NCBI GenBank assembly: GCA_051294375.1
Contig: CM119264.1
Coordinates: 10,887,832-10,951,831 of the forward strand
Reading direction: 5' to 3'
From: Paraspadella gotoi
Taxonomy: Eukaryota; Animalia; Chaetognatha
DNA: 64,000 nt
Part shown: one piece after another, positions 1 through 64,000 of the stretch
Position numbering within the stretch: position 1 is the stretch's first letter
Layout: the number at the start of each line of letters is the position of its first letter
Position numbers and translations under genes: made by a program
The notes under the pieces: generated by a model
Told to the model about the DNA's origin: nothing
The model's input: the letters and a program-made list of their open reading frames with translations, nothing else
The model's database searches: none

Positions 1-120
1 GCCGCTCATCCGAAAGCGAGTTGATGGGGCGCCATCGCGTTTTCTTTGTTAAAATAAATGCGTTATCGTTGAGTAAATCAAACGTCGGTCAATTGCATGG
101 ATTGTTTTTGTCACAAGGAA

Positions 121-126
121 GGGAGA

Positions 127-157
<31 letters not shown>

Positions 158-158
158 G

Positions 159-222
<64 letters not shown>

Positions 223-278
223 AGAGAGGAGAGAGATGAGAGAGAGAGCTTTGAGAGAGAGAGAGAGAGAGAGAGAGA
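121..278. repeat. (GA)n microsatellite, imperfect
   Basis: About 150 bp of GA dinucleotide repeat. It explains the spurious ER-rich ORFs at 21-297. Confidence 0.97.
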
Positions 279-1010
279 ATATTTGGGGCTAACTTAATAA
301 CAAAAATTGTCTATAGTAATTAATTCATCTACTTCTAAATTCTTCTAATCTGCGTAATCATTCTCTTCTGCCATCTCCTTTTTCTTTATCTTTTCCATCC
401 TCGCTTCCCTCTCATCCCTTCGACCTTCTCAGACCAATTCCCTTGTGTTCAGGTGATTTGATTAATCGAATTCGACCAAAAAACGAAAGAGTTCGTTTCT
501 TTTTCCGCTGCTTCTTTGTTTTTTGTTTTTTTCTTCCTCCAGTTTGTTTATTTTTTTTTCCTAATTATTTCAAATGGCGCGTATCGGAAACGCTGGCACT
601 GTGAGGCGTCAGATCGGGTCGATCTCTGAAGTTCCCTGAATTGAAAATGATTCTTAAAATCTATGTACTCGATTGAACATTCATTGCAAGCAATTCTTTC
701 CAACGAACTTTTACATTCGGGACTCCCAATGAAAAAACTGTAAAAATATTTTTAACCGAAGTAAGACACAATGAAAAATGGCGTAACGTACTTGTTCCGT
801 GCATAAAAAAAATCACCGTTCAATATTATTATATTTCTTTTTATTTTTTGAAACGTTATAGTTCATTTGGTGATATCTAAAATATCAAGCAAATCTTTTT
901 TTGTTTTTTAGATATGACTGAATATAAGGTGAAAGATGATAATTTTTTTTTAAAAGTTACTTATTCATATTTATTCATAGAACTCTAATAGAAAAAAATT
1001 TAAAAAAATA

Positions 1011-2131
1011 ATAGTACTAATAGTTAGAGTTATGTCTCAAATTGATGGAAAAAAAACCTCATTTAAAATTCGATCGGGAAGTGGGGTAACTAAGGCTTAC
1101 CAATGGCATCCTCCACACCCATTGTTCTCTTCAAATAATTTTTTTATTTAATCATATTGAAAGGAAAAAAAAAAAAATAGAATGCAGGTTTCAGAAAGGG
1201 TACAGATAATCTGGACTTATTGACATGATAACCATGACCTTTTATATCTTGTGAAATAGGGGCAGTAAAGAAATCTAAATATTTATATCATTAAGTCAGT
1301 CAATGAACCCTTTCCAATGGGCTATTACGAGAAATATTTTTCTTAATTAAAAATGATGATAAATATAGAATTAAATTCCTTGCTATATTTAAAAAAAATT
1401 ATCAATACAATTTAACACAATGATGTTTTGCTTTGTCAAATATGTTACCAGCTATATAATTTTTTACAACTTTATTATGATAAACAAGCAGTGTGTCAAG
1501 CTTTTAGTTTGCAGTTAAAGATAATGAAAAATGACAATTTTTTTTTCACAGACAAGAAGGTAGATGTCCAGACTGTTTATATCAAGCTGAAAACATTTTT
1601 GTATTTATCATTTTTAATATTTAAAAATGCATTTTATTAAGCTACAACATAAATTTTTGCTTGTTTTTTACTTTAACTGAAAAATATAAGCAATTTTATG
1701 GAATAAAAAAAAATTTAATAATAAACACAAATGTAATTCAGTCTTTTCTTTTTCAAATTACAAAAGAAAAAGAAAAAATTTTATATGCCTTCATTAAAAT
1801 TTTTAAAGCAAAAAACTGTTATACTTTTAACTCTGATTTAAACAAAAGCTGTGTAAAGATTTATGGATTTAATTTAATAAAACTCTTTTAGAAAGGTGTC
1901 CCATGATTAGGGCTTTAATTTGATACCACATCCACCTTGCTACCTCTTTTCTTTCAAAAGTTATTTAAAAAATAACTTTTTTTAAATTACGCAGTACAAA
2001 TCTTTGTTAAATAAAAATTTCGGCAAAGCGGGAATATCTCACTTATTTCTATTGGTACAATACTTAAATTTCAAAATAAAACTTGAAGAAAATTTTTTTG
2101 TCATTTAGAGACATATCACTTTCAGATGTAC
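1011..2131 (-). mobile_element. Partial copy of the non-autonomous DNA element at 49536-51104, in opposite orientation
   Basis: Long reverse-complement match. For example 1545-1620 'cacagacaagaaggtagatgtccagactgtttatatcaagc' matches ~50385-50425, and 1890-1935 matches 50045-50085. Confidence 0.88.
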
Positions 2132-2282
2132 CCATCGTATAATAATTTATTTATTTATTTCCCCAAAAAAGCCTAATTAGAAAAGTTGAATTTTTTTCAA
2201 ATTGTTGGAAAAAAAATTTTGTCTGACCTATGCTCATTGAGAATAATGGTTTTGCATAGAAAATCAAAATATCAAAAAAATA

Positions 2283-2330
2283 AAAAAATCAGCCTCTAGA
2301 AAAATCGAAAGGCTAGAGGCTGATTTTTTT
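2283..2330. repeat. Inverted repeat (hairpin) at the centre of a larger degenerate palindrome (~2200-2400), MITE-like
   Basis: aaaaaaatcagcctctag ... ctagaggctgattttttt; outer arms ttgagaataatgg / ccattattctcaa. Confidence 0.65.
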
Positions 2331-4240
2331 AGAATTGCAAAATTTTTTTCCTGACTCATAATCCATTATTCTCAAGTTTCAAAATATTTTTTTTCCAAAA
2401 TCATTCAATCAATTTTTTTTTTATTAATTTAAAATGTTTTTATGATGTTGTTTTTGTTTGAAAGAATTGAAAAAAAGTGAAAAATATAGTAATTATATAA
2501 GGTTTTTAAAAATACCTTGGAAATATTAAATAATTAGACACAAGGGGAGTAAGCAGAGAAAACTTCCCATTCATAAAAGAAATTGAAAATGAATTTGTCA
2601 TAATATTATTTAGATTAATTGACTAATTACAAATAAATGATTCATATAAATTGAGCAAATGATGGGTAAAAAATATTCATCTTGGTCTCGGTTAACTATT
2701 AGGTTATCGTTAAAGTTTTGTTTATATAATATTAATATTTTTTTTGCATTTATAAAAGCAATTGTCTAAAATTTTGTAAGCGTTTCGAGCTATATTGCTT
2801 CATCTTTTTTACTATTTTTGATCTAGTTAGCTTTTTTGTTGATGGTCAAGGGTTATGGTCAGATACAGTAATGTCCAGTAGTGTATATCGCACATATTAT
2901 CAAAAGTAATGATCAATTAATTTGGCTCAGAAACAATTTTAAAGGGACAAAATCAAGCACGAGACTGTTTCGCCACGTTATTTTTCATTGTGTCGTAAAC
3001 GTATCCGTTCAACCGCAAAATTCTGTTTCTCTTTCATTTCTTTCCTTCGATTCTATTTTTTTTTTTTCTCTTCTCCTTATTTCATCGTCGCGTTTCTTCC
3101 TTTTTCCGCGTCGTTTATATTTGACACGCGGAGTGTCGATCTCTTTTTTTTTTTCATTGATTTTTCGTCGTCTCTCTCTCATTTTTCCACCTCACCCTTA
3201 GCCCTCACCTCCTTAACTCATCTTTTACTTTCTTTTGACTTTCCCTTTTGTCTTCAACTCTTTCTTTTCATTCCCCGGTTTCCCTCTTCCACCGAGTGTC
3301 GCTCCGAGAATTGCGGAAGCAAAAATGACAAACGAGTTTCCTCAGACACATTCATTAGATGATCTCGGACCGGGACCTGGGGATGGTGGAAGGAAGAAGG
3401 AAGCGGGAAAGTGAAGCGAGGAAAGAGAGACAATAATGTCAATAAAAGAAATAAGATGAGAAAACAATACTGGGCAGCAGTAAATTGTCCGAGTGTCGCT
3501 GTCTGACCGTACATTGATACTGGACCCTACTACTACTTCGATTGAGAATACTTGACGGACTCGTCTGTGACCACTGACCAGTAACCACGGAGAGTGTCTT
3601 CGCCCAATCGACGGAAATGGGGTCTTTCACGCGTGAACCCAAGTCTTCCGCGGACGATCCTCCGCGCGCGATTTAACACGAAAGTGGTCTCGCCTATACC
3701 AATCTTGGGAAATGGGGAAAAATGGCGGATCTTCCTCGGTTCGTCGAGAACCCAAAGTGAAGGTCCAAGGTTGATTTTTTTTCTGTTTCTTCGAATCTTA
3801 GAATATTCTGAGGCACTGTAATAATACGTGCTTATTAAGCATTTTATTTTTACGAATTAGGTCTTACAAAGTCTGATAAAGTCAATTCAATTTCTTTTCG
3901 GTCTCCAAATAACTTGAAAGTTGATACTTGTTTTCAATTTACAATTCTTTCTCCCCCGTTTCTCCTCTCATCTTTACAGACAATCCCCGGATAAGGCGAC
4001 AGCTGCCTCGGCGCCCTCTGATAAACGAAGCGGGCGAAGGCTGGCAACCGGTGTCAACGAACGAGACGCGACCGGGGAAATGTCACCCAGACGAGCGCAA
4101 CAACAACAACAACACGAGACTGATGAAAACGGTAGCATCGAGTTTCACTCGTCTTCAGATGGGACGCATCAAAGTGAAAGACATGTTCCGAAATCAAAAA
4201 CCAACCAATTAAAGTAAATTCTGCGAACGTCGACCATAAT

Positions 4241-6694
4241 ATGGCCTCACAAGAGTTGTCGCACTGCATCAAATACTTGATGTTCTTCTTCAACTTTGTG
4301 TTTTTGGTGAGTAACATATATTTTGATCATGTTCAGTAGGTAACGAGGGGGAAATGGTTAAATGGTTAATAAAATGTAAATGATTCGAGATCTATTTTTA
4401 AAACTGAGTTAACTTTAAATGTAAAAAACTTAAAAATTCTCGATCCACTCCATTGTCTCCCCCTCTCCCAACCATATGTATCGCCAGGTCGGAGGCACAG
4501 TGCTGGTTACGTTGGGTCTTTGGATCGTGATAGACGAAACCGATTTGGAGGTTTTGCTCCAAACGCAATTGCTGACGACTTCGGCCTACCTCATGACTGC
4601 CGCCGGGATCGTCACCATACTCATTGCTTTCTTCGGATGCTTCGGGGCGTTGAGAGAGATCAAGATTTTGATCGCTATCGTGAGAACTTTTAATTTTTTT
4701 GTTTTTTTATAGCTTAAAAGTGTATTTAAATTAATAAATACCTAAAATGTGCCTTGAAAATAAAAGCGTTTTCCTTAAAAAGTTAGACGTTACTTCGAGT
4801 TTTGTTACTTTATACCAATGCTTAATAATTTTTTTACAGTACTTTTTCTGCCTGGCTCTCCTCTTTATGGCTTTGATTGTTGGCAGCATTCTCCTGTTTG
4901 TGTTCCAGGCTCAGGTAGGCTCTCTGAAACGGTTTTAACAATTGATTTGTGTATGAAAGAATAAATGATAAGAATGTTCAGTGTGTATGTATTGGCTACA
5001 GAAGTATTTCAGATCATTTTAATTATTTCGTCGTAAAAGTAATATTGTTAAAATTGCGCTTTCTTTAAAACCCAAGATTAAATACTGACACGAGCGATCA
5101 CTTTTTGAATTAGTTTTGGTTTAATCTCATCATATTAACCTGCTTCAAATCGTACTTTCTTTCTTATCTTATAACACCCTAATTTTTGCGAAATAAAACT
5201 AACTTGGGTAAGACAAAGTGCGTCGAAGTGAAAACTTATATGTTTGGTTTTAACGTTAATGGAGAGAAGTCGGGATTATTACTTGCAAATGTTTCATTCA
5301 TTCGTTTTGTATTTTTTACGTTTTTGCTTTTTTAAAAATACAAAAAAATAAAAATAAAAGTATTTTGTCAATGTAGACGGCATGCCTAGGCATAGAATTA
5401 GAGGTATCTTTAGATATTCTGTTTTCTGTTTTATTTTACTGACAACACCTTGCGAGGTAAAAAAAATGCCTAGACAACCCGGCGGCCAACGTCCGAGATG
5501 CTGAACGGCCTCGAAATGTTGTTCCGAGGTTCACACAATTATTAACAACATTATTATTAACAGCCGTTGTAACAGACGCGAAAAAAAGCACAGATCTTCT
5601 TTACACATACAATATCGTAACTTTCCCCTCTTATTAGAGCGTAGACCGTTAATTTAAATGTAAACAAAAATAAAGTGCCTGAATCGAATTTTCTTATTTT
5701 TCTCCATTCCCCCTAGCAGCGTCTAAATCTCAATCCTCGAACTCTCTAACATCAGCTTTTCTAAGTAATATAAAAATATTCAAGATTTGTCATATATTTT
5801 TTACAGATATACGAGGTATCTAAGAAAGCAATGCGATCGACTATGCTTGAGCGTTACGGAGTGACAGAAAAATTTAAATCAACCCTCAAGTACAAAGCAG
5901 TAACCGAAGCGTGGGATTGGGTCCAGAGAAATGTAAGTACTTTAAATTAAATTAAATTTTTCAAGCGTCGAGTCGTTCGTTCACTGTAAAATGTTATTTT
6001 TCATATCAGTTCAAGTGCTGTGGTCTCGAAGGAAACCAATCAGAAGCGCATTTCCTATGGCAAGAATCAAGATGGTTCGGAAACCAGCCTGAAGGTATTT
6101 TCGGTGTTTCTAATCAAAGGTTCAATGCTTTTGAAAGAAATAAATGTAGTGTACACTCACAAAAAGTTTCTCATTTCTGTAGGGCATATGAAGAAAAAAG
6201 TTCCAGACAGCTGCTGCACAGTGGTAGAGGATGGTACTTACCTCAATCAAGATGGATGCCAGGGCACAAGAAGTAAACTTTTGAAACCTTGGCCTCCGGA
6301 ACAATCATCCAATCAGCTGTACACCTCAGTATGTATGATGCACGAAGTAACATTTAGAATAAGTTATCATTTTAGTCATGATGTGCAACAGATTTCTAAT
6401 CTGAAATGGGGCCAATATTGCCTATTAATTGAATGAATGAAAAAATTTTTATTGATTTTACAAAGTTCATGACTAAGAAGAAAAAATCATTTTCAGGGAT
6501 GCTACAACAAGGTAAAAAACTTTGTGGAAGGCAATTCAAGCAGAATTGCTATTATTGGAGCATGCCTGGGATGTCTTCAGGTTGGCAGCTTCTTGTGAAA
6601 AATTATATTATCAAAGCCAAAAACAAGGTTTTCATCATTTTGACAGATTGCTGGAATGATTTTTTCAATTTGCCTTTTTCGGACTCTCCGCTAG
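4241..6694 (+). CDS. Tetraspanin, 8 exons (4241-4306, 4488-4679, 4840-4914, 5807-5932, 6010-6093, 6183-6328, 6498-6580, 6647-6694; internal edges approximate)
   Basis: Spliced translation has CIKYLMFFFNFVF, FFGCFGALRE, WDWVQRNFKCCG, VPDSCC, GCY and a TM4 ending IAGMIFSICLFRTLR*. Intron phases are consistent. Confidence 0.95.
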
Positions 6695-8442
6695 CAGCAG
6701 CGAAGTCGTTCCTCTAATTCTTCTCAGACGAAATTGCAGCATAACCAAAAACATAAATCTCATTACGGGAAAGGTAAGTACACAAAGGCTTGATATCATC
6801 ATTTGCATCGCCTATCATATAGGTATCTGCACGTAATACCAATTGTCCAACTTCTCTTCGTCAAACCAGGAGGAGATACAAGCGGCGTCTTAATCGAGAT
6901 CGACGGAACTCCCACTAATTCCGCGTCCACCTTCGACATGGTGGCTATAACAAACGTAATCGCTGGCGACGTGATGTCCTTCACAGGCACCGGTAGTACA
7001 TCCGGCGGCGCTGCGTCTTGTAATGGCGTAGACGGGAGCGCTTCCAGCACTACCGGACTTTATGCCTCCGCGGCTGCCGTTGAACGGTTACCCCCAGTGG
7101 GGACGTGGAAAAGAAGGACGGCACCGTCGATCAGCAGCGTCAGGTATTGAAAAGCGAAATAAAAAAAAAGTAACTTACGATTAAAACGAAAAGAAGAAAT
7201 AAAGATTGACTGACATTAACTGCAGGAGTTCGCTTCCTATCGCCACTTCTTCCCCTAACAAAACTCTTCCCCCGGATGACGATATGTCGCGTTCGTGGTT
7301 GTTCGATGTTAGCGGACTCAGCGTCGAAACAACCAGCGGCCTTCCGCCTTCTACCCCCAAAGCGAAAACGACCCCTCCGCAAAAAAGCAACTCCCAACTC
7401 CCCTCTGCCCACAAAGACGAAAGAAAGAAGAAATCTTCCGCGTCTTCGATATCGTCCGCGAAATACTCAGTCGTCGGAGAGAGCCGACTCCTCCGGTCGA
7501 GCTCCAACAATCGTCTCGTCCGAACCACGAGTCGTCAAAGCGTCGTCAACTCCGTTCATCGACCAAAAACGCCCACTGCTCCCGTTCAGCCCATGGTTGC
7601 CCAAGCCTCTTCAACCGCCCCCCAATTCTCCAAACCAATGCCGAATCCCTTTTTCGTCCCATGGGACGGTGGAGCGAAACTTCCGACTCCTCTCGGCGCG
7701 GAAGAAACTAGTTCGCTTAGGAATCAAGCCGCCGCCGTCGAGGCGGTTCGCTCCAACACGCCCGTTGTTCCTCGGCCCTCGAACGACGCGTATTTGCTAC
7801 TAAATCAGCGTCAGACTGAGTCGAGGAGCGAAACCTCGTCGCCGTTCATTATGCATCACCAAGCAAACGGAACACTAGATCATATCACCGATGAAGTACC
7901 CGGGGCGAAACAAAAACTGCTTCACGATTCAATACCCGGAGATAACGTGGGAGCGACCCGCTTGGGTATCTCGAACGGCAACCCATTTCCCGAATTAAAA
8001 GTAACCAAATGTTTTTTTTTTAAGCATGGCGTAATATATGTATATAAAATAAAATATACAGTTATCATTTTATGAGTGACCGAAAAGGGTTTGAGACACC
8101 TTGTGTCAATCTTTCTTTTTAGTCGATTGCACGCATTCCGGTCGGTGAATGTAAAAATAAGCCCAAACATTTTTTCCGGAGAACTATTATGAGAGACAAA
8201 AATTAAAACTGTAATTTTGATTATCTAAATAAACTCAAAGGAGCGTACAATAGAATTATATTTAATTACACTGCATATTCTAGGGCTCCGGATCTGTTCT
8301 GCCAAAAATGACTGAAGATCCAAATCAAACACTGGAGGAAGTAACAGCGCAAACAACAACTTATTATGGGGATACTGTATTCAATACCAATAGACCCTGG
8401 ATGAAGGTGGAGCCCATTTCCAGCAAAAAAATTAGAAGATGA
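6695..8442 (+). CDS. Ser/Pro/Thr-rich, probably disordered coding region in frame with the tetraspanin stop (exons 6695-6773, 6870-7143, 7226-8000, 8284-8442; 428 codons)
   Basis: The frame stays open from the TAG at 6692-6694 through three GT-AG introns of matching phase (1, 2, 0) to TGA at 8440-8442. It includes ORFs 6803-7150 and 7206-8075. Confidence 0.75.
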
Positions 8443-8848
8443 ACATTGTATGAAATTCGTTTAAGTGTAAAATGGTTTTGAATTTACTATATATTTAGTT
8501 AAATGATTAAAAAAAATACTAGAATGAACAAAAAATGTTCGATAAAATTTTTTTATTTGTTCGCGAGCTTGTCAGATAATAAAAAAGAACCAAAATATCA
8601 AGCTAGCTATTGTCAGATAAATCCTGAACGAACGTCCCCGTTAAAGGAAACTGTTCAAAAAAATTAGAGCGTTTGTCCATGGTACAACGCCAATGATGTA
8701 TCAATGATGAATGTGAACAATATATAAAATACACTAAACAGAATTAGACAATACATAAGTAGCCAAATATAATAGTTAAAAACTGAAATTACTGAATAAA
8801 CTGAATAGTTAGTACGCTTGGTTGCCTGCCTTCCACCCTTTCCATCTC

Positions 8849-11300
8849 TCATCGGTCCCCACCCGATCCATAACCCCCACGACTATCTCTTCCTCTGCCC
8901 GATCGGCCCCCACTATCTCGCACCCCCGCGTATCCTCTGCCACCGCCGAATCCACCGTCGCCATCGCCTCCACCCTCTGGTTTCGGTTCCTGACACCGCT
9001 TACATGTTTCGCGCCAAGAAAAGTTCATGTTTCCACAAGAACAATGCCAATCGCCAGGGCGAGAATCTGTGAAGAGAATTGTTTATTGATAAACTTCTCT
9101 CGTTTTTTGATGTTGAATTAAACTTCGATCTTACCGCTGCCCCGTCCTCCGCCACCGCGGCCACCTCCTCCGTAACCATCGCCCCGCCCGCCATAGCCTC
9201 CACCAGATGGCGCAGATCCCTCTCCAGCGCCCTCAGGCTTTGGCTTATTGCACCTTTTGCAAGCCATCCTCCAAGAGAAATTGTCATTTCCGCAATCGGG
9301 ACAGGGCCAGTCACCAGGTCGAGATCCTACGTGCATAAAATTTTATTCACAATATTGTTTAACTCATATCTGTTTACTCGGGGCTCAATTTCATTTGAAA
9401 TTTGAAATTTTAGATGCAAAGTTTTTTATTGTTTAAAAAAAAAAGGTAAAAGTGAAAAACTAACTAAAACTTACCAAATACAACGAAACGAAAGAATTAT
9501 CAATTAGAATTATCAATTATCAATCAGCTCATCAATTAAACAATGCATGCCAATAAATTTGGAATTAAAAGTAAATTTTTGGTGTTAATGATTAAGTTGG
9601 AAGTGACTGTTTAACGAAGGGGTTAGTGTTAAAAATTCGAGAAGGGTTTAGGTTTATGGTTTAGGATTAAGTTTTGGTTCGGGACTGGGTTATATATACT
9701 CATTTAAAACTCATTGAAATAGCTTTGACTAAAAATCAATTTACCTCCACGTCCACCTCCGCCGCCGCCACTGCCACCGCCGCCGCCACCGGCGCCGCCG
9801 CCGCCGCCGCCACCTGCCCCACCTCCGCCGGGTTTAGGTGTATTGCATTTCATGCAAACATCGCGTCTCGCAAAGTTGTTGTTGCCACAAGAGGGGCACG
9901 GCCAATCACCAGGACGAGAACCTCAATAGTTCAAGAGATATCAAAAAAACTAAACAGAAAATCCCAATCTCGAAGTTAAAATATGTAAAACTATGCCTTA
10001 ATACATAATAACAAATACGAGGAATATAGTTGTACATAAATTGAACGATTTGTATCTGAAACTTACCACCCGAGCCATCATTGCCACTAAACGATCCCCC
10101 ACCACCACCAGCTTCACTCTGTTTGGGCGTATTGCATTTCATGCAAACATCCCGTCGTGCGAAATTGTTATTTCCACAGGAAGAGCAAATCCAATCCCCA
10201 GGGCGAGAACCTTATAACCAAGAAAATAGAAAATAAGCAAGCAATAATTATTAAATTAAGGATTCCTGAAAAGTCAACCTCCGTCAGAGCCTCCATCGAA
10301 GCTTCTCCCCCCGCGTCCACCACCGCCTCGTCCTCCTCCTCCTCCACGTCCGCCTAGTGATTTGGAAAAAAAACATTATCACAGTGTAATAATAGGAATT
10401 TACAAAATAAAAATGACGTATTAATAACCACGGTTGGCTTTGCTGTAGTTCTGAACAACGGTGACTTCGATGACGCTTCCCGATCCTTGTTCTGGAAATT
10501 CTCGACCATTGAACCATTTCGGAGCGCTTTCCACTATTATCAATTACAGCAATAATAACAAATTTAATGTTTCTTTGAGACTCTCGGATGAAAAAAAAGG
10601 GTCTCGCCAGTATGGCGTAGTAACAGTTCTTTCATAATTTTTAATAACTTGCCAGCTGAGATATCTTCGTAGTGAATAAAAGCTGTCTTTTTTTCCCGGT
10701 TAAAAAATATTGACTTTTTGTCTTTCTTTGATTTGATTAATCCAATCTGAAAACAATTAGCCAGTAATGAATGTCAAGCACAACGCCAAAAATGTGAGTT
10801 TTATGAAACCTGTCCGAAGTATGACGCTATCTGATCCTCGGTAGTGCCATCTGGTAAATTAGCGACTTTCACCGTATCGAAAGGGGCGTCACTGTTTTCG
10901 TACCCCCCACCTCCTCCCCCATAGTTGCCTCCACCTCTCCCGCTGTAGATATGAGATTATAAGTTTTTTTTAAAATAACTTTAGACGAATAATATAAGTT
11001 TCGTAAACCACTTCGTTTCACTCTGTTCTTGAGGATGAAAACCAAAAATTTACCCAAAAAATACAGGGTACGACGAAGTAATTTAAATAATATCTTCATG
11101 CATATGCTTGGCAATGAAATCAGGTAGCTGCACTTTCATACATTACCTGTCATGCCAGGCCACACGCAAGGTTTTGACGTGCAGTCTTAAGAATCTTGCC
11201 TGTTTGCATATCCACTATTCCCCCCACCACCATGCGAGTAATAACTCGCTTGTGATCCGTAATTTCCATTAGATCCATATCCGCCGTCGTACTGAGCCAT
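8849..11300 (-). CDS. FET-family RNA-binding protein (FUS/TAF15/EWS/cabeza-like): SYGQ-rich N-terminus, RRM, RGG boxes, four RanBP2-type zinc fingers; 9 exons
   Basis: [21 protein letters not shown]; RRM segments '[27 protein letters not shown]' and 'KWFNGREF'; four 'RPGDWxCxxCGNxNFxxRxxCxxC' motifs; RGG runs. Confidence 0.9.
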
Positions 11301-12521
11301 AGTTTGTTTGTTTTTTTTTTTTTTTTTTGTTTTTTTTGTGGCTTGTTCTTTGACCTAGGATCCGTTTTATAGAAAATAACAGTGAATCAATTAACGCCTT
11401 TGATGACCAGACGAGGTCATTTATATTGCGCAACAGAAATCAAAGCGTCCGCTCATACGTCCCGCGTTTTGACAAAATGTTAAGATTTTCTTTCCGAAGA
11501 CTTCTGAAAGAAAGAAAAAAAGGAATTAAATTCATGTAATTATATTTTTTTCTGGAAAGGAAATAAATAGACAACAATTTTATGTTTTCGTGAGAATGAA
11601 AGGTATAACAATTGTGAATAAAAAGTGTTGAGGAACAAAGTCAAATTCGAATAGAGTATCGAGCTTTATTTTCATCTAATATTTAAAATATTTATATAAT
11701 TATAGTAATGATACAAAGAATATGAGGGAAGCGTGCTGTCGGCGTCGGCGTGGATTACGACGATGCGACGCCGACGGGCTCTGATGAACCTGCCAATGTC
11801 TCTCTCTGACTCTCTCTCTCCCTCGCGGTCTCTTCTCGAAACAAGAAGAGAGATTTCGAACAAAAAACATGAGCTCGGACTCAGAACGCAATACAGCTGA
11901 GAGTGAGACTCGGTCTGACTCTGAGGAGTTGGAAGTTCAATTCAGAATCGGAGCAAGCTTGGGCTGGGGATGCCAACGTATTCTCGCCTAGTAAATAAAT
12001 GCCGTCTGCTCCAGATTCTGTTCTTCGCTAAATCATTCGCCTATTTTTACTCGCAACTGCCCATGCGATAAAAAGTTGTGAATCTGATTAAGGCGACTTT
12101 TTTTTTTAGATTTCAGTATGTAAACCTTACTTTGACTTTGAAAAAAAAGTTTAGAAATCACTTTCCTCGATCATCTTTTTCTTTGACAACTGCCAATGAC
12201 TCGTATATTTCCTATTCTTTTTGAAAAGAAAAAAGAATTCGCTTTAAAACCATTTCATGAAAAAAAAACTGAAGTTTTATTTCCCACAGAGAATTTAAAA
12301 ATCCATTTTTATTTCGATTTTCTTTTCTTTTATTTTCCCAGCCCCAATTCCTAGTATTCACAAGCCTAAGTTAATTTGTTTTTTATTTTAATTTTTCGAT
12401 ATAATTTTTTTTTAAATTTAAAATTACTTCGACTTAACCGCAATTTTTTAAAAAAATTGAAACTTTTTTTCTAAATAAATTATTCCACTGTGCAACAGAA
12501 ATCTTTACAGGGATATGCGTC

Positions 12522-15500
12522 ATGTTTTCGGCAACGATAGTGAAAAAAACCCTTGCAAACAACATTTTATGTCGGTCAATAATACCGCAATGCATTTCAG
12601 TAGCCCCGGTGGCTGCAACGGCATCTCTTGGTCGAACCTATCGTTCCGACAACAGCGCATATGGCTTTAAAGAAGCGAAATTGGAGCAAAATGAAATCGA
12701 GGAGGTCAGGTTTCCCAAACTGCAGCTTCTAGTTGACGCCTATCGAGAGTTCGGTCATTTGGAGGCCGAGACGAATCTCTTGGCAAATCGACCAGAAATG
12801 ACGATCATCAAAAGACTTTTGGATGCAAGGGTTTCGGAGATAGAAGATAAAGATGTCAGGGAACAAGACTTGATTCCAGTCTTCAAAGAATTATCAACCA
12901 GAAAGGTAAATAAAACAATTTCAAATTATACTAGTCTTTTTTTAATAAATCATTATTATTCAGAACATTGTGGAATTCCTTGAAAGAACATATTGCAGCT
13001 CCGTTGGCATCGAATTCACTCATTTGCAAAATCTCGAGGAAAGAAGGTGGCTTGCTGAAGCTTTTGAGTCCTCTCAGGTATCAAGGGTAAAAAATATTAT
13101 TCAAACACGGCGGAAGTTGCACTTTAAAAAACGTATATTTGAATAAATTTTCAAATTTTTTTTTAGGGTTTAAAACCCAGTATAACGCAAGAGAGGAAGA
13201 TTGCATTGGCAATATTGATGCTGAAATGTCAGGCCTATGATCAATTCCTCGCGACCAAATTTTCTTCCGTTAAGGCAAGTCAACAGAACTATTTTAACTT
13301 TACCTACTTTCTTCCGTAAAAAAGAAGAACAAGAGCAAAAGTACATAAATAAATTGGTACATAGCTTGAAAAATTAAAAAAAGTTCGAGTTTTTAAAGAT
13401 GGCTGGCCGAAAAACTTATGGCGTTTATGGTAAGATGTCCTTCCAATTTACATTTTACTTTTTTCTACTTCAAACTTAAGCTTCGATTACTTTACAAATT
13501 CTTTTTCATTCTTTTATGATTATTTTTTTTCATTTTTTATATATCAGCGCTATGGCGGGGAGGGGGCGGAAACGATGATGGCTTTCTTCGACGCGGCGTT
13601 TTCTCATGCTGTTGCCAACGATTTGAAGCAGGTCGTGATGTGCATGCCGCACCGCGGTCGCAACAATCTACTTGCTTGCATGTTAAATTTTCCACCGGCG
13701 CTCATGTTTAGAAAAATTCGTGGGAAGTATGAATTTCCTGAGGAAGTTAAGGGATCCGGAGACGTTTTATCTCATCTCTGCTCTTCGACGGATATCAGGT
13801 AAGTAATCTGTGCCCGAACTTTTAACCAAAAAAATCATAGATTCTGTGCTTTTAATTCAGTTATCACGGAAAATCTATCCATGTCACGATGATTCCGAAC
13901 CCATCTCACTTGGAGGCAAATAACCCTGTCGCTGTGGGAAAAACTCGAGCTCGCCAACAAAGTTTGCAAGAGGGGGATTATTCTAAAAATCCGAACGCAA
14001 AAGCTGGGGACGAAGTCATATGTATTCAAGTTCACGGCGATGCTTCTTTTGCCGGTCAAGGCATTGTTCCTGAAACGTTTTCTCTGGCTTATTGTCCTCA
14101 CTTTCGAGTTGGCGGTAGCATTCATCTAATCGTGAACAACCAGATCGGGTGAATTTATATTCTCGGCAAATTTTCTTTGCATTTTTAAATCTGTAAAATT
14201 AAAAATGACTTTTCTTATTTCGGGGTGGTTAGGGTTAGGAGGGTTTAGGGTTAGAGTAATTAAGTAATATTTTTTTTTAAATAAATATTTTCAAATGATT
14301 TTTCAAAAGCCGCCATAACCGCGTTCGGCGAAAGTAAAATTTAGCCAACAAAATATCTGATTAATAACTTAGTAACTATTTCACTCTTAAAAGTTACACG
14401 ACGGAGGCCGAACGTGGTCGATCATCTACCTACGCCAGCGATGTGGCCAAGATGATCGGATGTCCGGTGCTCCACGTTAATGCTGAATATCCCGAAGATT
14501 TATTTAGAGCGACGAATCTCGCTGTGGATTATCGCATGAGATTCAGGTGGGAAATTACACAATTTTAAAAAGTTGAACATGGAGAAAAATAATTTTTCGC
14601 TTTTTGCTCCGAAGGAAAGACATTGTTATTGACTTAATCTGCTTCCGTCGTTGGGGACACAATGAGCTGGACGACCCGACATTTACCCAACCGCTCATGT
14701 ACGACTTAATTCGTAACCGACAAAGTCTGCCCGACAGATACGCTTCGTCGCTCATCTCAGACGGGGTGACGACGAAAGAGCGGCTGTTTCAATCTGTCGA
14801 CGAATGGCAAAAATTTCTTGGATTAGAGCTTGAACGCGCGGATACATTTACTGTACCTCAGCAACATCTTAATAAGCAATGGAGCGGCTTAGTCCAAGGT
14901 GAAGTATATCTTGATATCCTCGAGCGCTTATTTCTCATTTTTCGATCAAGATGAAAGCAGTAAAAATTGAAATTTACATTCTTTTAATCTTTAGCATCAA
15001 CTTCTATAACCACTTGGGACACTGGCGTTGAAATCGAACTGTTAAAATTTATCGGGGCCAAATCTGTAGAATTTCCATCCGAATTTTCGGTTCACGAACG
15101 ACTGCTCCGATTTCACGTAAAAGACAGACTGGAATCTGTCACGATGGGTGTTGGGATCGATTGGGCAACAGCAGAGGCATTGGCCGTTGGCTCTCTCCTT
15201 CTTCAAGGTTTCAACGTTAGAATCTCGGGTCAGGACGTTGGACGTGGAACCTTCAGTCAGCGTCACGCCATGTTGGTCGATCAAAAAACAGATAAAATTT
15301 ATATTCCGCTCAATCACATGATTCAAGATCAAAACAAGTTCGAGGTTGCAAATAGCATTTTGTCCGAAGAAGCCGTGCTAGGTTTTGAGTACGGATTTTC
15401 GATAGAAAATCCTAAAAATTTCGTGATATGGGAGGCGCAATTCGGCGACTTTTTCAACGGTGCTCAAACAATTATTGATACGTAAGTTTGATTTTTTTCC

Positions 15501-16912
15501 GCCCAAAATTTCTAACATATGAAAAAGAAATTACGTTCTACTCCTGAAGTCATTAACTTAATATTATTTACGATTGCAGCTATGTATCATCTGGTGAAAG
15601 TAAATGGCTGCTTCAAAGCGCACTGACATTGCTTTTACCTCATGGTTACGACGGTATGGGACCAGAACATACATCGTGCCGTGTGGAACGATTTCTGCAG
15701 CTAACTGATTCTGATGAAGCTGGTATCGATGGAGATGACGTAAATCTTCAAGTAAAAAATTTATTTAGTACTACATAATTAAATGCAAGCTATTCAAACA
15801 CTTTATTATGAGTATTGAAATGACCAAAAGGAGTGAGGATCTTGCCTCTCTGTTGGTGGTAATAGCCCCCACATTTGCACGCTTAATGTGCCATTTATGT
15901 CTGGGAGATTTTTCCGTCAGTTGCCTTTCTTTCCGGATCGGGAACTTGAAACCAGTGGTTAAACCGGCCCGTCCCTCTTTTTGGCCCGGGCTAGAACCCG
16001 GACCATTGGATTCGGAGATGAAGCGTTAGTCCAATGTGCTGTTACGGCTCTGATTGGAAGAAACGGTCACTACAGTAAAACACTTTTTTTAGATTGCGAA
16101 TCCGACTACTCCCTCGCAATATTTTCATCTTTTGCGGCGTCAGATGGTTCGTAATTTCCGTAAGCCTCTTGTGGTCATGTCACCTAAGATGCTGCTGCGC
16201 CATCCTGCTTGCGTTTCAACTCTTTCGGAAATGTCTCCAGGTAAATTTTTAAGTTTCATGATATTAGGATTATTGAGAATTATTTCTGCATTATGTACAT
16301 ACATTATATAGATAAAAAACTAAATTCCAGGCTCACATTTTCATTCCGTTCTGGGTGACGATAAAGTTTCCGACTATCGTTCTGTAAAGCGGATTATTTT
16401 TGTTTGTGGCAAACATTATTACGCACTTGATAAAGAACGGGAAGCGCAGGTGGGAATCGGTGAAAAGTAAAGAGCATGTTCCCGTAATCATGATGATTAT
16501 CTCCAGGATAAACTGTTTGATAACATTGATTTCAGAATTATAAGAACGTTGCAATTGTTCGTTTGGAAGAAATCTCCCCTTTTCCCATCACACGTCTACA
16601 AGAAGAAGTTAAACGGTAATTGCTAAAAACGAAGCCGCTAAAAGTTATTTTTATGTATTGATCTATGGTAAATTTTTTCTTCCTTTCTCATTCCTCAGTT
16701 ATCCAAACGCAAAAGAGTTTGTTTGGGCCCAGGAAGAACAGCGTAACAGCGGTGTTTGGACTTTTGTAGCTCCTAGATTCGAGAATCTAGTAGGAGTGAA
16801 ACTTGTTTACGTTGGAAGAGGACCACTTGCCACGCCGGCAACTGCTGTCGGGGAACGGCATAAGATTGAGGCGGAAGAAGTTGTGAAGGAACCATTTCGA
16901 ATTAAACTTTGA
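12522..16912 (+). CDS. DHTKD1: 2-oxoadipate dehydrogenase E1 (DHTKD1, OGDH family), mitochondrial; about 13 exons
   Basis: [101 protein letters not shown]; basic, Ser-rich N-terminus resembling a targeting peptide. Confidence 0.95.
14218..14336. mobile_element. Short MITE-like element with telomere-like TTAGGG island (family shared with 28794-28942 and 18117-18658)
   Basis: ggttagggttaggagggtttagggttag core and the right end ccgcgttcggcgaaagta match the 28794 copy. Confidence 0.65.
15825..16050 (-). mobile_element. tRNA-derived SINE-like element in a DHTKD1 intron
   Basis: Minus-strand head has an A-box-like 'cagcacattgg' and a B-box-like 'ggttctagccc'. There is no intact cloverleaf, and the GC-richer body shares short motifs with 29040-29198. 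Confidence 0.6.
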
Positions 16913-17369
16913 ATGATTGTTTTCGTTTTCTTTGAATTGTACTTTTTAATAAAGACTTAGGTCTAGATACTATATTATTTAATGTCTCAATAGGTCGCTC
17001 AGAAATATTTCAACGAATTGTTTAAATACCAGACAGGAAACTGACATTAGCTATGGTTCACTCAAGAATTTTTATTACATTTGAATTGTAATTAAAGCGA
17101 ATTTTGGTATTTGTCACAAAACTGTCTTAACTGACATTGCCATCCATGGGGTTTATTTTTTATTTATCGAAATAAATCCGACAGTCGCATAGAAATAACT
17201 AAAGCCCCTTAAAATTTCAGAAACCCAGAAAAAAATTTTAAAAGTTGACCTTTAATTTTAACTCCTTAAATGGTAACAATTTGCAAAAAAAAATAAAAAT
17301 TCATAACGTGTAAAGGTTAGGTTTATATATGATTTTTATGATATATATATAAAATCTTTTCATAAAATA

Positions 17370-17412
17370 ATCGTACACGTTTCGACTGTAAATTCGAGTC
17401 TTCATCAGCGCT
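17370..17412 (-). ncRNA. Minimal type I hammerhead ribozyme motif (Penelope-like)
   Basis: Minus strand reads cg CTGATGA a gac(tcgaatttaca)gtc GAAA cgtg TA cg. Confidence 0.7.
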
Positions 17413-18116
17413 TAGACGGCTACAGGAGGACTCCACCATCCCTGCTCAAAAAATGGCAAGAGTGGACACCGTGAGGTGTATCGGGCTGTCGGCAGGTATA
17501 TCAGACCTGGTAGATATTAGGCTGGCATTTGGTTTGTTACTCGTTACGGTCCATACGAGTTCTACCCTACTATGACCCGACACTTCATGCGACCGGGTGG
17601 GGGCCAACTTAATTTTTGAACTCTTTCTTAACTCTTATATTGCATATTTATCTTCACTTTATTTTTATTATTTACAATTCAAAGTTTTTCCAATTTTTAT
17701 CTTTGTTGTACAATGTACATTGCTCAAATGTAAATTTTATGAACTCTCTCTCCCTCTTTTCTCTCTGACCAAAAATTTCACTTCTTTTCAGAACTTATTC
17801 AATATGGCCTTACCTAAAATCTGTCGTCAACACTAACCACTAGAGTCTAGAGCGTTGTGAAAGTTACGTACGAAAATTCTAAAAGTCAATTATAAACAAC
17901 ATACTGTAAAAGTCGCCTCAATACTATCAATAAATATTATTTTGTTTTTTTTAATTTTCGCATTAGGCTATATAAAGTACAAAAGATTTTGATTCTTCTT
18001 TTATGCTCTGTAGTAGAAACTATTATATGATAAAACGATTGTCATTTTTCGCTTTAACCTAAAAATATAGAACATTTTACAAAAGTTTTTTATAAGGATT
18101 TTACAAAAGAAAATTC

Positions 18117-18658
18117 GGCTTATTTTTACATTCGCCGACCGGGATTTTGCCGTCGGTTATTTGTTTTTTTCGCTTCTTATGTGCGACATATAGAAATCTC
18201 GTTACTCAAAAATAAAAAACTGGTAAGGGTAGAAAAACATTTTCTTACTACCCCTAACCAGCCATAACCCAATTGCTAACCATTTAAAAAATATAATATA
18301 AAAATATTCTTTTTCTTTTTTTTTTCCTTATTTATGTACGAGTTTTATAGTATATATATTAACACTGTAAATGTTAGAATTTTAATGTTTTTTGTAAGAT
18401 TTTTTTACAGATTTGGATTTGTTAAAAAGAGTTGATAATGAAATAAATTTTGATTGATGTTAAAATATATCCGAGCTTTGTTTCTTAATAAAACTCAAAA
18501 AATTCATTTTTACCTCAAACAAATAACGCAATAAAATGAAAAAAAATAATATTTTGATGTTAATTTTTTTTTTCCGTAATAAGATTTCTATATGTTGCTA
18601 CTAAGAAGCAAAAAATAACTGACCGCAAAATCCCGGTCGGCGAATGTAAAAATAAGCC
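18117..18658. mobile_element. MITE with ~95-bp imperfect terminal inverted repeats
   Basis: ggcttatttttacattcgccgaccgggattttgc ... gcaaaatcccggtcggcgaatgtaaaaataagcc; a solo end also occurs at ~8137-8163. Confidence 0.9.
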
Positions 18659-18939
18659 ATAATTTTTATAAAAGAATTCGATTTCTTTTTAAGTCAAAAA
18701 TCAGAAAAACCTATATTTTAATTAAAAATTAAATTTTTACCTATTAACTTTTTTTTTTTTTAATTTTTAACCCAATTAATGAAAAAAATGATTTATATTT
18801 TCGTTCATCGAGAATTTTGAGTGAAGAAATCTGATTGGTAGACATCGTGCAATTTCTCTCTTTTCAAATTCCTTCACCCTCTTTCCCTATCCTTAACTTA
18901 ACCTGTCTTCACCTCTGACCACTATCCTTTTATCAATTC

Positions 18940-19060
18940 TTTATTGGAAAATCTCTCTCTCTTACCAACTTAAAGTTTGTGAAACGACGTTATTGGATCA
19001 CATCATCGCCGATCAAACTAGCAAACCAAGAGTCGAAATATGTCCGATTTTAACGCTAAA
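18940..19060 (+). repeat. Degenerate copy of a hammerhead-bearing dispersed repeat (homologous to 23590-23735)
   Basis: Shared 'ttggaaa-ctctctctct...gtttgtgaa...atcg C(C/T)GAT(C/G)A ... agtc(G/A)AAATATGTCcga'; catalytic core mutated (CCGATCA). Confidence 0.6.
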
Positions 19061-19967
19061 TAATTCCTTTTCTCTTAAATGAAGAAATCTAAATTAGTCC
19101 TAATCTTCTGCATCAGTGATGTAATGGAGTTTAAGCCCTGCTCGGAAATACCCTACCATATGTGGCGACTATTTTAACTTTTAAACCACCGTTACAAGCT
19201 TTCTTCCAATAATATGTTTAAAAAGCTTTCTTCCAATAATATGTTTAAAAATATTTCGGCCCAAAAAACCTCAAAAAACAAAAATTAGTTAATACAAGTT
19301 TGAGATTAATTAAGTTACTTCTAATATTATTTTCGACTGCTAAAACGCCATAAATGAAAGCGATATAAATGACCATTTATATTTTCATTTGAATAGGAGC
19401 GCCACATGCAAAAAATAAATCACTTGACATGGTAGCTAAGTTTTAAGGTCAAATAGTGAATGGAAAAGTATAAAAGTGAAATGAGGATAAAGGCAGCGAT
19501 TTTGTACTTAACTACTGTTAAAATTGATAAGGATACGTTGTAACTTGAGAATCAGCTTTAAATCACAGCCCGTTTGCTTCCGTTTGGAGAACAGGAATTT
19601 TTATGAGCGAAGCAGATTAGATGGATTTCTACAGTAGTGATGATTGATGAGGTATGATGCGCAGGTTTTGATAATCTTTCACCCCACTGGCTAAGGTCAA
19701 TTTCGCGAGAAAAACATTTAGAAAATTATTTTACTTGAACTAGTAACTACCGAACTTAAATTTAAAGAAAGGAGTTCAAAATTTTGATCATAGAATGTGT
19801 AAACATTTTTAGGAAAAAAGGGAAAGATGTAAACTTAAAGAACTTTCTTATTGTAATTCGAATTATAAACCTATAGCTAGCGCCAGAAGGATCATAATCA
19901 TTAAAATAACTTTTAATAGGTAAAATCCATTTAATAAAACTAAAATTCAAAAAACCCTAAAAAGGTA

Positions 19968-21788
19968 TTAAATGAGGGTCCCTGTATTCAAATCGCCATG
20001 ACGTTGTTCATCCATCGGGCACAGACCTTCCCTTTCGACGCTTCCTCTCAACGGAGTCGTCGAGGAGGAATTTCCGGCGTCGATAAACTGCAATGGAGTG
20101 GGAGTCAATGCGCGAGAAGTCAACGCCAACGCCGTAGAAATGGCAGTTTGAAGCCGGGTCGAGCTGTGTGTCGACCCTTCAGTCGACCTGACTTGCTGCT
20201 GCGAAGATCCCTGCATTTCTTGATTATCGTTGGAACTCGCTCTCTGATAATTAAGCCCAACCACGACTTCAACGTAAGCGGGATCCAATTCTATAAAATC
20301 GACTATCACAATATTGATGCCGTGATGAGGCTCTACTGGCTTTCGGCGAAGCCAATCCACAACAGCTGCAGTGGCAGAGTGAGCAAAGTGATCTTTCAAC
20401 GACGATGTCATATGGCCTAAAAGCGTGTAGACCGTAGGGGTCAACACTCCCTGATGAACGTAAAAAGTTGCGTTACGATTGGAGTAGTGATAATTGTGTT
20501 CCAGAAAATCGATGAGATCTTTAACTCGGGTACTCCGTGGCCACGGCGAGGGTATCATTTCTCCGGGCCACAGGAAATCGATGGACGGTTGAAGAGCCTA
20601 ATGATTAAAAAATATTAACCATCCAGCTAAAAAAGGGTTAAGATTGAAAAGAAGTAAACTTACGTTTGGAGTAGAAACCCCACTTTTAACGTGATGATAA
20701 AAGATGATGACTTGTTGCTTCTTGCGCCAGAGTTCGTTTAAGGTTACAGTTTTCAAATCCGCAGTTACAGGACAAAGCTTGTCCCCAAAAGCGAAAGAGA
20801 TGACTTCGAAAAGATAGCGGTGATGGCGGTCTTCGAGACCATGAAAGTGGTTCATATCGAGAAGGACGATTTCTTTTTCGTGATTGCGCAGCCAATTGGC
20901 GATGGAAATGAGGCAGTCGCGAATATTTCCGCCATAAAATCCATGAACGAGATACAAACCGTCGAAACCAGGCCGGATCGAGATACGGAGGTCGAAATAG
21001 CGAATACCTTGAGTGAACATCCGGCTTTATTTTTCAATATCTTTTAATAAATTGATAGGTAAAATTTGTTTCTTATACGTAAAAACCTAGGTCTAATTGC
21101 TGCGAAAAAGTTTTCTCTTGCGTCTGCGACCATCGGTGCGCTACAGTTTTCGCCCAAGCTCCCAAAACCTTCAATACATCGCGATAGATCTCGGGAGCAT
21201 CAGGGTGAAGGCCCCCCTCACGATCCAACGTGGCAGTGCATGAGTCATGCGATCCGGGGATGGAAATCTAAATGTAAAATTAACCCAATTATATTTTAAT
21301 ATTTTATACAGGTTCAAATAGCGATTTAACATATTTATTCATTCTTATATTTAAAAGAAATCATTTGCCTTATTAAGTGGAACATCATGAAGATCAGTCG
21401 GAAGTACGCCCATCCAGTCGGAATACTTCATGGATACAAAGGAGATATAATTCTGAGATAAATAAACGTCCACGTCTTGGAGGTCGTCGTCGTCCGGATC
21501 CTCCGACGGTCCCAAACCGCATAGCAAACTTGATCTCCGCTTGTGTCTATTCCCGCTCTGAGAAACACGAGGAGCTACGGAGGCGTTACATTGAATCTCG
21601 AGATCCGTGTGACGCACGTCCACCGAATTCACAGAAACATCTGAATAAATGCCTTCGCGTTTGTCTGTCGTCCGGATCGACTCATTCTCCGCGCGAAATT
21701 GACTCATTTCTGACCCGCATCGAGTCTCCTTTTCCGGCCCATCCACGGGCAAAGACGGAAGCTGCCGAGGAACACGATTAGCCGCCAT
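19968..21788 (-). CDS. PLCXD: PI-PLC X domain-containing protein (PLCXD family), 4 exons
   Basis: WMGVLP...PLNK|ISIPGSHDS, RWSQTQ, QQLDLGIRYFDLR, HEKEIVLLDMNH, FYVHQGVLTP, GINIVIVDF. Confidence 0.92.
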
Positions 21789-23589
21789 TTCCTTCTTTCT
21801 TTGCCGACATCCGTACCGGATGTCATCCCCGAAGTTACCTTGAACAATGCAATATGAGTCCGATATTTCTTAGGTCGGGGACCGAAACCGAAAAGTCATT
21901 TCTTAGTTTTTGTTTTTTGTTTTTTTTCTGAAAGGCATCCGTTTGCAAACATTTTGTATAACACCCATGTTAGTATTCATATAAAAATTACGGCTAATTT
22001 ATTAGTCTAAATCCTTTCTAATTTTTATTTGATTTTAAATATATTAACTTAACATTATAATTACTATTCGCTGATAAAGAACTGCTGCCGGTATCGAACG
22101 AGCAGCTCCCTCTCGTTCCATTTTCGTGAAGCATATAAGAAAACCTGAAGCCGAAACCCTTTATCAAATATGCAATTACGCATAAAATAATAAACAATGG
22201 CTATGCACTCCATTTAAATTTATAACGTGTTTATCATTTTTCAGCTATAGATAATTCCAATTATACCCACAAAGTAGCATAATTCTTAACTCTTTCCTTA
22301 AAAGGAACTACTTTATTCTCCTGCGAGTTCGTTAGTAAAATGGTGGAAGTCATCAGAAAGAAGATGCACTCACGGAAAAAACCTTCAAGAAAACTGCTCT
22401 GATGTCTGCGCTGGCTCTCCTGGAGGCTGGTAACGATTTCAACTTGAAGATCTACGGAATTTAATCTCTAAAGTAAGTAATCTCCTGATTTTGGATGCTC
22501 GAAGTATTTTTTCCCCAGTTTTATTATATTTTTATATCTCTTGTATTACTCCGCGTGGTTGTGTGTTTCATACTTGACGTCGCTTAGACCGGCTGGAGGT
22601 CATTGGGATTGAAATGGCAAGGTTCTTTTATTATTATTCTTTTATTTAATGAAAAGAGATTAAAAGAAAGTGCTCCACATTATTTGAAATTTAGTTATCC
22701 TGGTTTCTACTAGAAATTCTAGTTGAGAAAATGATTTAGATTTAGAATCATGTTTCTATTATAATTATTAGCTTGTACAAATTTCATTTTGCTCTGTTTT
22801 AATTTGTCTTCGCTATGAGTTTAGAAACATGTCCCATTGGCATTGCTCACTCATTATCCTAGTCATAATCTTGTATTATTTAAAATTTGGCATTCCTGGG
22901 ATTAATACGCTCCAGAGGACTATGGATAAACGAAGAGCAAGGTTTTTCTTAAAGAATTAATGGAAAAAGAAGAACAAAAAGGAACGGAAGAGGATAATTT
23001 TTTAGAAAAAAAATTTAAGGAATTAAGATATCTTATTTTTTTAATATTTGTTATTATTTTTGTTATAGTAATATATGAGTAAAAATTAAGGTTATGATAA
23101 ATTAAGGTTAAGTATAAATTAAGAATAAGTGTAAGCTATAAAAAAAGTAAATAAGATCGGTAATTCCAATATGTTACGCCCCAGTGACTTTATTTTCACA
23201 TGTATTTCTCTTTGATCACATGATATGATATGACATGACATGATTAAAAAACTTTTTTGCCCATGTATTTATGACATGCATTGCATCAAAATTTCGTTTT
23301 TTATTCTTTATAGTTTTAGGAATTCCTGAAGGCGGCGCTAGCAGTCCCTTAGATTTGAGGTTTTTTCTGTTTTAACAAATGAGCAATCAACTATAAGCAA
23401 TCAACTATAAGCAAATTATATTATTATTATTTTATATTAATAATTATACCGTCCGAAAAGCGAGTACTAGCTGCGTAACTAATAAGTTAGGCGTAAGTTA
23501 GGGTAAGGCGAAAGTTAGGGGTAAGATATAATATTTAAGGAAAACGACAGTTTATTATGGCAGAAACAACGATCTAATAAATAATATAA

Positions 23590-23735
23590 GTTTGTTGGAA
23601 ACTTTCTCTCTCTTTCTCTCTCTCACACCAATTCAATGTTTGTGAACCAAAAACTTAATTAAATCAAATCGCTGATGAAGATTCGAAAAACAAGTCAAAA
23701 TATGTCCGACTTATATTGTTTATTAAATAGTTGTT
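23590..23735 (+). repeat. Hammerhead-bearing dispersed repeat, near-intact motif
   Basis: atcg CTGATGA agatt...agtc AAAA tatg TC cga (GAAA changed to AAAA); homologous to 18940-19060. Confidence 0.6.
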
Positions 23736-24095
23736 TCTGCCATTAAAAACTGTTTAAATCAAAAAATAAAACGTAAAGAGAGATTAACACAATGTTTAAT
23801 AATCTTTATAAAATATTTTTAAAGAATTAAAAGGAATCGACAAAAAATCTTTCGCCCGTGTAGCTTCTCAGTGTTTTTAATAATATTGTTGTTACGGTCT
23901 TAATTTTTCCTTTCTGTAAAGAGCGTATTAAAATCCAGGATCGCCATTAATTACAATCAGTTGAAGATGTACCGTCAAGGGCAAGATCTCATGTTTCGAT
24001 AGCTTGGGATTTGATTTCGGCTTCAAATTTAAATTCATAAAAACATTAAATTTAAAATTTATTCAACTGCTGTTAGGATTTGCCTACTCGTGAAA

Positions 24096-27000
24096 ATGCG
24101 GATCAAGAGGCCGTCGCCGTCGCCCACGCCCCGGTTCCTGGGCCATGCACCATCCACCGGCATGTCCGCGAGGGAGCTCTGTGAAAATGACGATTTTGCA
24201 ACTGCTTTAATTGTGGATCCGGTTCTGGGATTCGTTACCCATAAGATGAATACCAGGTTTCATTTCAGCTTTTCATTTAGCCCAATCTTTATATCTTATA
24301 TCTTAATTACTTCCAGGCACAGACCGATGAATTCTAAACAAACGGAAACGTTGAAATCAATTATCGCCGAATTTTGCAAGCATCAAGATTACGAAAGAAC
24401 TTGGAAACAATTGATAGGAATCGGCGGGGGCTCAACGGGCTTTGCTCACGCAAAGGGTCCTTTCCTTCGAAAACAGATGAACAAGTAACATAACTGAAAC
24501 ATGATTGTCGTAACAAAAAAATACGAAGTCTGAGTTTTTGTTTCAGAAAAAAGCGCGTCGGTCGTTCCATTGGCTCCGCTAGCTCAGACGCGCTAGAAAC
24601 ACTGAAACAACACGTGACCCGATACCTTCACCTATTTGACGCAAAGAGCGGAATCACCATCCAACCATGTTTTAGATATTCCCTAGAAGGCAATACAGGG
24701 GTCAAGCTTGTCGTCACCAGGCCTTGGTAACCTGAAGATAGTAAACTAAATCTACATGAGCTTAAATTTAAAATTATCTGCTAACTGTAGATGGTACTCA
24801 CTACTCGGACATAAAAAAAATTGCAAGAGGAACTATTTTGATTTAGGCATAAGGGGGAAACAATCTCTTTGCTTATCGGATGCATCGCCGAATTATCGGC
24901 GGATGACGAAGCGGAGATACTTAAACCCGGAACGAACGATTTTTCTGTTATGTATTCGACTAGGAAGAACTGCGCTCAGGTTATTTTCAATTTTCACATT
25001 AACCGTGACAAAATATGTATGATGATGAAAAAATCTTACTCTGTTTCGTGTCCGCAGTTATGGCTTGGTCCGGGTTCGTACATCAATCACGATTGTCGAC
25101 CGAACTGCAAGTTCGTGTCGACTGGCCGTGACACGGCCTGCATCCGAGTTTTACGCGACATGAAGCTGGGAGAGGAAATTCTTTGTCATTACGGCGACGA
25201 TTTCTTCGGCGACAACAATTCCCTTTGCGAATGCGTCACTTGCGAACGGTTCGTGGGGCGATGGTGCGGGATTAAAAAAATTAAAAAAACTAAAATATTG
25301 TGTATAGGTTTGCGATAAGAAATTTAACTAAAAGAATTCTTCTGGGCTAATTGATTTTGATCGTGCAGTCGTGGCGCTGGCGCCTACAATGGGAAAGAAG
25401 GGCAAAAAGACGGGCAAAAAGACGAAAATGGCAATCCTCAACCCGCTAGAAGCAGCCCAGTGAAGCGTGGTTACAGTCTGAGGGATACAGACGATAGGCT
25501 GGACCGACTACGAGTTGACAAAACCAAGAACCAAAAAGCCTCTAATGACGACTGCGATCCCAGAGACTTTCTCAGGTTAAGATTTTATCTCCTTTATCCA
25601 AGAATCTACTCGAAATATAATTATATAATTAGGACGAAAACAAAAAAGATAGATCGAGCTATCAAAATCTTATCTGTATGTATAGTAGAGCGTAGTGAAA
25701 GTTACTTACGAAAATTCTTAATGTAAATTGTGAACAACATACCATCAGTGAACATTAATTTGTAAAAAAAATTATGTTCTTCATTTTTGCAGTAGGCTAT
25801 ATTTATATATAGTACTATCCTTTTAAAATCGAAAAATTTCAAAATAGGCTTTTCTTAATTTTGATTGCACATTTGAATTCCTAGTCAAAAGTTGATAAAA
25901 GAAAATATAATATATATATATAATATATATTTAATATAATATATTTTTACAAATTCTTTCATTAAGTGGGTTAAAAATTTTAAAAACTATCTTTAATATA
26001 TAAAATTTTAATTTTCAGCTTAAAATATAAGTTTTTTTTATATTTGATAAACTTAATAAAATCATTTTTAAAAAAGTTATATTTTTTTATATCAACTTTT
26101 CATGACGAATCCAAATCTACAAAAAAATCTTACAAAAAACTATTTTGAAATTTAAACATTTATTAGATTAGTAAATATGGCCTACTGCGTAAATTTAAAT
26201 TTATTATAAAATTTTTTTATTCATAAATGTTCATTTGTATAATGTTGTTCGTTCCTCACTTTTAGAATTTTAATTAAAGTTAAATTAAGAATTTTTACTA
26301 CGCTTTAATGTATAGGCGGGCTACGTTTAAGTGGTTTGCAGAAAGGTTTTTTCAATTAACTGCGTCTTTTTATTTTTTATAACAGCAATTTACAATTGAT
26401 ATCCGGTGCCTCGAGTGAAGATGAAGCGAGCGATTCCTCCAAGGTTGGGCTCCACAACAAAAAGAAAACCGAAGCGCCCCGAAACGCCCTCTTGAGGACG
26501 GCCTGTGAACGACTTCGAAGACAAAAAAACCAAGTCGCTCCAAAGAACGAGCGAACTGTACCTCAACCTTCTACTCGCTCGAGTCAAAGGCTTCGAGTGA
26601 TCTCGGCGACGACAACATCCCCATCTCATGGTGCGTCGCTTCGCCATCCGCTTAAACGCCGACTAGCCTCACAACAACCGGAGGATGACGAAGCTCTGCC
26701 ATCGAGACCAAAGAGCCTACGACTTCGAAGATCGTTTTCCCGGCCACTGTTGACGGAAGCAAAAAAGGAACGAACTCGTAAAAAATCTTCATCTTATGGG
26801 TCCAAAAGCGATTCCTTGCCGACTCGGTCAAGACCGACCATACATGTCGTCGAAGAAACTAATGTTTACAAATCTCCACCGGATCGCCTCCGCCGTCGAT
26901 CGTCCGGCAGAAAAACTCTTCCACTTCTCAAAGTGGATGCCTCTCCATCGGCCTCGCCTTCATCTTGTTCTCCCTCGCCCGTCGAAACCGACGTCAAATT

Positions 27001-28208
27001 GAACGATCTCGTCCATCACACCAACAGCATTGAATCTCGCTATTATCCCGATAACGACAGTCCGACCGAAAACCTACCCTCGTCCCCCCCCGACGAGAAG
27101 ACTACCTCAAATGTCGAACGTCGCCACACGCGGAACCGGGACAAGAAATTGTCTTCCGCTTCCTGCCCTCCCCTTCACGGGTCCCAGTTAACCAAACAGA
27201 GTTCCGCTAAAATCTCACCTCTCAAAGGAAGTGTGGATCTGAACACTGTCAAAAAACAGTTTGACACAGTCGCCTCGCAGCTGGGAGAAATGATGACGAC
27301 GTCCTCTTCGAAGTTCCATCGACAACTTTCCCCAGCGGGGCCGCCGTCTTCCCCACAGAGAGTCGTCTGGACTGGAGTATTGGCGCCTTCGCCAAAATCC
27401 CCTGCCTCTCCGGACCATCGACCCAAGATCACGATGAAGTTCAAGCGCACTTCCCCCGAGACGCGGTCCCCCGCTAACGAAAGCCTCGCCCCATGCGTTT
27501 GGACAATCGCATCTTCGCCTGTTGGCCCCGCTACAAAAGTTCTTTTTCCAAGCGCGACAAAGAGTGGCGTAGCTTTTTTGTCTCCTTCGCCTTCCTCCAG
27601 TGCGAACGCTATTCCTTCGACTTCTCATTCCTCAAACTCCGCTACAAGTTCGGCCCCAGAATATGCGATCTCCGCTGTTTCTCCAGCAAAAACGGAGCAG
27701 CCGGAATCCAATGATACAAGACCGACCGCTGCGGTAGCTGACGTCCCCACCTTCGAAGTTGCCGACGTGCCTTTGCAGTTCCACACGGTTGCCAATTCCG
27801 TGACCGTATCAACCACGCCGTCTTCCCCTCGTCCGTCTCCAACGAGGTGAACGAATGGTTTGGAATTTTAAGTATTTTTTCCTCCCATAAGGCTGAAAAG
27901 CTTTAACTTCTAAGTTGTTTTTGTCAAATTCTTATGCCAGAACACGTGGAACTCGCTACCAACTTAATCACCGCACCGGCACGGACTGCGTCATTTTCGG
28001 CGCTCAGAATTCCAGGCCCGTCGCCCGCCTTTCCTGCGACGACGACGACGACGACGACGAAGACGACGACGACGACGACCGATATAAGCCTCTCGCCCTA
28101 CCGCGGCCGCCCCTCAAAAGACTTCGACTTATAGTCGGTAACGAGGTCATAAACGTTCCTCTCCCCTCGGAAAGCCCCTCCTCAAACTCTCAAATAAATA
28201 GCGCTTAA
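24096..28208 (+). CDS. KMT5B: Histone H4K20 methyltransferase SUV4-20 (KMT5B/C family), 8 exons, long disordered C-terminal region
   Basis: [81 protein letters not shown]; C-terminal KRLRLIVG motif as in vertebrate SUV420H1. Confidence 0.96.
25686..26307. mobile_element. MITE in a SUV4-20 intron (other copies at ~17848-18060 and 49412-49535 + 51105-51210)
   Basis: TIR tagagcgtagtgaaag / tttttactacgcttta; internal 'gtaggctatatttatatatagtactatcctt' is shared with 51107. Confidence 0.8.
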
Positions 28209-28793
28209 AAACTTCCTTCTGTCAGAACAAAAAAATAAGTGCTTAAAAATGTTCCACATTAAATGAGCAAGATGAATTTCACCTCTTTTTATCGTTCTTT
28301 CCACTTCTTTGTAATGCTCCTTTGTTTCGCCCGATGTTCTTACGTATCGTCAATACCGGAAATAAAGCTGTAGACAAAATTTCCTTAAAGACCTTGTCGA
28401 ACTAAAATGGTCATATCGCATTTTACATTGAGATCAAGCTAGGTTTATCAATGAAATCTTTAAAGAGTTTCCAAGCTAATCTTCTAAAACCGGTGGATAC
28501 TATTTTACCTGGTTTGTATCTATTGTCACAATTAAAACTTAAACTTTGATGAGGATCAGAAATAAGTTATTACTACTATTATAATTAATTATAATTAAAT
28601 TTGATTATTTCACTGTGATTTTTAAATAGTAGATCAAGATGAGATCAAAAAGCTAGCTTGTGATTGAGGATTTTTTCTATTTTTTTTATTAATATTTGCC
28701 AGTATCATTTAGTGTATTGTAGTTTACTTTAGTTTATTAAAGAAAAAATGCCCAAAAAAAACCTCTACTCTCTGCTGAATCAATCGTTAATTC

Positions 28794-28942
28794 TACTTTC
28801 CCCGACCGTGGTTAGGGAGGGGTTAGAGGGGTTAAAAGGGTTTAGGATAATTAGGTAATAATTATTTTAAACATTTTTTTTAAAAACAAGTATTTTTAGA
28901 TGGTTTTTTCAAGAGACGCCAAAACCGCGGTCGGCGAAAGTA
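28794..28942. mobile_element. Short MITE with telomere-like core
   Basis: TIR tactttccccgaccgtggtt / aaccgcggtcggcgaaagta flanking ggttagggaggggttagagggg. Confidence 0.75.
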
Positions 28943-29039
28943 GCGAGATACAAAAACTCCATAATTGCAAAACTATTTTAATTCATCATCACTAGCCTAA
29001 ATTTTACTTAAATTAACTTAAATATTACTTATGACTTAT

Positions 29040-29198
29040 GTCAAGGGTGGGATTTCCAGTGGTACCAGTGGTTCGGGATATCTCCCCAACTGGAAAAGCG
29101 GCTGAGGACCGTCAGAGACCGCCTCCTTTTCCAGGCCAGGGATAGAACCCCGGACTCATGGTTGAGACGAGGTGTTTTAACCCGCTCAGCCACGGGAA
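29040..29198 (-). mobile_element. tRNA-derived SINE-like element
   Basis: Minus strand: A box tggctgagcgg and B box ggttctatccc at tRNA-like spacing; no complete cloverleaf. Confidence 0.62.
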
Positions 29199-29786
29199 GT
29201 CTTAGAGCGGAGAGTCGTGATGAGGCGGTTTGAAGTCGTACCGCCACATACTAACTAAGGATATATTAACGATTTGTGATTGTTGTGAGATGTTACTAAA
29301 ATCTAATGCCAAGGAGTTAAACCCAGAGTTTTACTTTTTAGCTCCTTTCCTATCGGAATTCTGTAATTACCAGTCTTAAATTTTGTTTAGAAAAAACTTG
29401 AGGAATGACCACAATAGTTAACTTACTCTCAACTTCCGACGAACTCTTACCGAAATGAACAGCAGCGATCGTTCTCGATTTGTTTTTGTCTTCCTCTTCC
29501 TTATTCCCTTACGAAAAATAAGTCGCGTCCTCTTCATCCCTCGTTCGAAGCCAGCCAATAAACAACCCTCTTCGCTTTACATCAGTTTCAAATGTACAGA
29601 GAAAAGTCTTGCCTCGCCCTGTCACTCAGTTCAATCGAATTAAACTTAACCAGATTTGCAACTTTTAATCGATATCGGGTTGGCTTTTGAAGTTAGTGAA
29701 AATTATTTGCGCTCAGTTGTATACTTTGCTAAACCCTTTATTAAAAAAAATTCATGTTTTAATTCCTTGATTTTACTCATTTAAAA

Positions 29787-32700
29787 ATGTGTGGTGGCTG
29801 CTGCGAAGAGGTAAGTTTCATACATTCTTGGTTCGAAGTTTCGTTGTTTGACGTTTTAATTTTAGGAGGACGTGAGGACCTCTTCACCGTCACCTCGAGG
29901 GCCCCCAAAGCGAAAAAGTGTTTGTTGCACTGATATTCCTACGCTGATTATCTTCATATTATTTTTAGGTGGAATGGTACGTACTGATTACTGAACCGTA
30001 CTTGTCACTTTTGGAATGTATATCTTATGCTTAGAAAAATTATAATTTTGTCATTTTTTAGGGTTATGTAGCGTTCTTTGCCTTCGTAGAGGGAGATGTA
30101 CACCGTCTGGTTAAAGGTTTCGATTCTTATGGAAATGTTTGTGGCCGAGACAATACGGACAATCCAGTTAATGGCAGCATATATAGTGGCCGAAACATGA
30201 CGGACAGAAAGTACTTTAAACATCAATTCTAAGCTAAGTATTAATTTCTTTCATTAAAATACTCTTTTTAATCGCAGGTATGTATTTTTCATGGATATAA
30301 AATATCCTAAAAGCTCGCTTGAAATATGCGTATCTGAATGTCCTACAGTGAGGTTGAACAATTCCAATCAGTTGGAAAACTACGCAAAAGAAAAAGGTAT
30401 TTTATCGTTCTTTCGGAAATTGTCACTGTGAATGTAATAAGTATAAACTTTAAATAAAACAAAATTATTAATTTATTTTCGAAATTTTTTTCTGCACTTC
30501 TTTTTTTAATAAAACTAATTCCGTAATCAGAATTGAACCCCAGACCTTTAGCATCGAAACATTCTCTTTTTTCCCTCTTTTTATACCTTTTAGTCGGATC
30601 TGCTTATCAGCAGATTCCGACTCTATAATTCACTTTGTCGGTCCTACCCCAAAATCTTAATAAAAAAATTTTGATAAATTAAGCCAAAAAAAGTCCGTCT
30701 GTCTGTCCGTCCGTCACCCTTGAGCATTAAACTCCAATTACTCGTGATTGGATGGGTTGATTGGAATGAAATTTTGTGTGTGGGTAGCAAAGTGTGTGAT
30801 TGAGCTGGATATAAAGATTCGATGGATTCAATAATTAATTAATCATTCAATATTTAATCAATTAATTATTCAATATATTTATAAATTATTTAATCAATCA
30901 ATCATTTAAGTCAATCATTATCGGCATTATTGTCGTCACATCATCGCCGTCGTTGCTTTTGTCGAGGTCAGTGACGAAAAGACCTAAAAATCAAACTAAT
31001 TAATTGCCTAATTAATTATTTTTTTTTTCTTCCTTTTATTTTCTTCTAGATTTTTTAAAAAATAGGATGATTTAAAAACCATGACAGTGACTATTGCCTA
31101 TGATACTCTGGGAGAGCGTTTCTTTTTTAATCTCTGATACAGAAGGCTTCATATTAGAAAATGCTCTTTCGCTTTTTCGAACCAAAAATCGGTTCTGACC
31201 TAATCACTGAACCAAATTTGATACAATTTTGCTTATAGTATCCCAATGCCGTACTAATGGGACTATCGAGGGGATTTTCAATTTTTTACCCCTGAGCTAT
31301 GATTCAGGGGCGCAAAAAATGACCAATTTTTTTTAAAAAAAGGTAAATCTTTTTTGTGGGATCATTAACTTTGTAGAAAAAAATTTTAAAACGAATTTTC
31401 ATTGTGTTTTTAACCTTTTATTTTCGTTGTTAGGATATGATATTTATTTAGTGAAAAGATTTAAAGTAGATTTCACAACGATTTTATTAATAATAAATCG
31501 ACATGGTTCGGCTTTGGTTTGCGTTGATGAACGCTGATGAAGGCTTGCAAACCAAAGCCGAAACATGTCCATTTATTATTAATAAAATCTAAAATATGTG
31601 AAATCTACTTTAAATCTTTTCACTAAAACGAATTTTCAAAAATTTAAATTTATTTTTCTTGATTGATTGATTTAAATTGTTTATTTGTTAGTTCATCATT
31701 TTAGATCTAATTTTTGCTCCCTAACAAAAGTTGGCATGAACCTCCTATGTTCATGATTCTGGAAATAGAGCAAAAATTGGTTTTTCACTACAATAGATAT
31801 TCTTTTCTGGACAAATTAACTTTTCTGCAAATGTTAGGGATTAAAAAAATTTGAAAAAAAATGTCCATTTTTTGCCCACCTGGGCTCACCCCTTAGGGGC
31901 CCATATCTCAGGTCTTAGGTCAAATTTCAAAAATCCCCTCGATAGTCCCATTTCTATTGCCCTATACTTAGTTCATGCAAAATTTCATCAATGTCATTCT
32001 AGTAGTTTGATCGGAACAAATTTTCGGTTCGAAAAAACGAAAGAGCATTTTCTAATAAGAAGCCTTCTGTATATTTCGCTTGTTTTCTATCCCTTGGGTT
32101 TGAGAGTTTTCGCAAACAAACCGACGACAAAAAAAATTTCTGAAAAAAACTCTGGTCCAATATTGTCGATTGCGAATCATTCGCCAACCCTCACCTTCCC
32201 CCCCCCCCAAAAAAAAAAAATTGCAGGCGTCAGCTTTTGCGATTATGGAATCAAACTGGATTCTATTTCATCACAAAAAACTTGTTCGGGGAAAACTGCT
32301 TGTCCAGGTCCTTGTCCCGCTTTACCCGTTTACAAAAGGTAACAAATGCAGCAATTGTATGTACAGATTGCTTTGTAGTACCGACTGTCTTAACATCTGT
32401 TTGCCGTCACTCAGTGAGCCTGTCATCAACCGCTGCTTCCCGTCAGCTATTTTGAGCGAGACTATTGAGCGCCTGCAAAGCCTTGTTCTCTTCTTCAACC
32501 AAGTGGACTTCTTGCAAAGGCTCGCTTTTGACATCACCGTGGCTTGGAAAAAAATGGTGGCTTTAGGCATTCTCGCTCTCAGTGAGTCCTTCTCTATGGA
32601 ATTCAAACCCATTCGATACCAACTTTTTTTCTCTTTTTATTCTAGTCGCCTCACTTCTCATGGTTCTGCTCATCAGATTTTTAGCGGCCGTAATCGTTTA

Positions 32701-34615
32701 CGTCATCATCGTGCTGAGCAGTATTGCTTTGGCCGTCACGACCGGCGTTTTATGGTATCCCATATCTTAATTTGCGCTTGGGGAGCTTTCTCTGTAGTGC
32801 CTTTGTGTGTTTCCCATTTGTGGTTAAAAGACAAAATATACGTGAACGGTTGATTCTGAAGTGGGTTTTGGTTTGGTTATCTTTTTAGTCTCACAAAATG
32901 AACTATGTAAATTTACTACAAAAAAAAAATGTTTTGGTCCTATTCTAAGGTGGATGTGGGTAACTCATGAAACGCCGATTGAAGAGGCAAACCTGGTCCC
33001 CTTTTTGGAAATTGCTTACGACACTAAAACAGCTTTTTTGATATACGCCATCATTTCCTCAGTGGTTACTTTTATTCTCATAGTAGTTTTCATTGCGCTC
33101 AGAAATAGCATCACTCTATGCGTGGAATTGTTTCAGGAGGTATGTCGTTTTTCCTAAGTTGTTTAATGATTAATCGAAATGATTGTAATTTATTTACTTT
33201 ATTTAAGGCTGGACAATTATTGGGCCACTGTCCGTTATTACTCATCCAACCTCTTTGGACGTTCCTTGTTTTGATAATATTTTTAACCTATTGGATTACA
33301 GTTGCCTGTTTTTTAGGAACCGCAGGTATGTGTAACATTAGAAAAAGAATTAATGTTGTATACCAATGGAAATTAGTCGAATGATGTACGTAATTTAAGT
33401 CCAAAATATGACGTCAATCTTTTACTAAATGTCTTTAAATATTGATGCAGGGAAACCCGTCTTTAACAACACCACAAACTTTGTTGAGTTCCAAGATGGC
33501 GTTGTTCTCAAAATTCTTTGGGCTTATCACGCTGTGGGGTTAATTTGGGTGTCTCAGTTCATTTTAGCTTGTCAAGAGTTGGTTATTGGTAGTGTTGTTG
33601 CTACCTTTTACTTTGCAAAGTAAGCAATGAAATTGGGGGCGAGCTTGACTTATCTCTTATCACTTATAACTTTCAAAACAGGGACAAATCAACCGTTTCC
33701 TATCCCATCACAAATGGAATCGGAATAACAATCAAGCATCACCTTGGGTCCATTGCTCTGGGTTCCTTGATAATTACATTGGTCAAAATACCAAGGTGGC
33801 CCCCGAAACGTTGTTCATAACTCCTAATCCAAAATATAATGTTTCTCGTGATTTCCTAGATACATAATTCTTTGGGTTCAACATCAGATGAAAGGGAAAG
33901 AAGACGAGTGTACGAAATGTTGTCTCCGAACTTGTTCCTGCTGTTTGTGGTGCCTTGAGAAATGTCTTAAATTTTTAAATCGAAACGCTTACGTTACAAT
34001 CGCCATTACAGGGTAAGTTACGAAAAGCGAAGATGAAAAATGAGAAAGATCACTATTTTCGGTTTCGCCCTTCAGAAAATCCTTCTGCGCGGCGGCACGA
34101 GAGGCTTTCGCTACGATCGTGCTCAACGCGGGTCGCGTCGCGGCCATCAACTCGATCGGCGATTTCGTTCTTTTCCTTGGCAAAATGGGCGTGGTCGGCA
34201 TCACCGCTACCGCTGGCGTCTTTTGGTTCAAGGTTCCACAATTAATACAGTTTGTATTGGTTACCCATTTCACCGTAATTATCTGTTAAAGGCGGATCCA
34301 GCGACCGAGTATTTCTTTCTTCCTGTCCTCCTCACTTCGATATTTTCCTACTTCATCGCTCACTGCTTCCTGTCTATCTACGAAATGACAGTCGACGCTT
34401 TGCTGCTTTGCTTTTGCGAGGCCGAAAAGCGGAAGGAATTTGAGTTGGAACTTAACCGCTCCATGACCGTAAGAACAAAAACTCACTAAACAATTTTTTT
34501 TTTTTTAGTTTAAAACGTGGTGTACTGTAAGGAAAAAAATATCCTTTTACAGAAACTTATGAAGCAAAGATCCTCCGAGTACGCGGAAGAAATTCCTCTG
34601 GCGGGGAAGGTTTGA
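29787..34615 (+). CDS. SLC44A1: Choline transporter-like protein (SLC44/CTL1-like), about 14 exons
   Basis: MCGGCCE, CCTDIPTL, GFDSYGNVCG, ICVSECP, WVSQFILAC, HHLGSIALGSLII, CLWCLEKCLKFLNRNAY, AAINSIGDFVLFLGK, FIAHCFLSIYEMTVDALLLCFCE. Confidence 0.94.
30583..30800 (+). mobile_element. Helentron-associated (HINE/DINE-1-like) element, 5' part
   Basis: tttttatacc start, hairpin agtcggatctgct-tatc-agcagattccgact and a GTCY microsatellite gtccgtctgtctgtccgtccgtc. A homologous copy lies on the minus strand at 58115-59120. Confidence 0.65.
31140..32069. mobile_element. Tc1/mariner-type MITE with long imperfect TIRs and TA target duplication
   Basis: TA|cagaaggcttcatattagaaaatgctctttcg...cgaaagagcattttctaataagaagccttctg|TA; inner arms atgggactatcgaggggatttt / aaaatcccctcgatagtcccat. 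Confidence 0.9.
31531..31573 (+). ncRNA. Minimal type I hammerhead ribozyme motif with palindromic stem III loop (Penelope-like)
   Basis: acg CTGATGA a ggct(tgcaaaccaa)agcc GAAA catg TC. Confidence 0.75.
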
Positions 34616-35616
34616 AGCTCATTGTGATAGCATTCCCGGAAGCAGGCATTTTGATCTCAACTTGGATCAAAATTTATATTTTAATTTTTTTCCCCAACTT
34701 TTAATAATGAATAATTTCTTTATAGTTTATACGTAGATGCTTCAATTTCTTTTTGTTGTTAACAAAATCAGTTCTTTAAATACTTCTCTCAAACTGATAT
34801 TGTTAGATAAAATCATTTGCTTGATTTTTAACGATATTTTATTGATAACCGATATTGCATGTGTATTTTGTTTTCGTCTTTTATTTCATTGAAAATTATA
34901 ACTTTTTCATTTTGAATGTATGGTCATTGCTCAATGCTTAACCTGTACTATCTAGCCTTTTAGTTCTAGTTCGCTGTAATTTTGAAATTATTAACTACAT
35001 AAGGCAGTTTACTGATGGTTTTAAATTTTAGGTTTGCATAAGTTGCAAATTTGGATTGCACTTCTGTTTTGTTGTTGGAGTGAACAAGCTAGAAGTTTGT
35101 TTTAATTTTTACATATTTAGGAATTATTTGTGACTGGCAAACTTAAAAAAGGGGATTTTATTGCTGGCAAGGGGGGTTTTAATTTTTCTATTGTCTTCCA
35201 ATTTTTTTTTCTGTTGCTCTTTTACTGCTTTTGATCACGCTTGCACTATGGAATTGGTATAAAAAATTCATTCACACCAAATCATTGAAAGTAACATTTT
35301 ATTCGGTGAATTAAAATATACAATGTTTTTTATAGCAGTTCGCTGTTCATTAAAGTAATTTACTCAAGACAGGTTTTTCTTGGATTAAAGAAGAGCGAAT
35401 AGTATTAATAATAATATTATTATTAACATTAATAATATTAATATATAATTATAATATTAATAATAATAAGTACTATAAAACGTTACTTTTTCATACGGTT
35501 TTACTGCATACTAACCAAAACCAAAATTTTCGAGCAGCCGAATACGGTTCTATGCATACTGATATTGTTTCAACGTTTTGTAAGTAGTGTTTGAGTTGTA
35601 TTTGAACTCAAGATTT

Positions 35617-36432
35617 TTATTGCGTTGATGATCCCTCGTCAGCCACAGCATAAACTAAACAAACATTTTTTTTCGTTAAGGTTGGTTATAATTTTCAAGT
35701 ACACAAAATTTACTTTTTACCTGTAAAGTATAAAGTTAAGATTACCGCAACTGTTATGATAGTAACAATAATTGCCGCAATAGCGATTTTCTTTGCAACA
35801 TTTCCTACAAAGAAAATATATTTTATCTCAAATAAATAAAATATAAAGAAAATATCGTTTCTTACCAAGTGAGCGACCGTCTTCCAATCGTCCATTGTCC
35901 GAGGCAGATCTCGACAAAACGGAGCAAACAAACGCGAGAAACCCTGAAAGTTGTTTTAATGTGCTAGATTCGGTTGATCTGGAATTTAAAAATTCGCTAA
36001 AATGTCTAATATTTTCAAATTCATAAATTTGGTATAATGATCTAAAAAGTTCATAATTTATTAGGTTTAACAAAAGTTTGATACCTTACCTAAACACAAA
36101 ACGTCAAAAAACAGACAGGTGATTATAGTGAGAATGAGATAGTCGGGAGCTCTCTCCTTGGCCGCGGGCGGATTGACCGTTGGCGAATGATATTCGTATG
36201 GATTATTCGGATCTTGTTCCCCTTGGTAGTTTTGCGACGGATACTGAGGTGGCTGGCTCTGCAAGGCTGGGGCGGGTTGCTCCGGCGAGCCGTTTCGTGG
36301 TTCTTGCGTGCCTTTAGTTAATTAGTAAATTAGTGAATTAATGAAAAATTGTTATTGTCGTAAAACTGTTTCAATCGCGTCACCGTAGGACGGCGGAGAC
36401 TCCATCGCCTTCTCCGTTTCTGAAGAATCCAT
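35617..36432 (-). CDS. CD225/dispanin family (IFITM/PRRT-like) membrane protein, 5 exons
   Basis: Pro/Gln/Tyr-rich N-terminus, then APDYLILTIITCLFFDVLCLGFLAFVCSVLSRSASDNGRLEDGRSLGNVAKK followed by a TM helix. All introns are phase 1. Confidence 0.88.
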
Positions 36433-37205
36433 TTTTTTTATTATTCCAGGAAGAAAAAAAAAATTTATTTAACTTAATCGAATACGCATATCACGTTTTT
36501 TTGAAATAGGACCAGTTACTCGAGTGGCTTCAAAACGGGATGAACCGGTATTTTTCAGAATTTAACGTTTGTCCTTCGCCAGGAGCTCAATATCTTTCTC
36601 AAAAACCGGCTTTTCACTAACGAAAAGAGTCGACGCAATACGTTTAGGACGGAATAGCGAAGTTACGACGTGGTCTATTTAAGCGTTTCAAACTATTATG
36701 CTGAATTTGGAAGTGGAAGATATGGATAAATAAATATTAGCTACCTTTTAACAACAATACTATTTAGAAACCCCCACTCGGGATAACTGCTATTGTTCAA
36801 TTAGAAATTGAAAAAGTCAAAAAAGCTAATTAAAGCAAGAAGAGCTTCTCGTAAAACCTGTATTTTTTACACTCCAAATTTTTATTAATCGCTTTATAAG
36901 TCTTTATCTATTTTTTCGTCAATCAAGGTCGTTTTGCTATGAAAGCTAATTCGCTGAAAGCAAATTCTACGCAATGCATTCAAACATTTATATGTACTTT
37001 TATGTACTATGTTTTAACTTTTATGGCACTTGTATTTCTCCAGGTACAGAAATATGGATCCCAACAGTCATATAAGGCATGCGAGGGAAACAAAAAACCA
37101 CGGAATTTAACCAACTTCAAAACAACTTTGGTGAAACAGGAAACAAAGCAACATGCTGGTGTAATAGTATCTAGTTAGTCTGGCCCCCAAAGATCCCAAA
37201 AAGGA

Positions 37206-37674
37206 TCACCCAGCTCCGGCGCCCTCCCCGTGCTCTTCGAGTCGGATAAATTTGTAGCATCCATCAGGCAGCTGCTCCTGAATGTCTTCAATGTTGGCCA
37301 CGTCCTTCTCCAGCTGCGTCAGATCTAGTGTGTACTCGTCGATAAGTGTCTGCTGTTGCTTGGCGCCGACCTCGAGACGCGATAGTTGCTCGTCGAGATT
37401 CATGGCCCCCAGCTGATCCTCCAGCCCTTCCAACTCGCGTCCGAGCTGGCCGAGAAAACCTGGGTTAACGGTACCGACTCTAGAGAGTTCGTCGAGAAGG
37501 CGCATGAGATCGTCAAGCACGTCGTCGGCCTTGTCGATGGCCGCGTCGGCGTCGCGTTTAGCGTCGTTGGCGATGCGATTGGCGTCGTCGGCACGGCCAA
37601 GATCCCGATCGGCTTGGTTCATCAACGCTGTTTTAATTTGAGAGATGTATTTTAAACCGAATCAGAAACATTTT

Positions 37675-37725
<51 letters not shown>

Positions 37726-40400
37726 TACTATAGACTATATTCTCTTCTCACCTTCCAACTCCCGGTCCCTCTCGTCGACCTCCCTTCCGAGGTCCCGAGC
37801 CCTGCCGCTCTCTTCCCTCGCCTTAGATGACAATTCAACGACTTCCGGTAAAAGCGGCGTAACTTCCCGCTCGGCACCGGAAGCGATCCGCAGAGCTTCC
37901 TCGGCGTCGTAGATGGCGCGCTCGGCCTGCTGTCCGGCGCCTACCAGGGAGCCGTCGGCCCTCCGAGTCTTGCTCTCAGCCTCGAGGATGATGCGCTCGA
38001 TCTCCTGCATCCCCCGGAGGGCTGCGTCGGCGAGGTTTTTGGACTGCTGAACCTCGTTGTCAAAGTTGCGCAGGATTCTGTTGTGGGGATTAAAAAAAAG
38101 GTTTAGAGGTAATTGTGGGTAAGGGTTTTTTTTATCTGAAGACATGGACCCTTTCTCAACTTTAAAACCTTATATTTATAGTACAAACATACTCGTCAAG
38201 TTTTTATAACCTTTATAATACGCATCTCTACGAGTTTCTCCGTCGGTACGTAGTTTTAGTTTTAATTATTCAAATCTTTATTTTTTTTTCTTCTATTACC
38301 ATTGTTCATCCCTAACCCATTAATCACCAAATGAACCAAGAAACTTCAAATCTCCCTTATGCAAAATCTTATGCAAAATCTGCACCGATACTACGAATGA
38401 TGACCTTAGCGTCTCCATGGCCTCTGCGATAATTCCGTCGGCTTTGGACTTGGCCTCTTGGGCGATGTTGAGTGCAGTCGTCGCCTCCTCCAGCAGACGG
38501 TCCATAAGTTGCTGGAGCCGCACGCTTTCCTCATATATTCGTTGAGCCTCGAGTACTTTTGACCTTGTCGGCATACAAGTTTTTTGTTAAGAAACGTGAT
38601 TTAAAATTATACCAAATGTTTCGCTATAATATATATATATTTTTGAAGAAACGTTAACATAAACTGGGTCTCTGGTTTGTTATGCTTAGATTTAAAATTT
38701 ACGAAAACTTACTTGATGGATTGAATGATCCCCGCATACTGTCTCTTCAGCCTCTCGGCCGCATTGGCGACGCTCTCTGCCGTCCTGGCGACCTCCTTAG
38801 ATCGCCTGCGTACCTCATCGATGTCGACCGAAGGGCCGGAGCCTCTTCGGACGTCGTCGAATATTTTCCTCGCTTCGTCTCGGCATTCTTTCATTCTGCT
38901 GTAAAGTCGTTCGGCGTCTCGACGCGCCTGCTCCATCTCGTAGCCCATCCCGCTGAACCCTCTTTGGATTTGAGCCAAAGACCTCGAGGTCTCCTCTTGC
39001 TTGGCGAAAGCCTCTCTGGCTAGTCGCCCCGCCTCTTCCGACGTAGATAGTGCCTTGTCAGACGTCGCCCGAATCCCGTCGGCTTCTTGTTCGTGCTGCT
39101 CGGCCAGTCGACGCGACTCTTCCGCCATCTCGGCCATCTCCCGCGATTGTCGTCCGAACTCGCGCTCCGCTCGGCGAGCGTTATCCAGCGCCTCCCGACC
39201 GCGAAGCTGCAGTAATTCTTGCAACTGTCGTAAGAGATCCTCTAGACGCCCTACAGTTGCTTGGCTCTCGGCTACAATGGCCTCGCCTCGTCGTTTGTCG
39301 TCCTCCACGTCCCTTCGAGTCGAAGCGAGGCCGTCCAGCTTTTCTCTCAGAATCCGCAATGCCCGTCGGTATTCTTCGAACTTGGCCATGGCTCCGGATG
39401 ATGGGCTGGAGGCGCGCAGTGATGCATCGTAAAGTTTATCAACGAAGGTTTGCACTTCGCGTAGAGTCGTCTCGAAACTCGCGTCCGTCGATCCTCCAGA
39501 CGAACCGCCTTCGCCGATCTTTTGGCGCAAGAGGCGAAGACGTCGGCGCATCTCCTCGATGGTCGGAGAAAGCAGAGCGTAGCAGGGATCGCACTCTCGA
39601 CACTCGCCTCTCGCGGGCGTCGTTCCCGCCGCAACGAAGTTCTCCTCGCAGCGGTCGCAGAGACGGCCCACCACATGGGGGCGACAGTGACACTGACCGC
39701 GAGAGTCGCACTCGTCGGCTACGCTGCCGTAGGCAGAACAGCCGCATCCACGGCGAGTGAACTGAGGTCGACGAGGATCTTCTGGTCTTCGAGGATCTTC
39801 TGGTCTTCGTCGTGGGTCTTCTGTTCTTCGTCGAGGGTCTTCTGGTCCTCGCCGAGGATCCTGCGGTCTTCGGCGAGGGTCCTCTGGCCTTCGTCGAGTA
39901 TCCTCTGGTCTCCGTCGAGGATCTTCAGGTCTCCGACGAGAACCGTCAGGTCTTCGTCGATCATCTTCGAGCCTTCGACGAGGATCTTCAGGTCTTCTCC
40001 GCCGGGGGTCTCTGTCGGTATCCCTGTGTCCTGTCGCTGACGATGCGCGGTTGTTATTGTCGTAACGAACGTCGCTTCGTCGAGGATCGAAAGCTCCGCC
40101 GGAAACAACTGTAGGAACGTTGTAAACGACGCCGCCGTAACTAGCGTCGCCTCTTGATCCGGCCGATCGGAAATCGTACCGGTTACTCGTGTCTGTCTCC
40201 GGGGAGGCGTACTGATATCGTACGTAACTCTCGTCGTAGTTACCGGCGGTCGAGCGCTGGCGATTGTTGTTGTTGTTGTTGTTTCCGTAAAAGAACGGGT
40301 TCCCCGACTGCGCAAAGTATGTGACCTCGGCTTCGACGCATGCGCACGCGAAACACGAAGCGAGAAAAGCGTTCCAGAATCGTCTCGTGGGAGCCAGCAT
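37206..40400 (-). CDS. Truncated laminin gamma-like chain, about 864 aa (exons 40400-38713, 38563-38405, 38077-37752, 37627-37206): signal peptide, novel low-complexity head, one LE domain, full coiled coil
   Basis: LE motif CGCSAYGSVADECDSRGQCHCRPHVVGRLCDRCEENF followed by CRECDPCYALL and a ~590-aa heptad region ending DVANIEDIQEQLPDGCYKFIRLE, typical of gamma chains. The spliced length of 2595 nt is in frame. Confidence 0.9.
37679..37720. repeat. (CT)n microsatellite in a laminin intron
   Basis: Pure CT run. Confidence 0.95.
39766..40008 (-). repeat. Coding minisatellite with a 21-bp unit, about 11-12 copies, encoding RRRPEDP
   Basis: Repeated 'tcgaggatcttctggtct/cttcgtcgagg' units. Confidence 0.92.
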
Positions 40401-40854
40401 CTTGCGGGTCTCGCTGGGGTGACTTTCTTTTCCCCTATTCCCGTCCGTCGTTCGCTAGATCGCCCGTCAATTCAAAATTTGTTGGTACGCGGTTCAATTT
40501 TTTTTCACTTTCGAGTTCAAGATTCACGAACGCGGTTTTTTTTTTTTTTTTTAAGTTTACTTCATCTCTCAATCATCTGATCATCATTCAAAAAAATCCG
40601 CCGATGATGATCGAAAGGTTTTCGAGGGATTTTTTCGTTTCGTCGTCCCTGACTTCTTCGCTTCAAGGGCGGTCCGAATCGAGATGAGGTTCGGGACGAA
40701 CGTTCGGTCCGAAGCGGTTCGCGTCGAAGTGGTTTTTGTCAGACTTTCTCTTATCGAAACTAAAATTGTATTTTTTTTTTCTTAGATTTTTTATTGAAAA
40801 AGTTGGTATTTAAAAGCTCGTTTTGATTTTGTATTTTATAGCGTTGCGTGTTAA

Positions 40855-40856
<2 letters not shown>

Positions 40857-40922
<66 letters not shown>
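40857..40922. repeat. (CT)n microsatellite
   Basis: Near-pure CT run. Confidence 0.95.
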
Positions 40923-40923
<1 letters not shown>

Positions 40924-42078
40924 TTTTTTTTTTTCTCAGCTCATGATCGTTAAAAAGTGAAAAATAAGATAAAAATTTAAAAAAGCTAAAAAGCTAAAAT
41001 AAAAAGGAATGAAATCCGGATGAAGATTTCGAATGTTTTTGACCATAGCCTGGCTCCTCCGAGGGTGCGGATAAAGATTTCGAAAAAGATAAACGTTTTT
41101 AAAATCTTTTTTTTTAAAATCTAATTTTTTACTGCCCCGCTTTAAATATTATAAGGAAAGACGTTAACATATCTCCCAAAGACCAAAAAAAAAAAGCATG
41201 AAATGAGAAAGATGAATAACAAATGTACGATTTGAAGTCGAAAGTTAAATGCAGTTAGTTTTTACTTTTGCTCTTCTTTTTTCATTTCTCGAAAGAAAAA
41301 ACAAACGAGGAAGAAAAAAACGGAGAGGGGGAGAGAGATAAAGTGATGGGGGAAAGAAAAAGCGAGAAGAGAGCGAGAGAGTTTCTTGCGTTTATCCTCA
41401 GATTTCGCACAAACTCAAAGAAGTTGTTTTGATGTAAGCGACGAGTGAAAATGCCCATATTATTCGTATCTTTGTACTAAATAAATAGATTTCCTTCTTG
41501 CCAAGTGGACTAAAGAAAAACAAAACAACTGAAATTCTCTTGTACTTTAACCCCTTTAAAATAGAACCTGAGAATTCCATTCCGATTTAAGACGTGAATT
41601 TAGGTCATAAACGTTTTCAACATGAGGCCGACGAATCAACTTTGATCGTTTTTCATTGAATCTCGTTAATTCGCGATGAGCTCGTGGATCTGACTCTTCG
41701 CTACGATCTATGATCGATAATGCGAAAAGCGGTCCGACTCCGGCTTCTTTCTAAGACTGAGTGCATCATGATGTCATGAAAATGTCGATACATTAAAATA
41801 CGAGGTTCATTAAAAACTGTCTTTACCCTGTGATTGACAACAATTCGAGGCTCATATCATCAGCTTAACGTTTCAGTCAAAACCGTACCTTTTTTGGCGC
41901 CTCAAATTTGAGAGCACTCTTGTCTCGTAAAAAAAAATTTTGAATTCGTTTACATTTAAATCCCAGGTTTCAGATCGATGAAAACAAAGGTATCCTTATT
42001 CCTGGTTTTTTTTCCTTTCATCCATCGGGAAACTTGTGAAAAACTTCTACAAATAAAGAAAAAAACAACAAAGTACTT

Positions 42079-42478
42079 GTCCAAAGTCAGGGGCAAGGAT
42101 AGCTTATTTATTAAATGAATGGATAATTTTTTATATTGGTTGTACCAATTTCATAAAATTCAGCTCCTTGTATTTTGATGCTAGTGCGGAGTACAATAAG
42201 TATTCCCCGATCTAATACTTAAGGGAGTGGTCTTTTCATACAATTGAAACATTCTTTGAAATATTTTCCACTTCATTGATAGGGAAGCCAGGTACTCTGG
42301 GAGTGAATAAACGAGACTGTGAAAGAGTCTTGATTGAAAGCTTGCAGGGACCTGCTATGTCATTATCTTGTAGAGTGATGGAGGCCTTAAACCACCAAAG
42401 CCTGTCCAAAGTCAGGGCAAGATAGCTTATTTATTAAATGAATGGCGATAATTTTTATATTGGTTGTACCAATTTCAT
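42079..42478 (+). repeat. Dispersed ~325-bp repeat with ~75-bp terminal redundancy (copies at 57655-57990 minus and ~61440-61645 plus, the latter deleted)
   Basis: gtccaaagtcagggcaa...ggttgtaccaatttcata occurs at 42079-42155 and again at 42404-42478; the body matches the reverse complement of 57690-57945. Confidence 0.85.
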
Positions 42479-44674
42479 ATATATATACGTAAAACGTATG
42501 CAAACGTATACAAACGTACGCCATGCATTCATCTGACTTTACATAGACGGATTATAACAAATTCGCACTAGATAAATTCGTTCTTTAGCTTAGTTTTAGT
42601 CTAAAATTTCTTTTCGTGAAATTCGAGAAAAAAAAAACACCAAACGCTGAGTCGAATTTTTGCGATTGTAACATTGGAAGCAGGCAAAACCACTTTGCCC
42701 TCTTCGAGTTGAAAACTTTCGATTCCCCATTAGATAAAATCCTCAAGGTTATGAAATTTTAATGTCAATCGCACAAAAACAAAAAAAAATGCCCGAAAGA
42801 AATAGTATCTAAAAAAAGTCAAAAAGAAAATAATAATATGAAAACTATTATGAAGTGTACGTCACTGAATAATTACCCTCATCATTCAGTTGTTGTTTTG
42901 ACTTTTGTTTTTGTAAATGTGCGAGAAGAGGGAGACGCCCGGCATCCATCCCACCTTGTGCTTAATTGAACAAGATAAGTAAGAACGGCTTGGCGGAAAG
43001 AATGAGTGTGAAGATTGAAAATGAGTTATGACTTCAAAATAAAAGAAAAGAAAAAAGTTGTTTCCGCACTTACTCCCCCTTCCCGTTTTCTCTTCTCTCC
43101 TTCTTTTTGACAAGCGAATTTCAACGGACTTTAATTTTTCCCCTTTTTTTTCTAAAAGGTTTTTTTTTTTCAAGTTGCATACGCGAAAACCTATTAACTA
43201 ATGACTTTCGTCTGTCCAAATACGCGTTTCTCAAACAACTAAAGAGTCAACGAAAACCACCAGTACATTAAATTTATTAATGATAATATATCGACATGTT
43301 AAATGTAAATTTTCGTTAAGAAAACAATTGTATACATTTGTATATACATAACATTTTAGTCGTGTACTCGAAAAATTACCTCATTTAAAAGTTGTCAAAT
43401 AAATTACCGTCGCGATGCTTTGCAAAGGGCGGTATTTTTTAATTTTTTAAAAAAGCGGAATTCTTTCCGACTTCCCCCCCCCCCCCCCCTTTTTTTCGAA
43501 ATTCTCGAATCAAGCGACGACTTTCACTCTCGCCCACTCCGTCTCCCTCCACTCTGTCTCTGTTGTGTTCGTTCTTTGGCCGCTTCTACAAGTTTCTTAT
43601 CGTTCCCTTTTCTCTTAATGTTCTTTCCTTTTCTTATGATCCACATTTTCGTCCCCTTTCCTTATAGTTTGCCCATTTACCCTTTTTTTAATATTTTTAG
43701 TTCCTCGATCCTAATTCTCCTTCTCCCATTTCCCCTTCCTTTTACGTTTTGCTCCCAACTCGATTTTTCACACATTACGTATATTCCCCTCCCCTCCTTC
43801 CAATTAACTGCTCTTATACCCGAAGCTCTTTAGTCTTAGCCGAAATTACTTTGACTCCCTCCAAGCCCCTACGTGTCAGCTGTCACTTCTAACTTACCTT
43901 CTACCGCGCCCCAGTCGCCCCACCCACCCACCTCGAGTTTCTCGGCAATATTCTCGGTTGGTCAGTCAAGAGGAGCAAAACCCGATGACAATATAAATTA
44001 GCGGAAAAAGGAAGAGGAAATGGCTGACACCGATGAAAACCCGTTAAAGATTTCGATGGAGGGAGGTTGAGCAGATTAGAAAGGATTGAACATAAAATAA
44101 TAAAAGTAAACAAGAAAAAAAAGCATCGGGAGGGCGATCGTTTTCGCAGATATTCCCTTTCACTGTTTATGAAAAGTCCGGCTTTTCCCTAAATTTTGCT
44201 TGTCGCGAGTGTCATGACAGTTATTTTGTTAAAGACGGAAATTGTATAAGGGTATATTTATTGGATTTAATATAATTATCATCATTTCCGTTTTCGTAAG
44301 AAATAATTACGTACGTTCTTTTTTTTTATTAGATAAGTTTAATATTCACAGTGAAGTTTTTTCTTTCTTTCTTATTTTAGCTTCTTTTTCTCTATTTCTT
44401 CGTACTTTTCTATCAACTTAGTTTTTCTCTTCCTTAGACAAAATTTCAGTTTATTTCTCGGCCAATAGGAAGGTGTTTATCACAACGCCTTTGATCGCCG
44501 AAGGGTGTCGATTGTCGAATTTTGGCGTCAGGTGCGGAGGAAGATGCAGCGAAAAAAAAAATAGCGGCAGAGTCGGTGGGACCTTCGTTGACCACCGACG
44601 GGTGCTGACCCAAGGTTTGTCAATCTAAGTAACCAACGCCTTAAAAATTCAGCTAACGACAGATTTAGAAAACA

Positions 44675-47600
44675 ATGCCGTCCAGCCCCTCAATTCCGCC
44701 TTCATTTTCATCTTTGATCTTATCAACCGTTTTACTTACCTGTGAACTATTTCACCCGATTCTTGCTGACCGAAACTCGACAGATTCCGACATTCTCTTC
44801 CTTTCAAACGCACAGTCATCCGTTCTCGATCCGCTATGGACCAACGCGCAAGGAACGAGCGAGCAAACCGAATCGAAGGCGACAAAGACGATGGACGAAT
44901 TGAGAGTGATTTCTGAAGTTGGAGGAATCATTCCAATTAGAGGTGAGTTTGATTCTACAAATATGAACAATTGTACATGAATTTCATGCCAAATAGTTCG
45001 TCAAAAATCCTCGAGAATTTCTCAACTTGTTCTCGTAAGTTTTCTGCCATCTTTCTCTTTACCGTTTATGGTTTGCCTTTAAAAACCATTACATTTTCAA
45101 CTAAAAGTACATACTAAAAAGTTACAAGCAGTTAATCTTACAAATTCAACAATTAAACCCATTACATATATTAGCATAAATATATTTATTAAAAAGTCAT
45201 TTGCTCGGCTTCGAAATATCTTTCTCCTTTTCTACAGGAGTAAAGCCGGCTGGTCTACCGAGTGTCGAGGAAAAATCTTCCACGTCCTCTCCTTTGATTC
45301 GCACTTCAAAAAGACAACGTCGACCGCGAAATGGGATCCGATCTTCGTCCGAATCTCCTCGCTCGAAAATGCTCGAGCCAACATCGAGACGAACAAAACC
45401 GCAGGCCGAGGAAATGGTCGAGGAGATCCCGGCCGCCGACTCTCCAGAGGATTTCCTCGTTTCCGCCCCGATTCGGGGGGCGATAATCACCCCGGCGCCA
45501 ATGGTCTCGGTGCAGACCTCTAGGGGTAAAACTAAAAGGCAGACTAAAGGGTTCAAAATTATTTGTCGGTTTTCCTTTCCTTGACGCCGAACGTCCCGGT
45601 TCCGTCTGGGGAGAAAACTTCTCGACAATAATTTTTAAATAGTTTCGAGAAAAAGTCAACGCCAACGGCAACGAGAGTACGAACTGATGACAAAAGAAAG
45701 AGCGTTTTATTTTAAAGATAATACCCCGTTTTCTCTTGAGAGCACTCGGGGACAAAAAAAAAAAAAAAGAATGTTGATGATAATCATCCTGACGCCGAGT
45801 AAAGGCTTTTATTTAGGGTGTATTATGAAAAATTTTACATTCTACTGTTTTAGTCTCAACTCTCAAAAATATCTTACAGTTGGCTTAACGTCAGACTCTA
45901 TGAAGCCTCAAATGAAAAAAGAGGACCTGACGAAGGTATACCTAAGCTATAATAAGACACAATTCCATTTTATTAAATAAAAGATTTTAATTGGTTCTAT
46001 TATTAAAGGCAAAAGACGATCCTCTTTCGCTCACTAAATTTTATTACGTCAGACGGAATCAAGTCGACGCCCGAAGGTCGCCATAGAATTTGACGAGGGG
46101 AATTTCGACACGTTCATCCTGACGAAGAAACGAAGAGGCGAGTTCGAAAACTTTGAACGAGAACCAAGTTCACCGCCGCGTAACGCGGTGCCGAGGGTGC
46201 GCCATGACCTGCACGTTTACCATCGATTCCTTCCCGAATTCTCTGGTGACGCAAACACTTTTTATAGCCACAGCGTGGAAACTTCCGGCGCGGGTCAAGA
46301 TTCTGATTTATCGCCTAACGACGAGAGAAAGTAGGATACTTCATAATTATTATACTAATCAATTATAAACATTAAATAGTATAGTATTTATAAAATAATC
46401 ATTAGTGATGAACGAACGTAGTGACCGCAAAGTTTGTTTTTTTTATTTCTCATCTATTTTCCCCTCGTTTTCCCATTTATGGCCTCAAGGTTCTACTTTC
46501 AACAACTGGTAAAAGCTTTGAAGGGAAAAAGAATTAAAAAGGTCCGACCTTCGAGAGACGTTTCCGACGATGATAGTGAAGAGTTCCCAGAAGCTCTAGA
46601 GGTCGAAAATAAGCCATCAAGTAAACTGTGCCTCGTATTATATTCATTATTTTTCATGTATTATACTTTAGGTGATGGAAACCTTGGAGGAAATATGGGG
46701 TCTGCACAACGAAACAGAAGCGGTGGCCAGTAGCGGGGGAAAAAGAGTGCAAGTTCGCAAGATTCCGGCCAGTTATTTATTGTTGTTTAAGATCAGCCAC
46801 CCTGAGCGTCGGACAGGAGGGGGAATGAAACTGGTGTCGGGCCAAAGAAGAAAAGTATCATCGAAAGATTTTTCGATTGATAAGAAATCAAAGAATGAGA
46901 ACAAGTATGAGAAAGGCAGGGTCTGGTCTGGGATAGGTGAAGAACAATATTTTCGAAAGAATGAGGTGCAATCAAGGGAAAACAAATCCGTGGCAAAGAT
47001 AAAAAATTTACAGATGAAAAAAGATAATCATATTCTTGGTATGACGTTTAAAAAAGATTTTGAGATCCATAGTGATCATAGTGCTGATTCAGAAGCTAGT
47101 CGCAGCGGTAAAGTCAATTCAAGTCATGACCACCAGACAAATCATACACTTAGCATCGATATTAATAGTCTCGACAACCACAAGCGAAATGGAGAGGAAG
47201 AAAATCCTGGCCTGGGCATTCAAACACCTAGTTTTGGAATAGCGACAAATCGCGTGGACCAAAATCCTTTCCTGGACAAACTCAAACTGGACGCGCAAGT
47301 TTTGGGGAAAAAACCAACAACCAACAAAACATTGATGAAGGAAATGGCCGAAAAAAACGTTTTGAATTACGAGGATTATGAAATCCTTCCCAAGGTTAAT
47401 AATAACAATAAATAACATTAAAGGTCATATATTTTATTAAATAGTATCTGACGAATTCATTACTTTTCCTGATAGGTCAACACTAACACCGGAACCAAGA
47501 AAAACATTACTTTACCCATAAAAAGTTTTAAAGACGTTTCGAAAAATTCAACCGGAACAACAAAAGATGCCAAACCTTTAAACCTTCTAAAGCATTTGAT

Positions 47601-49303
47601 AGAATTTCCATTAACAACACCGTTGCCGGCGCCTCAAAAGGAAGTTTTTACTTCAGCAACGTTTCAGTTGTTAAACAAAAAAACATTTACTAACTTTCCT
47701 AGAAAGGATATGTTTAAATCTCACAGGAAAACAAATAGCCTAAAACCCAAAACCATCACTGATACCAGAAAACGGTATATATCTCCTTACATACCTCCTT
47801 TAAAAATAAATGACAAAAGAAAATTTATTAAAATACCAACTAATCAAAAAGTTAATGGTGGTCCTCTTTCGAAAATGCAACCAGTGCAGAGACCGTATAA
47901 GCCGGTTCCATTGCTTCCTATTACAATGTCGAAAAATGTAGACTTTGCGACGTTTTCTCCAAAAAAACCTTTGTCATCGTATCCAAAAGCGAAAAATTAT
48001 GAGTATGAAAGTGGCAAAAGAAAAAAAGATTCTCTCATAATTGAGAACGGACCTTACCCGTTCTCTTCTTCAATAGTTCGATTACATGGAATGGGTAAGG
48101 GAAATCACTTTGAATCCCAGGTTAAACCACAACGCAACGGTACGTTTTTTTCAATCAAACTCCCGCGTAATTCTTGCACGTAATGCACTGCACCAACTTT
48201 ATTTTCTTTTTTCAAATAACGAAAATCAATCAGGATTTGTAATCATCGAAAATAGAGAATAAATAAATTTCAAAAACTAATTTACAAAAATTAAAAGTAT
48301 CATTTTTATAATTTTTTTATGAAATTTAGTACTGAAGGAGGAAATAGTAGGAAATACACGAATAAATCATGTTTGTTTATATTATCCTCAGGTTTTTCTC
48401 CAATGTTAAGAAACACCATGAGTAGTCCTGGGATGCAAAGTTCAAATATGATGAGCAATGTAATGGCCGGAGCTGGAGGTTCACAAATTCGTGGTCAGAG
48501 TCTGCCAGGATCTATATGGAATATGGCATCAAAAATGTCAGGAGGTATATTCATGATTAATCTTTTTCCAAAGCAGCTTCCCAGGTTCAAGTGAACTTTT
48601 AGGGTAACTTAAGTACGAATTTATTTTTTTGTAATTCAATAAACAAAAGTCCATTTCTTAGTTTGGTATTAGTAAGATTATGACTTGAATTGTTTTAGAC
48701 AGAACAATCGATGAGATGTTGTACGCTAATAATATTGACGTTTAATGATCGTAATTGTTACTACAAAAGCTCTTATTTCTTACTTCAAGGTTATTAACCC
48801 AGGTTCTTGAATTCGAGTCCCGTTGGGCCTAATAATAATAATAATAATAATATTAATAATAATTATAATAATAAGAAAGACGAGCAGCATTCCCGCAAGA
48901 CCAGTGGACTCAAGGATTGTATTGAGAAATCTTCTAGGACTAACTTTTAAAAATAAAGAATGTCAATCAACTATAAATAAAGCTTTTACAAATTAGCTTT
49001 CCTGAAAGGAAACATCTGCCATTGTAAAATTGTAGGATTCATTCCAACTCCGTAATAATGTAATAATGTACAATAGGTGTATTTTATTTCAACATTATCA
49101 TCCCCATCATTTCATAATTAGGTGCTTCGAGCCCATGGACTCAACTTCCTAAGCAAGCTCTTATTAAAGGGATTGGAAATCCGTGGTCAGCTCTCGGAAA
49201 GATTCAAGGTCAACAACAACGCCAGTCTCAACTTATGCAAAGAATGGGGAGAATGGGTGGAATTGGAGCTGGTATGGGAAATATGGGAGGAATGTTCGGA
49301 TAG
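44675..49303 (+). CDS. Uncharacterised secreted low-complexity protein, about 924 aa, 9 exons (44675-44942, 45238-45550, 45854-45935, 46053-46330, 46490-46601, 46672-47394, 47476-48139, 48392-48544, 49122-49303)
   Basis: Hydrophobic signal-like N-terminus; all eight GT-AG introns are phase-compatible and give a 2775-nt frame; Met/Gly-rich C-terminus; no domain recognised. Confidence 0.72.
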
Positions 49304-49535
49304 TCAATGATTATTCACTGGATGTCGGCATTAAACATGAACATTTTTTGCGTTGTTTTAGATCGTGTAACATAAATTTCGATTTAAAATTTTCAGTTAT
49401 TGACTTATTACTAGAGCGTAGTGAAAGTCACGTTTGAAAATTCTAATTGTCAATTATGACAACGTACCACCTGTGAACATTAATTTATAAAAAAAATTTA
49501 TTTTATTTTTTTTAATTTTTAATTTTTGCAGTAGG

Positions 49536-51104
49536 TAGATACCTCATATGAGAGCTAATTTTAATTTATTTTTTTATATATTTTTATGCCAGTCCCTGGA
49601 GGATGATGTCAATATTCACTTGCAAAAAACCGTTTTAAAATTCCTACAATAGTTTCCGAGATATGGTCATAAACGTCAGCCTTCAAAGGCAAAATTTATC
49701 AGAATAAAATTTTCGAGTTTCTCTAAAGATTTCTGACGCGCTAGTACTAACTATTTAAAAAAAAAGAGGAAACGTTTTGCTGATTTCTTAAAGCAAAAGC
49801 CATAAATGAGCAAGACAATGTGTACATCTGAAAGTGATAGGTCTCTAGATGACGAAAATTTTTTCTTTAACTATTATTTTAAAATTTAAGTCTTGTACCA
49901 ATAGGATTAAGTGAGATACTCCCGCTTTGCCGAAATTTTTATTTAACAAAGATTTGTACTGCGTAGTTCAAATCCTTAATTCTCCGATTGTAAAAAAAGT
50001 TATTTTCTTGGATAACTTTTGAAAGAAAAGAGATAGCAAGGTGAGTGTGGTATCAAATTAAAGCCCTAATCATGGGACACCTTTCTCAAAGAGTTTAATT
50101 AAATTTCATCTATAAATCTTTACACAGCTTTTGTTTAAATCATAGTTAAAAGTATAACAATTTTTTGTGTTAAAAATTGCGCTGAAGGCATATGAATTTT
50201 TTTGTTTTTCTTTTGTGATTTGAAAAAGGGAAGACTGAATTACATTTTGATTACCATTAAATTTTCTCTACTGCATAAAATTGCTTGTATTTTTCAGTTA
50301 AAGTAAAAACAAGCAAAAATTTATGTAGTAGCTTGATAAAATGTCTTTTTAAATATGAAAAATGATAAATACAAAAATGTTTTAAGCTTGATATAAACAG
50401 TCTGGACATCTACCTTCTTGCCTGTGAAAAAAAATCGTCACTTTTCATTATCTTCAACTTCAAACAAAAGCTTGACAAACTGCTTGTTTATCATAATAAA
50501 ATTTTAAAAAAATTACATAGCTGGCGACATATTTGACAAAGCAAGACGTCATTGTGTTAAATTGTATTGATAATTTTCTTTTAAATAGAAAAAAAGAGAA
50601 ATTTTTATATCTTTCTTTTTTATTTCTTCTTAAATAAAAATTTCAGCGAAGGAAAAAAAAATTAAAATCTACTCATCTTGAATGTCATCGTTTACTGATT
50701 AAAAGGTAGAATTTTTTAATTCGCCCTTTTGCCCCCAAGCCCCTAGACATGGAAGTGCCCAAAACTTTAAAAAACATTTTAAACTTGATGTGCATACAAG
50801 GCGGAACCCGCATTCTGAATTTTTGTATTTTCCCTTTCAAACATATTAAATAAAAATATTATTTGCGAGATGTTTGACATTGACAATGCCACTGGTAAGG
50901 CTTCGTTACCCACTTCCCGAATGAATTTTTAAACGAGGTTTTTTTTTCGTCTATTTGAGACATAATACTAACTTTTGGTATTACTAGTTTTTCAATTTAC
51001 ACAATCTACTTCCCGTAATCAGCGAAACGTTTAGCGTGTCAAAAAAATAGGGTAAAAAAAGAGTAAAACGTTCTGACAAATTTAAAAATCGATGGAGGAA
51101 TCTA
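49536..51104. mobile_element. 1.57-kb non-autonomous DNA transposon with 10-bp TIRs and a 7-bp target duplication, inserted in a MITE
   Basis: cagtagg|tagatacctc ... gaggaatcta|cagtagg. The uninterrupted site tttttgcagtaggctatattta is seen in the MITE copy at ~25785. Confidence 0.85.
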
Positions 51105-51933
51105 CAGTAGGCTATATTTATATATAGTACTATCCTTATAAAATAATGAAATTTCAAAATGGACTTTTCTTAATTTTGATGGTAGATTTGAATTCCTCGT
51201 CAAAAGTTAATATACTTAGAATTATAATGCCAAGTGAATATTGTTTTTTAATGCATCGAGTAAATCGTATAACTTTTTTCGGTTACATTTTTAGATCTAG
51301 AAGCCTGGTTAAAAATCGGAAAGATTTCATTCAAAAATTACCGCTGGATTTCAATTTTTTTCCTTGTGGTATACGGAATAATACACAGCCCGGCTGTAAT
51401 CGGGAATATTATCAGCGAAGAGATAAATTCTGGCGGAATATCAATATGAGATAAATCTACTTAATTAAAAATGAAATAGGAATAAATACTATATAAAAAA
51501 CAGCAAAAACAAAAAAGGCTATTCTTTAGCCGATGCAAATAACGAAAATGTTGTGGGATCGCTTAATATCTCAGATTATCGAAAAATGAAATGTCGAAAC
51601 TCTAGTGTGCGAATTTTGTTGTTACGTTTCTATGACAAACGCTGTTGTTTCTGCTACAATTATTGTTATAGTAGAATGAAAGAGAAAAAAAAAGTAGAAT
51701 GAAATACCTTGAATCTTATAGGAATCGGGTTTCATGTCAATTGAACCTTTCTGATGTTATGTTACGTCGGTTGTAATTGTCTTATTGCATACGGTGGTGC
51801 AATTATAAATACATAGCCACAGAAGATGGAAACTTCGCGGACAGGTCCATGTGACCTATAAGATTCTAGATTATGAACCGCAAATTCCGTAATTCCTGGA
51901 TTTCAATCGTTCATGAGTGTGTCGATTTAAAAA

Positions 51934-54690
51934 ATGGGGTTTCCTACTCGTTGCTCCAACAATGGTTTCAGCAACTCATTCCATCGAACTGCAGTTTATA
52001 TTCTCGTCATCCTTTTTGCTCTTTCATCTTGGATCGACATAAATGGAGTTTGGGTTGAACTTCCACTACTTGTACCAAGATTACCCGAAAAATGGGGACT
52101 TCCTTCTTACATGGCAGGTACACATTGTAACTGTTGTAAAAATATCTTTTGGAATTTTCTTTAAATTTTATAATTCTTTGATATTTACTTAGTATTGATT
52201 CAAATGGCCAACATTGGACCGCTTCTAGTCACATTGTATAATTACTATGGACATCGAAGCCAAAGAAATGGGCACTGCGATGTTTTTATTTCATATGTCA
52301 TTATTAGCGTAGGAATCATATCATGTCTTCTTCTGGCCATGTTTTGGGACAGGTACTCTTTTATATGTAGATATAGAAATATTTTTTTGTGCGTGAAATG
52401 TATTTTTAAAGCTGTGCTAATGCTATCCTTTCTGGTGGAATTTTGGTTAACTTTTTATTGCAGGACAAGTCAAGTTTTCGGCAAGGAGCACAGCACTGCT
52501 TTGTTGTCCCTATGTTTTTTCTTGGCTTTCGTTGACTGCACATCCTCGGTTGTGTTCCTTCCGTTTATGGCTCAATTTCGCCCAGAATTTATGACGGCGT
52601 TCTTCATTGGCGAAGGATTTTCGGGTAAGACAGTATACTATCGCCGTAGCCTCTTCCCAGTAGTAATTATTTTAATTGTTTTAAAGGTTTGGTTCCATCA
52701 ATTGCCGCATTAATCCAAGGAGTGGGAGGAAATCCAGATTGCGTTTGGAAAAACTCCACTTCTACCAACTCTACGACAAACACCACCGTAGTGACTCCGT
52801 ATTTAGTTCCTGAATATTCGGGTTGGTTTCCAATAGGATTTTGCGCCCATCTGTCGAAAAATATTTTAAAAATGTTTTTAATTTAATTTTAATTACAGTC
52901 CTGTGCAAAAAAAAGAGAATACCCAAAAACATTATTTCCCATTCATAATTTTTTTTAAAAAATATAAATACAATGCCCATAAATTAAGGTAAAAATATAT
53001 TTTTGGACAAAAAAGGACAAATGTTTTTGACCCTTTGTTTTTCGGGAGATATAGCTCTTGAATACTTAGATTAATTTTTTTTAACTTATAAATATGGATT
53101 TCTCATTTTAAAATTGATATTTATCATTCATGATTTTTTTTTTAAAATATGCGTGAAATGAGCGCAACTTAAGTTTAAAGAGTGTCCTCTTTCTTTTTTG
53201 CACAGGATTGTATAATTTTCATCAGATGAAACTCGTCCGTTTCTCAGAAATACTGAATGAATAATTTTAAAAATATAAATTTTTTATGTATCATTTTGAC
53301 TCATTAGTTAATGTCTCCTCACCTCCAGTAAAACAATAATTTATGTATTGTAACATCATTTTCAGCTCCTCTCTTCGAAGTTGAGGATTTCTTTTTCATC
53401 CTCATGGGATTAATGTCGCTCAGTTTCGTTTCCCTTGTCCTGCTCAACCATTGGGGAGTGGCCTTACGCGAGCGCGTGCTCCAAGGGGGAGTCGCGGTGA
53501 CGCCGACTGTTCAAAACGCAAGCGGGACGTTGACACGGAACCGACGACATTCGCGGAGGCAAAGAGTAGACGAGAATGACTCCGTGTCGGACCTTTCCTA
53601 TCAGATGTCAAGATCAAGTTCCGTCGCTTACGAAGAGCCTATTTGGCAAGCAACAAACAATCAAAGCACGCCCAATATGACAGTAGTCCCAACAGGTAAT
53701 TTTGACCAAATATTGTGTGTAATAGTAGTAATGTTTAGTATATACGTCCTTTTATAACTAATTTACTTAAATAACTGTCTCAGTATCCCTTGAATGCCTA
53801 TAGGAAATTCTAGCGCTGGAATGAGTACTCAGAATTCTCAAGTCGATTTGGTCACTGTTCTAAATCCCTGCGAAGGAAATGCGCAATCAATTACCATTCC
53901 ATCCAACCAACAAGTAAATCGCTTGTAAATATAAATTTAGTTAATTAGGAGGTAAAATTATATAAAAAAATATTGTTCAACACTAGCACCTCACTCTTCC
54001 GCATACACCACTTATTACCGATGGCCGTATATCAACCCCTGAGAAGGAGGTGATGCCGATGTTGCTCAAGTCCCATGTGCTTACAAACTGTGACTTCAGC
54101 CTGCTCCTATTCGCGCAGGCCTTTATTTGCGCATTGTGCAACGGGGTTCTTCCTTCCATTCAATCTTATGCTTCTCTACCGTATGGTCAGTAGTACTCTT
54201 GTTATTCTGATTTGTTTTTATTAAATTCTTATTGACACAATCCGTCCACTTTTGTCATGAAATAGTAATCTAACCGAATTTAGGGAACGAAGCGTACCAT
54301 TTATCGGTGACGCTATCCTCGCTCGCCAACCCGCTCGCTTGTTTCTTGGCGCTTTGGCTTCCGACCCGATCCCGACGGGTTATCCTCGTCCTGACGTTCC
54401 TTGGCTCCGTCCTCTCTGGCTTCGTTGTCTTCCTGGCCGCTTCGAGTCCTCATCCACCGTTAAAAGGCGTCGCCCTTGGAATTTTTTTCATCGTCGCGGC
54501 ACAAGTCGCCATTCAAGCTTTCTTTTCCTACTCAAAAGTCGCCATAGCCACACTTTTAAGGGAAGAAGGAAGAAGGGCTTTGGTATGGTGCGGGGCAGTG
54601 ACGCAGGCTGGATCTTCTGTGGGGGCTTTGATTATGTTTCCACTAGTCAACATTTATTATCTTTTCAAATCAAACGAGCCGTGTATTTGA
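51934..54690 (+). CDS. SLC52A: Riboflavin transporter (SLC52 family), 8 exons
   Basis: [95 protein letters not shown]. Confidence 0.95.
52896..53210. mobile_element. Tc1/mariner-type MITE in an SLC52 intron
   Basis: TA|cagtcctgtgcaaaaaa ... ttttttgcacaggattg|TA. Confidence 0.85.
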
Positions 54691-55873
54691 CATAGGAAAA
54701 TCCCATCCGAGATGTCAAACTCTAGTTTATTTAACTTAAAATATGTTATTGTAATGTGATTTTATTAATTTTTATTGTCTTAGAAATAACTGATATTGTA
54801 TTATAAATTTTATTTATTTTTCCAGTTTTGTTAATATCGTGGTCTTTTTGAAAAATTTTAGTTAGAAGCGTTCAAAGTTATATAATTGTGGCTGAACTAT
54901 TGGTAATTTAAAAAATTAGATGCCTAATTTACTAGTCAAATTTGTATAAAATATCAGATTTTTAAATGGACGTAATTTTTTTTTATCCATCATTATTGTC
55001 GTAATTAGAATTATTTCTTTTCAGGTATTGGGCTAAAAAAATTGGATAAAAAATTGGACTAGAAAAAGTGAAAGAAAATATTAACGATCGATGAATACAT
55101 GGTAGAACTGAGAATATTTTAACAAATCATCATTCCATTCTAAATGTTAATATAAGTAAGTAGTAATCGTATAGTCCATGGAGAAATACGGATCGTTTTC
55201 AAGCTTACAGTGGCTAATAATCAATCTTGAAATAAACTATAAAAGAATAAAGGCTCTTAGAAATTAAGTAAAAATTCCATGAATGACATTGTAATTTTTT
55301 TTTCGTGCTTAAAATATAAGTTAATTCATAGGACGTAACAGCATTCGCGTTACGTTAGAACTAGAAAGTAACAAAGGACCATCTTTGAATGGCATTTAAG
55401 TAATCCCCTCTGGCGAGTCTAGATAACAACTTGTATTATTTGCGTAGTATCTCACAGTTGCACTTGTACCGAGCAAAACAGTGCGTATGACGAATTGGCC
55501 GAAGGTCATAGTTAATTTGATATTTATATTCAGCAAAAAAGTAAACGTCGCTATAATAATTCCATGACATTACATTAAGGCAAAAAATCAATTAAGAAAT
55601 GTTATCAATGGTACTATTTTTAAACTTGTCTATAAACTGTCTATAATCTGTACCAACTCGAACGTTCGTCTTAAACGCCTTTATTACGCAATTTATATAT
55701 AACGTTCTGAATTTAAAATCGATGTACGATGTATACGATAAGTTTATTTCTTATCACGTTACGCTGTAATTTTAGGGAAAAAATACTATATTTTAACTCT
55801 TTTGTATGATCAGTTGAAAGCTTTTGTTTTTACTCTTTATTTTCACAGTTAATCTAGTTGCATCAGAATACTC

Positions 55874-56875
55874 ATGGAATTTGAAGGCCAAGTTCATGCC
55901 CCGACAAAAAAAACGATCAAAGATGTCGACATCGATAAACCTCGTCAACGCGGAAAGAATCCTCCGTCTGAATCTGTCGCACCGCCTTCACAAGAAAGCA
56001 AAAGCGCCAAGACTCAGTTGAGTCTATTCTATCCCAACTGGGGCGTCGTTCATCACGAGGCCCTGCCTTCTTGGCTCCAGGATAACGACTATCTTCTAGC
56101 CAGTCACAGGCCACCGTTGCGTTCCTGCATAGCCTGCTTCCTCTCCATTTTTCGCCTCCACACTGAAACTGTCAATATCTGGACGCACCTTTTGGGCGCC
56201 CTTCTTTTTGTGGGCTTCGCCGTCGCCTTCTTCCTTGGCTCTTCCCGCTCATTAGACGTCGCGGAGAAGTTCATTTTCTTTCTCTTCTTTTTGGCGACCA
56301 TCCTGTGCATGAGTCTCTCCTGGCTTTTCCACACCCTAAGTTGCCATTCTTCTTCCGTTTCCTCGCTCTTCGTCAAACTAGACTACCTCGGGATCGCCAT
56401 TCTCATCGTTGGCAGCTTTGTACCCTGGCTCTATTACGGTTTTTACTGCAGCTTTCTCGCCAAGACCGTATACGTCGCGGCCATCGTTGTCCAAGGCGTC
56501 GCCGTTGCTGCCGTTTCGTCGTGGGATATTTTTTCCGTCGCTAGGTTCCGACCACTTAGGGCGGCTTTGTTCCTCAGCATGGGCCTGAGCGGAATCGTTC
56601 CGGCCACCCACTATTTAATCTTGGAAGGTTTTCTCACTGGTCTGACGGTTGGTTGCATGGGTTGGCTTTTGCTCATGGCCGCCATCTTTATTTTCGGAAC
56701 GTTGCTCTACGCGCTCAGAATCCCTGAAAGGTATTTTCCAGGGAAATGCGACATTTTGTTTCAAAGTCACCAGATTTTTCATGTGTGTGTCGTTGTCGGT
56801 TGTTACGTTCAGTATCACGGAATTTTTAAATTGTCAGAGTATATGCATCAGCGAGACTCATGCATTATGTCATAG
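55874..56875 (+). CDS. ADIPOR: Adiponectin receptor-like PAQR protein, 333 aa, single coding exon
   Basis: LPSWLQDNDYL..SHRPP, SIFRLHTETVNIWTHL, FHTLSCHS, KLDYLGI, RIPERYFPGKCDILFQSHQIFH. Confidence 0.96.
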   Translation: MEFEGQVHAPTKKTIKDVDIDKPRQRGKNPPSESVAPPSQESKSAKTQLSLFYPNWGVVHHEALPSWLQDNDYLLASHRPPLRSCIACFLSIFRLHTETVNIWTHLLGALLFVGFAVAFFLGSSRSLDVAEKFIFFLFFLATILCMSLSWLFHTLSCHSSSVSSLFVKLDYLGIAILIVGSFVPWLYYGFYCSFLAKTVYVAAIVVQGVAVAAVSSWDIFSVARFRPLRAALFLSMGLSGIVPATHYLILEGFLTGLTVGCMGWLLLMAAIFIFGTLLYALRIPERYFPGKCDILFQSHQIFHVCVVVGCYVQYHGIFKLSEYMHQRDSCIMS

Positions 56876-57298
56876 CGACGTGTGTCTGGGTAATGACAAA
56901 TGATTAATGTTCTTTTTCTTCTCAATAATTTATACCTTGTTTTTCTTGGGAAGAGAACATAAATTCATTTAAAAATGGATTGTATGTACCATATTATTTA
57001 ATGACGATTTAAATGGATTTGGTATCAGTGAATGGATTTTATGAAAACCCAGAACAGATTGTCGTATATTATTTAGCTAGTTGTTTTTTCTACTTTCAAA
57101 CTTGTTTATATTTAAGACAAGCTTTTTGTATTTTTCATTGGTGCTATCCATTAATCGATTAATAATGATAATGCAATTTTTTCGTGCTTATTTATTTACT
57201 GCGTTTGAAGTTGCATATCTTACTAATGCCTGGTCTTGTTTTTTGCTCAATTTTTTGTTGGTATTTCTTGTTACCAGAGTTTTAAAGTTGATTTCATT

Positions 57299-59453
57299 AT
57301 GCCATTATTCGGAAAGAAAAAAGACGAAAAAAAAGAAAGTCCCTCTAAGGGATATCCACAGCAGCCTACAGCTTCTTCACAGCCTGTAGGCTACCCAGAT
57401 CAGCCTCCTCCTTATAGCGTTCATCCCCAGCCTTCAGGCGCTTATGGCGGCCAACCTTATCCTCAAGCAGGAGCTTACCCTCAGTATCCTCAGCAACCAG
57501 TCGGATATCCTCAACAGCCGGTCGGATATCCTCAACAAGCGGTGGGATATCCTCAACAGCCGGTCGGCTATCCTCAACAGCCGGTCGGATATCCTCAACA
57601 GCCGGTCGGATATCCTCAGCAACCCTTGGGAGAAGGTTGTATAAAATTCAAACTAGTACAACCAATATAAAATTTTATTAAATAAGCTATCTTGCCCCTG
57701 ACTTTTGACGGGCTATGATGGTTTAAGGCCTCCATCGCTCTTACAAGCTTAGCTTAGCCTAGCAGTTCTCTGCAAGCTTTCAATCAAGACTCTCTCACAG
57801 TCTCGTTTAATCACTTCCAGAGTACCTGTCTTCCTTGTAAATGATGTGGTATAATATTTCAATGTTTTAATTGCATAAAAGGTTTATTTGTTATTAAGTA
57901 TTTGATTGGGGAATACTATATTGTATTAAAAGGAGCTGGTTTTTATGCAATTGGTGAAACCAATATAAAATTATCTATTCATTTAATAAATTAGTAACAA
58001 AAGATTTTTAAAGATTTTTCCCCCATAAAAAAATATTTTTGCACATAATTTTTCATATCTAATTGGCGAAGCGCGACTGATTTTTTTGCCCTTTAAGGAA
58101 TTATATTTTAACAAGTTTGAGCATACAAGACCGGATCTGCTCACGATAATTTAGTGGTATGCAGAATTCACGATAGTCAAAATTTTTTTTAATAATTCAC
58201 AATAATTTAGTAAAAATCAAATTGACTGATTAATGATTGATTAGCATTATTTTTTTATTGATTTTTTATCTCGCCAGATATTATTACTATTACATTATTA
58301 TTACATCAATCAATCAATCAATTACTATTACATCAATAATTCATTATGATTATATATGATTATATATGATTATGATTCCAAATTTTTTCATTAATTTTCT
58401 TTGATAGAAACGTCTGGCAAGATCTCTATACTTTAAAGATTTTATAAAATTTTTTATGTTAAATAAGTAATTTATCTTTCACACATTTATTCATTCAATT
58501 TTTTCAATTAAATTAAATCAATTAAATTCGTTCAATTTAATTAATTCAGTTCTTATATTTAAATTTTTCTCTCAATGCAATTTAGCGCTTTTTCCACAAT
58601 TTCAATTCATTTCATTCAATTAATTTTATTTTATTTATTCATTTAATTTTTACTTATCCATTTATTTATATTTATATATTTATTTATTTTTTATATATTA
58701 AGCCACGTTTGTTATGTATAAAACTTAGTTTTCCTTTATCAAATATGATTTTATGTTTGAGTGTCAAATTGTGACGATCCTTATACTTTAGGATTTTTTT
58801 TCATTTAATTTTAAACTAATTTCCACTAATTTGATGGCTTAAAAACTTTTTTTTAGATCAAACATGCGCTTTTTTACTTGTGTGGTTTTACTAACAAAAA
58901 TTCATTCAAATTAATCCTTACAATTATGCGAAATTCAAATTGGATATTTAAAGCTAAGGGGGTTGGACGGACGCACATAATTTTTTTAGCATAATTCTTT
59001 ATAATTAGATGTTCTGAGATAATCTTTAGAAGTGATTTACCGATAAGCTTTTGGGGGCGGTTGGACAAAAAAAAATATTATAGAGCCGGAATCAGCGGAT
59101 AAGCATATCCGGCTTATAATTGTCTAAGGTTGAGGAAACTAAAAATCGTTATCTTTTTACAGTCGGCGGTCAAGTAGTTACTCACGGCATGTTTGATTCG
59201 GGCGCACGATTCGGCGCCGGTTCCACTCCGAATGTTCCCCCTCCGCCTCCAGGTACGACTTTTTACTTCAGTTAAACAGTTATTTTGGACATATAGTAAA
59301 TGATTGTAAATGTAAATAATTCGTCTACTCTGTCAAGGATCGATACCAAACATGGCGCAAGTTGCCAATGCCCAAGGACAAACCGTCGTTGTTAGCCAAG
59401 AGAAAGCTTCGTGGCTGACAGGAGGTTCCGGCGGTGGCGTCACTTTTTGGTGA
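57299..59453 (+). CDS. DAZAP2: DAZ-associated protein 2-like (exons 57299-57635, 59163-59252, 59338-59453)
   Basis: PPPYS motif, [18 protein letters not shown], and a C-terminal [10 protein letters not shown] matching the DAZAP2 tail. Confidence 0.88.
57484..57624 (+). repeat. Coding minisatellite with a 21-bp unit encoding YPQQPVG, about 6-7 copies
   Basis: Repeated ggatatcctcaacagccggtc. Confidence 0.92.
57655..57990 (-). repeat. Second copy of the terminally redundant ~325-bp repeat
   Basis: Reverse complement of 42100-42470; 'accaatataaaatt' at both ends. Confidence 0.82.
58115..59120 (-). mobile_element. Helentron-associated (HINE/DINE-1-like) element in DAZAP2 intron 1
   Basis: Minus-strand 5' hairpin agccggatatgc-ttatcc-gctgattccggct, then gtccgtcc, and a 3' subterminal repeat gcagatccggt followed by aacttgtt; homologous to 30583. 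Confidence 0.6.
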
Positions 59454-62362
59454 AAATTTCCCTTTTTTTAACCTATAGGCGTCTTATGAAACTGGTTCTG
59501 AAAATCCCGTAACTGGTAGACCTTTTTTGGATTAAATGTTAGCTCAAGTAATTCCAAGTAATTTTAGCTTCAGAATGTCACAAGTATTTAGAACGCCTTA
59601 ATCACCTTTGGACCTAGTCATCTTCGGAAAATGTCGCTTATTAAGCTTTTATAAAGACATTTTAAAAATATTTTTCAGCATTTTTAATATTTTTTTTATA
59701 TAAACTCGGACTTTCCATATTGATTTTTATCGTAATTTACTACTGTATTTGTCGACTGAATTTGGATTTTACTATCTTATAAGGCATTGGTGTTTTGTAA
59801 CTTTCAATTTACTGTCATCTATAATTTAAACAAAAATTATATTAAACTTGAACGGTATTTTTCATCAAAGAGGGCACTTCTTATATGATTGCGCGCCGCC
59901 TTGTCATGTATACTCGATCAAAGCAGGTGGCTTAAGTTAGGAACTATTGTTGATAGATATAGCTTGTTTAGGTGGGAACGAAATCATAATCTTCTTCGAC
60001 GCAGGGCTGACATAAATTGTCGAGCCTTCCTAACGCAAGGTCCCGGATAGTCATCTCGATTTGACCTCCGCGAGAATTGACGTTGTCTCTTGGACCGTGC
60101 ATCATGTAAATCTAGAAAAGGAGAGGTTCTCGCGGTATATATTCAGTTATTCACACTGCCTTACCTCCCAACTCCATTCAGCCCACTTGAAGCAACAGCC
60201 GGTTTGGCTGTGATGCCATGCTGGGAGGGGCATCTCACCAGTCATCCGACCCTCAGTGGCGCTGCCTGCCTCTGGCGCGGTTACCCTAGCTCGGTCTCGC
60301 TTTGCCAACACAAAGGGAAGTAATTAAAACTGTTGGTATGGTACGTTCCCCCTCTGAGCCATTGTCATCGTGATTGGCTCAATGAAGTAGGTGTGGCGGT
60401 GTTATTATTCCGCCAGACGGTTCCAAGCCCATAAATTGAAACTTTCTAATTTATAATCCTATTGATGGACGTGTAGAGGGATAGAGACCATCTACAAAGC
60501 CTAGTGGCCGGGTTCTTAGGAAGGCCCGGGAAAAGCTCATGGGGCTGAAAAACTTTATATAAACAAAAGAATAATAGCTTTTAATTTTGTAAAATATTTT
60601 TTTTGTGTCAGTACTATCAGTAGGAAATCTTATAATACATATGATCAATGATCATGTGTAATTTGTGGAGGGGCCCGCCATTTCTCGCCAGTCTATATAG
60701 TAAAGGATGCGAATTGATTTTCAATGACTCACTGATTATATATGATCGTTATATTGACTGGACCTTTACCTACATTTAATTGCCCTAAGGCCTAACCTTC
60801 TTCAGCAAACGTCCACACTTGTCGATTAGGTAAAATTCGCCGCGACGACCTCCTAATTTTTCGAAAATGCGAACATTTCCGAGCCGAGGTCAGGTCCTGT
60901 TGTGGAATTGCTACATGAAAATAGAGCTAGGGATTAAAATTATTTTTTTAACCTTTACTTACGTGTCTTGGATAATATAGTAATTTCGCGCTTTTTCTTG
61001 TAAAATCACGTGGAAATTTCTATTGTTAATTTGATTTACACCGTAGTATACAATATCTGCCACAGTGATGTTGAAGTCAGTTTCAAGCCGATACTTATGG
61101 GGAAAAAAGTTCAGTGGCATGATACGTTAACGTTTTGCTACCGAGCCCCGAAACAGTTTTTATCTAACAAACCATTGGATATATATTTTATAATTTTGTC
61201 GTGGTCGAACTATAAAATAATTTTTTTTTTTTTTTTCATCGATAGTGTGTGAAAATAGAAAAGGGCAGATGATATCAAACCTTTAAATCGGCCAACTTTT
61301 CTGCTCTCCTTTGACAGAAAAGACAACCTCCATTGAAAAGGGCCAAGATGACATAAGCTCCTATATAAAACAGAGTTATACAGTTTTCACCTTTATCGAT
61401 GCCTTTCAAATATACACACCATAGCCCAGGTGTTTAAAAAAGGGGCGAGATAACTTAAATTAAATTATTATTATTATAATTAACTTATTTTAAATTTAAT
61501 GCTTGTGCGGAGTACAAGTCAATAGACTAAGGAGTGGATCCATTTATATAATTGAAACGGTTAATATAACATATAACTTCTTTGATAGGGAACCCAGGTA
61601 CTCCGGGAGTTATATTTATATATTTTATTGTACCAATTTCATACCTTGATTATCCCAAATTGGAAAATCCCTTCCCCGGTTTATGCTAAAGGGCGGAATG
61701 TGGTCGCAGACATTCAAACTTGTGACGCCAGTTAGCCAAAAAGTCACGAAAAGAGCAAAACTCCCGCAAATAAGTCCCATTTTTGCCGAGTCAGCTCAAT
61801 TTTGGGATTGAAAGAGTTGTTTTTGCTTTCCTTCCTCACGATGAATGATGAGATGAGGGTAAACGTGAAAAACGAAACTTGAGTCAGTGAGTGGTTAAGG
61901 CTCGGAGACCGAATTCGCTTCAATTCAAGGCAGTTTGGTTTTTTTCTCTTTGACTGGTAATATTCAGTAATACTGTCATTGACAATTAGTCTGTTTCTAA
62001 ATTACTCCCCAAAATTCAGCTTAACTTGATAACTTAGTTATAAATGAAATTACCCTAAAAAGAGTTTTTTTTCTGACAATGTTAAAATTTATTGTGCCTG
62101 TGTTAGGAGTAAGGCAGACGAGTAAATTAGGCTTCATTGCATTGCCAATCAACCAGGGCTAAAAATTTAAAAACGCAAACTATTTACAACCATTTTCAAT
62201 TTATTAAATAATTAAAATAACGTAATAAAACTAACTTTGAACACCATAATTTGTTAACTATTCATCAATATTAAGGCCGATATTGAAGTCTACAATAATA
62301 ATTAAATTTAAATCCAAGTAAAGTAGAACACAAGTTCTAACGCAAAATTAAAAATTTATCCA

Positions 62363-62953
62363 TCAAAGCTCATCGTGCTCCTGGAGGACGTTAACGACGA
62401 AACGCTCCAGCAACCAATCGTCGACCGTTGCTCCCTCTTCGACGGCTCTAGGCAACAATGCCGGACAGTTTCTCTCGCAAAACGGGATGAACGACTGCGG
62501 ACCAAGCGAAAATATTATTATTATTATTATCAGCTCTCTATGACGTGGAACAAGGAAAAGTGAAAATACAATGCGAAACAGCGATCCCACTTTATTTCTT
62601 TTTTATACCCTGACTGGTTTTCCGTCTACAACATCGTCGGAGTCCAGCAGACCGCAGATGTCTTCGCAAACGATTTTATCAGACGGAGACTTTTCCACCA
62701 CGGCACGAATTTCCGCTATCAATTCCTTTGATTAGTTGGAAACAATAACGAAAATCGCAGTAAAATATTCCCGGTATACTTTAAATTTTGTTTACTTTAA
62801 ATTTTTTTCGGTTTTTTTCCTTGGCAGTGACGATTCCGAGGAAGAAGGTAGAAAGTAAAAGCACCAAAAACATAACCTTGATAAACAAAGCAAACAAGAA
62901 TGTCAATCGAGGCTGGAGACCCGAAATCGATTGCTAATTCATCTCACCTTCAT
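62363..62953 (-). CDS. Small ER-lumenal protein, 111 aa, with signal peptide, two CxxxC motifs and C-terminal HDEL (exons 62953-62948, 62876-62796, 62725-62609, 62494-62363)
   Basis: Three phase-0 GT-AG introns give MKVMFLVLLLSTFFLGIVTA-KEKN...CEDIC...CERNC...QEHDEL*. Confidence 0.82.
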
Positions 62954-63758
62954 TTTTCTTTCCAGAGAAAAAGTCTGCGGCAAAACTTAAGTATCCCACG
63001 AAATTTGGCTAGAAGTAATGGGTAAAACCCCCAAAGTAAGCTGATGTTATTCTTATCTCCTGTTAATTGACTGATGAACGTTTAGAAGATGACTATAAAA
63101 GAAGAAGCCAATGGTAGTTTTCGTATATTCTCAGATCGGAAGATGTGGAATAACGTCAATAATGTAAATCCTAAGTATAATTTTAATTGACATTCTCGTC
63201 TAGTACGTTTTATAATAGTTTAGCTTTAACGCGGCAGTATAAAGTTCGTAATTAAAGCTTATGATATCCAGTTTATCCACCATGTGACTTTTGTTTTCTT
63301 TGAATTGTTTGATTAGCTTTCTTGTAAAAAAGCTTTCTGATAAAATGACATGACTCCCTTTTTTCTATTTGATTACCAAAAACGACAACTTTTATAGTTT
63401 TGTTTTCGTGAAAAACATGACGAGAACAACTCCGACTCGTGGTCCGGCCCCTTTACATCCACTTACATCCTACAAGCGTCCGACCCCTCTTTTATTCACC
63501 CTTGATTTTGGGGGTTTCTCTGCCGAAAAAAAGCGGCGGTTAATCGAAGCTCACGAGATTAGGACTCGGGCTAATAAGTTTTCAATGGGCTTAGGGAAAT
63601 TCAAGCGATGGTTCTATGATAAGGTGATTAAAGCAGACTGAGTGTAGTAGAGGGGGGGGGAGAGGGAGAAGGCTCTGGTTTTCTTTTCTCTCCTTCGGTG
63701 ACAGAAGGAGGCTGAGCCGAAGAACAAACACAAATGTTTTGGAGGAAGCGGATTTAAA

Positions 63759-63764
<6 letters not shown>

Positions 63765-63789
<25 letters not shown>
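63765..63789. repeat. (GA)n microsatellite
   Basis: Pure GA run. Confidence 0.9.
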
Positions 63790-64000
63790 GATAAGATTGA
63801 GTAAAAAACCTTAAATACTAACTTTAGCTGCGTTTGAGTTGGCAAAAACCGATTTAAAGTAAAAAAAAAAACTTTACCGCAAAAGAAAATGTATACTAAA
63901 TAAGACAATCAGTATATATGAACGTTCTTTCACGATTTTCGAAGTTCCATTATGCCCTTTCCGTCTCCTCCCGCCGCGACGGCCAAAAGGCCCTTCGTGT

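What the first reader, a model, noticed from the sequence alone, without database searches (positions are those of the whole stretch)
6647..8442. Tetraspanin stop codon followed in frame by a 428-codon, four-exon extension: candidate readthrough or NAGNAG-switched long-tailed tetraspanin
Seen: the tetraspanin ends ...FRTLR-TAG (6692-6694), then CAG CAG, and the frame stays open to a strong donor AAG|GTAAGT (6774). Splicing 6774-6869, 7144-7225 and 8001-8283 keeps the frame each time, up to TGA 8440. There is no AATAAA or promoter-sized gap between the two parts; the first AATAAA hexamers lie inside the 7144-7225 intron. Established: a C after the stop favours readthrough, UAG-CAR is part of the TMV-type leaky context, and tetraspanin C-tails are normally very short. 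Inference: (a) readthrough adds a large disordered cytoplasmic tail; or (b) pyrimidine tract plus TAGCAGCAG is a NAGNAG acceptor, and splicing from the phase-0 donor at 6581 skips half of TM4 and the stop; or (c) a dicistronic mRNA initiates at ATG 6938.
Basis: partly seen in the sequence, partly recalled or inferred. Interest (0 to 1): 0.85.

Follow-up and report, generated by a model that had tools for sequence, protein, structure and literature searches.

The report
Leaky-stop tetraspanin with giant tail
In a poorly sampled invertebrate, the spliced transcript of a tetraspanin membrane protein carries the family's normal stop codon followed in frame by 428 more codons, so some ribosomes likely read through the stop and add a cytoplasmic tail about 17 times longer than any listed for read-through tetraspanins in flies.

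Summary
A 273-codon tetraspanin ends at TAG 6692; a 428-codon frame follows across three introns to TGA 8440. A spliced contig of run X1 shows every junction, keeps the TAG unchanged and uses acceptor 6646, so assembly error is excluded and the NAGNAG route is unsupported. The TAG is the ancestral stop: 14 of 21 homologs end in the same column, which argues against a nonsense allele. The downstream frame is real coding sequence (0 of 2000 shuffles; periodicity z about 4-5). The context UAG-CAG-CAG fits the commonest fly readthrough motif CANNNG but not TMV CARYYA; there is no strong 3' stem. Best reading (0.65): UAG readthrough gives a 702-residue form whose likely disordered tail bears two NPF motifs. 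Main rival (0.23): independent initiation at ATG 6938. No close relative exists in the databases, so conservation is untested; one distant ortholog (L001) lacks the extension. Fly tetraspanin readthrough is known, with tails of 25 residues or fewer. The scan's notes hold nothing on this locus or on tetraspanin readthrough.

The parts
4241..4306 (+). Tetraspanin exon 1 (ATG 4241)
   Evidence: joint 4306/4488 in X1
4488..4679 (+). Tetraspanin exon 2 (TM1-TM2)
   Evidence: Pfam PF00335 32.3 bits, cut-off 32.1; covered by X1 record 2
4840..4914 (+). Tetraspanin exon 3 (TM3)
5807..5932 (+). Tetraspanin exon 4 (large extracellular loop)
6010..6094 (+). Tetraspanin exon 5 (CCG motif)
6183..6328 (+). 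Tetraspanin exon 6 (PxxCC motif)
6497..6580 (+). Tetraspanin exon 7 (last loop cysteine, first half of TM4)
6647..6773 (+). Exon 8: second half of TM4, the TAG, and the first 26 codons of the extension
   Evidence: X1 record 4 covers 6644-6771 with 0 differences
6692..6700 (+). Ancestral UAG stop with CAG CAG behind it (+4 C, +5 A, +9 G: CANNNG)
   Evidence: sequence; homolog ends; motif from PMC13278127
6697..6737 (+). Weak interrupted hairpin beginning about +6 to +9; not significant
   Evidence: first 60 nt -9.4 kcal/mol, z -1.6
6870..7143 (+). Extension exon 9; holds the first ATG after the stop (6938)
7226..8000 (+). Extension exon 10; Ser/Thr/Pro-rich, NPF motifs at 7644 and 7980, one synonymous difference in X1 at 7637
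8284..8442 (+). Extension exon 11 coding part, second stop TGA 8440-8442
8443..8600 (+). AT-rich 3'UTR with AATAAA at 8578 (likely poly(A) signal), overlapping the convergent neighbour's 3' end

Best explanation
The spliced transcript holds a complete 273-residue tetraspanin frame, its ancestral UAG and a 428-codon in-frame continuation, and a fraction of ribosomes likely read through the UAG to make a 702-residue form whose long tail is predicted to be cytoplasmic and disordered. Shown: gene structure, splicing, the UAG in RNA, its ancestral position, and the coding character of the downstream frame. Inferred: (1) the weak context (C at +4, A at +5, G at +9, C at -4) slows release so that a near-cognate tRNA, most likely Gln as at fly UAG readthrough sites, decodes the stop; (2) because TM4 ends on the cytoplasmic side, the 429 added residues are cytoplasmic; (3) the tail supplies sorting and binding motifs that the short form lacks (two NPF, four SxIP-like, two Yxx-hydrophobic, one acidic dileucine), so the long form would couple tetraspanin membrane domains to endocytic or recycling machinery. 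Step 3 is the most speculative.
For: 14 of 21 homologs that cover the C-terminus, and 12 of 13 in the ecdysozoan group, end in exactly the TAG's column. The downstream frame is coding-like (z 4.4-4.9 from ATG 6938 on) and X1's only difference in it is synonymous (1 of 1). It is in the tetraspanin's frame and open across a 49-codon spacer that includes a splice: about 0.06 by chance with the spacer's own composition, about 0.006 with 3'UTR composition (times 1/3 for frame). The context fits CANNNG, the most prevalent motif of fly readthrough genes (PMC13278127); 71 of 7040 stop triplets in the window have it. Long, disordered, spliced extensions after UAG have precedent: 11 of 333 FlyBase rows have 400 aa or more, 4 of them at UAG (counted by eye). 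The tail has no hydrophobic segment (max KD19 1.1) and two NPF motifs against 0.04 expected (p 0.0008, about 0.015 after 18 motifs).
Against: No ribosome, peptide or reporter data. No relative close enough to test conservation; the one ortholog with a visible 3' end (L001) has TAG AAA AAA and a 6-codon second frame. The spacer's own codon signal is weak (z 0.9-1.5, p 0.07-0.19). No significant stem follows the stop (z -1.6 to +0.8 for 60-300 nt), and in the fly gene dfr the +4..+9 context alone was not enough (PMC13170385). The TMV and yeast consensus is not met. 1 of 8 other presumed gene ends in the window also has CANNNG, so the motif alone is weak. ATG 6938 has a strong context. In the fly, dicistronic loci (159) outnumber readthroughs this long (11), and abundant readthrough is reported only for Pancrustacea, to which this animal cannot be assigned. 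A contig is not a molecule: the same contig runs on into the antisense neighbour.
Confidence: 0.65

Rival explanations
1. The downstream frame is a separate 379-residue (40 kDa) soluble protein starting at ATG 6938, made from a dicistronic mRNA (reinitiation or internal entry), from an internal promoter in exon 8, or from trans-splicing onto acceptor 6869; the shared frame and the CAG CAG are chance.
For: ATG 6938 is the first ATG after the stop in any frame and has G at -3 and +4. The 147-nt spacer lies in the -34 to 319 nt range of obligate fly dicistronic loci, and 159 such pairs are annotated (PMC4528330). The spacer's base make-up resembles the gene's own 5'UTR. The clear coding signal begins around exon 9, not at the stop. 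Contigs cannot show starts.
Against: Needs frame match and an open spacer (0.06 or less) and, independently, a readthrough-type context (about 1% of stop triplets). Absence of ATG in the spacer is expected anyway (p 0.68). No contig lies in intron 6774-6869. No loose end was listed at 6870 or at the gene's 5' end, though 30 loose ends were not shown. No free-standing homolog of exon 10 was found, which is weak evidence only.
Confidence: 0.23
2. A minor splice form skips the stop: donor 6580 joined to a NAGNAG acceptor at 6694, 6697 or 6700, or donor 6094 joined to 6870.
For: The tandem AGs exist and all keep frame; no other AG lies between 6647 and 6692; donor 6094 is phase-compatible with 6870. 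Contigs drop rare variants.
Against: X1 uses 6646 and depth leaves no room for another contig. The three AGs score -3.6 to -7.8, below all 14 real acceptors; no branch-like motif but one weak TGAT lies in front. Either product breaks the four-helix fold.
Confidence: 0.04
3. The gene is a long-tailed tetraspanin and the TAG is a recent CAG>TAG nonsense allele, or a sequencing error.
For: TAG CAG CAG looks like a mutated (CAG)3; the assembly has indel differences from RNA at 8817-8928.
Against: The RNA contig, which differs from the window at other sites, has the TAG. The stop sits exactly where 14 of 21 homologs stop; a random nonsense change would rarely land there. The transcript is fully spliced and well covered.
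Confidence: 0.03
4. The UAG is recoded before or apart from leaky termination: A-to-I editing to a Trp codon in part of the RNA, or UAG reassigned to Gln genome-wide.
For: Editing of a minority would be lost in contigs.
Against: No difference at 6693 in X1; no long perfect duplex around the stop. 0 TAG among 2780 trusted codons that hold 114 Gln codons; the one long frame that TAG seems to join (21026-19968, minus) is an in-frame 66-nt intron ending in TAG. No tRNA gene in the window.
Confidence: 0.02

Closest known systems
Drosophila tetraspanin readthrough: Tsp86D (25 aa), Tsp96F (16 aa), Tsp5D (4 aa), all UGA (PMC4528330 File S5); nine tetraspanins with 15-75 nt extensions in PMC13278127 Table T3 (file cut when stored)
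   Same: A tetraspanin whose normal stop is followed by an in-frame extension read by a fraction of ribosomes.
   Different: Extension here is 428 codons over four exons, after UAG; the fly cases are 25 residues or fewer and are backed by conservation or ribosome profiling, which this one lacks.
Long fly readthroughs: Synapsin (UAG, 444 aa), headcase (UAA, 430), kelch (UGA, 788), caps (UAG, 240, transmembrane), Glut1 (UGA, 778)
   Same: Length, low-complexity disordered character, and for Synapsin and caps the UAG; membrane proteins among them.
   Different: None is a tetraspanin; all are insect genes with comparative support; here no stimulatory stem was found and the animal is not a known insect-type lineage.
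Ecdysozoan CD151-like/TSPAN11-like tetraspanins (Priapulus, Paramacrobiotus, Hypsibius, Ixodes, Pollicipes, Meganyctiphanes, Polyplax, Caligus)
   Same: Fold, cysteine pattern and the exact C-terminal end; the window protein falls in this group at 83/91 support, not starred.
   Different: Only 27-35% identical, on a long branch; no member seen has a long tail, and L001 has an ordinary AT-rich 3'UTR.
Fungal Tsp2 and Tsp3 tetraspanins with long C-terminal tails of 66-110 aa (PMC2278132)
   Same: Tetraspanins with an enlarged, polar cytoplasmic tail.
   Different: Encoded without an internal stop, and a quarter of the length.
Type I (TMV) readthrough signal UAG-CAR-YYA (name recalled; consensus CA(A/G)N(U/C/G)A quoted in PMC13278127)
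   Same: UAG followed by CAG.
   Different: Positions +8 and +9 are A and G, so neither consensus is met.

Membership tests
Tetraspanin (PF00335) | Pfam match | tested here: met
   Exon 2 alone 32.3 bits, cut-off 32.1; 224 relatives at E<=0.001
Tetraspanin (PF00335) | Four hydrophobic segments, CCG and PxxCC cysteines in the large loop | tested here: met
   Four KD19 peaks at 19, 57, 82, 249; motifs in the translation
Programmed stop-codon readthrough (non-selenocysteine) | Stop codon present in the mature mRNA, with an in-frame ORF behind it on the same transcript path | tested here: met
   (contig level, one run)
Programmed stop-codon readthrough (non-selenocysteine) | The stop is the gene's true end, not an error or fresh nonsense change | tested here: met
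   14 of 21 homologs end in the same column
Programmed stop-codon readthrough (non-selenocysteine) | Coding signature starting directly after the stop, before the first ATG | tested here: inconclusive
   Spacer open (p 0.19 to 0.018) but codon signal z 0.9-1.5
Programmed stop-codon readthrough (non-selenocysteine) | Leaky context (+4 C, +5 A, +9 G) | tested here: met
   Sequence; PMC13278127 section 7 and discussion
Programmed stop-codon readthrough (non-selenocysteine) | Stable 3' stem-loop (common, not universal) | tested here: inconclusive
   Only a weak hairpin, z -1.6 at best for 60-300 nt; no long-range duplex beyond shuffles
Programmed stop-codon readthrough (non-selenocysteine) | Stop identity and extension conserved in related species | not testable with these tools
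   No close relative in any search; distant ortholog L001 lacks it
Programmed stop-codon readthrough (non-selenocysteine) | Ribosomes or peptides across the stop | not testable with these tools
   No ribosome-profiling or proteomic data
Type I (TMV) signal | UAG-CAR-YYA hexamer | tested here: not met
   UAG-CAG-CAG
NAGNAG alternative acceptor | Tandem AGs usable as an acceptor and used in RNA | tested here: not met
   Scores below all 14 real acceptors; not seen in X1 contigs, which can drop rare forms
Dicistronic mRNA | Downstream AUG in good context within the usual spacing | tested here: met
   ATG 6938, 147 nt after the stop
Dicistronic mRNA | Independent initiation at that AUG | not testable with these tools
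   Needs initiation-site profiling or protein N-termini
Selenoprotein | UGA codon with a SECIS element | tested here: not met
   Stop is UAG; no SECIS match in 3500-9200 at E<=1
UAG codon reassignment | In-frame TAG in ordinary coding exons | tested here: not met
   0 of 2780 codons, in stretches chosen as open under the standard code

The most novel reading that the evidence does not exclude
A non-insect, non-crustacean moulting animal uses UAG readthrough as a switch that turns a tailless tetraspanin into a membrane-anchored trafficking scaffold: three whole exons annexed behind the ancestral stop give a 429-residue tail with paired NPF (EH-domain ligand) and SxIP-like motifs, so that one mRNA makes both the microdomain organiser and its own endocytic adaptor.
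Probability: 0.25. Interest if true: 0.75.

Novelty: new variant of a known kind. Interest (0 to 1): 0.5.

Why it matters
Tetraspanins are defined by very short cytoplasmic tails and act through partners. A readthrough form with a tail longer than the protein itself would give a tetraspanin its own large interaction platform, set by termination efficiency and so open to tissue control. It would also be a long, multi-exon readthrough in a lineage that may lie outside the insect-crustacean clade where such events are reported as common, and a case in which a stop with three introns behind it does not prevent a well-covered transcript. Gene predictors would annotate the locus as two genes or drop the tail.

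Tried and rejected
No whole genome is held. Homologs of extension exon 10: none among proteins of 453-2000 aa or 141-452 aa; weak evidence. Exon 2 against longer proteins by word search: none. Pfam: no family for 4 of 4 extension pieces. ESM Atlas: only unnamed clusters, scores 0.85 (exon 10) and 0.91 (exon 9), recognition values below the informative level. AlphaFold on exon 9 alone: pLDDT 36, meaningless without an alignment. No listed run is on record as RNA; X1 is read as RNA because its contigs skip GT..AG introns. Runs X2 and X3 give no cover over the tetraspanin's coding exons at 85%. A second, narrower read-laying was not obtained, so 2 joints, 30 loose ends and 76 pieces remain unseen. 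Related loci: 10 found; 1 (L001) shows the 3' end, 9 end before it; extending L008 was not possible. Rfam: three matches, all far below their gathering scores, including snoU85 on the minus strand at E 0.0035 over a 74-nt stretch; rejected. No tRNA gene. P0175 (451 aa) is a tandem double tetraspanin and P0168 has a long N-terminus; neither is long-tailed. Long-range duplex of +7..+48 with the rest of the mRNA: -26.7 against -25.0 +/- 2.6 for shuffles. No paralog of the extension in the window. Literature searches for a long read-through tetraspanin found only the fly cases; two searches gave background. Jungreis 2011 is not held.
Full report
Observation. The window is from an intron-rich animal genome; no whole genome is held. 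A tetraspanin gene runs from ATG 4241 over eight exons to TAG 6692-6694 and gives 273 residues. Exon 2 matches PF00335 above its cut-off and the protein has four hydrophobic peaks. The other two frames of the same spliced stretch reach 229 and 132 codons. None of 2000 dinucleotide shuffles is open in frame and none gives an ORF above 283 codons.

RNA. One run, X1, holds 0.64 of the stretch's words. It is not on record as RNA, but its contigs skip GT..AG introns. One contig of 2675 nt (depth 98.8) joins 5932/6010, 6094/6183, 6328/6497, 6580/6647, 6773/6870, 7143/7226 and 8000/8284, with no difference over 6644-6771. Its only difference in the extension, at 7637, is a third-position synonymous change. 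Limits: one run, contigs drop rare forms and cannot show starts, the same contig runs on into the 3' end of the antisense neighbour, and 2 joints, 30 loose ends and 76 pieces were not printed. The window differs from X1 by several indels at 8817-8928, so the assembly is not error-free, but the TAG is not among the differences.

The stop is ancestral. A profile-free search with exon 2 gave 224 relatives, the best only 46% identical; the best 150 were examined. Of the 21 whose alignment reaches the C-terminus, 14 end in exactly the column of the TAG and all 21 within -1 to +10 residues; hits with divergent or truncated ends were left out of this count. The named ones are CD151-like or TSPAN11-like proteins of a priapulid, tardigrades, a tick, crustaceans and a louse, then TSPAN18 and CD37. 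A tree of 22 rows puts the window protein on a long branch in that ecdysozoan group at 83/91, not starred: the animal is probably an ecdysozoan without close sequenced kin, and cannot be placed inside or outside Pancrustacea. A fresh nonsense change would seldom fall on the family's own stop, so that reading is given 0.03.

The downstream frame is coding. A three-periodic model trained on 16 coding stretches of the window favours the annotated frame by 54-106 bits from ATG 6938 on, z 4.4-4.9 against shuffles (the order-2 value includes stop avoidance). The product is 33% Ser/Thr/Pro, basic, without a hydrophobic segment. It has no Pfam family, no homolog and no informative Atlas hit. Of 18 short motifs tested, NPF occurs twice against 0.04 expected (p 0.0008), an SxIP-like pattern four times against 0.83 (p 0.008, not significant after correction); Yxx-hydrophobic and dileucine motifs are present at chance level. 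That NPF binds EH domains, SxIP binds EB proteins and Yxx-hydrophobic motifs sort CD63 and CD151 is recalled knowledge, from no call.

Readthrough against a second gene. Only the 49 codons between TAG and ATG 6938 tell the two apart. They are open in 19% of their own shuffles, in 21% of 5'UTR-like and 1.8% of 3'UTR-like sequence; with one chance in three for frame this is 0.06 to 0.006. Their codon signal is weak (z 0.9-1.5). They hold no ATG, but that has p 0.68. The context has C at +4, A at +5, G at +9 and C at -4, the biases of top-tier fly readthrough genes, whose commonest motif is CANNNG (PMC13278127). That motif follows 71 of 7040 stop triplets in the window, but also 1 of 8 other presumed gene ends. 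The TMV and yeast consensus is not met. No significant stem follows the stop, whereas fly dfr needs one (PMC13170385). For priors, FlyBase lists 159 dicistronic pairs with spacers of -34 to 319 nt for the obligate ones and 11 of 333 readthrough rows with 400 residues or more, 4 at UAG (counted by eye). Inference: prior odds of about 1:4 to 1:14 against, times at least 16 for frame and openness, times perhaps 5-10 for context (my estimate; the share of CANNNG among readthrough genes was not seen), favour readthrough; discounted for the missing conservation, the missing stem and the unknown lineage, I put it at 0.65 and independent initiation at 0.23.

Other routes. The tandem AGs at 6693, 6696 and 6699 score -4.8, -7.8 and -3.6 bits in a matrix from 14 acceptors that score -1.9 to 8.4 when left out; X1 uses 6646; the product would lose half of TM4. 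UAG is not a sense codon: 0 of 2780 trusted codons, beside 114 Gln codons, and the one frame that TAG seems to join is an in-frame intron. No SECIS and no tRNA gene were found.

Conservation. It could not be tested. A scan of metagenome contigs gave 10 loci. L001, a spliced ortholog, ends in the same column with TAG AAA AAA, a 6-codon second frame and an AT-rich UTR; the other nine end before the last exon. So the extension is not a trait of the whole subfamily (0 of 1 seen).

Mechanism. Shown: one transcript path with the ancestral UAG and a coding-like frame behind it. Inferred: leaky termination with near-cognate decoding, probably Gln as for fly Synapsin and vvl, giving a 702-residue, 76 kDa form beside the 31 kDa one; cytoplasmic location of the tail from tetraspanin topology (established knowledge); a role in sorting through NPF motifs (speculative). 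Three introns lie behind the stop, the first 79 nt away; the transcript is nevertheless well covered, which fits either junction-independent decay, as described for insects, or protection by readthrough.

What is known. Fly tetraspanin readthrough is documented, with short tails: Tsp86D 25, Tsp96F 16, Tsp5D 4 residues, and nine tetraspanins with 15-75 nt in a 2026 table. Extensions of this length are known for Synapsin, headcase, kelch and Glut1. Fungal tetraspanins have encoded tails of 66-110 residues. Abundant readthrough is reported only for insects and a crustacean. Searches of the held library found no long read-through tetraspanin; subscription papers are not covered. It works like the long fly readthroughs; membership is not established, since two defining features could not be tested.

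What was seen of each paper. PMC5100048: passages, section 17, supplement search (one file not searched). PMC13278127: passages, section 7, rows of supplementary table T3 (file cut when stored, so absence of Tsp74F and others is not certain). PMC13170385: passages. PMC4528330: passages, section 23, File S5 whole, supplement search (one file not searched). PMC2278132: passages. Jungreis 2011: not seen, known through the others.

Verdict. A real and unusual locus; a new variant of a known kind if readthrough is confirmed; interest 0.5.

Noticed in passing
window 4080-4217 and 4123-4212 (+): The tetraspanin leader covered by X1 (from 3978) holds two overlapping upstream ORFs out of frame with ATG 4241: 45 codons with a Gln run, and 29 codons with two further ATGs. 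Possible translational control of the same mRNA.
   Followed up: partly
window 6308-6661 (spliced, exon 6 end to exon 8 start): A multi-branch fold over exon 7, 30-150 nt before the stop, has z -3.6 (0 of 200 shuffles) in the best window but -0.1 to -2.8 in neighbouring ones. Not upstream-of-stop evidence of anything yet.
   Followed up: partly
window 8817-8928, minus-strand neighbour: The Gly-rich, zinc-finger neighbour (FET-family-like; label recalled) has frame breaks in the assembly where X1 shows five indels and two substitutions: likely assembly errors. Its 3' end overlaps the tetraspanin's (signals at 8552 minus, 8578 plus).
   Followed up: partly
window 54688-54760 (+): The presumed stop of a transporter-like gene is TGA followed by CATAGG (also CANNNG) with a 22-codon second frame, but AT-rich.
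   Followed up: no
window 20598-20663 (-): A 66-nt in-frame intron ending in TAG makes two ORFs of a phospholipase-like gene look joined by an amber codon; a trap for readthrough calls.
   Followed up: yes
window 4885-5833: X1 has a contig over intron 3 at depth 12.5 against 47.5 for the spliced 5' contig: retained intron or pre-mRNA.
   Followed up: no
window 6774-6869: The intron after the stop is the most GC-rich of the gene's ten (0.40 against 0.23-0.34) and has an initiator-like TCATTT at 6799; no contig lies in it.
   Followed up: partly
window 38709-40454 (-): A 581-codon single open frame joins a signal-like start and an Arg/Pro/Asp repeat block to a laminin-type EGF and coiled-coil region: an odd, short laminin-like gene.
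   Followed up: no
P0152 against P0087: Two models of the louse ortholog differ at the C-terminus, one with a longer alternative end; model artefact or alternative last exon.
   Followed up: no

What the first reader, a model, noticed from the sequence alone, without database searches (positions are those of the whole stretch)
37206..40400. Headless laminin gamma chain: the whole short arm is replaced by a novel low-complexity head
Seen: one exon runs from a signal-peptide-like start through ~190 aa of non-laminin sequence straight into the last LE domain and the coiled coil, giving about 864 aa in total. No Cys-rich LE-like ORFs appear in the 4.3 kb before the divergent gene at 44675. Established: gamma chains (~1600 aa) use the LN domain for network polymerisation and an LEb repeat for nidogen binding, while the coiled coil drives trimer assembly. 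Truncated chains are known in vertebrates (gamma2, alpha3A, alpha4), but gamma2 keeps L4 and several LE domains. Inference: an independently evolved, non-polymerising, nidogen-blind gamma paralogue that could form specialised adhesive or network-capping trimers.
Basis: partly seen in the sequence, partly recalled or inferred. Interest (0 to 1): 0.8.

Follow-up and report, generated by a model that had tools for sequence, protein, structure and literature searches.

The report
Headless laminin chain with new tip
This expressed animal gene, likely from an arrow worm, encodes a laminin gamma chain that has lost the arm normally used to build the basement-membrane mesh and carries a new, conserved tyrosine- and arginine-rich head instead, so it likely forms laminins that anchor cells but cannot join the usual network.

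Summary
Confirmed. A four-exon minus-strand gene (40400-37206) encodes 864 aa: predicted signal peptide, 194-aa Cys-free head, one LE domain, CxxC, a full-length gamma coiled coil and the integrin-site Glu. One spliced RNA contig matches all four exons without mismatch and carries an in-frame stop upstream of the ATG. Seven full-length homologue clusters (829-880 aa, 56-64% identical in the coil) share the layout, so missing exons or misassembly are very unlikely. The head is more than low complexity: four short Tyr-rich motifs recur in 9 of 9 sequences, with no Pfam, PDB or Atlas match and no confident fold. The family sits in a clade with LE-rich gamma fragments, one bearing the nidogen motif, and does not group with a gamma2-like chain. 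Whether a full-length gamma exists in the same species was not testable. The arrow-worm assignment comes from earlier scan notes only. Other LN-less gamma-like predicted proteins turned up, so truncation itself recurs; the conserved replacement head is the novelty. No earlier scan note of this gene was found. Verdict: new variant of a known kind.

The parts
40401..40518 (-). Transcribed 5' UTR, with an in-frame TAG at 40457-40455 upstream of the ATG; a second contig suggests the UTR may continue to about 40847
   Evidence: X1 record 2 begins at 40518 next to a poly-T run, and record 3 covers 40565-40847; the stop-to-stop ORF begins at 40454
38713..40400 (-). Exon 1 coding part (1688 nt): signal peptide, head, LE, CxxC, first half of the coiled coil
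40329..40400 (-). Predicted signal peptide, res 1-24 (cleavage placed by alignment before the conserved [QE]VTYF)
   Evidence: Hydrophobic stretch in the window protein and most homologues; helix 7-18 in a low-confidence model; no SignalP run
39747..40328 (-). Novel Cys-free head, res 25-218, rich in Arg, Asn, Pro, Tyr and Gly, with conserved motifs VTYF (26-29), PFFY (35-38), SYVRYQY (58-64) and VVYNVP (91-96)
   Evidence: Motifs in 9 of 9 sequences; 17 of 76 positions invariant over res 25-100 in 8 full-length members; composition; no Pfam, PDB or Atlas hit; no confident fold
39768..39997 (-). 21-nt tandem repeat, 11.1 copies, encoding RRPEDPR-like units; not shared with the homologues
39600..39746 (-). 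Single LE domain with 8 Cys (res 219-267), corresponding to the last LE of gamma1; lacks the nidogen motif
   Evidence: PF00053; aligns to the last LE of Ischnura and Drosophila gamma1; motif scan negative
39582..39593 (-). CxxC (C270, C273) at the start of the coil, the position of the inter-chain disulphides in known laminins
   Evidence: PMC6744579 passages
38405..38563 (-). Exon 2 (coiled coil)
37752..38077 (-). Exon 3 (coiled coil)
37206..37627 (-). Exon 4 coding part: end of the coil, C848 (37259-37257), E855 (37238-37236, seven residues after the Cys as in gamma1), a 9-residue Gly-rich extension and the stop
   Evidence: Ungapped match to gamma1 in PDB 5xau_C and 5mc9_C, E 3e-9 and 2e-8
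36875..37205 (-). Transcribed 3' UTR
   Evidence: X1 record 2

Best explanation
This is an expressed, LN-less laminin gamma chain, likely a lineage-specific duplicate, predicted to be secreted and likely to assemble with normal alpha and beta chains into a laminin that would still bind cells but could not join the three-arm network or bind nidogen, with its new head likely acting as a flexible tether to the matrix. Shown: the gene, its splicing, the domain layout, loss of LN, L4 and the nidogen LE, and retention of a full-length heptad coil (578 aa from CxxC to the last Cys, against 580-581 in three arthropod gamma1 chains), both disulphide sites and the Glu, in a conserved family. From established laminin biology: the coil drives trimer assembly, a trimer lacking one LN does not polymerise, and nidogen needs gamma LEb3. 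Inferred: a full-length gamma paralogue still builds the network. The head is a disordered spacer with short Tyr-rich sticky motifs that bind a matrix partner or each other. The molecule would then work like vertebrate laminin-332, as an anchoring laminin, plausibly at the thick matrix under arrow-worm epidermis.
For: Spliced RNA contig, 3044 nt, 0 mismatches, upstream in-frame stop. 8 homologue clusters among 7994 candidates scored, 7 of them full-length with one PF00053 each. L001 transcript contig has the same layout and its own upstream stop. Two ENA gene calls (P0009, P0015) run from the head through the LE in one frame and end in what looks like intron read-through. Mean identity to the window: LE+CxxC 0.80, coil 0.61, head first half 0.45, head second half 0.22. 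Heptad periodicity z = 19 at period 3.5. Glu seven residues after the last Cys in 8 of 8 short chains. Tree: short chains 100/100, inside a 100/99 clade with LE-rich fragments P0031, P0034 and P0035 (nidogen motif present) and coil fragment P0036. Polymerisation, nidogen and Glu rules: PMC6744579 and PMC11260871 passages. Arrow-worm tandem-duplication burst (PMC12460157), thick ECM (PMC1885248), and nidogen and collagen expression (10.1101/2025.01.31.635879).
Against: No full-length gamma of this clade was found. Searches for longer relatives gave 0 hits and 5 hits, all named from insects or vertebrates. The LE-rich relatives are fragments, none shows an LN, and their species are unknown. The four as one sister clade were not rejected (p = 0.093), so nesting is not proven. 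No alpha or beta partner from this organism was seen. The Glu is 10th from the C-terminus, not 3rd as in mammalian gamma1 (reference title seen), so integrin binding may differ; LE-rich relatives have similar extensions. The head has no confident fold or known partner. The phylum is taken from unreviewed notes. The tissue of expression is unknown.
Confidence: 0.62

Rival explanations
1. The head is a replacement assembly module: it self-associates (Tyr/Arg-driven condensation or beta-strand zipping) or is tyrosine cross-linked, so trimers with this chain build a matrix by an LN-independent route.
For: Pooled heads are 16% Arg, 9.5% Tyr, 0.2% Lys and have no Cys, Trp or Met. The alternating-residue motifs are invariant while the spacers vary in length, 144-206 aa. 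The resemblance to sticker-and-spacer proteins is recalled, not tested.
Against: AlphaFold gave no ordered structure for the head (pLDDT 24-37; pTM 0.12). Short conserved motifs fit binding to another protein equally well.
Confidence: 0.15
2. It is the only gamma chain of these species, so their laminin cannot form the canonical LN network at all; the LE-rich relatives come from other taxa.
For: No LN-bearing member of the clade was found. The short chain was easily found in 8 clusters.
Against: Both long searches scored only about 8000 word-sharing candidates and are weak evidence. LE-rich chains at 35-41% coil identity (P0031, P0036) share a long, well-supported stem with the short family. 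Nidogen is expressed in an arrow worm. Reviews treat polymerising laminin as present in all or nearly all basement membranes.
Confidence: 0.1
3. Its main role is to dilute or cap the network: it competes with full-length gamma for alpha and beta, and softens or limits the laminin polymer; the head is incidental.
For: Non-polymerising laminins mixed with polymerising ones are expected to lower polymer stiffness (PMC11260871). Coil and Cys sites are intact.
Against: Four head motifs are conserved across sequences only 56-64% identical in the coil, which a mere competitor would not need.
Confidence: 0.08
4. The chain has left the laminin trimer and serves as a monomer, a beta-gamma dimer or a self-associating coiled-coil fibre protein.
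For: Its coil is only 24-31% identical to canonical gamma1 chains. No partner was seen.
Against: Coil length, CxxC, C-terminal Cys and Glu are all kept. The LE-rich relatives are just as divergent from canonical chains.
Confidence: 0.05
5. Artefact: misassembly, a pseudogene, or the 3' part of a longer gene with distant LN exons.
For: Only one run holds the stretch, and it may be the source sample. The contig's 5' end abuts a poly-T run, so the true start site is unseen. A minor longer isoform cannot be excluded from contigs.
Against: Spliced, mismatch-free contig with an upstream in-frame stop. No pyrimidine-rich acceptor in exon 1 before the LE. The same N-terminus in 7 full-length homologue clusters.
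Confidence: 0.01

Closest known systems
Laminin gamma1 / LanB2 (human and mouse LAMC1, PDB 5xau_C and 5mc9_C; Ischnura XP_046391414.1; Drosophila kikkawai gamma-1)
   Same: Last LE, CxxC, coil of about 580 aa, C-terminal Cys, and Glu seven residues later; 25-29% coil identity to arthropod gamma1
   Different: No LN, no L4, 1 LE instead of about ten, no nidogen motif; novel 194-aa head; 9-residue tail after the Glu; 864 aa against about 1620
Vertebrate laminin gamma2 (LAMC2) in laminin-332
   Same: LN-less gamma chain of a non-polymerising, anchoring laminin (PMC6744579 and PMC11260871 passages)
   Different: Gamma2 keeps L4 and several LE domains (recalled; seen in the gamma2-like P0149) and is trimmed further by proteases. 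Here the trimming is genetic and a new head is added. Grouping with P0149 is rejected (p = 0.0002).
Laminin alpha3A and alpha4
   Same: LN-less chains with few LE domains that give non-polymerising trimers
   Different: These are alpha chains with LG domains, known from vertebrates; this chain has no LG
Unnamed LN-less gamma-like predicted proteins P0046, P0111, P0064, P0143, P0054
   Same: Hydrophobic N-terminus, no Laminin_N hit, gamma-like coil
   Different: They have 3 LE (P0046, P0111), no LE (P0064) or a retained L4 (P0143, P0054), with at most a short leader and not this head. Grouping with the short family was rejected for the 3 tested (P0046, P0064, P0143). They are unverified gene calls.

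Membership tests
Laminin gamma chain | Coiled coil of about 580 aa between an N-terminal CxxC and a C-terminal Cys, without a beta-type Cys-rich interruption or LG domains | tested here: met
   Span 578 aa with only one Cys (506) inside; heptad z = 19; no LG hit
Laminin gamma chain | Sequence closer to gamma than to beta chains | tested here: met
   107 bits over 356 aligned columns to Drosophila gamma1, against 47 bits in LE-only pieces to fish beta2; exon 4 hits only gamma1 in the PDB at significance. Caveat: the beta outgroup was not one clade in the tree.
Laminin gamma chain | C-terminal Glu used for integrin binding | tested here: inconclusive
   Glu aligns without gaps to the gamma1 Glu and is kept in 8 of 8 short chains, but lies 10 residues from the end, not 3
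Laminin gamma chain | Assembles into alpha-beta-gamma heterotrimers | not testable with these tools
   No alpha or beta chain of this organism was available; no genome is held
Polymerising gamma1/gamma3 type | N-terminal LN domain | tested here: not met
   No PF00055; no LN piece in the window; transcript closed upstream by a stop
Polymerising gamma1/gamma3 type | L4 domain and LE array with the nidogen-binding loop | tested here: not met
   One LE only; the N[IV]DxNxxGxC motif is absent here and present in 30 other session proteins, including P0035
Vertebrate gamma2 (LAMC2) orthologue | Shared ancestry with gamma2 and a retained L4 | tested here: not met
   AU test rejects grouping with gamma2-like P0149 (p = 0.0002, LG+G4); no L4. 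P0149 is unnamed; the 'gamma2-like' label is mine, from its length, domains and tree position.
Paralogue of a full-length gamma in the same genome | An LN-bearing gamma gene in the same species | tested here: inconclusive
   LE-rich fragments in the same clade, species unknown; long searches negative but weak
Secreted protein | Cleavable signal peptide | tested here: inconclusive
   Peak 9-residue hydropathy 1.99-3.11 before [QE]VTYF in the window and 6 of 8 homologues; the other two start at a later Met (0.99, 1.5), and one of them has a cluster member with a full leader (P0024). No SignalP available.

The most novel reading that the evidence does not exclude
Arrow worms replaced the laminin gamma polymerisation arm with a newly evolved, disordered Tyr/Arg sticker head that self-assembles or is tyrosine cross-linked, giving a second, LN-independent way to build a laminin matrix, possibly as the only gamma chain in some species and underlying their thick skeletal basement membrane.
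Probability: 0.2. Interest if true: 0.85.

Novelty: new variant of a known kind. Interest (0 to 1): 0.58.

Why it matters
A 2019 review states that invertebrates have only two laminin isoforms and lists alpha3A, alpha4 and gamma2 as the LN-less chains (PMC6744579, passages). A conserved, expressed LN-less gamma family in an invertebrate lineage shows that non-polymerising laminins evolved again outside vertebrates, here with a new module in place of the short arm. If the lineage is arrow worms, which have a multilayered epidermis on a thick matrix, it is a candidate convergent counterpart of laminin-332. It also gives a natural test of the three-arm polymerisation model, and a small secreted head whose binding or self-assembly can be assayed directly.

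Tried and rejected
No whole genome is held, so paralogue and partner searches in the genome were impossible. Searches for longer relatives: 0 of 7981 candidates; 5 of 7982, all named from insects or vertebrates; both weak evidence. The run search listed no holder on record as RNA; X1 proved to be RNA only by its spliced contigs. X2 gave nothing useful. X3 gave one 223-nt contig about 80% like exon 4, whose loose end reads like the short-family tail. Spliced-leader test of the phylum and of the 5' end: no leader seen at L001's start or among the loose ends shown (lists cut and dominated by repeats). The window scan for a published leader core gave 2 matches against 0.64 expected, with 14 of 100 shuffles reaching 2: uninformative. 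AlphaFold: exon-1 protein mean pLDDT 44.7, even the LE not folded; head alone pTM 0.12. No fold search was run on these models. A three-copy complex prediction of the head could not be run because the queue was full, so self-association is untested. Atlas: the full-length homologue gave only generic LE clusters under 0.9; the head gave no usable hit. I first considered a sponge origin and dropped it for lack of support once the earlier notes pointed to an arrow worm. RGD at res 83 is in only 2 of 9 heads, and an RxRR site in 3 of 9: neither is treated as functional. The three readable supplements of PMC12460157 have no laminin entry; its spreadsheet was too large to read and may list laminin genes and their cell types. 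bioRxiv supplements were closed. Not found in print in 10 searches, of which some were aimed at truncated or arrow-worm laminins. A 2012 survey of laminin evolution by Fahey and Degnan (recalled; only the author names seen) was not read and may describe truncated invertebrate chains.

Full report
Observation. The gene lies on the minus strand from ATG 40400 to the stop at 37206. Run X1, whose contigs are spliced at GT-AG introns in several genes of the window, holds one 3044-nt contig covering 40518-38711, 38561-38405, 38077-37752 and 37627-36875 with no mismatch or gap. The contig extends 118 nt upstream of the ATG and includes an in-frame TAG at 40457-40455. No pyrimidine-rich acceptor occurs in exon 1 before the LE, and no other laminin piece occurs in the 64 kb. 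X1 is a single run and may be the source sample, so it shows expression and correct assembly, not breadth of expression.

Anatomy. Residues 1-24 look like a signal peptide (hydropathy only). Residues 25-218 are a Cys-free head. Residues 219-267 are one eight-Cys LE (PF00053, E 1e-8), followed by CxxC at 270-273, a heptad coil (z = 19 at period 3.5) and C848. The span from CxxC to the last Cys is 578 aa, against 580-581 in Ischnura, Lepeophtheirus and Drosophila gamma1. Exon 4 aligns without gaps to human and mouse gamma1 in PDB 5xau and 5mc9, with E855 on the integrin-binding Glu, but nine residues follow it. The region scores 107 bits against Drosophila gamma1 and 47 against a fish beta2. LN, L4 and the nidogen loop are absent.

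A family, not a one-off. A search among proteins of 309-986 aa gave 8 clusters from 7994 candidates: seven full-length (829-880 aa) and one 426-aa partial, all unnamed, each with one PF00053. They are 56-64% identical to the window in the coil and 56-85% to each other, so they likely represent different species. All have a Cys-free head of 144-206 aa. A transcript contig L001, the only one of 334 pattern matches confirmed, encodes an 880-aa member with its own upstream stop. Two gene calls (P0009, P0015) run from head through LE in one frame and end in apparent intron read-through, which suggests the same exon layout in other genomes. This makes an artefact very unlikely.

The head. It is not just low-complexity. 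[QE]VTYF, P(T)[YF][FY][YE], S[YF]VRYQY and V[VIA]YxVP occur in order in 9 of 9 sequences, as does Q[YF]xR[RQ] just before the LE. 17 of 76 positions in res 25-100 are invariant across 8 full-length members, against 8 of 118 in res 101-218. The second half in the window is an 11-copy 21-nt repeat not shared by the others. Pooled heads are 16% Arg, 12% Asn, 11.5% Pro, 9.5% Tyr and 0.2% Lys. There is no Pfam, PDB or Atlas match. AlphaFold gave no ordered structure, but with only 21 and 14 similar sequences, and it also failed on the LE, so disorder is suggested, not shown.

Origin. In a 49-row quick tree and a 29-row careful tree of LE plus coil, the short chains are one clade (100/100) inside a clade (100/99) with P0031 (at least 2 LE), P0034, P0036 (coil fragment) and P0035 (at least 4 LE, nidogen motif present). 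These are fragments of unknown species and none shows an LN. Holding the four together as a sister clade is not rejected (p = 0.093), while grouping the short family with gamma2-like P0149, or with P0046, P0064 or P0143, is rejected (p 0.0008 or lower; LG+G4, long branches present, beta outgroup not monophyletic). The 29-row tree used 4 of the 7 full-length homologues and a hand-picked subset of the others; the first tree left out near-duplicates and hits covering under 440 aa. The simplest reading is duplication of gamma within this lineage followed by loss of the short arm in one copy. Searches for a full-length member failed but were weak, so co-occurrence in one species is open.

Organism. 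Three unreviewed notes on this genome call it an arrow worm; my spliced-leader checks were uninformative. If right, the context fits: a burst of tandem duplication and many phylum-specific genes (PMC12460157, passages), a thick connective layer between epidermis and muscle (PMC1885248, passages), and a multilayered epidermis, nidogen and collagen expression and a laminin alpha marker in adhesive cells (10.1101/2025.01.31.635879, passages). In the first paper's main text 'laminin' does not occur.

Mechanism. Reviews (PMC6744579 and PMC11260871, passages) state that the coil with its Cys sites assembles the trimer, that only trimers with all three LN domains polymerise, that nidogen binds gamma LEb3, that the gamma Glu is needed for integrin binding, and that laminin-332 is a non-polymerising bridge between basal keratinocytes and dermis. 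Everything needed for the long arm is kept here and everything for network and nidogen binding is gone. I therefore favour a secreted, trimer-forming, non-polymerising anchoring laminin whose head is a flexible tether with short binding motifs (0.62). Rivals: an LN-independent self-assembly head (0.15), sole gamma chain (0.10), network diluter (0.08), non-trimeric use (0.05), artefact (0.01). All functional steps are inferred.

Novelty. Of 150 listed representatives (350 at E up to 0.001), 56 of 400-1350 aa were screened for a hydrophobic start and 7 checked in Pfam. None of the 7 had an LN, and five (P0046, P0111, P0064, P0143, P0054) look like further signal-peptide-bearing truncated gamma-like chains, all unverified. 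LN loss may therefore recur in animals more often than the reviews imply, which lowers the surprise of the truncation. What stays distinctive is a one-LE chain with a long conserved novel head, verified by RNA and by a multi-species family. I found no description in 10 paper searches (listed under Tried and rejected; other papers there were seen as listings only; PMC2481426, PMC6238537 and PMC13326535 as passages) and no earlier scan note. Verdict: new variant of a known kind, interest 0.58.

Noticed in passing
window 42061-42480: Small high-copy element 1.7 kb upstream of the gene, with about 92-nt direct terminal repeats (42062-42155 and 42389-42479, 90% alike), very high depth in X1, a related copy near 57650-57994, and a weak Twister-P5 match at 42374-42416 (E 0.051, below gathering score). 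It resembles the LTR retrozyme noted elsewhere in this genome.
   Followed up: partly
window 28087-36454: One 5151-nt X1 contig spans a plus-strand choline-transporter-like gene (PF04515) and the minus-strand small gene just downstream of the laminin, suggesting overlapping 3' ends of convergent transcripts.
   Followed up: no
window 36430-36875: The next minus-strand gene starts only about 420-450 bases after the laminin contig's 3' end; it could be operon-like, but no bridging contig was shown.
   Followed up: no
P0046, P0111, P0064, P0143, P0054: Other predicted gamma-like chains with a hydrophobic leader and no LN domain, from unnamed sources; possible independent truncations or gene-call errors.
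   Followed up: partly
P0035: LE-rich gamma fragment of the same clade with a long Arg-rich C-terminal extension after the Glu.
   Followed up: no
window 44675-48600: Divergent plus-strand ORFs (signal-peptide-like start at 44675; long low-complexity ORFs at 46672-47415 and 47476-48183) with no Pfam match.
   Followed up: no
window 57227-57670: ORF with tandem PQQPVGY-type repeats and no Pfam match.
   Followed up: no
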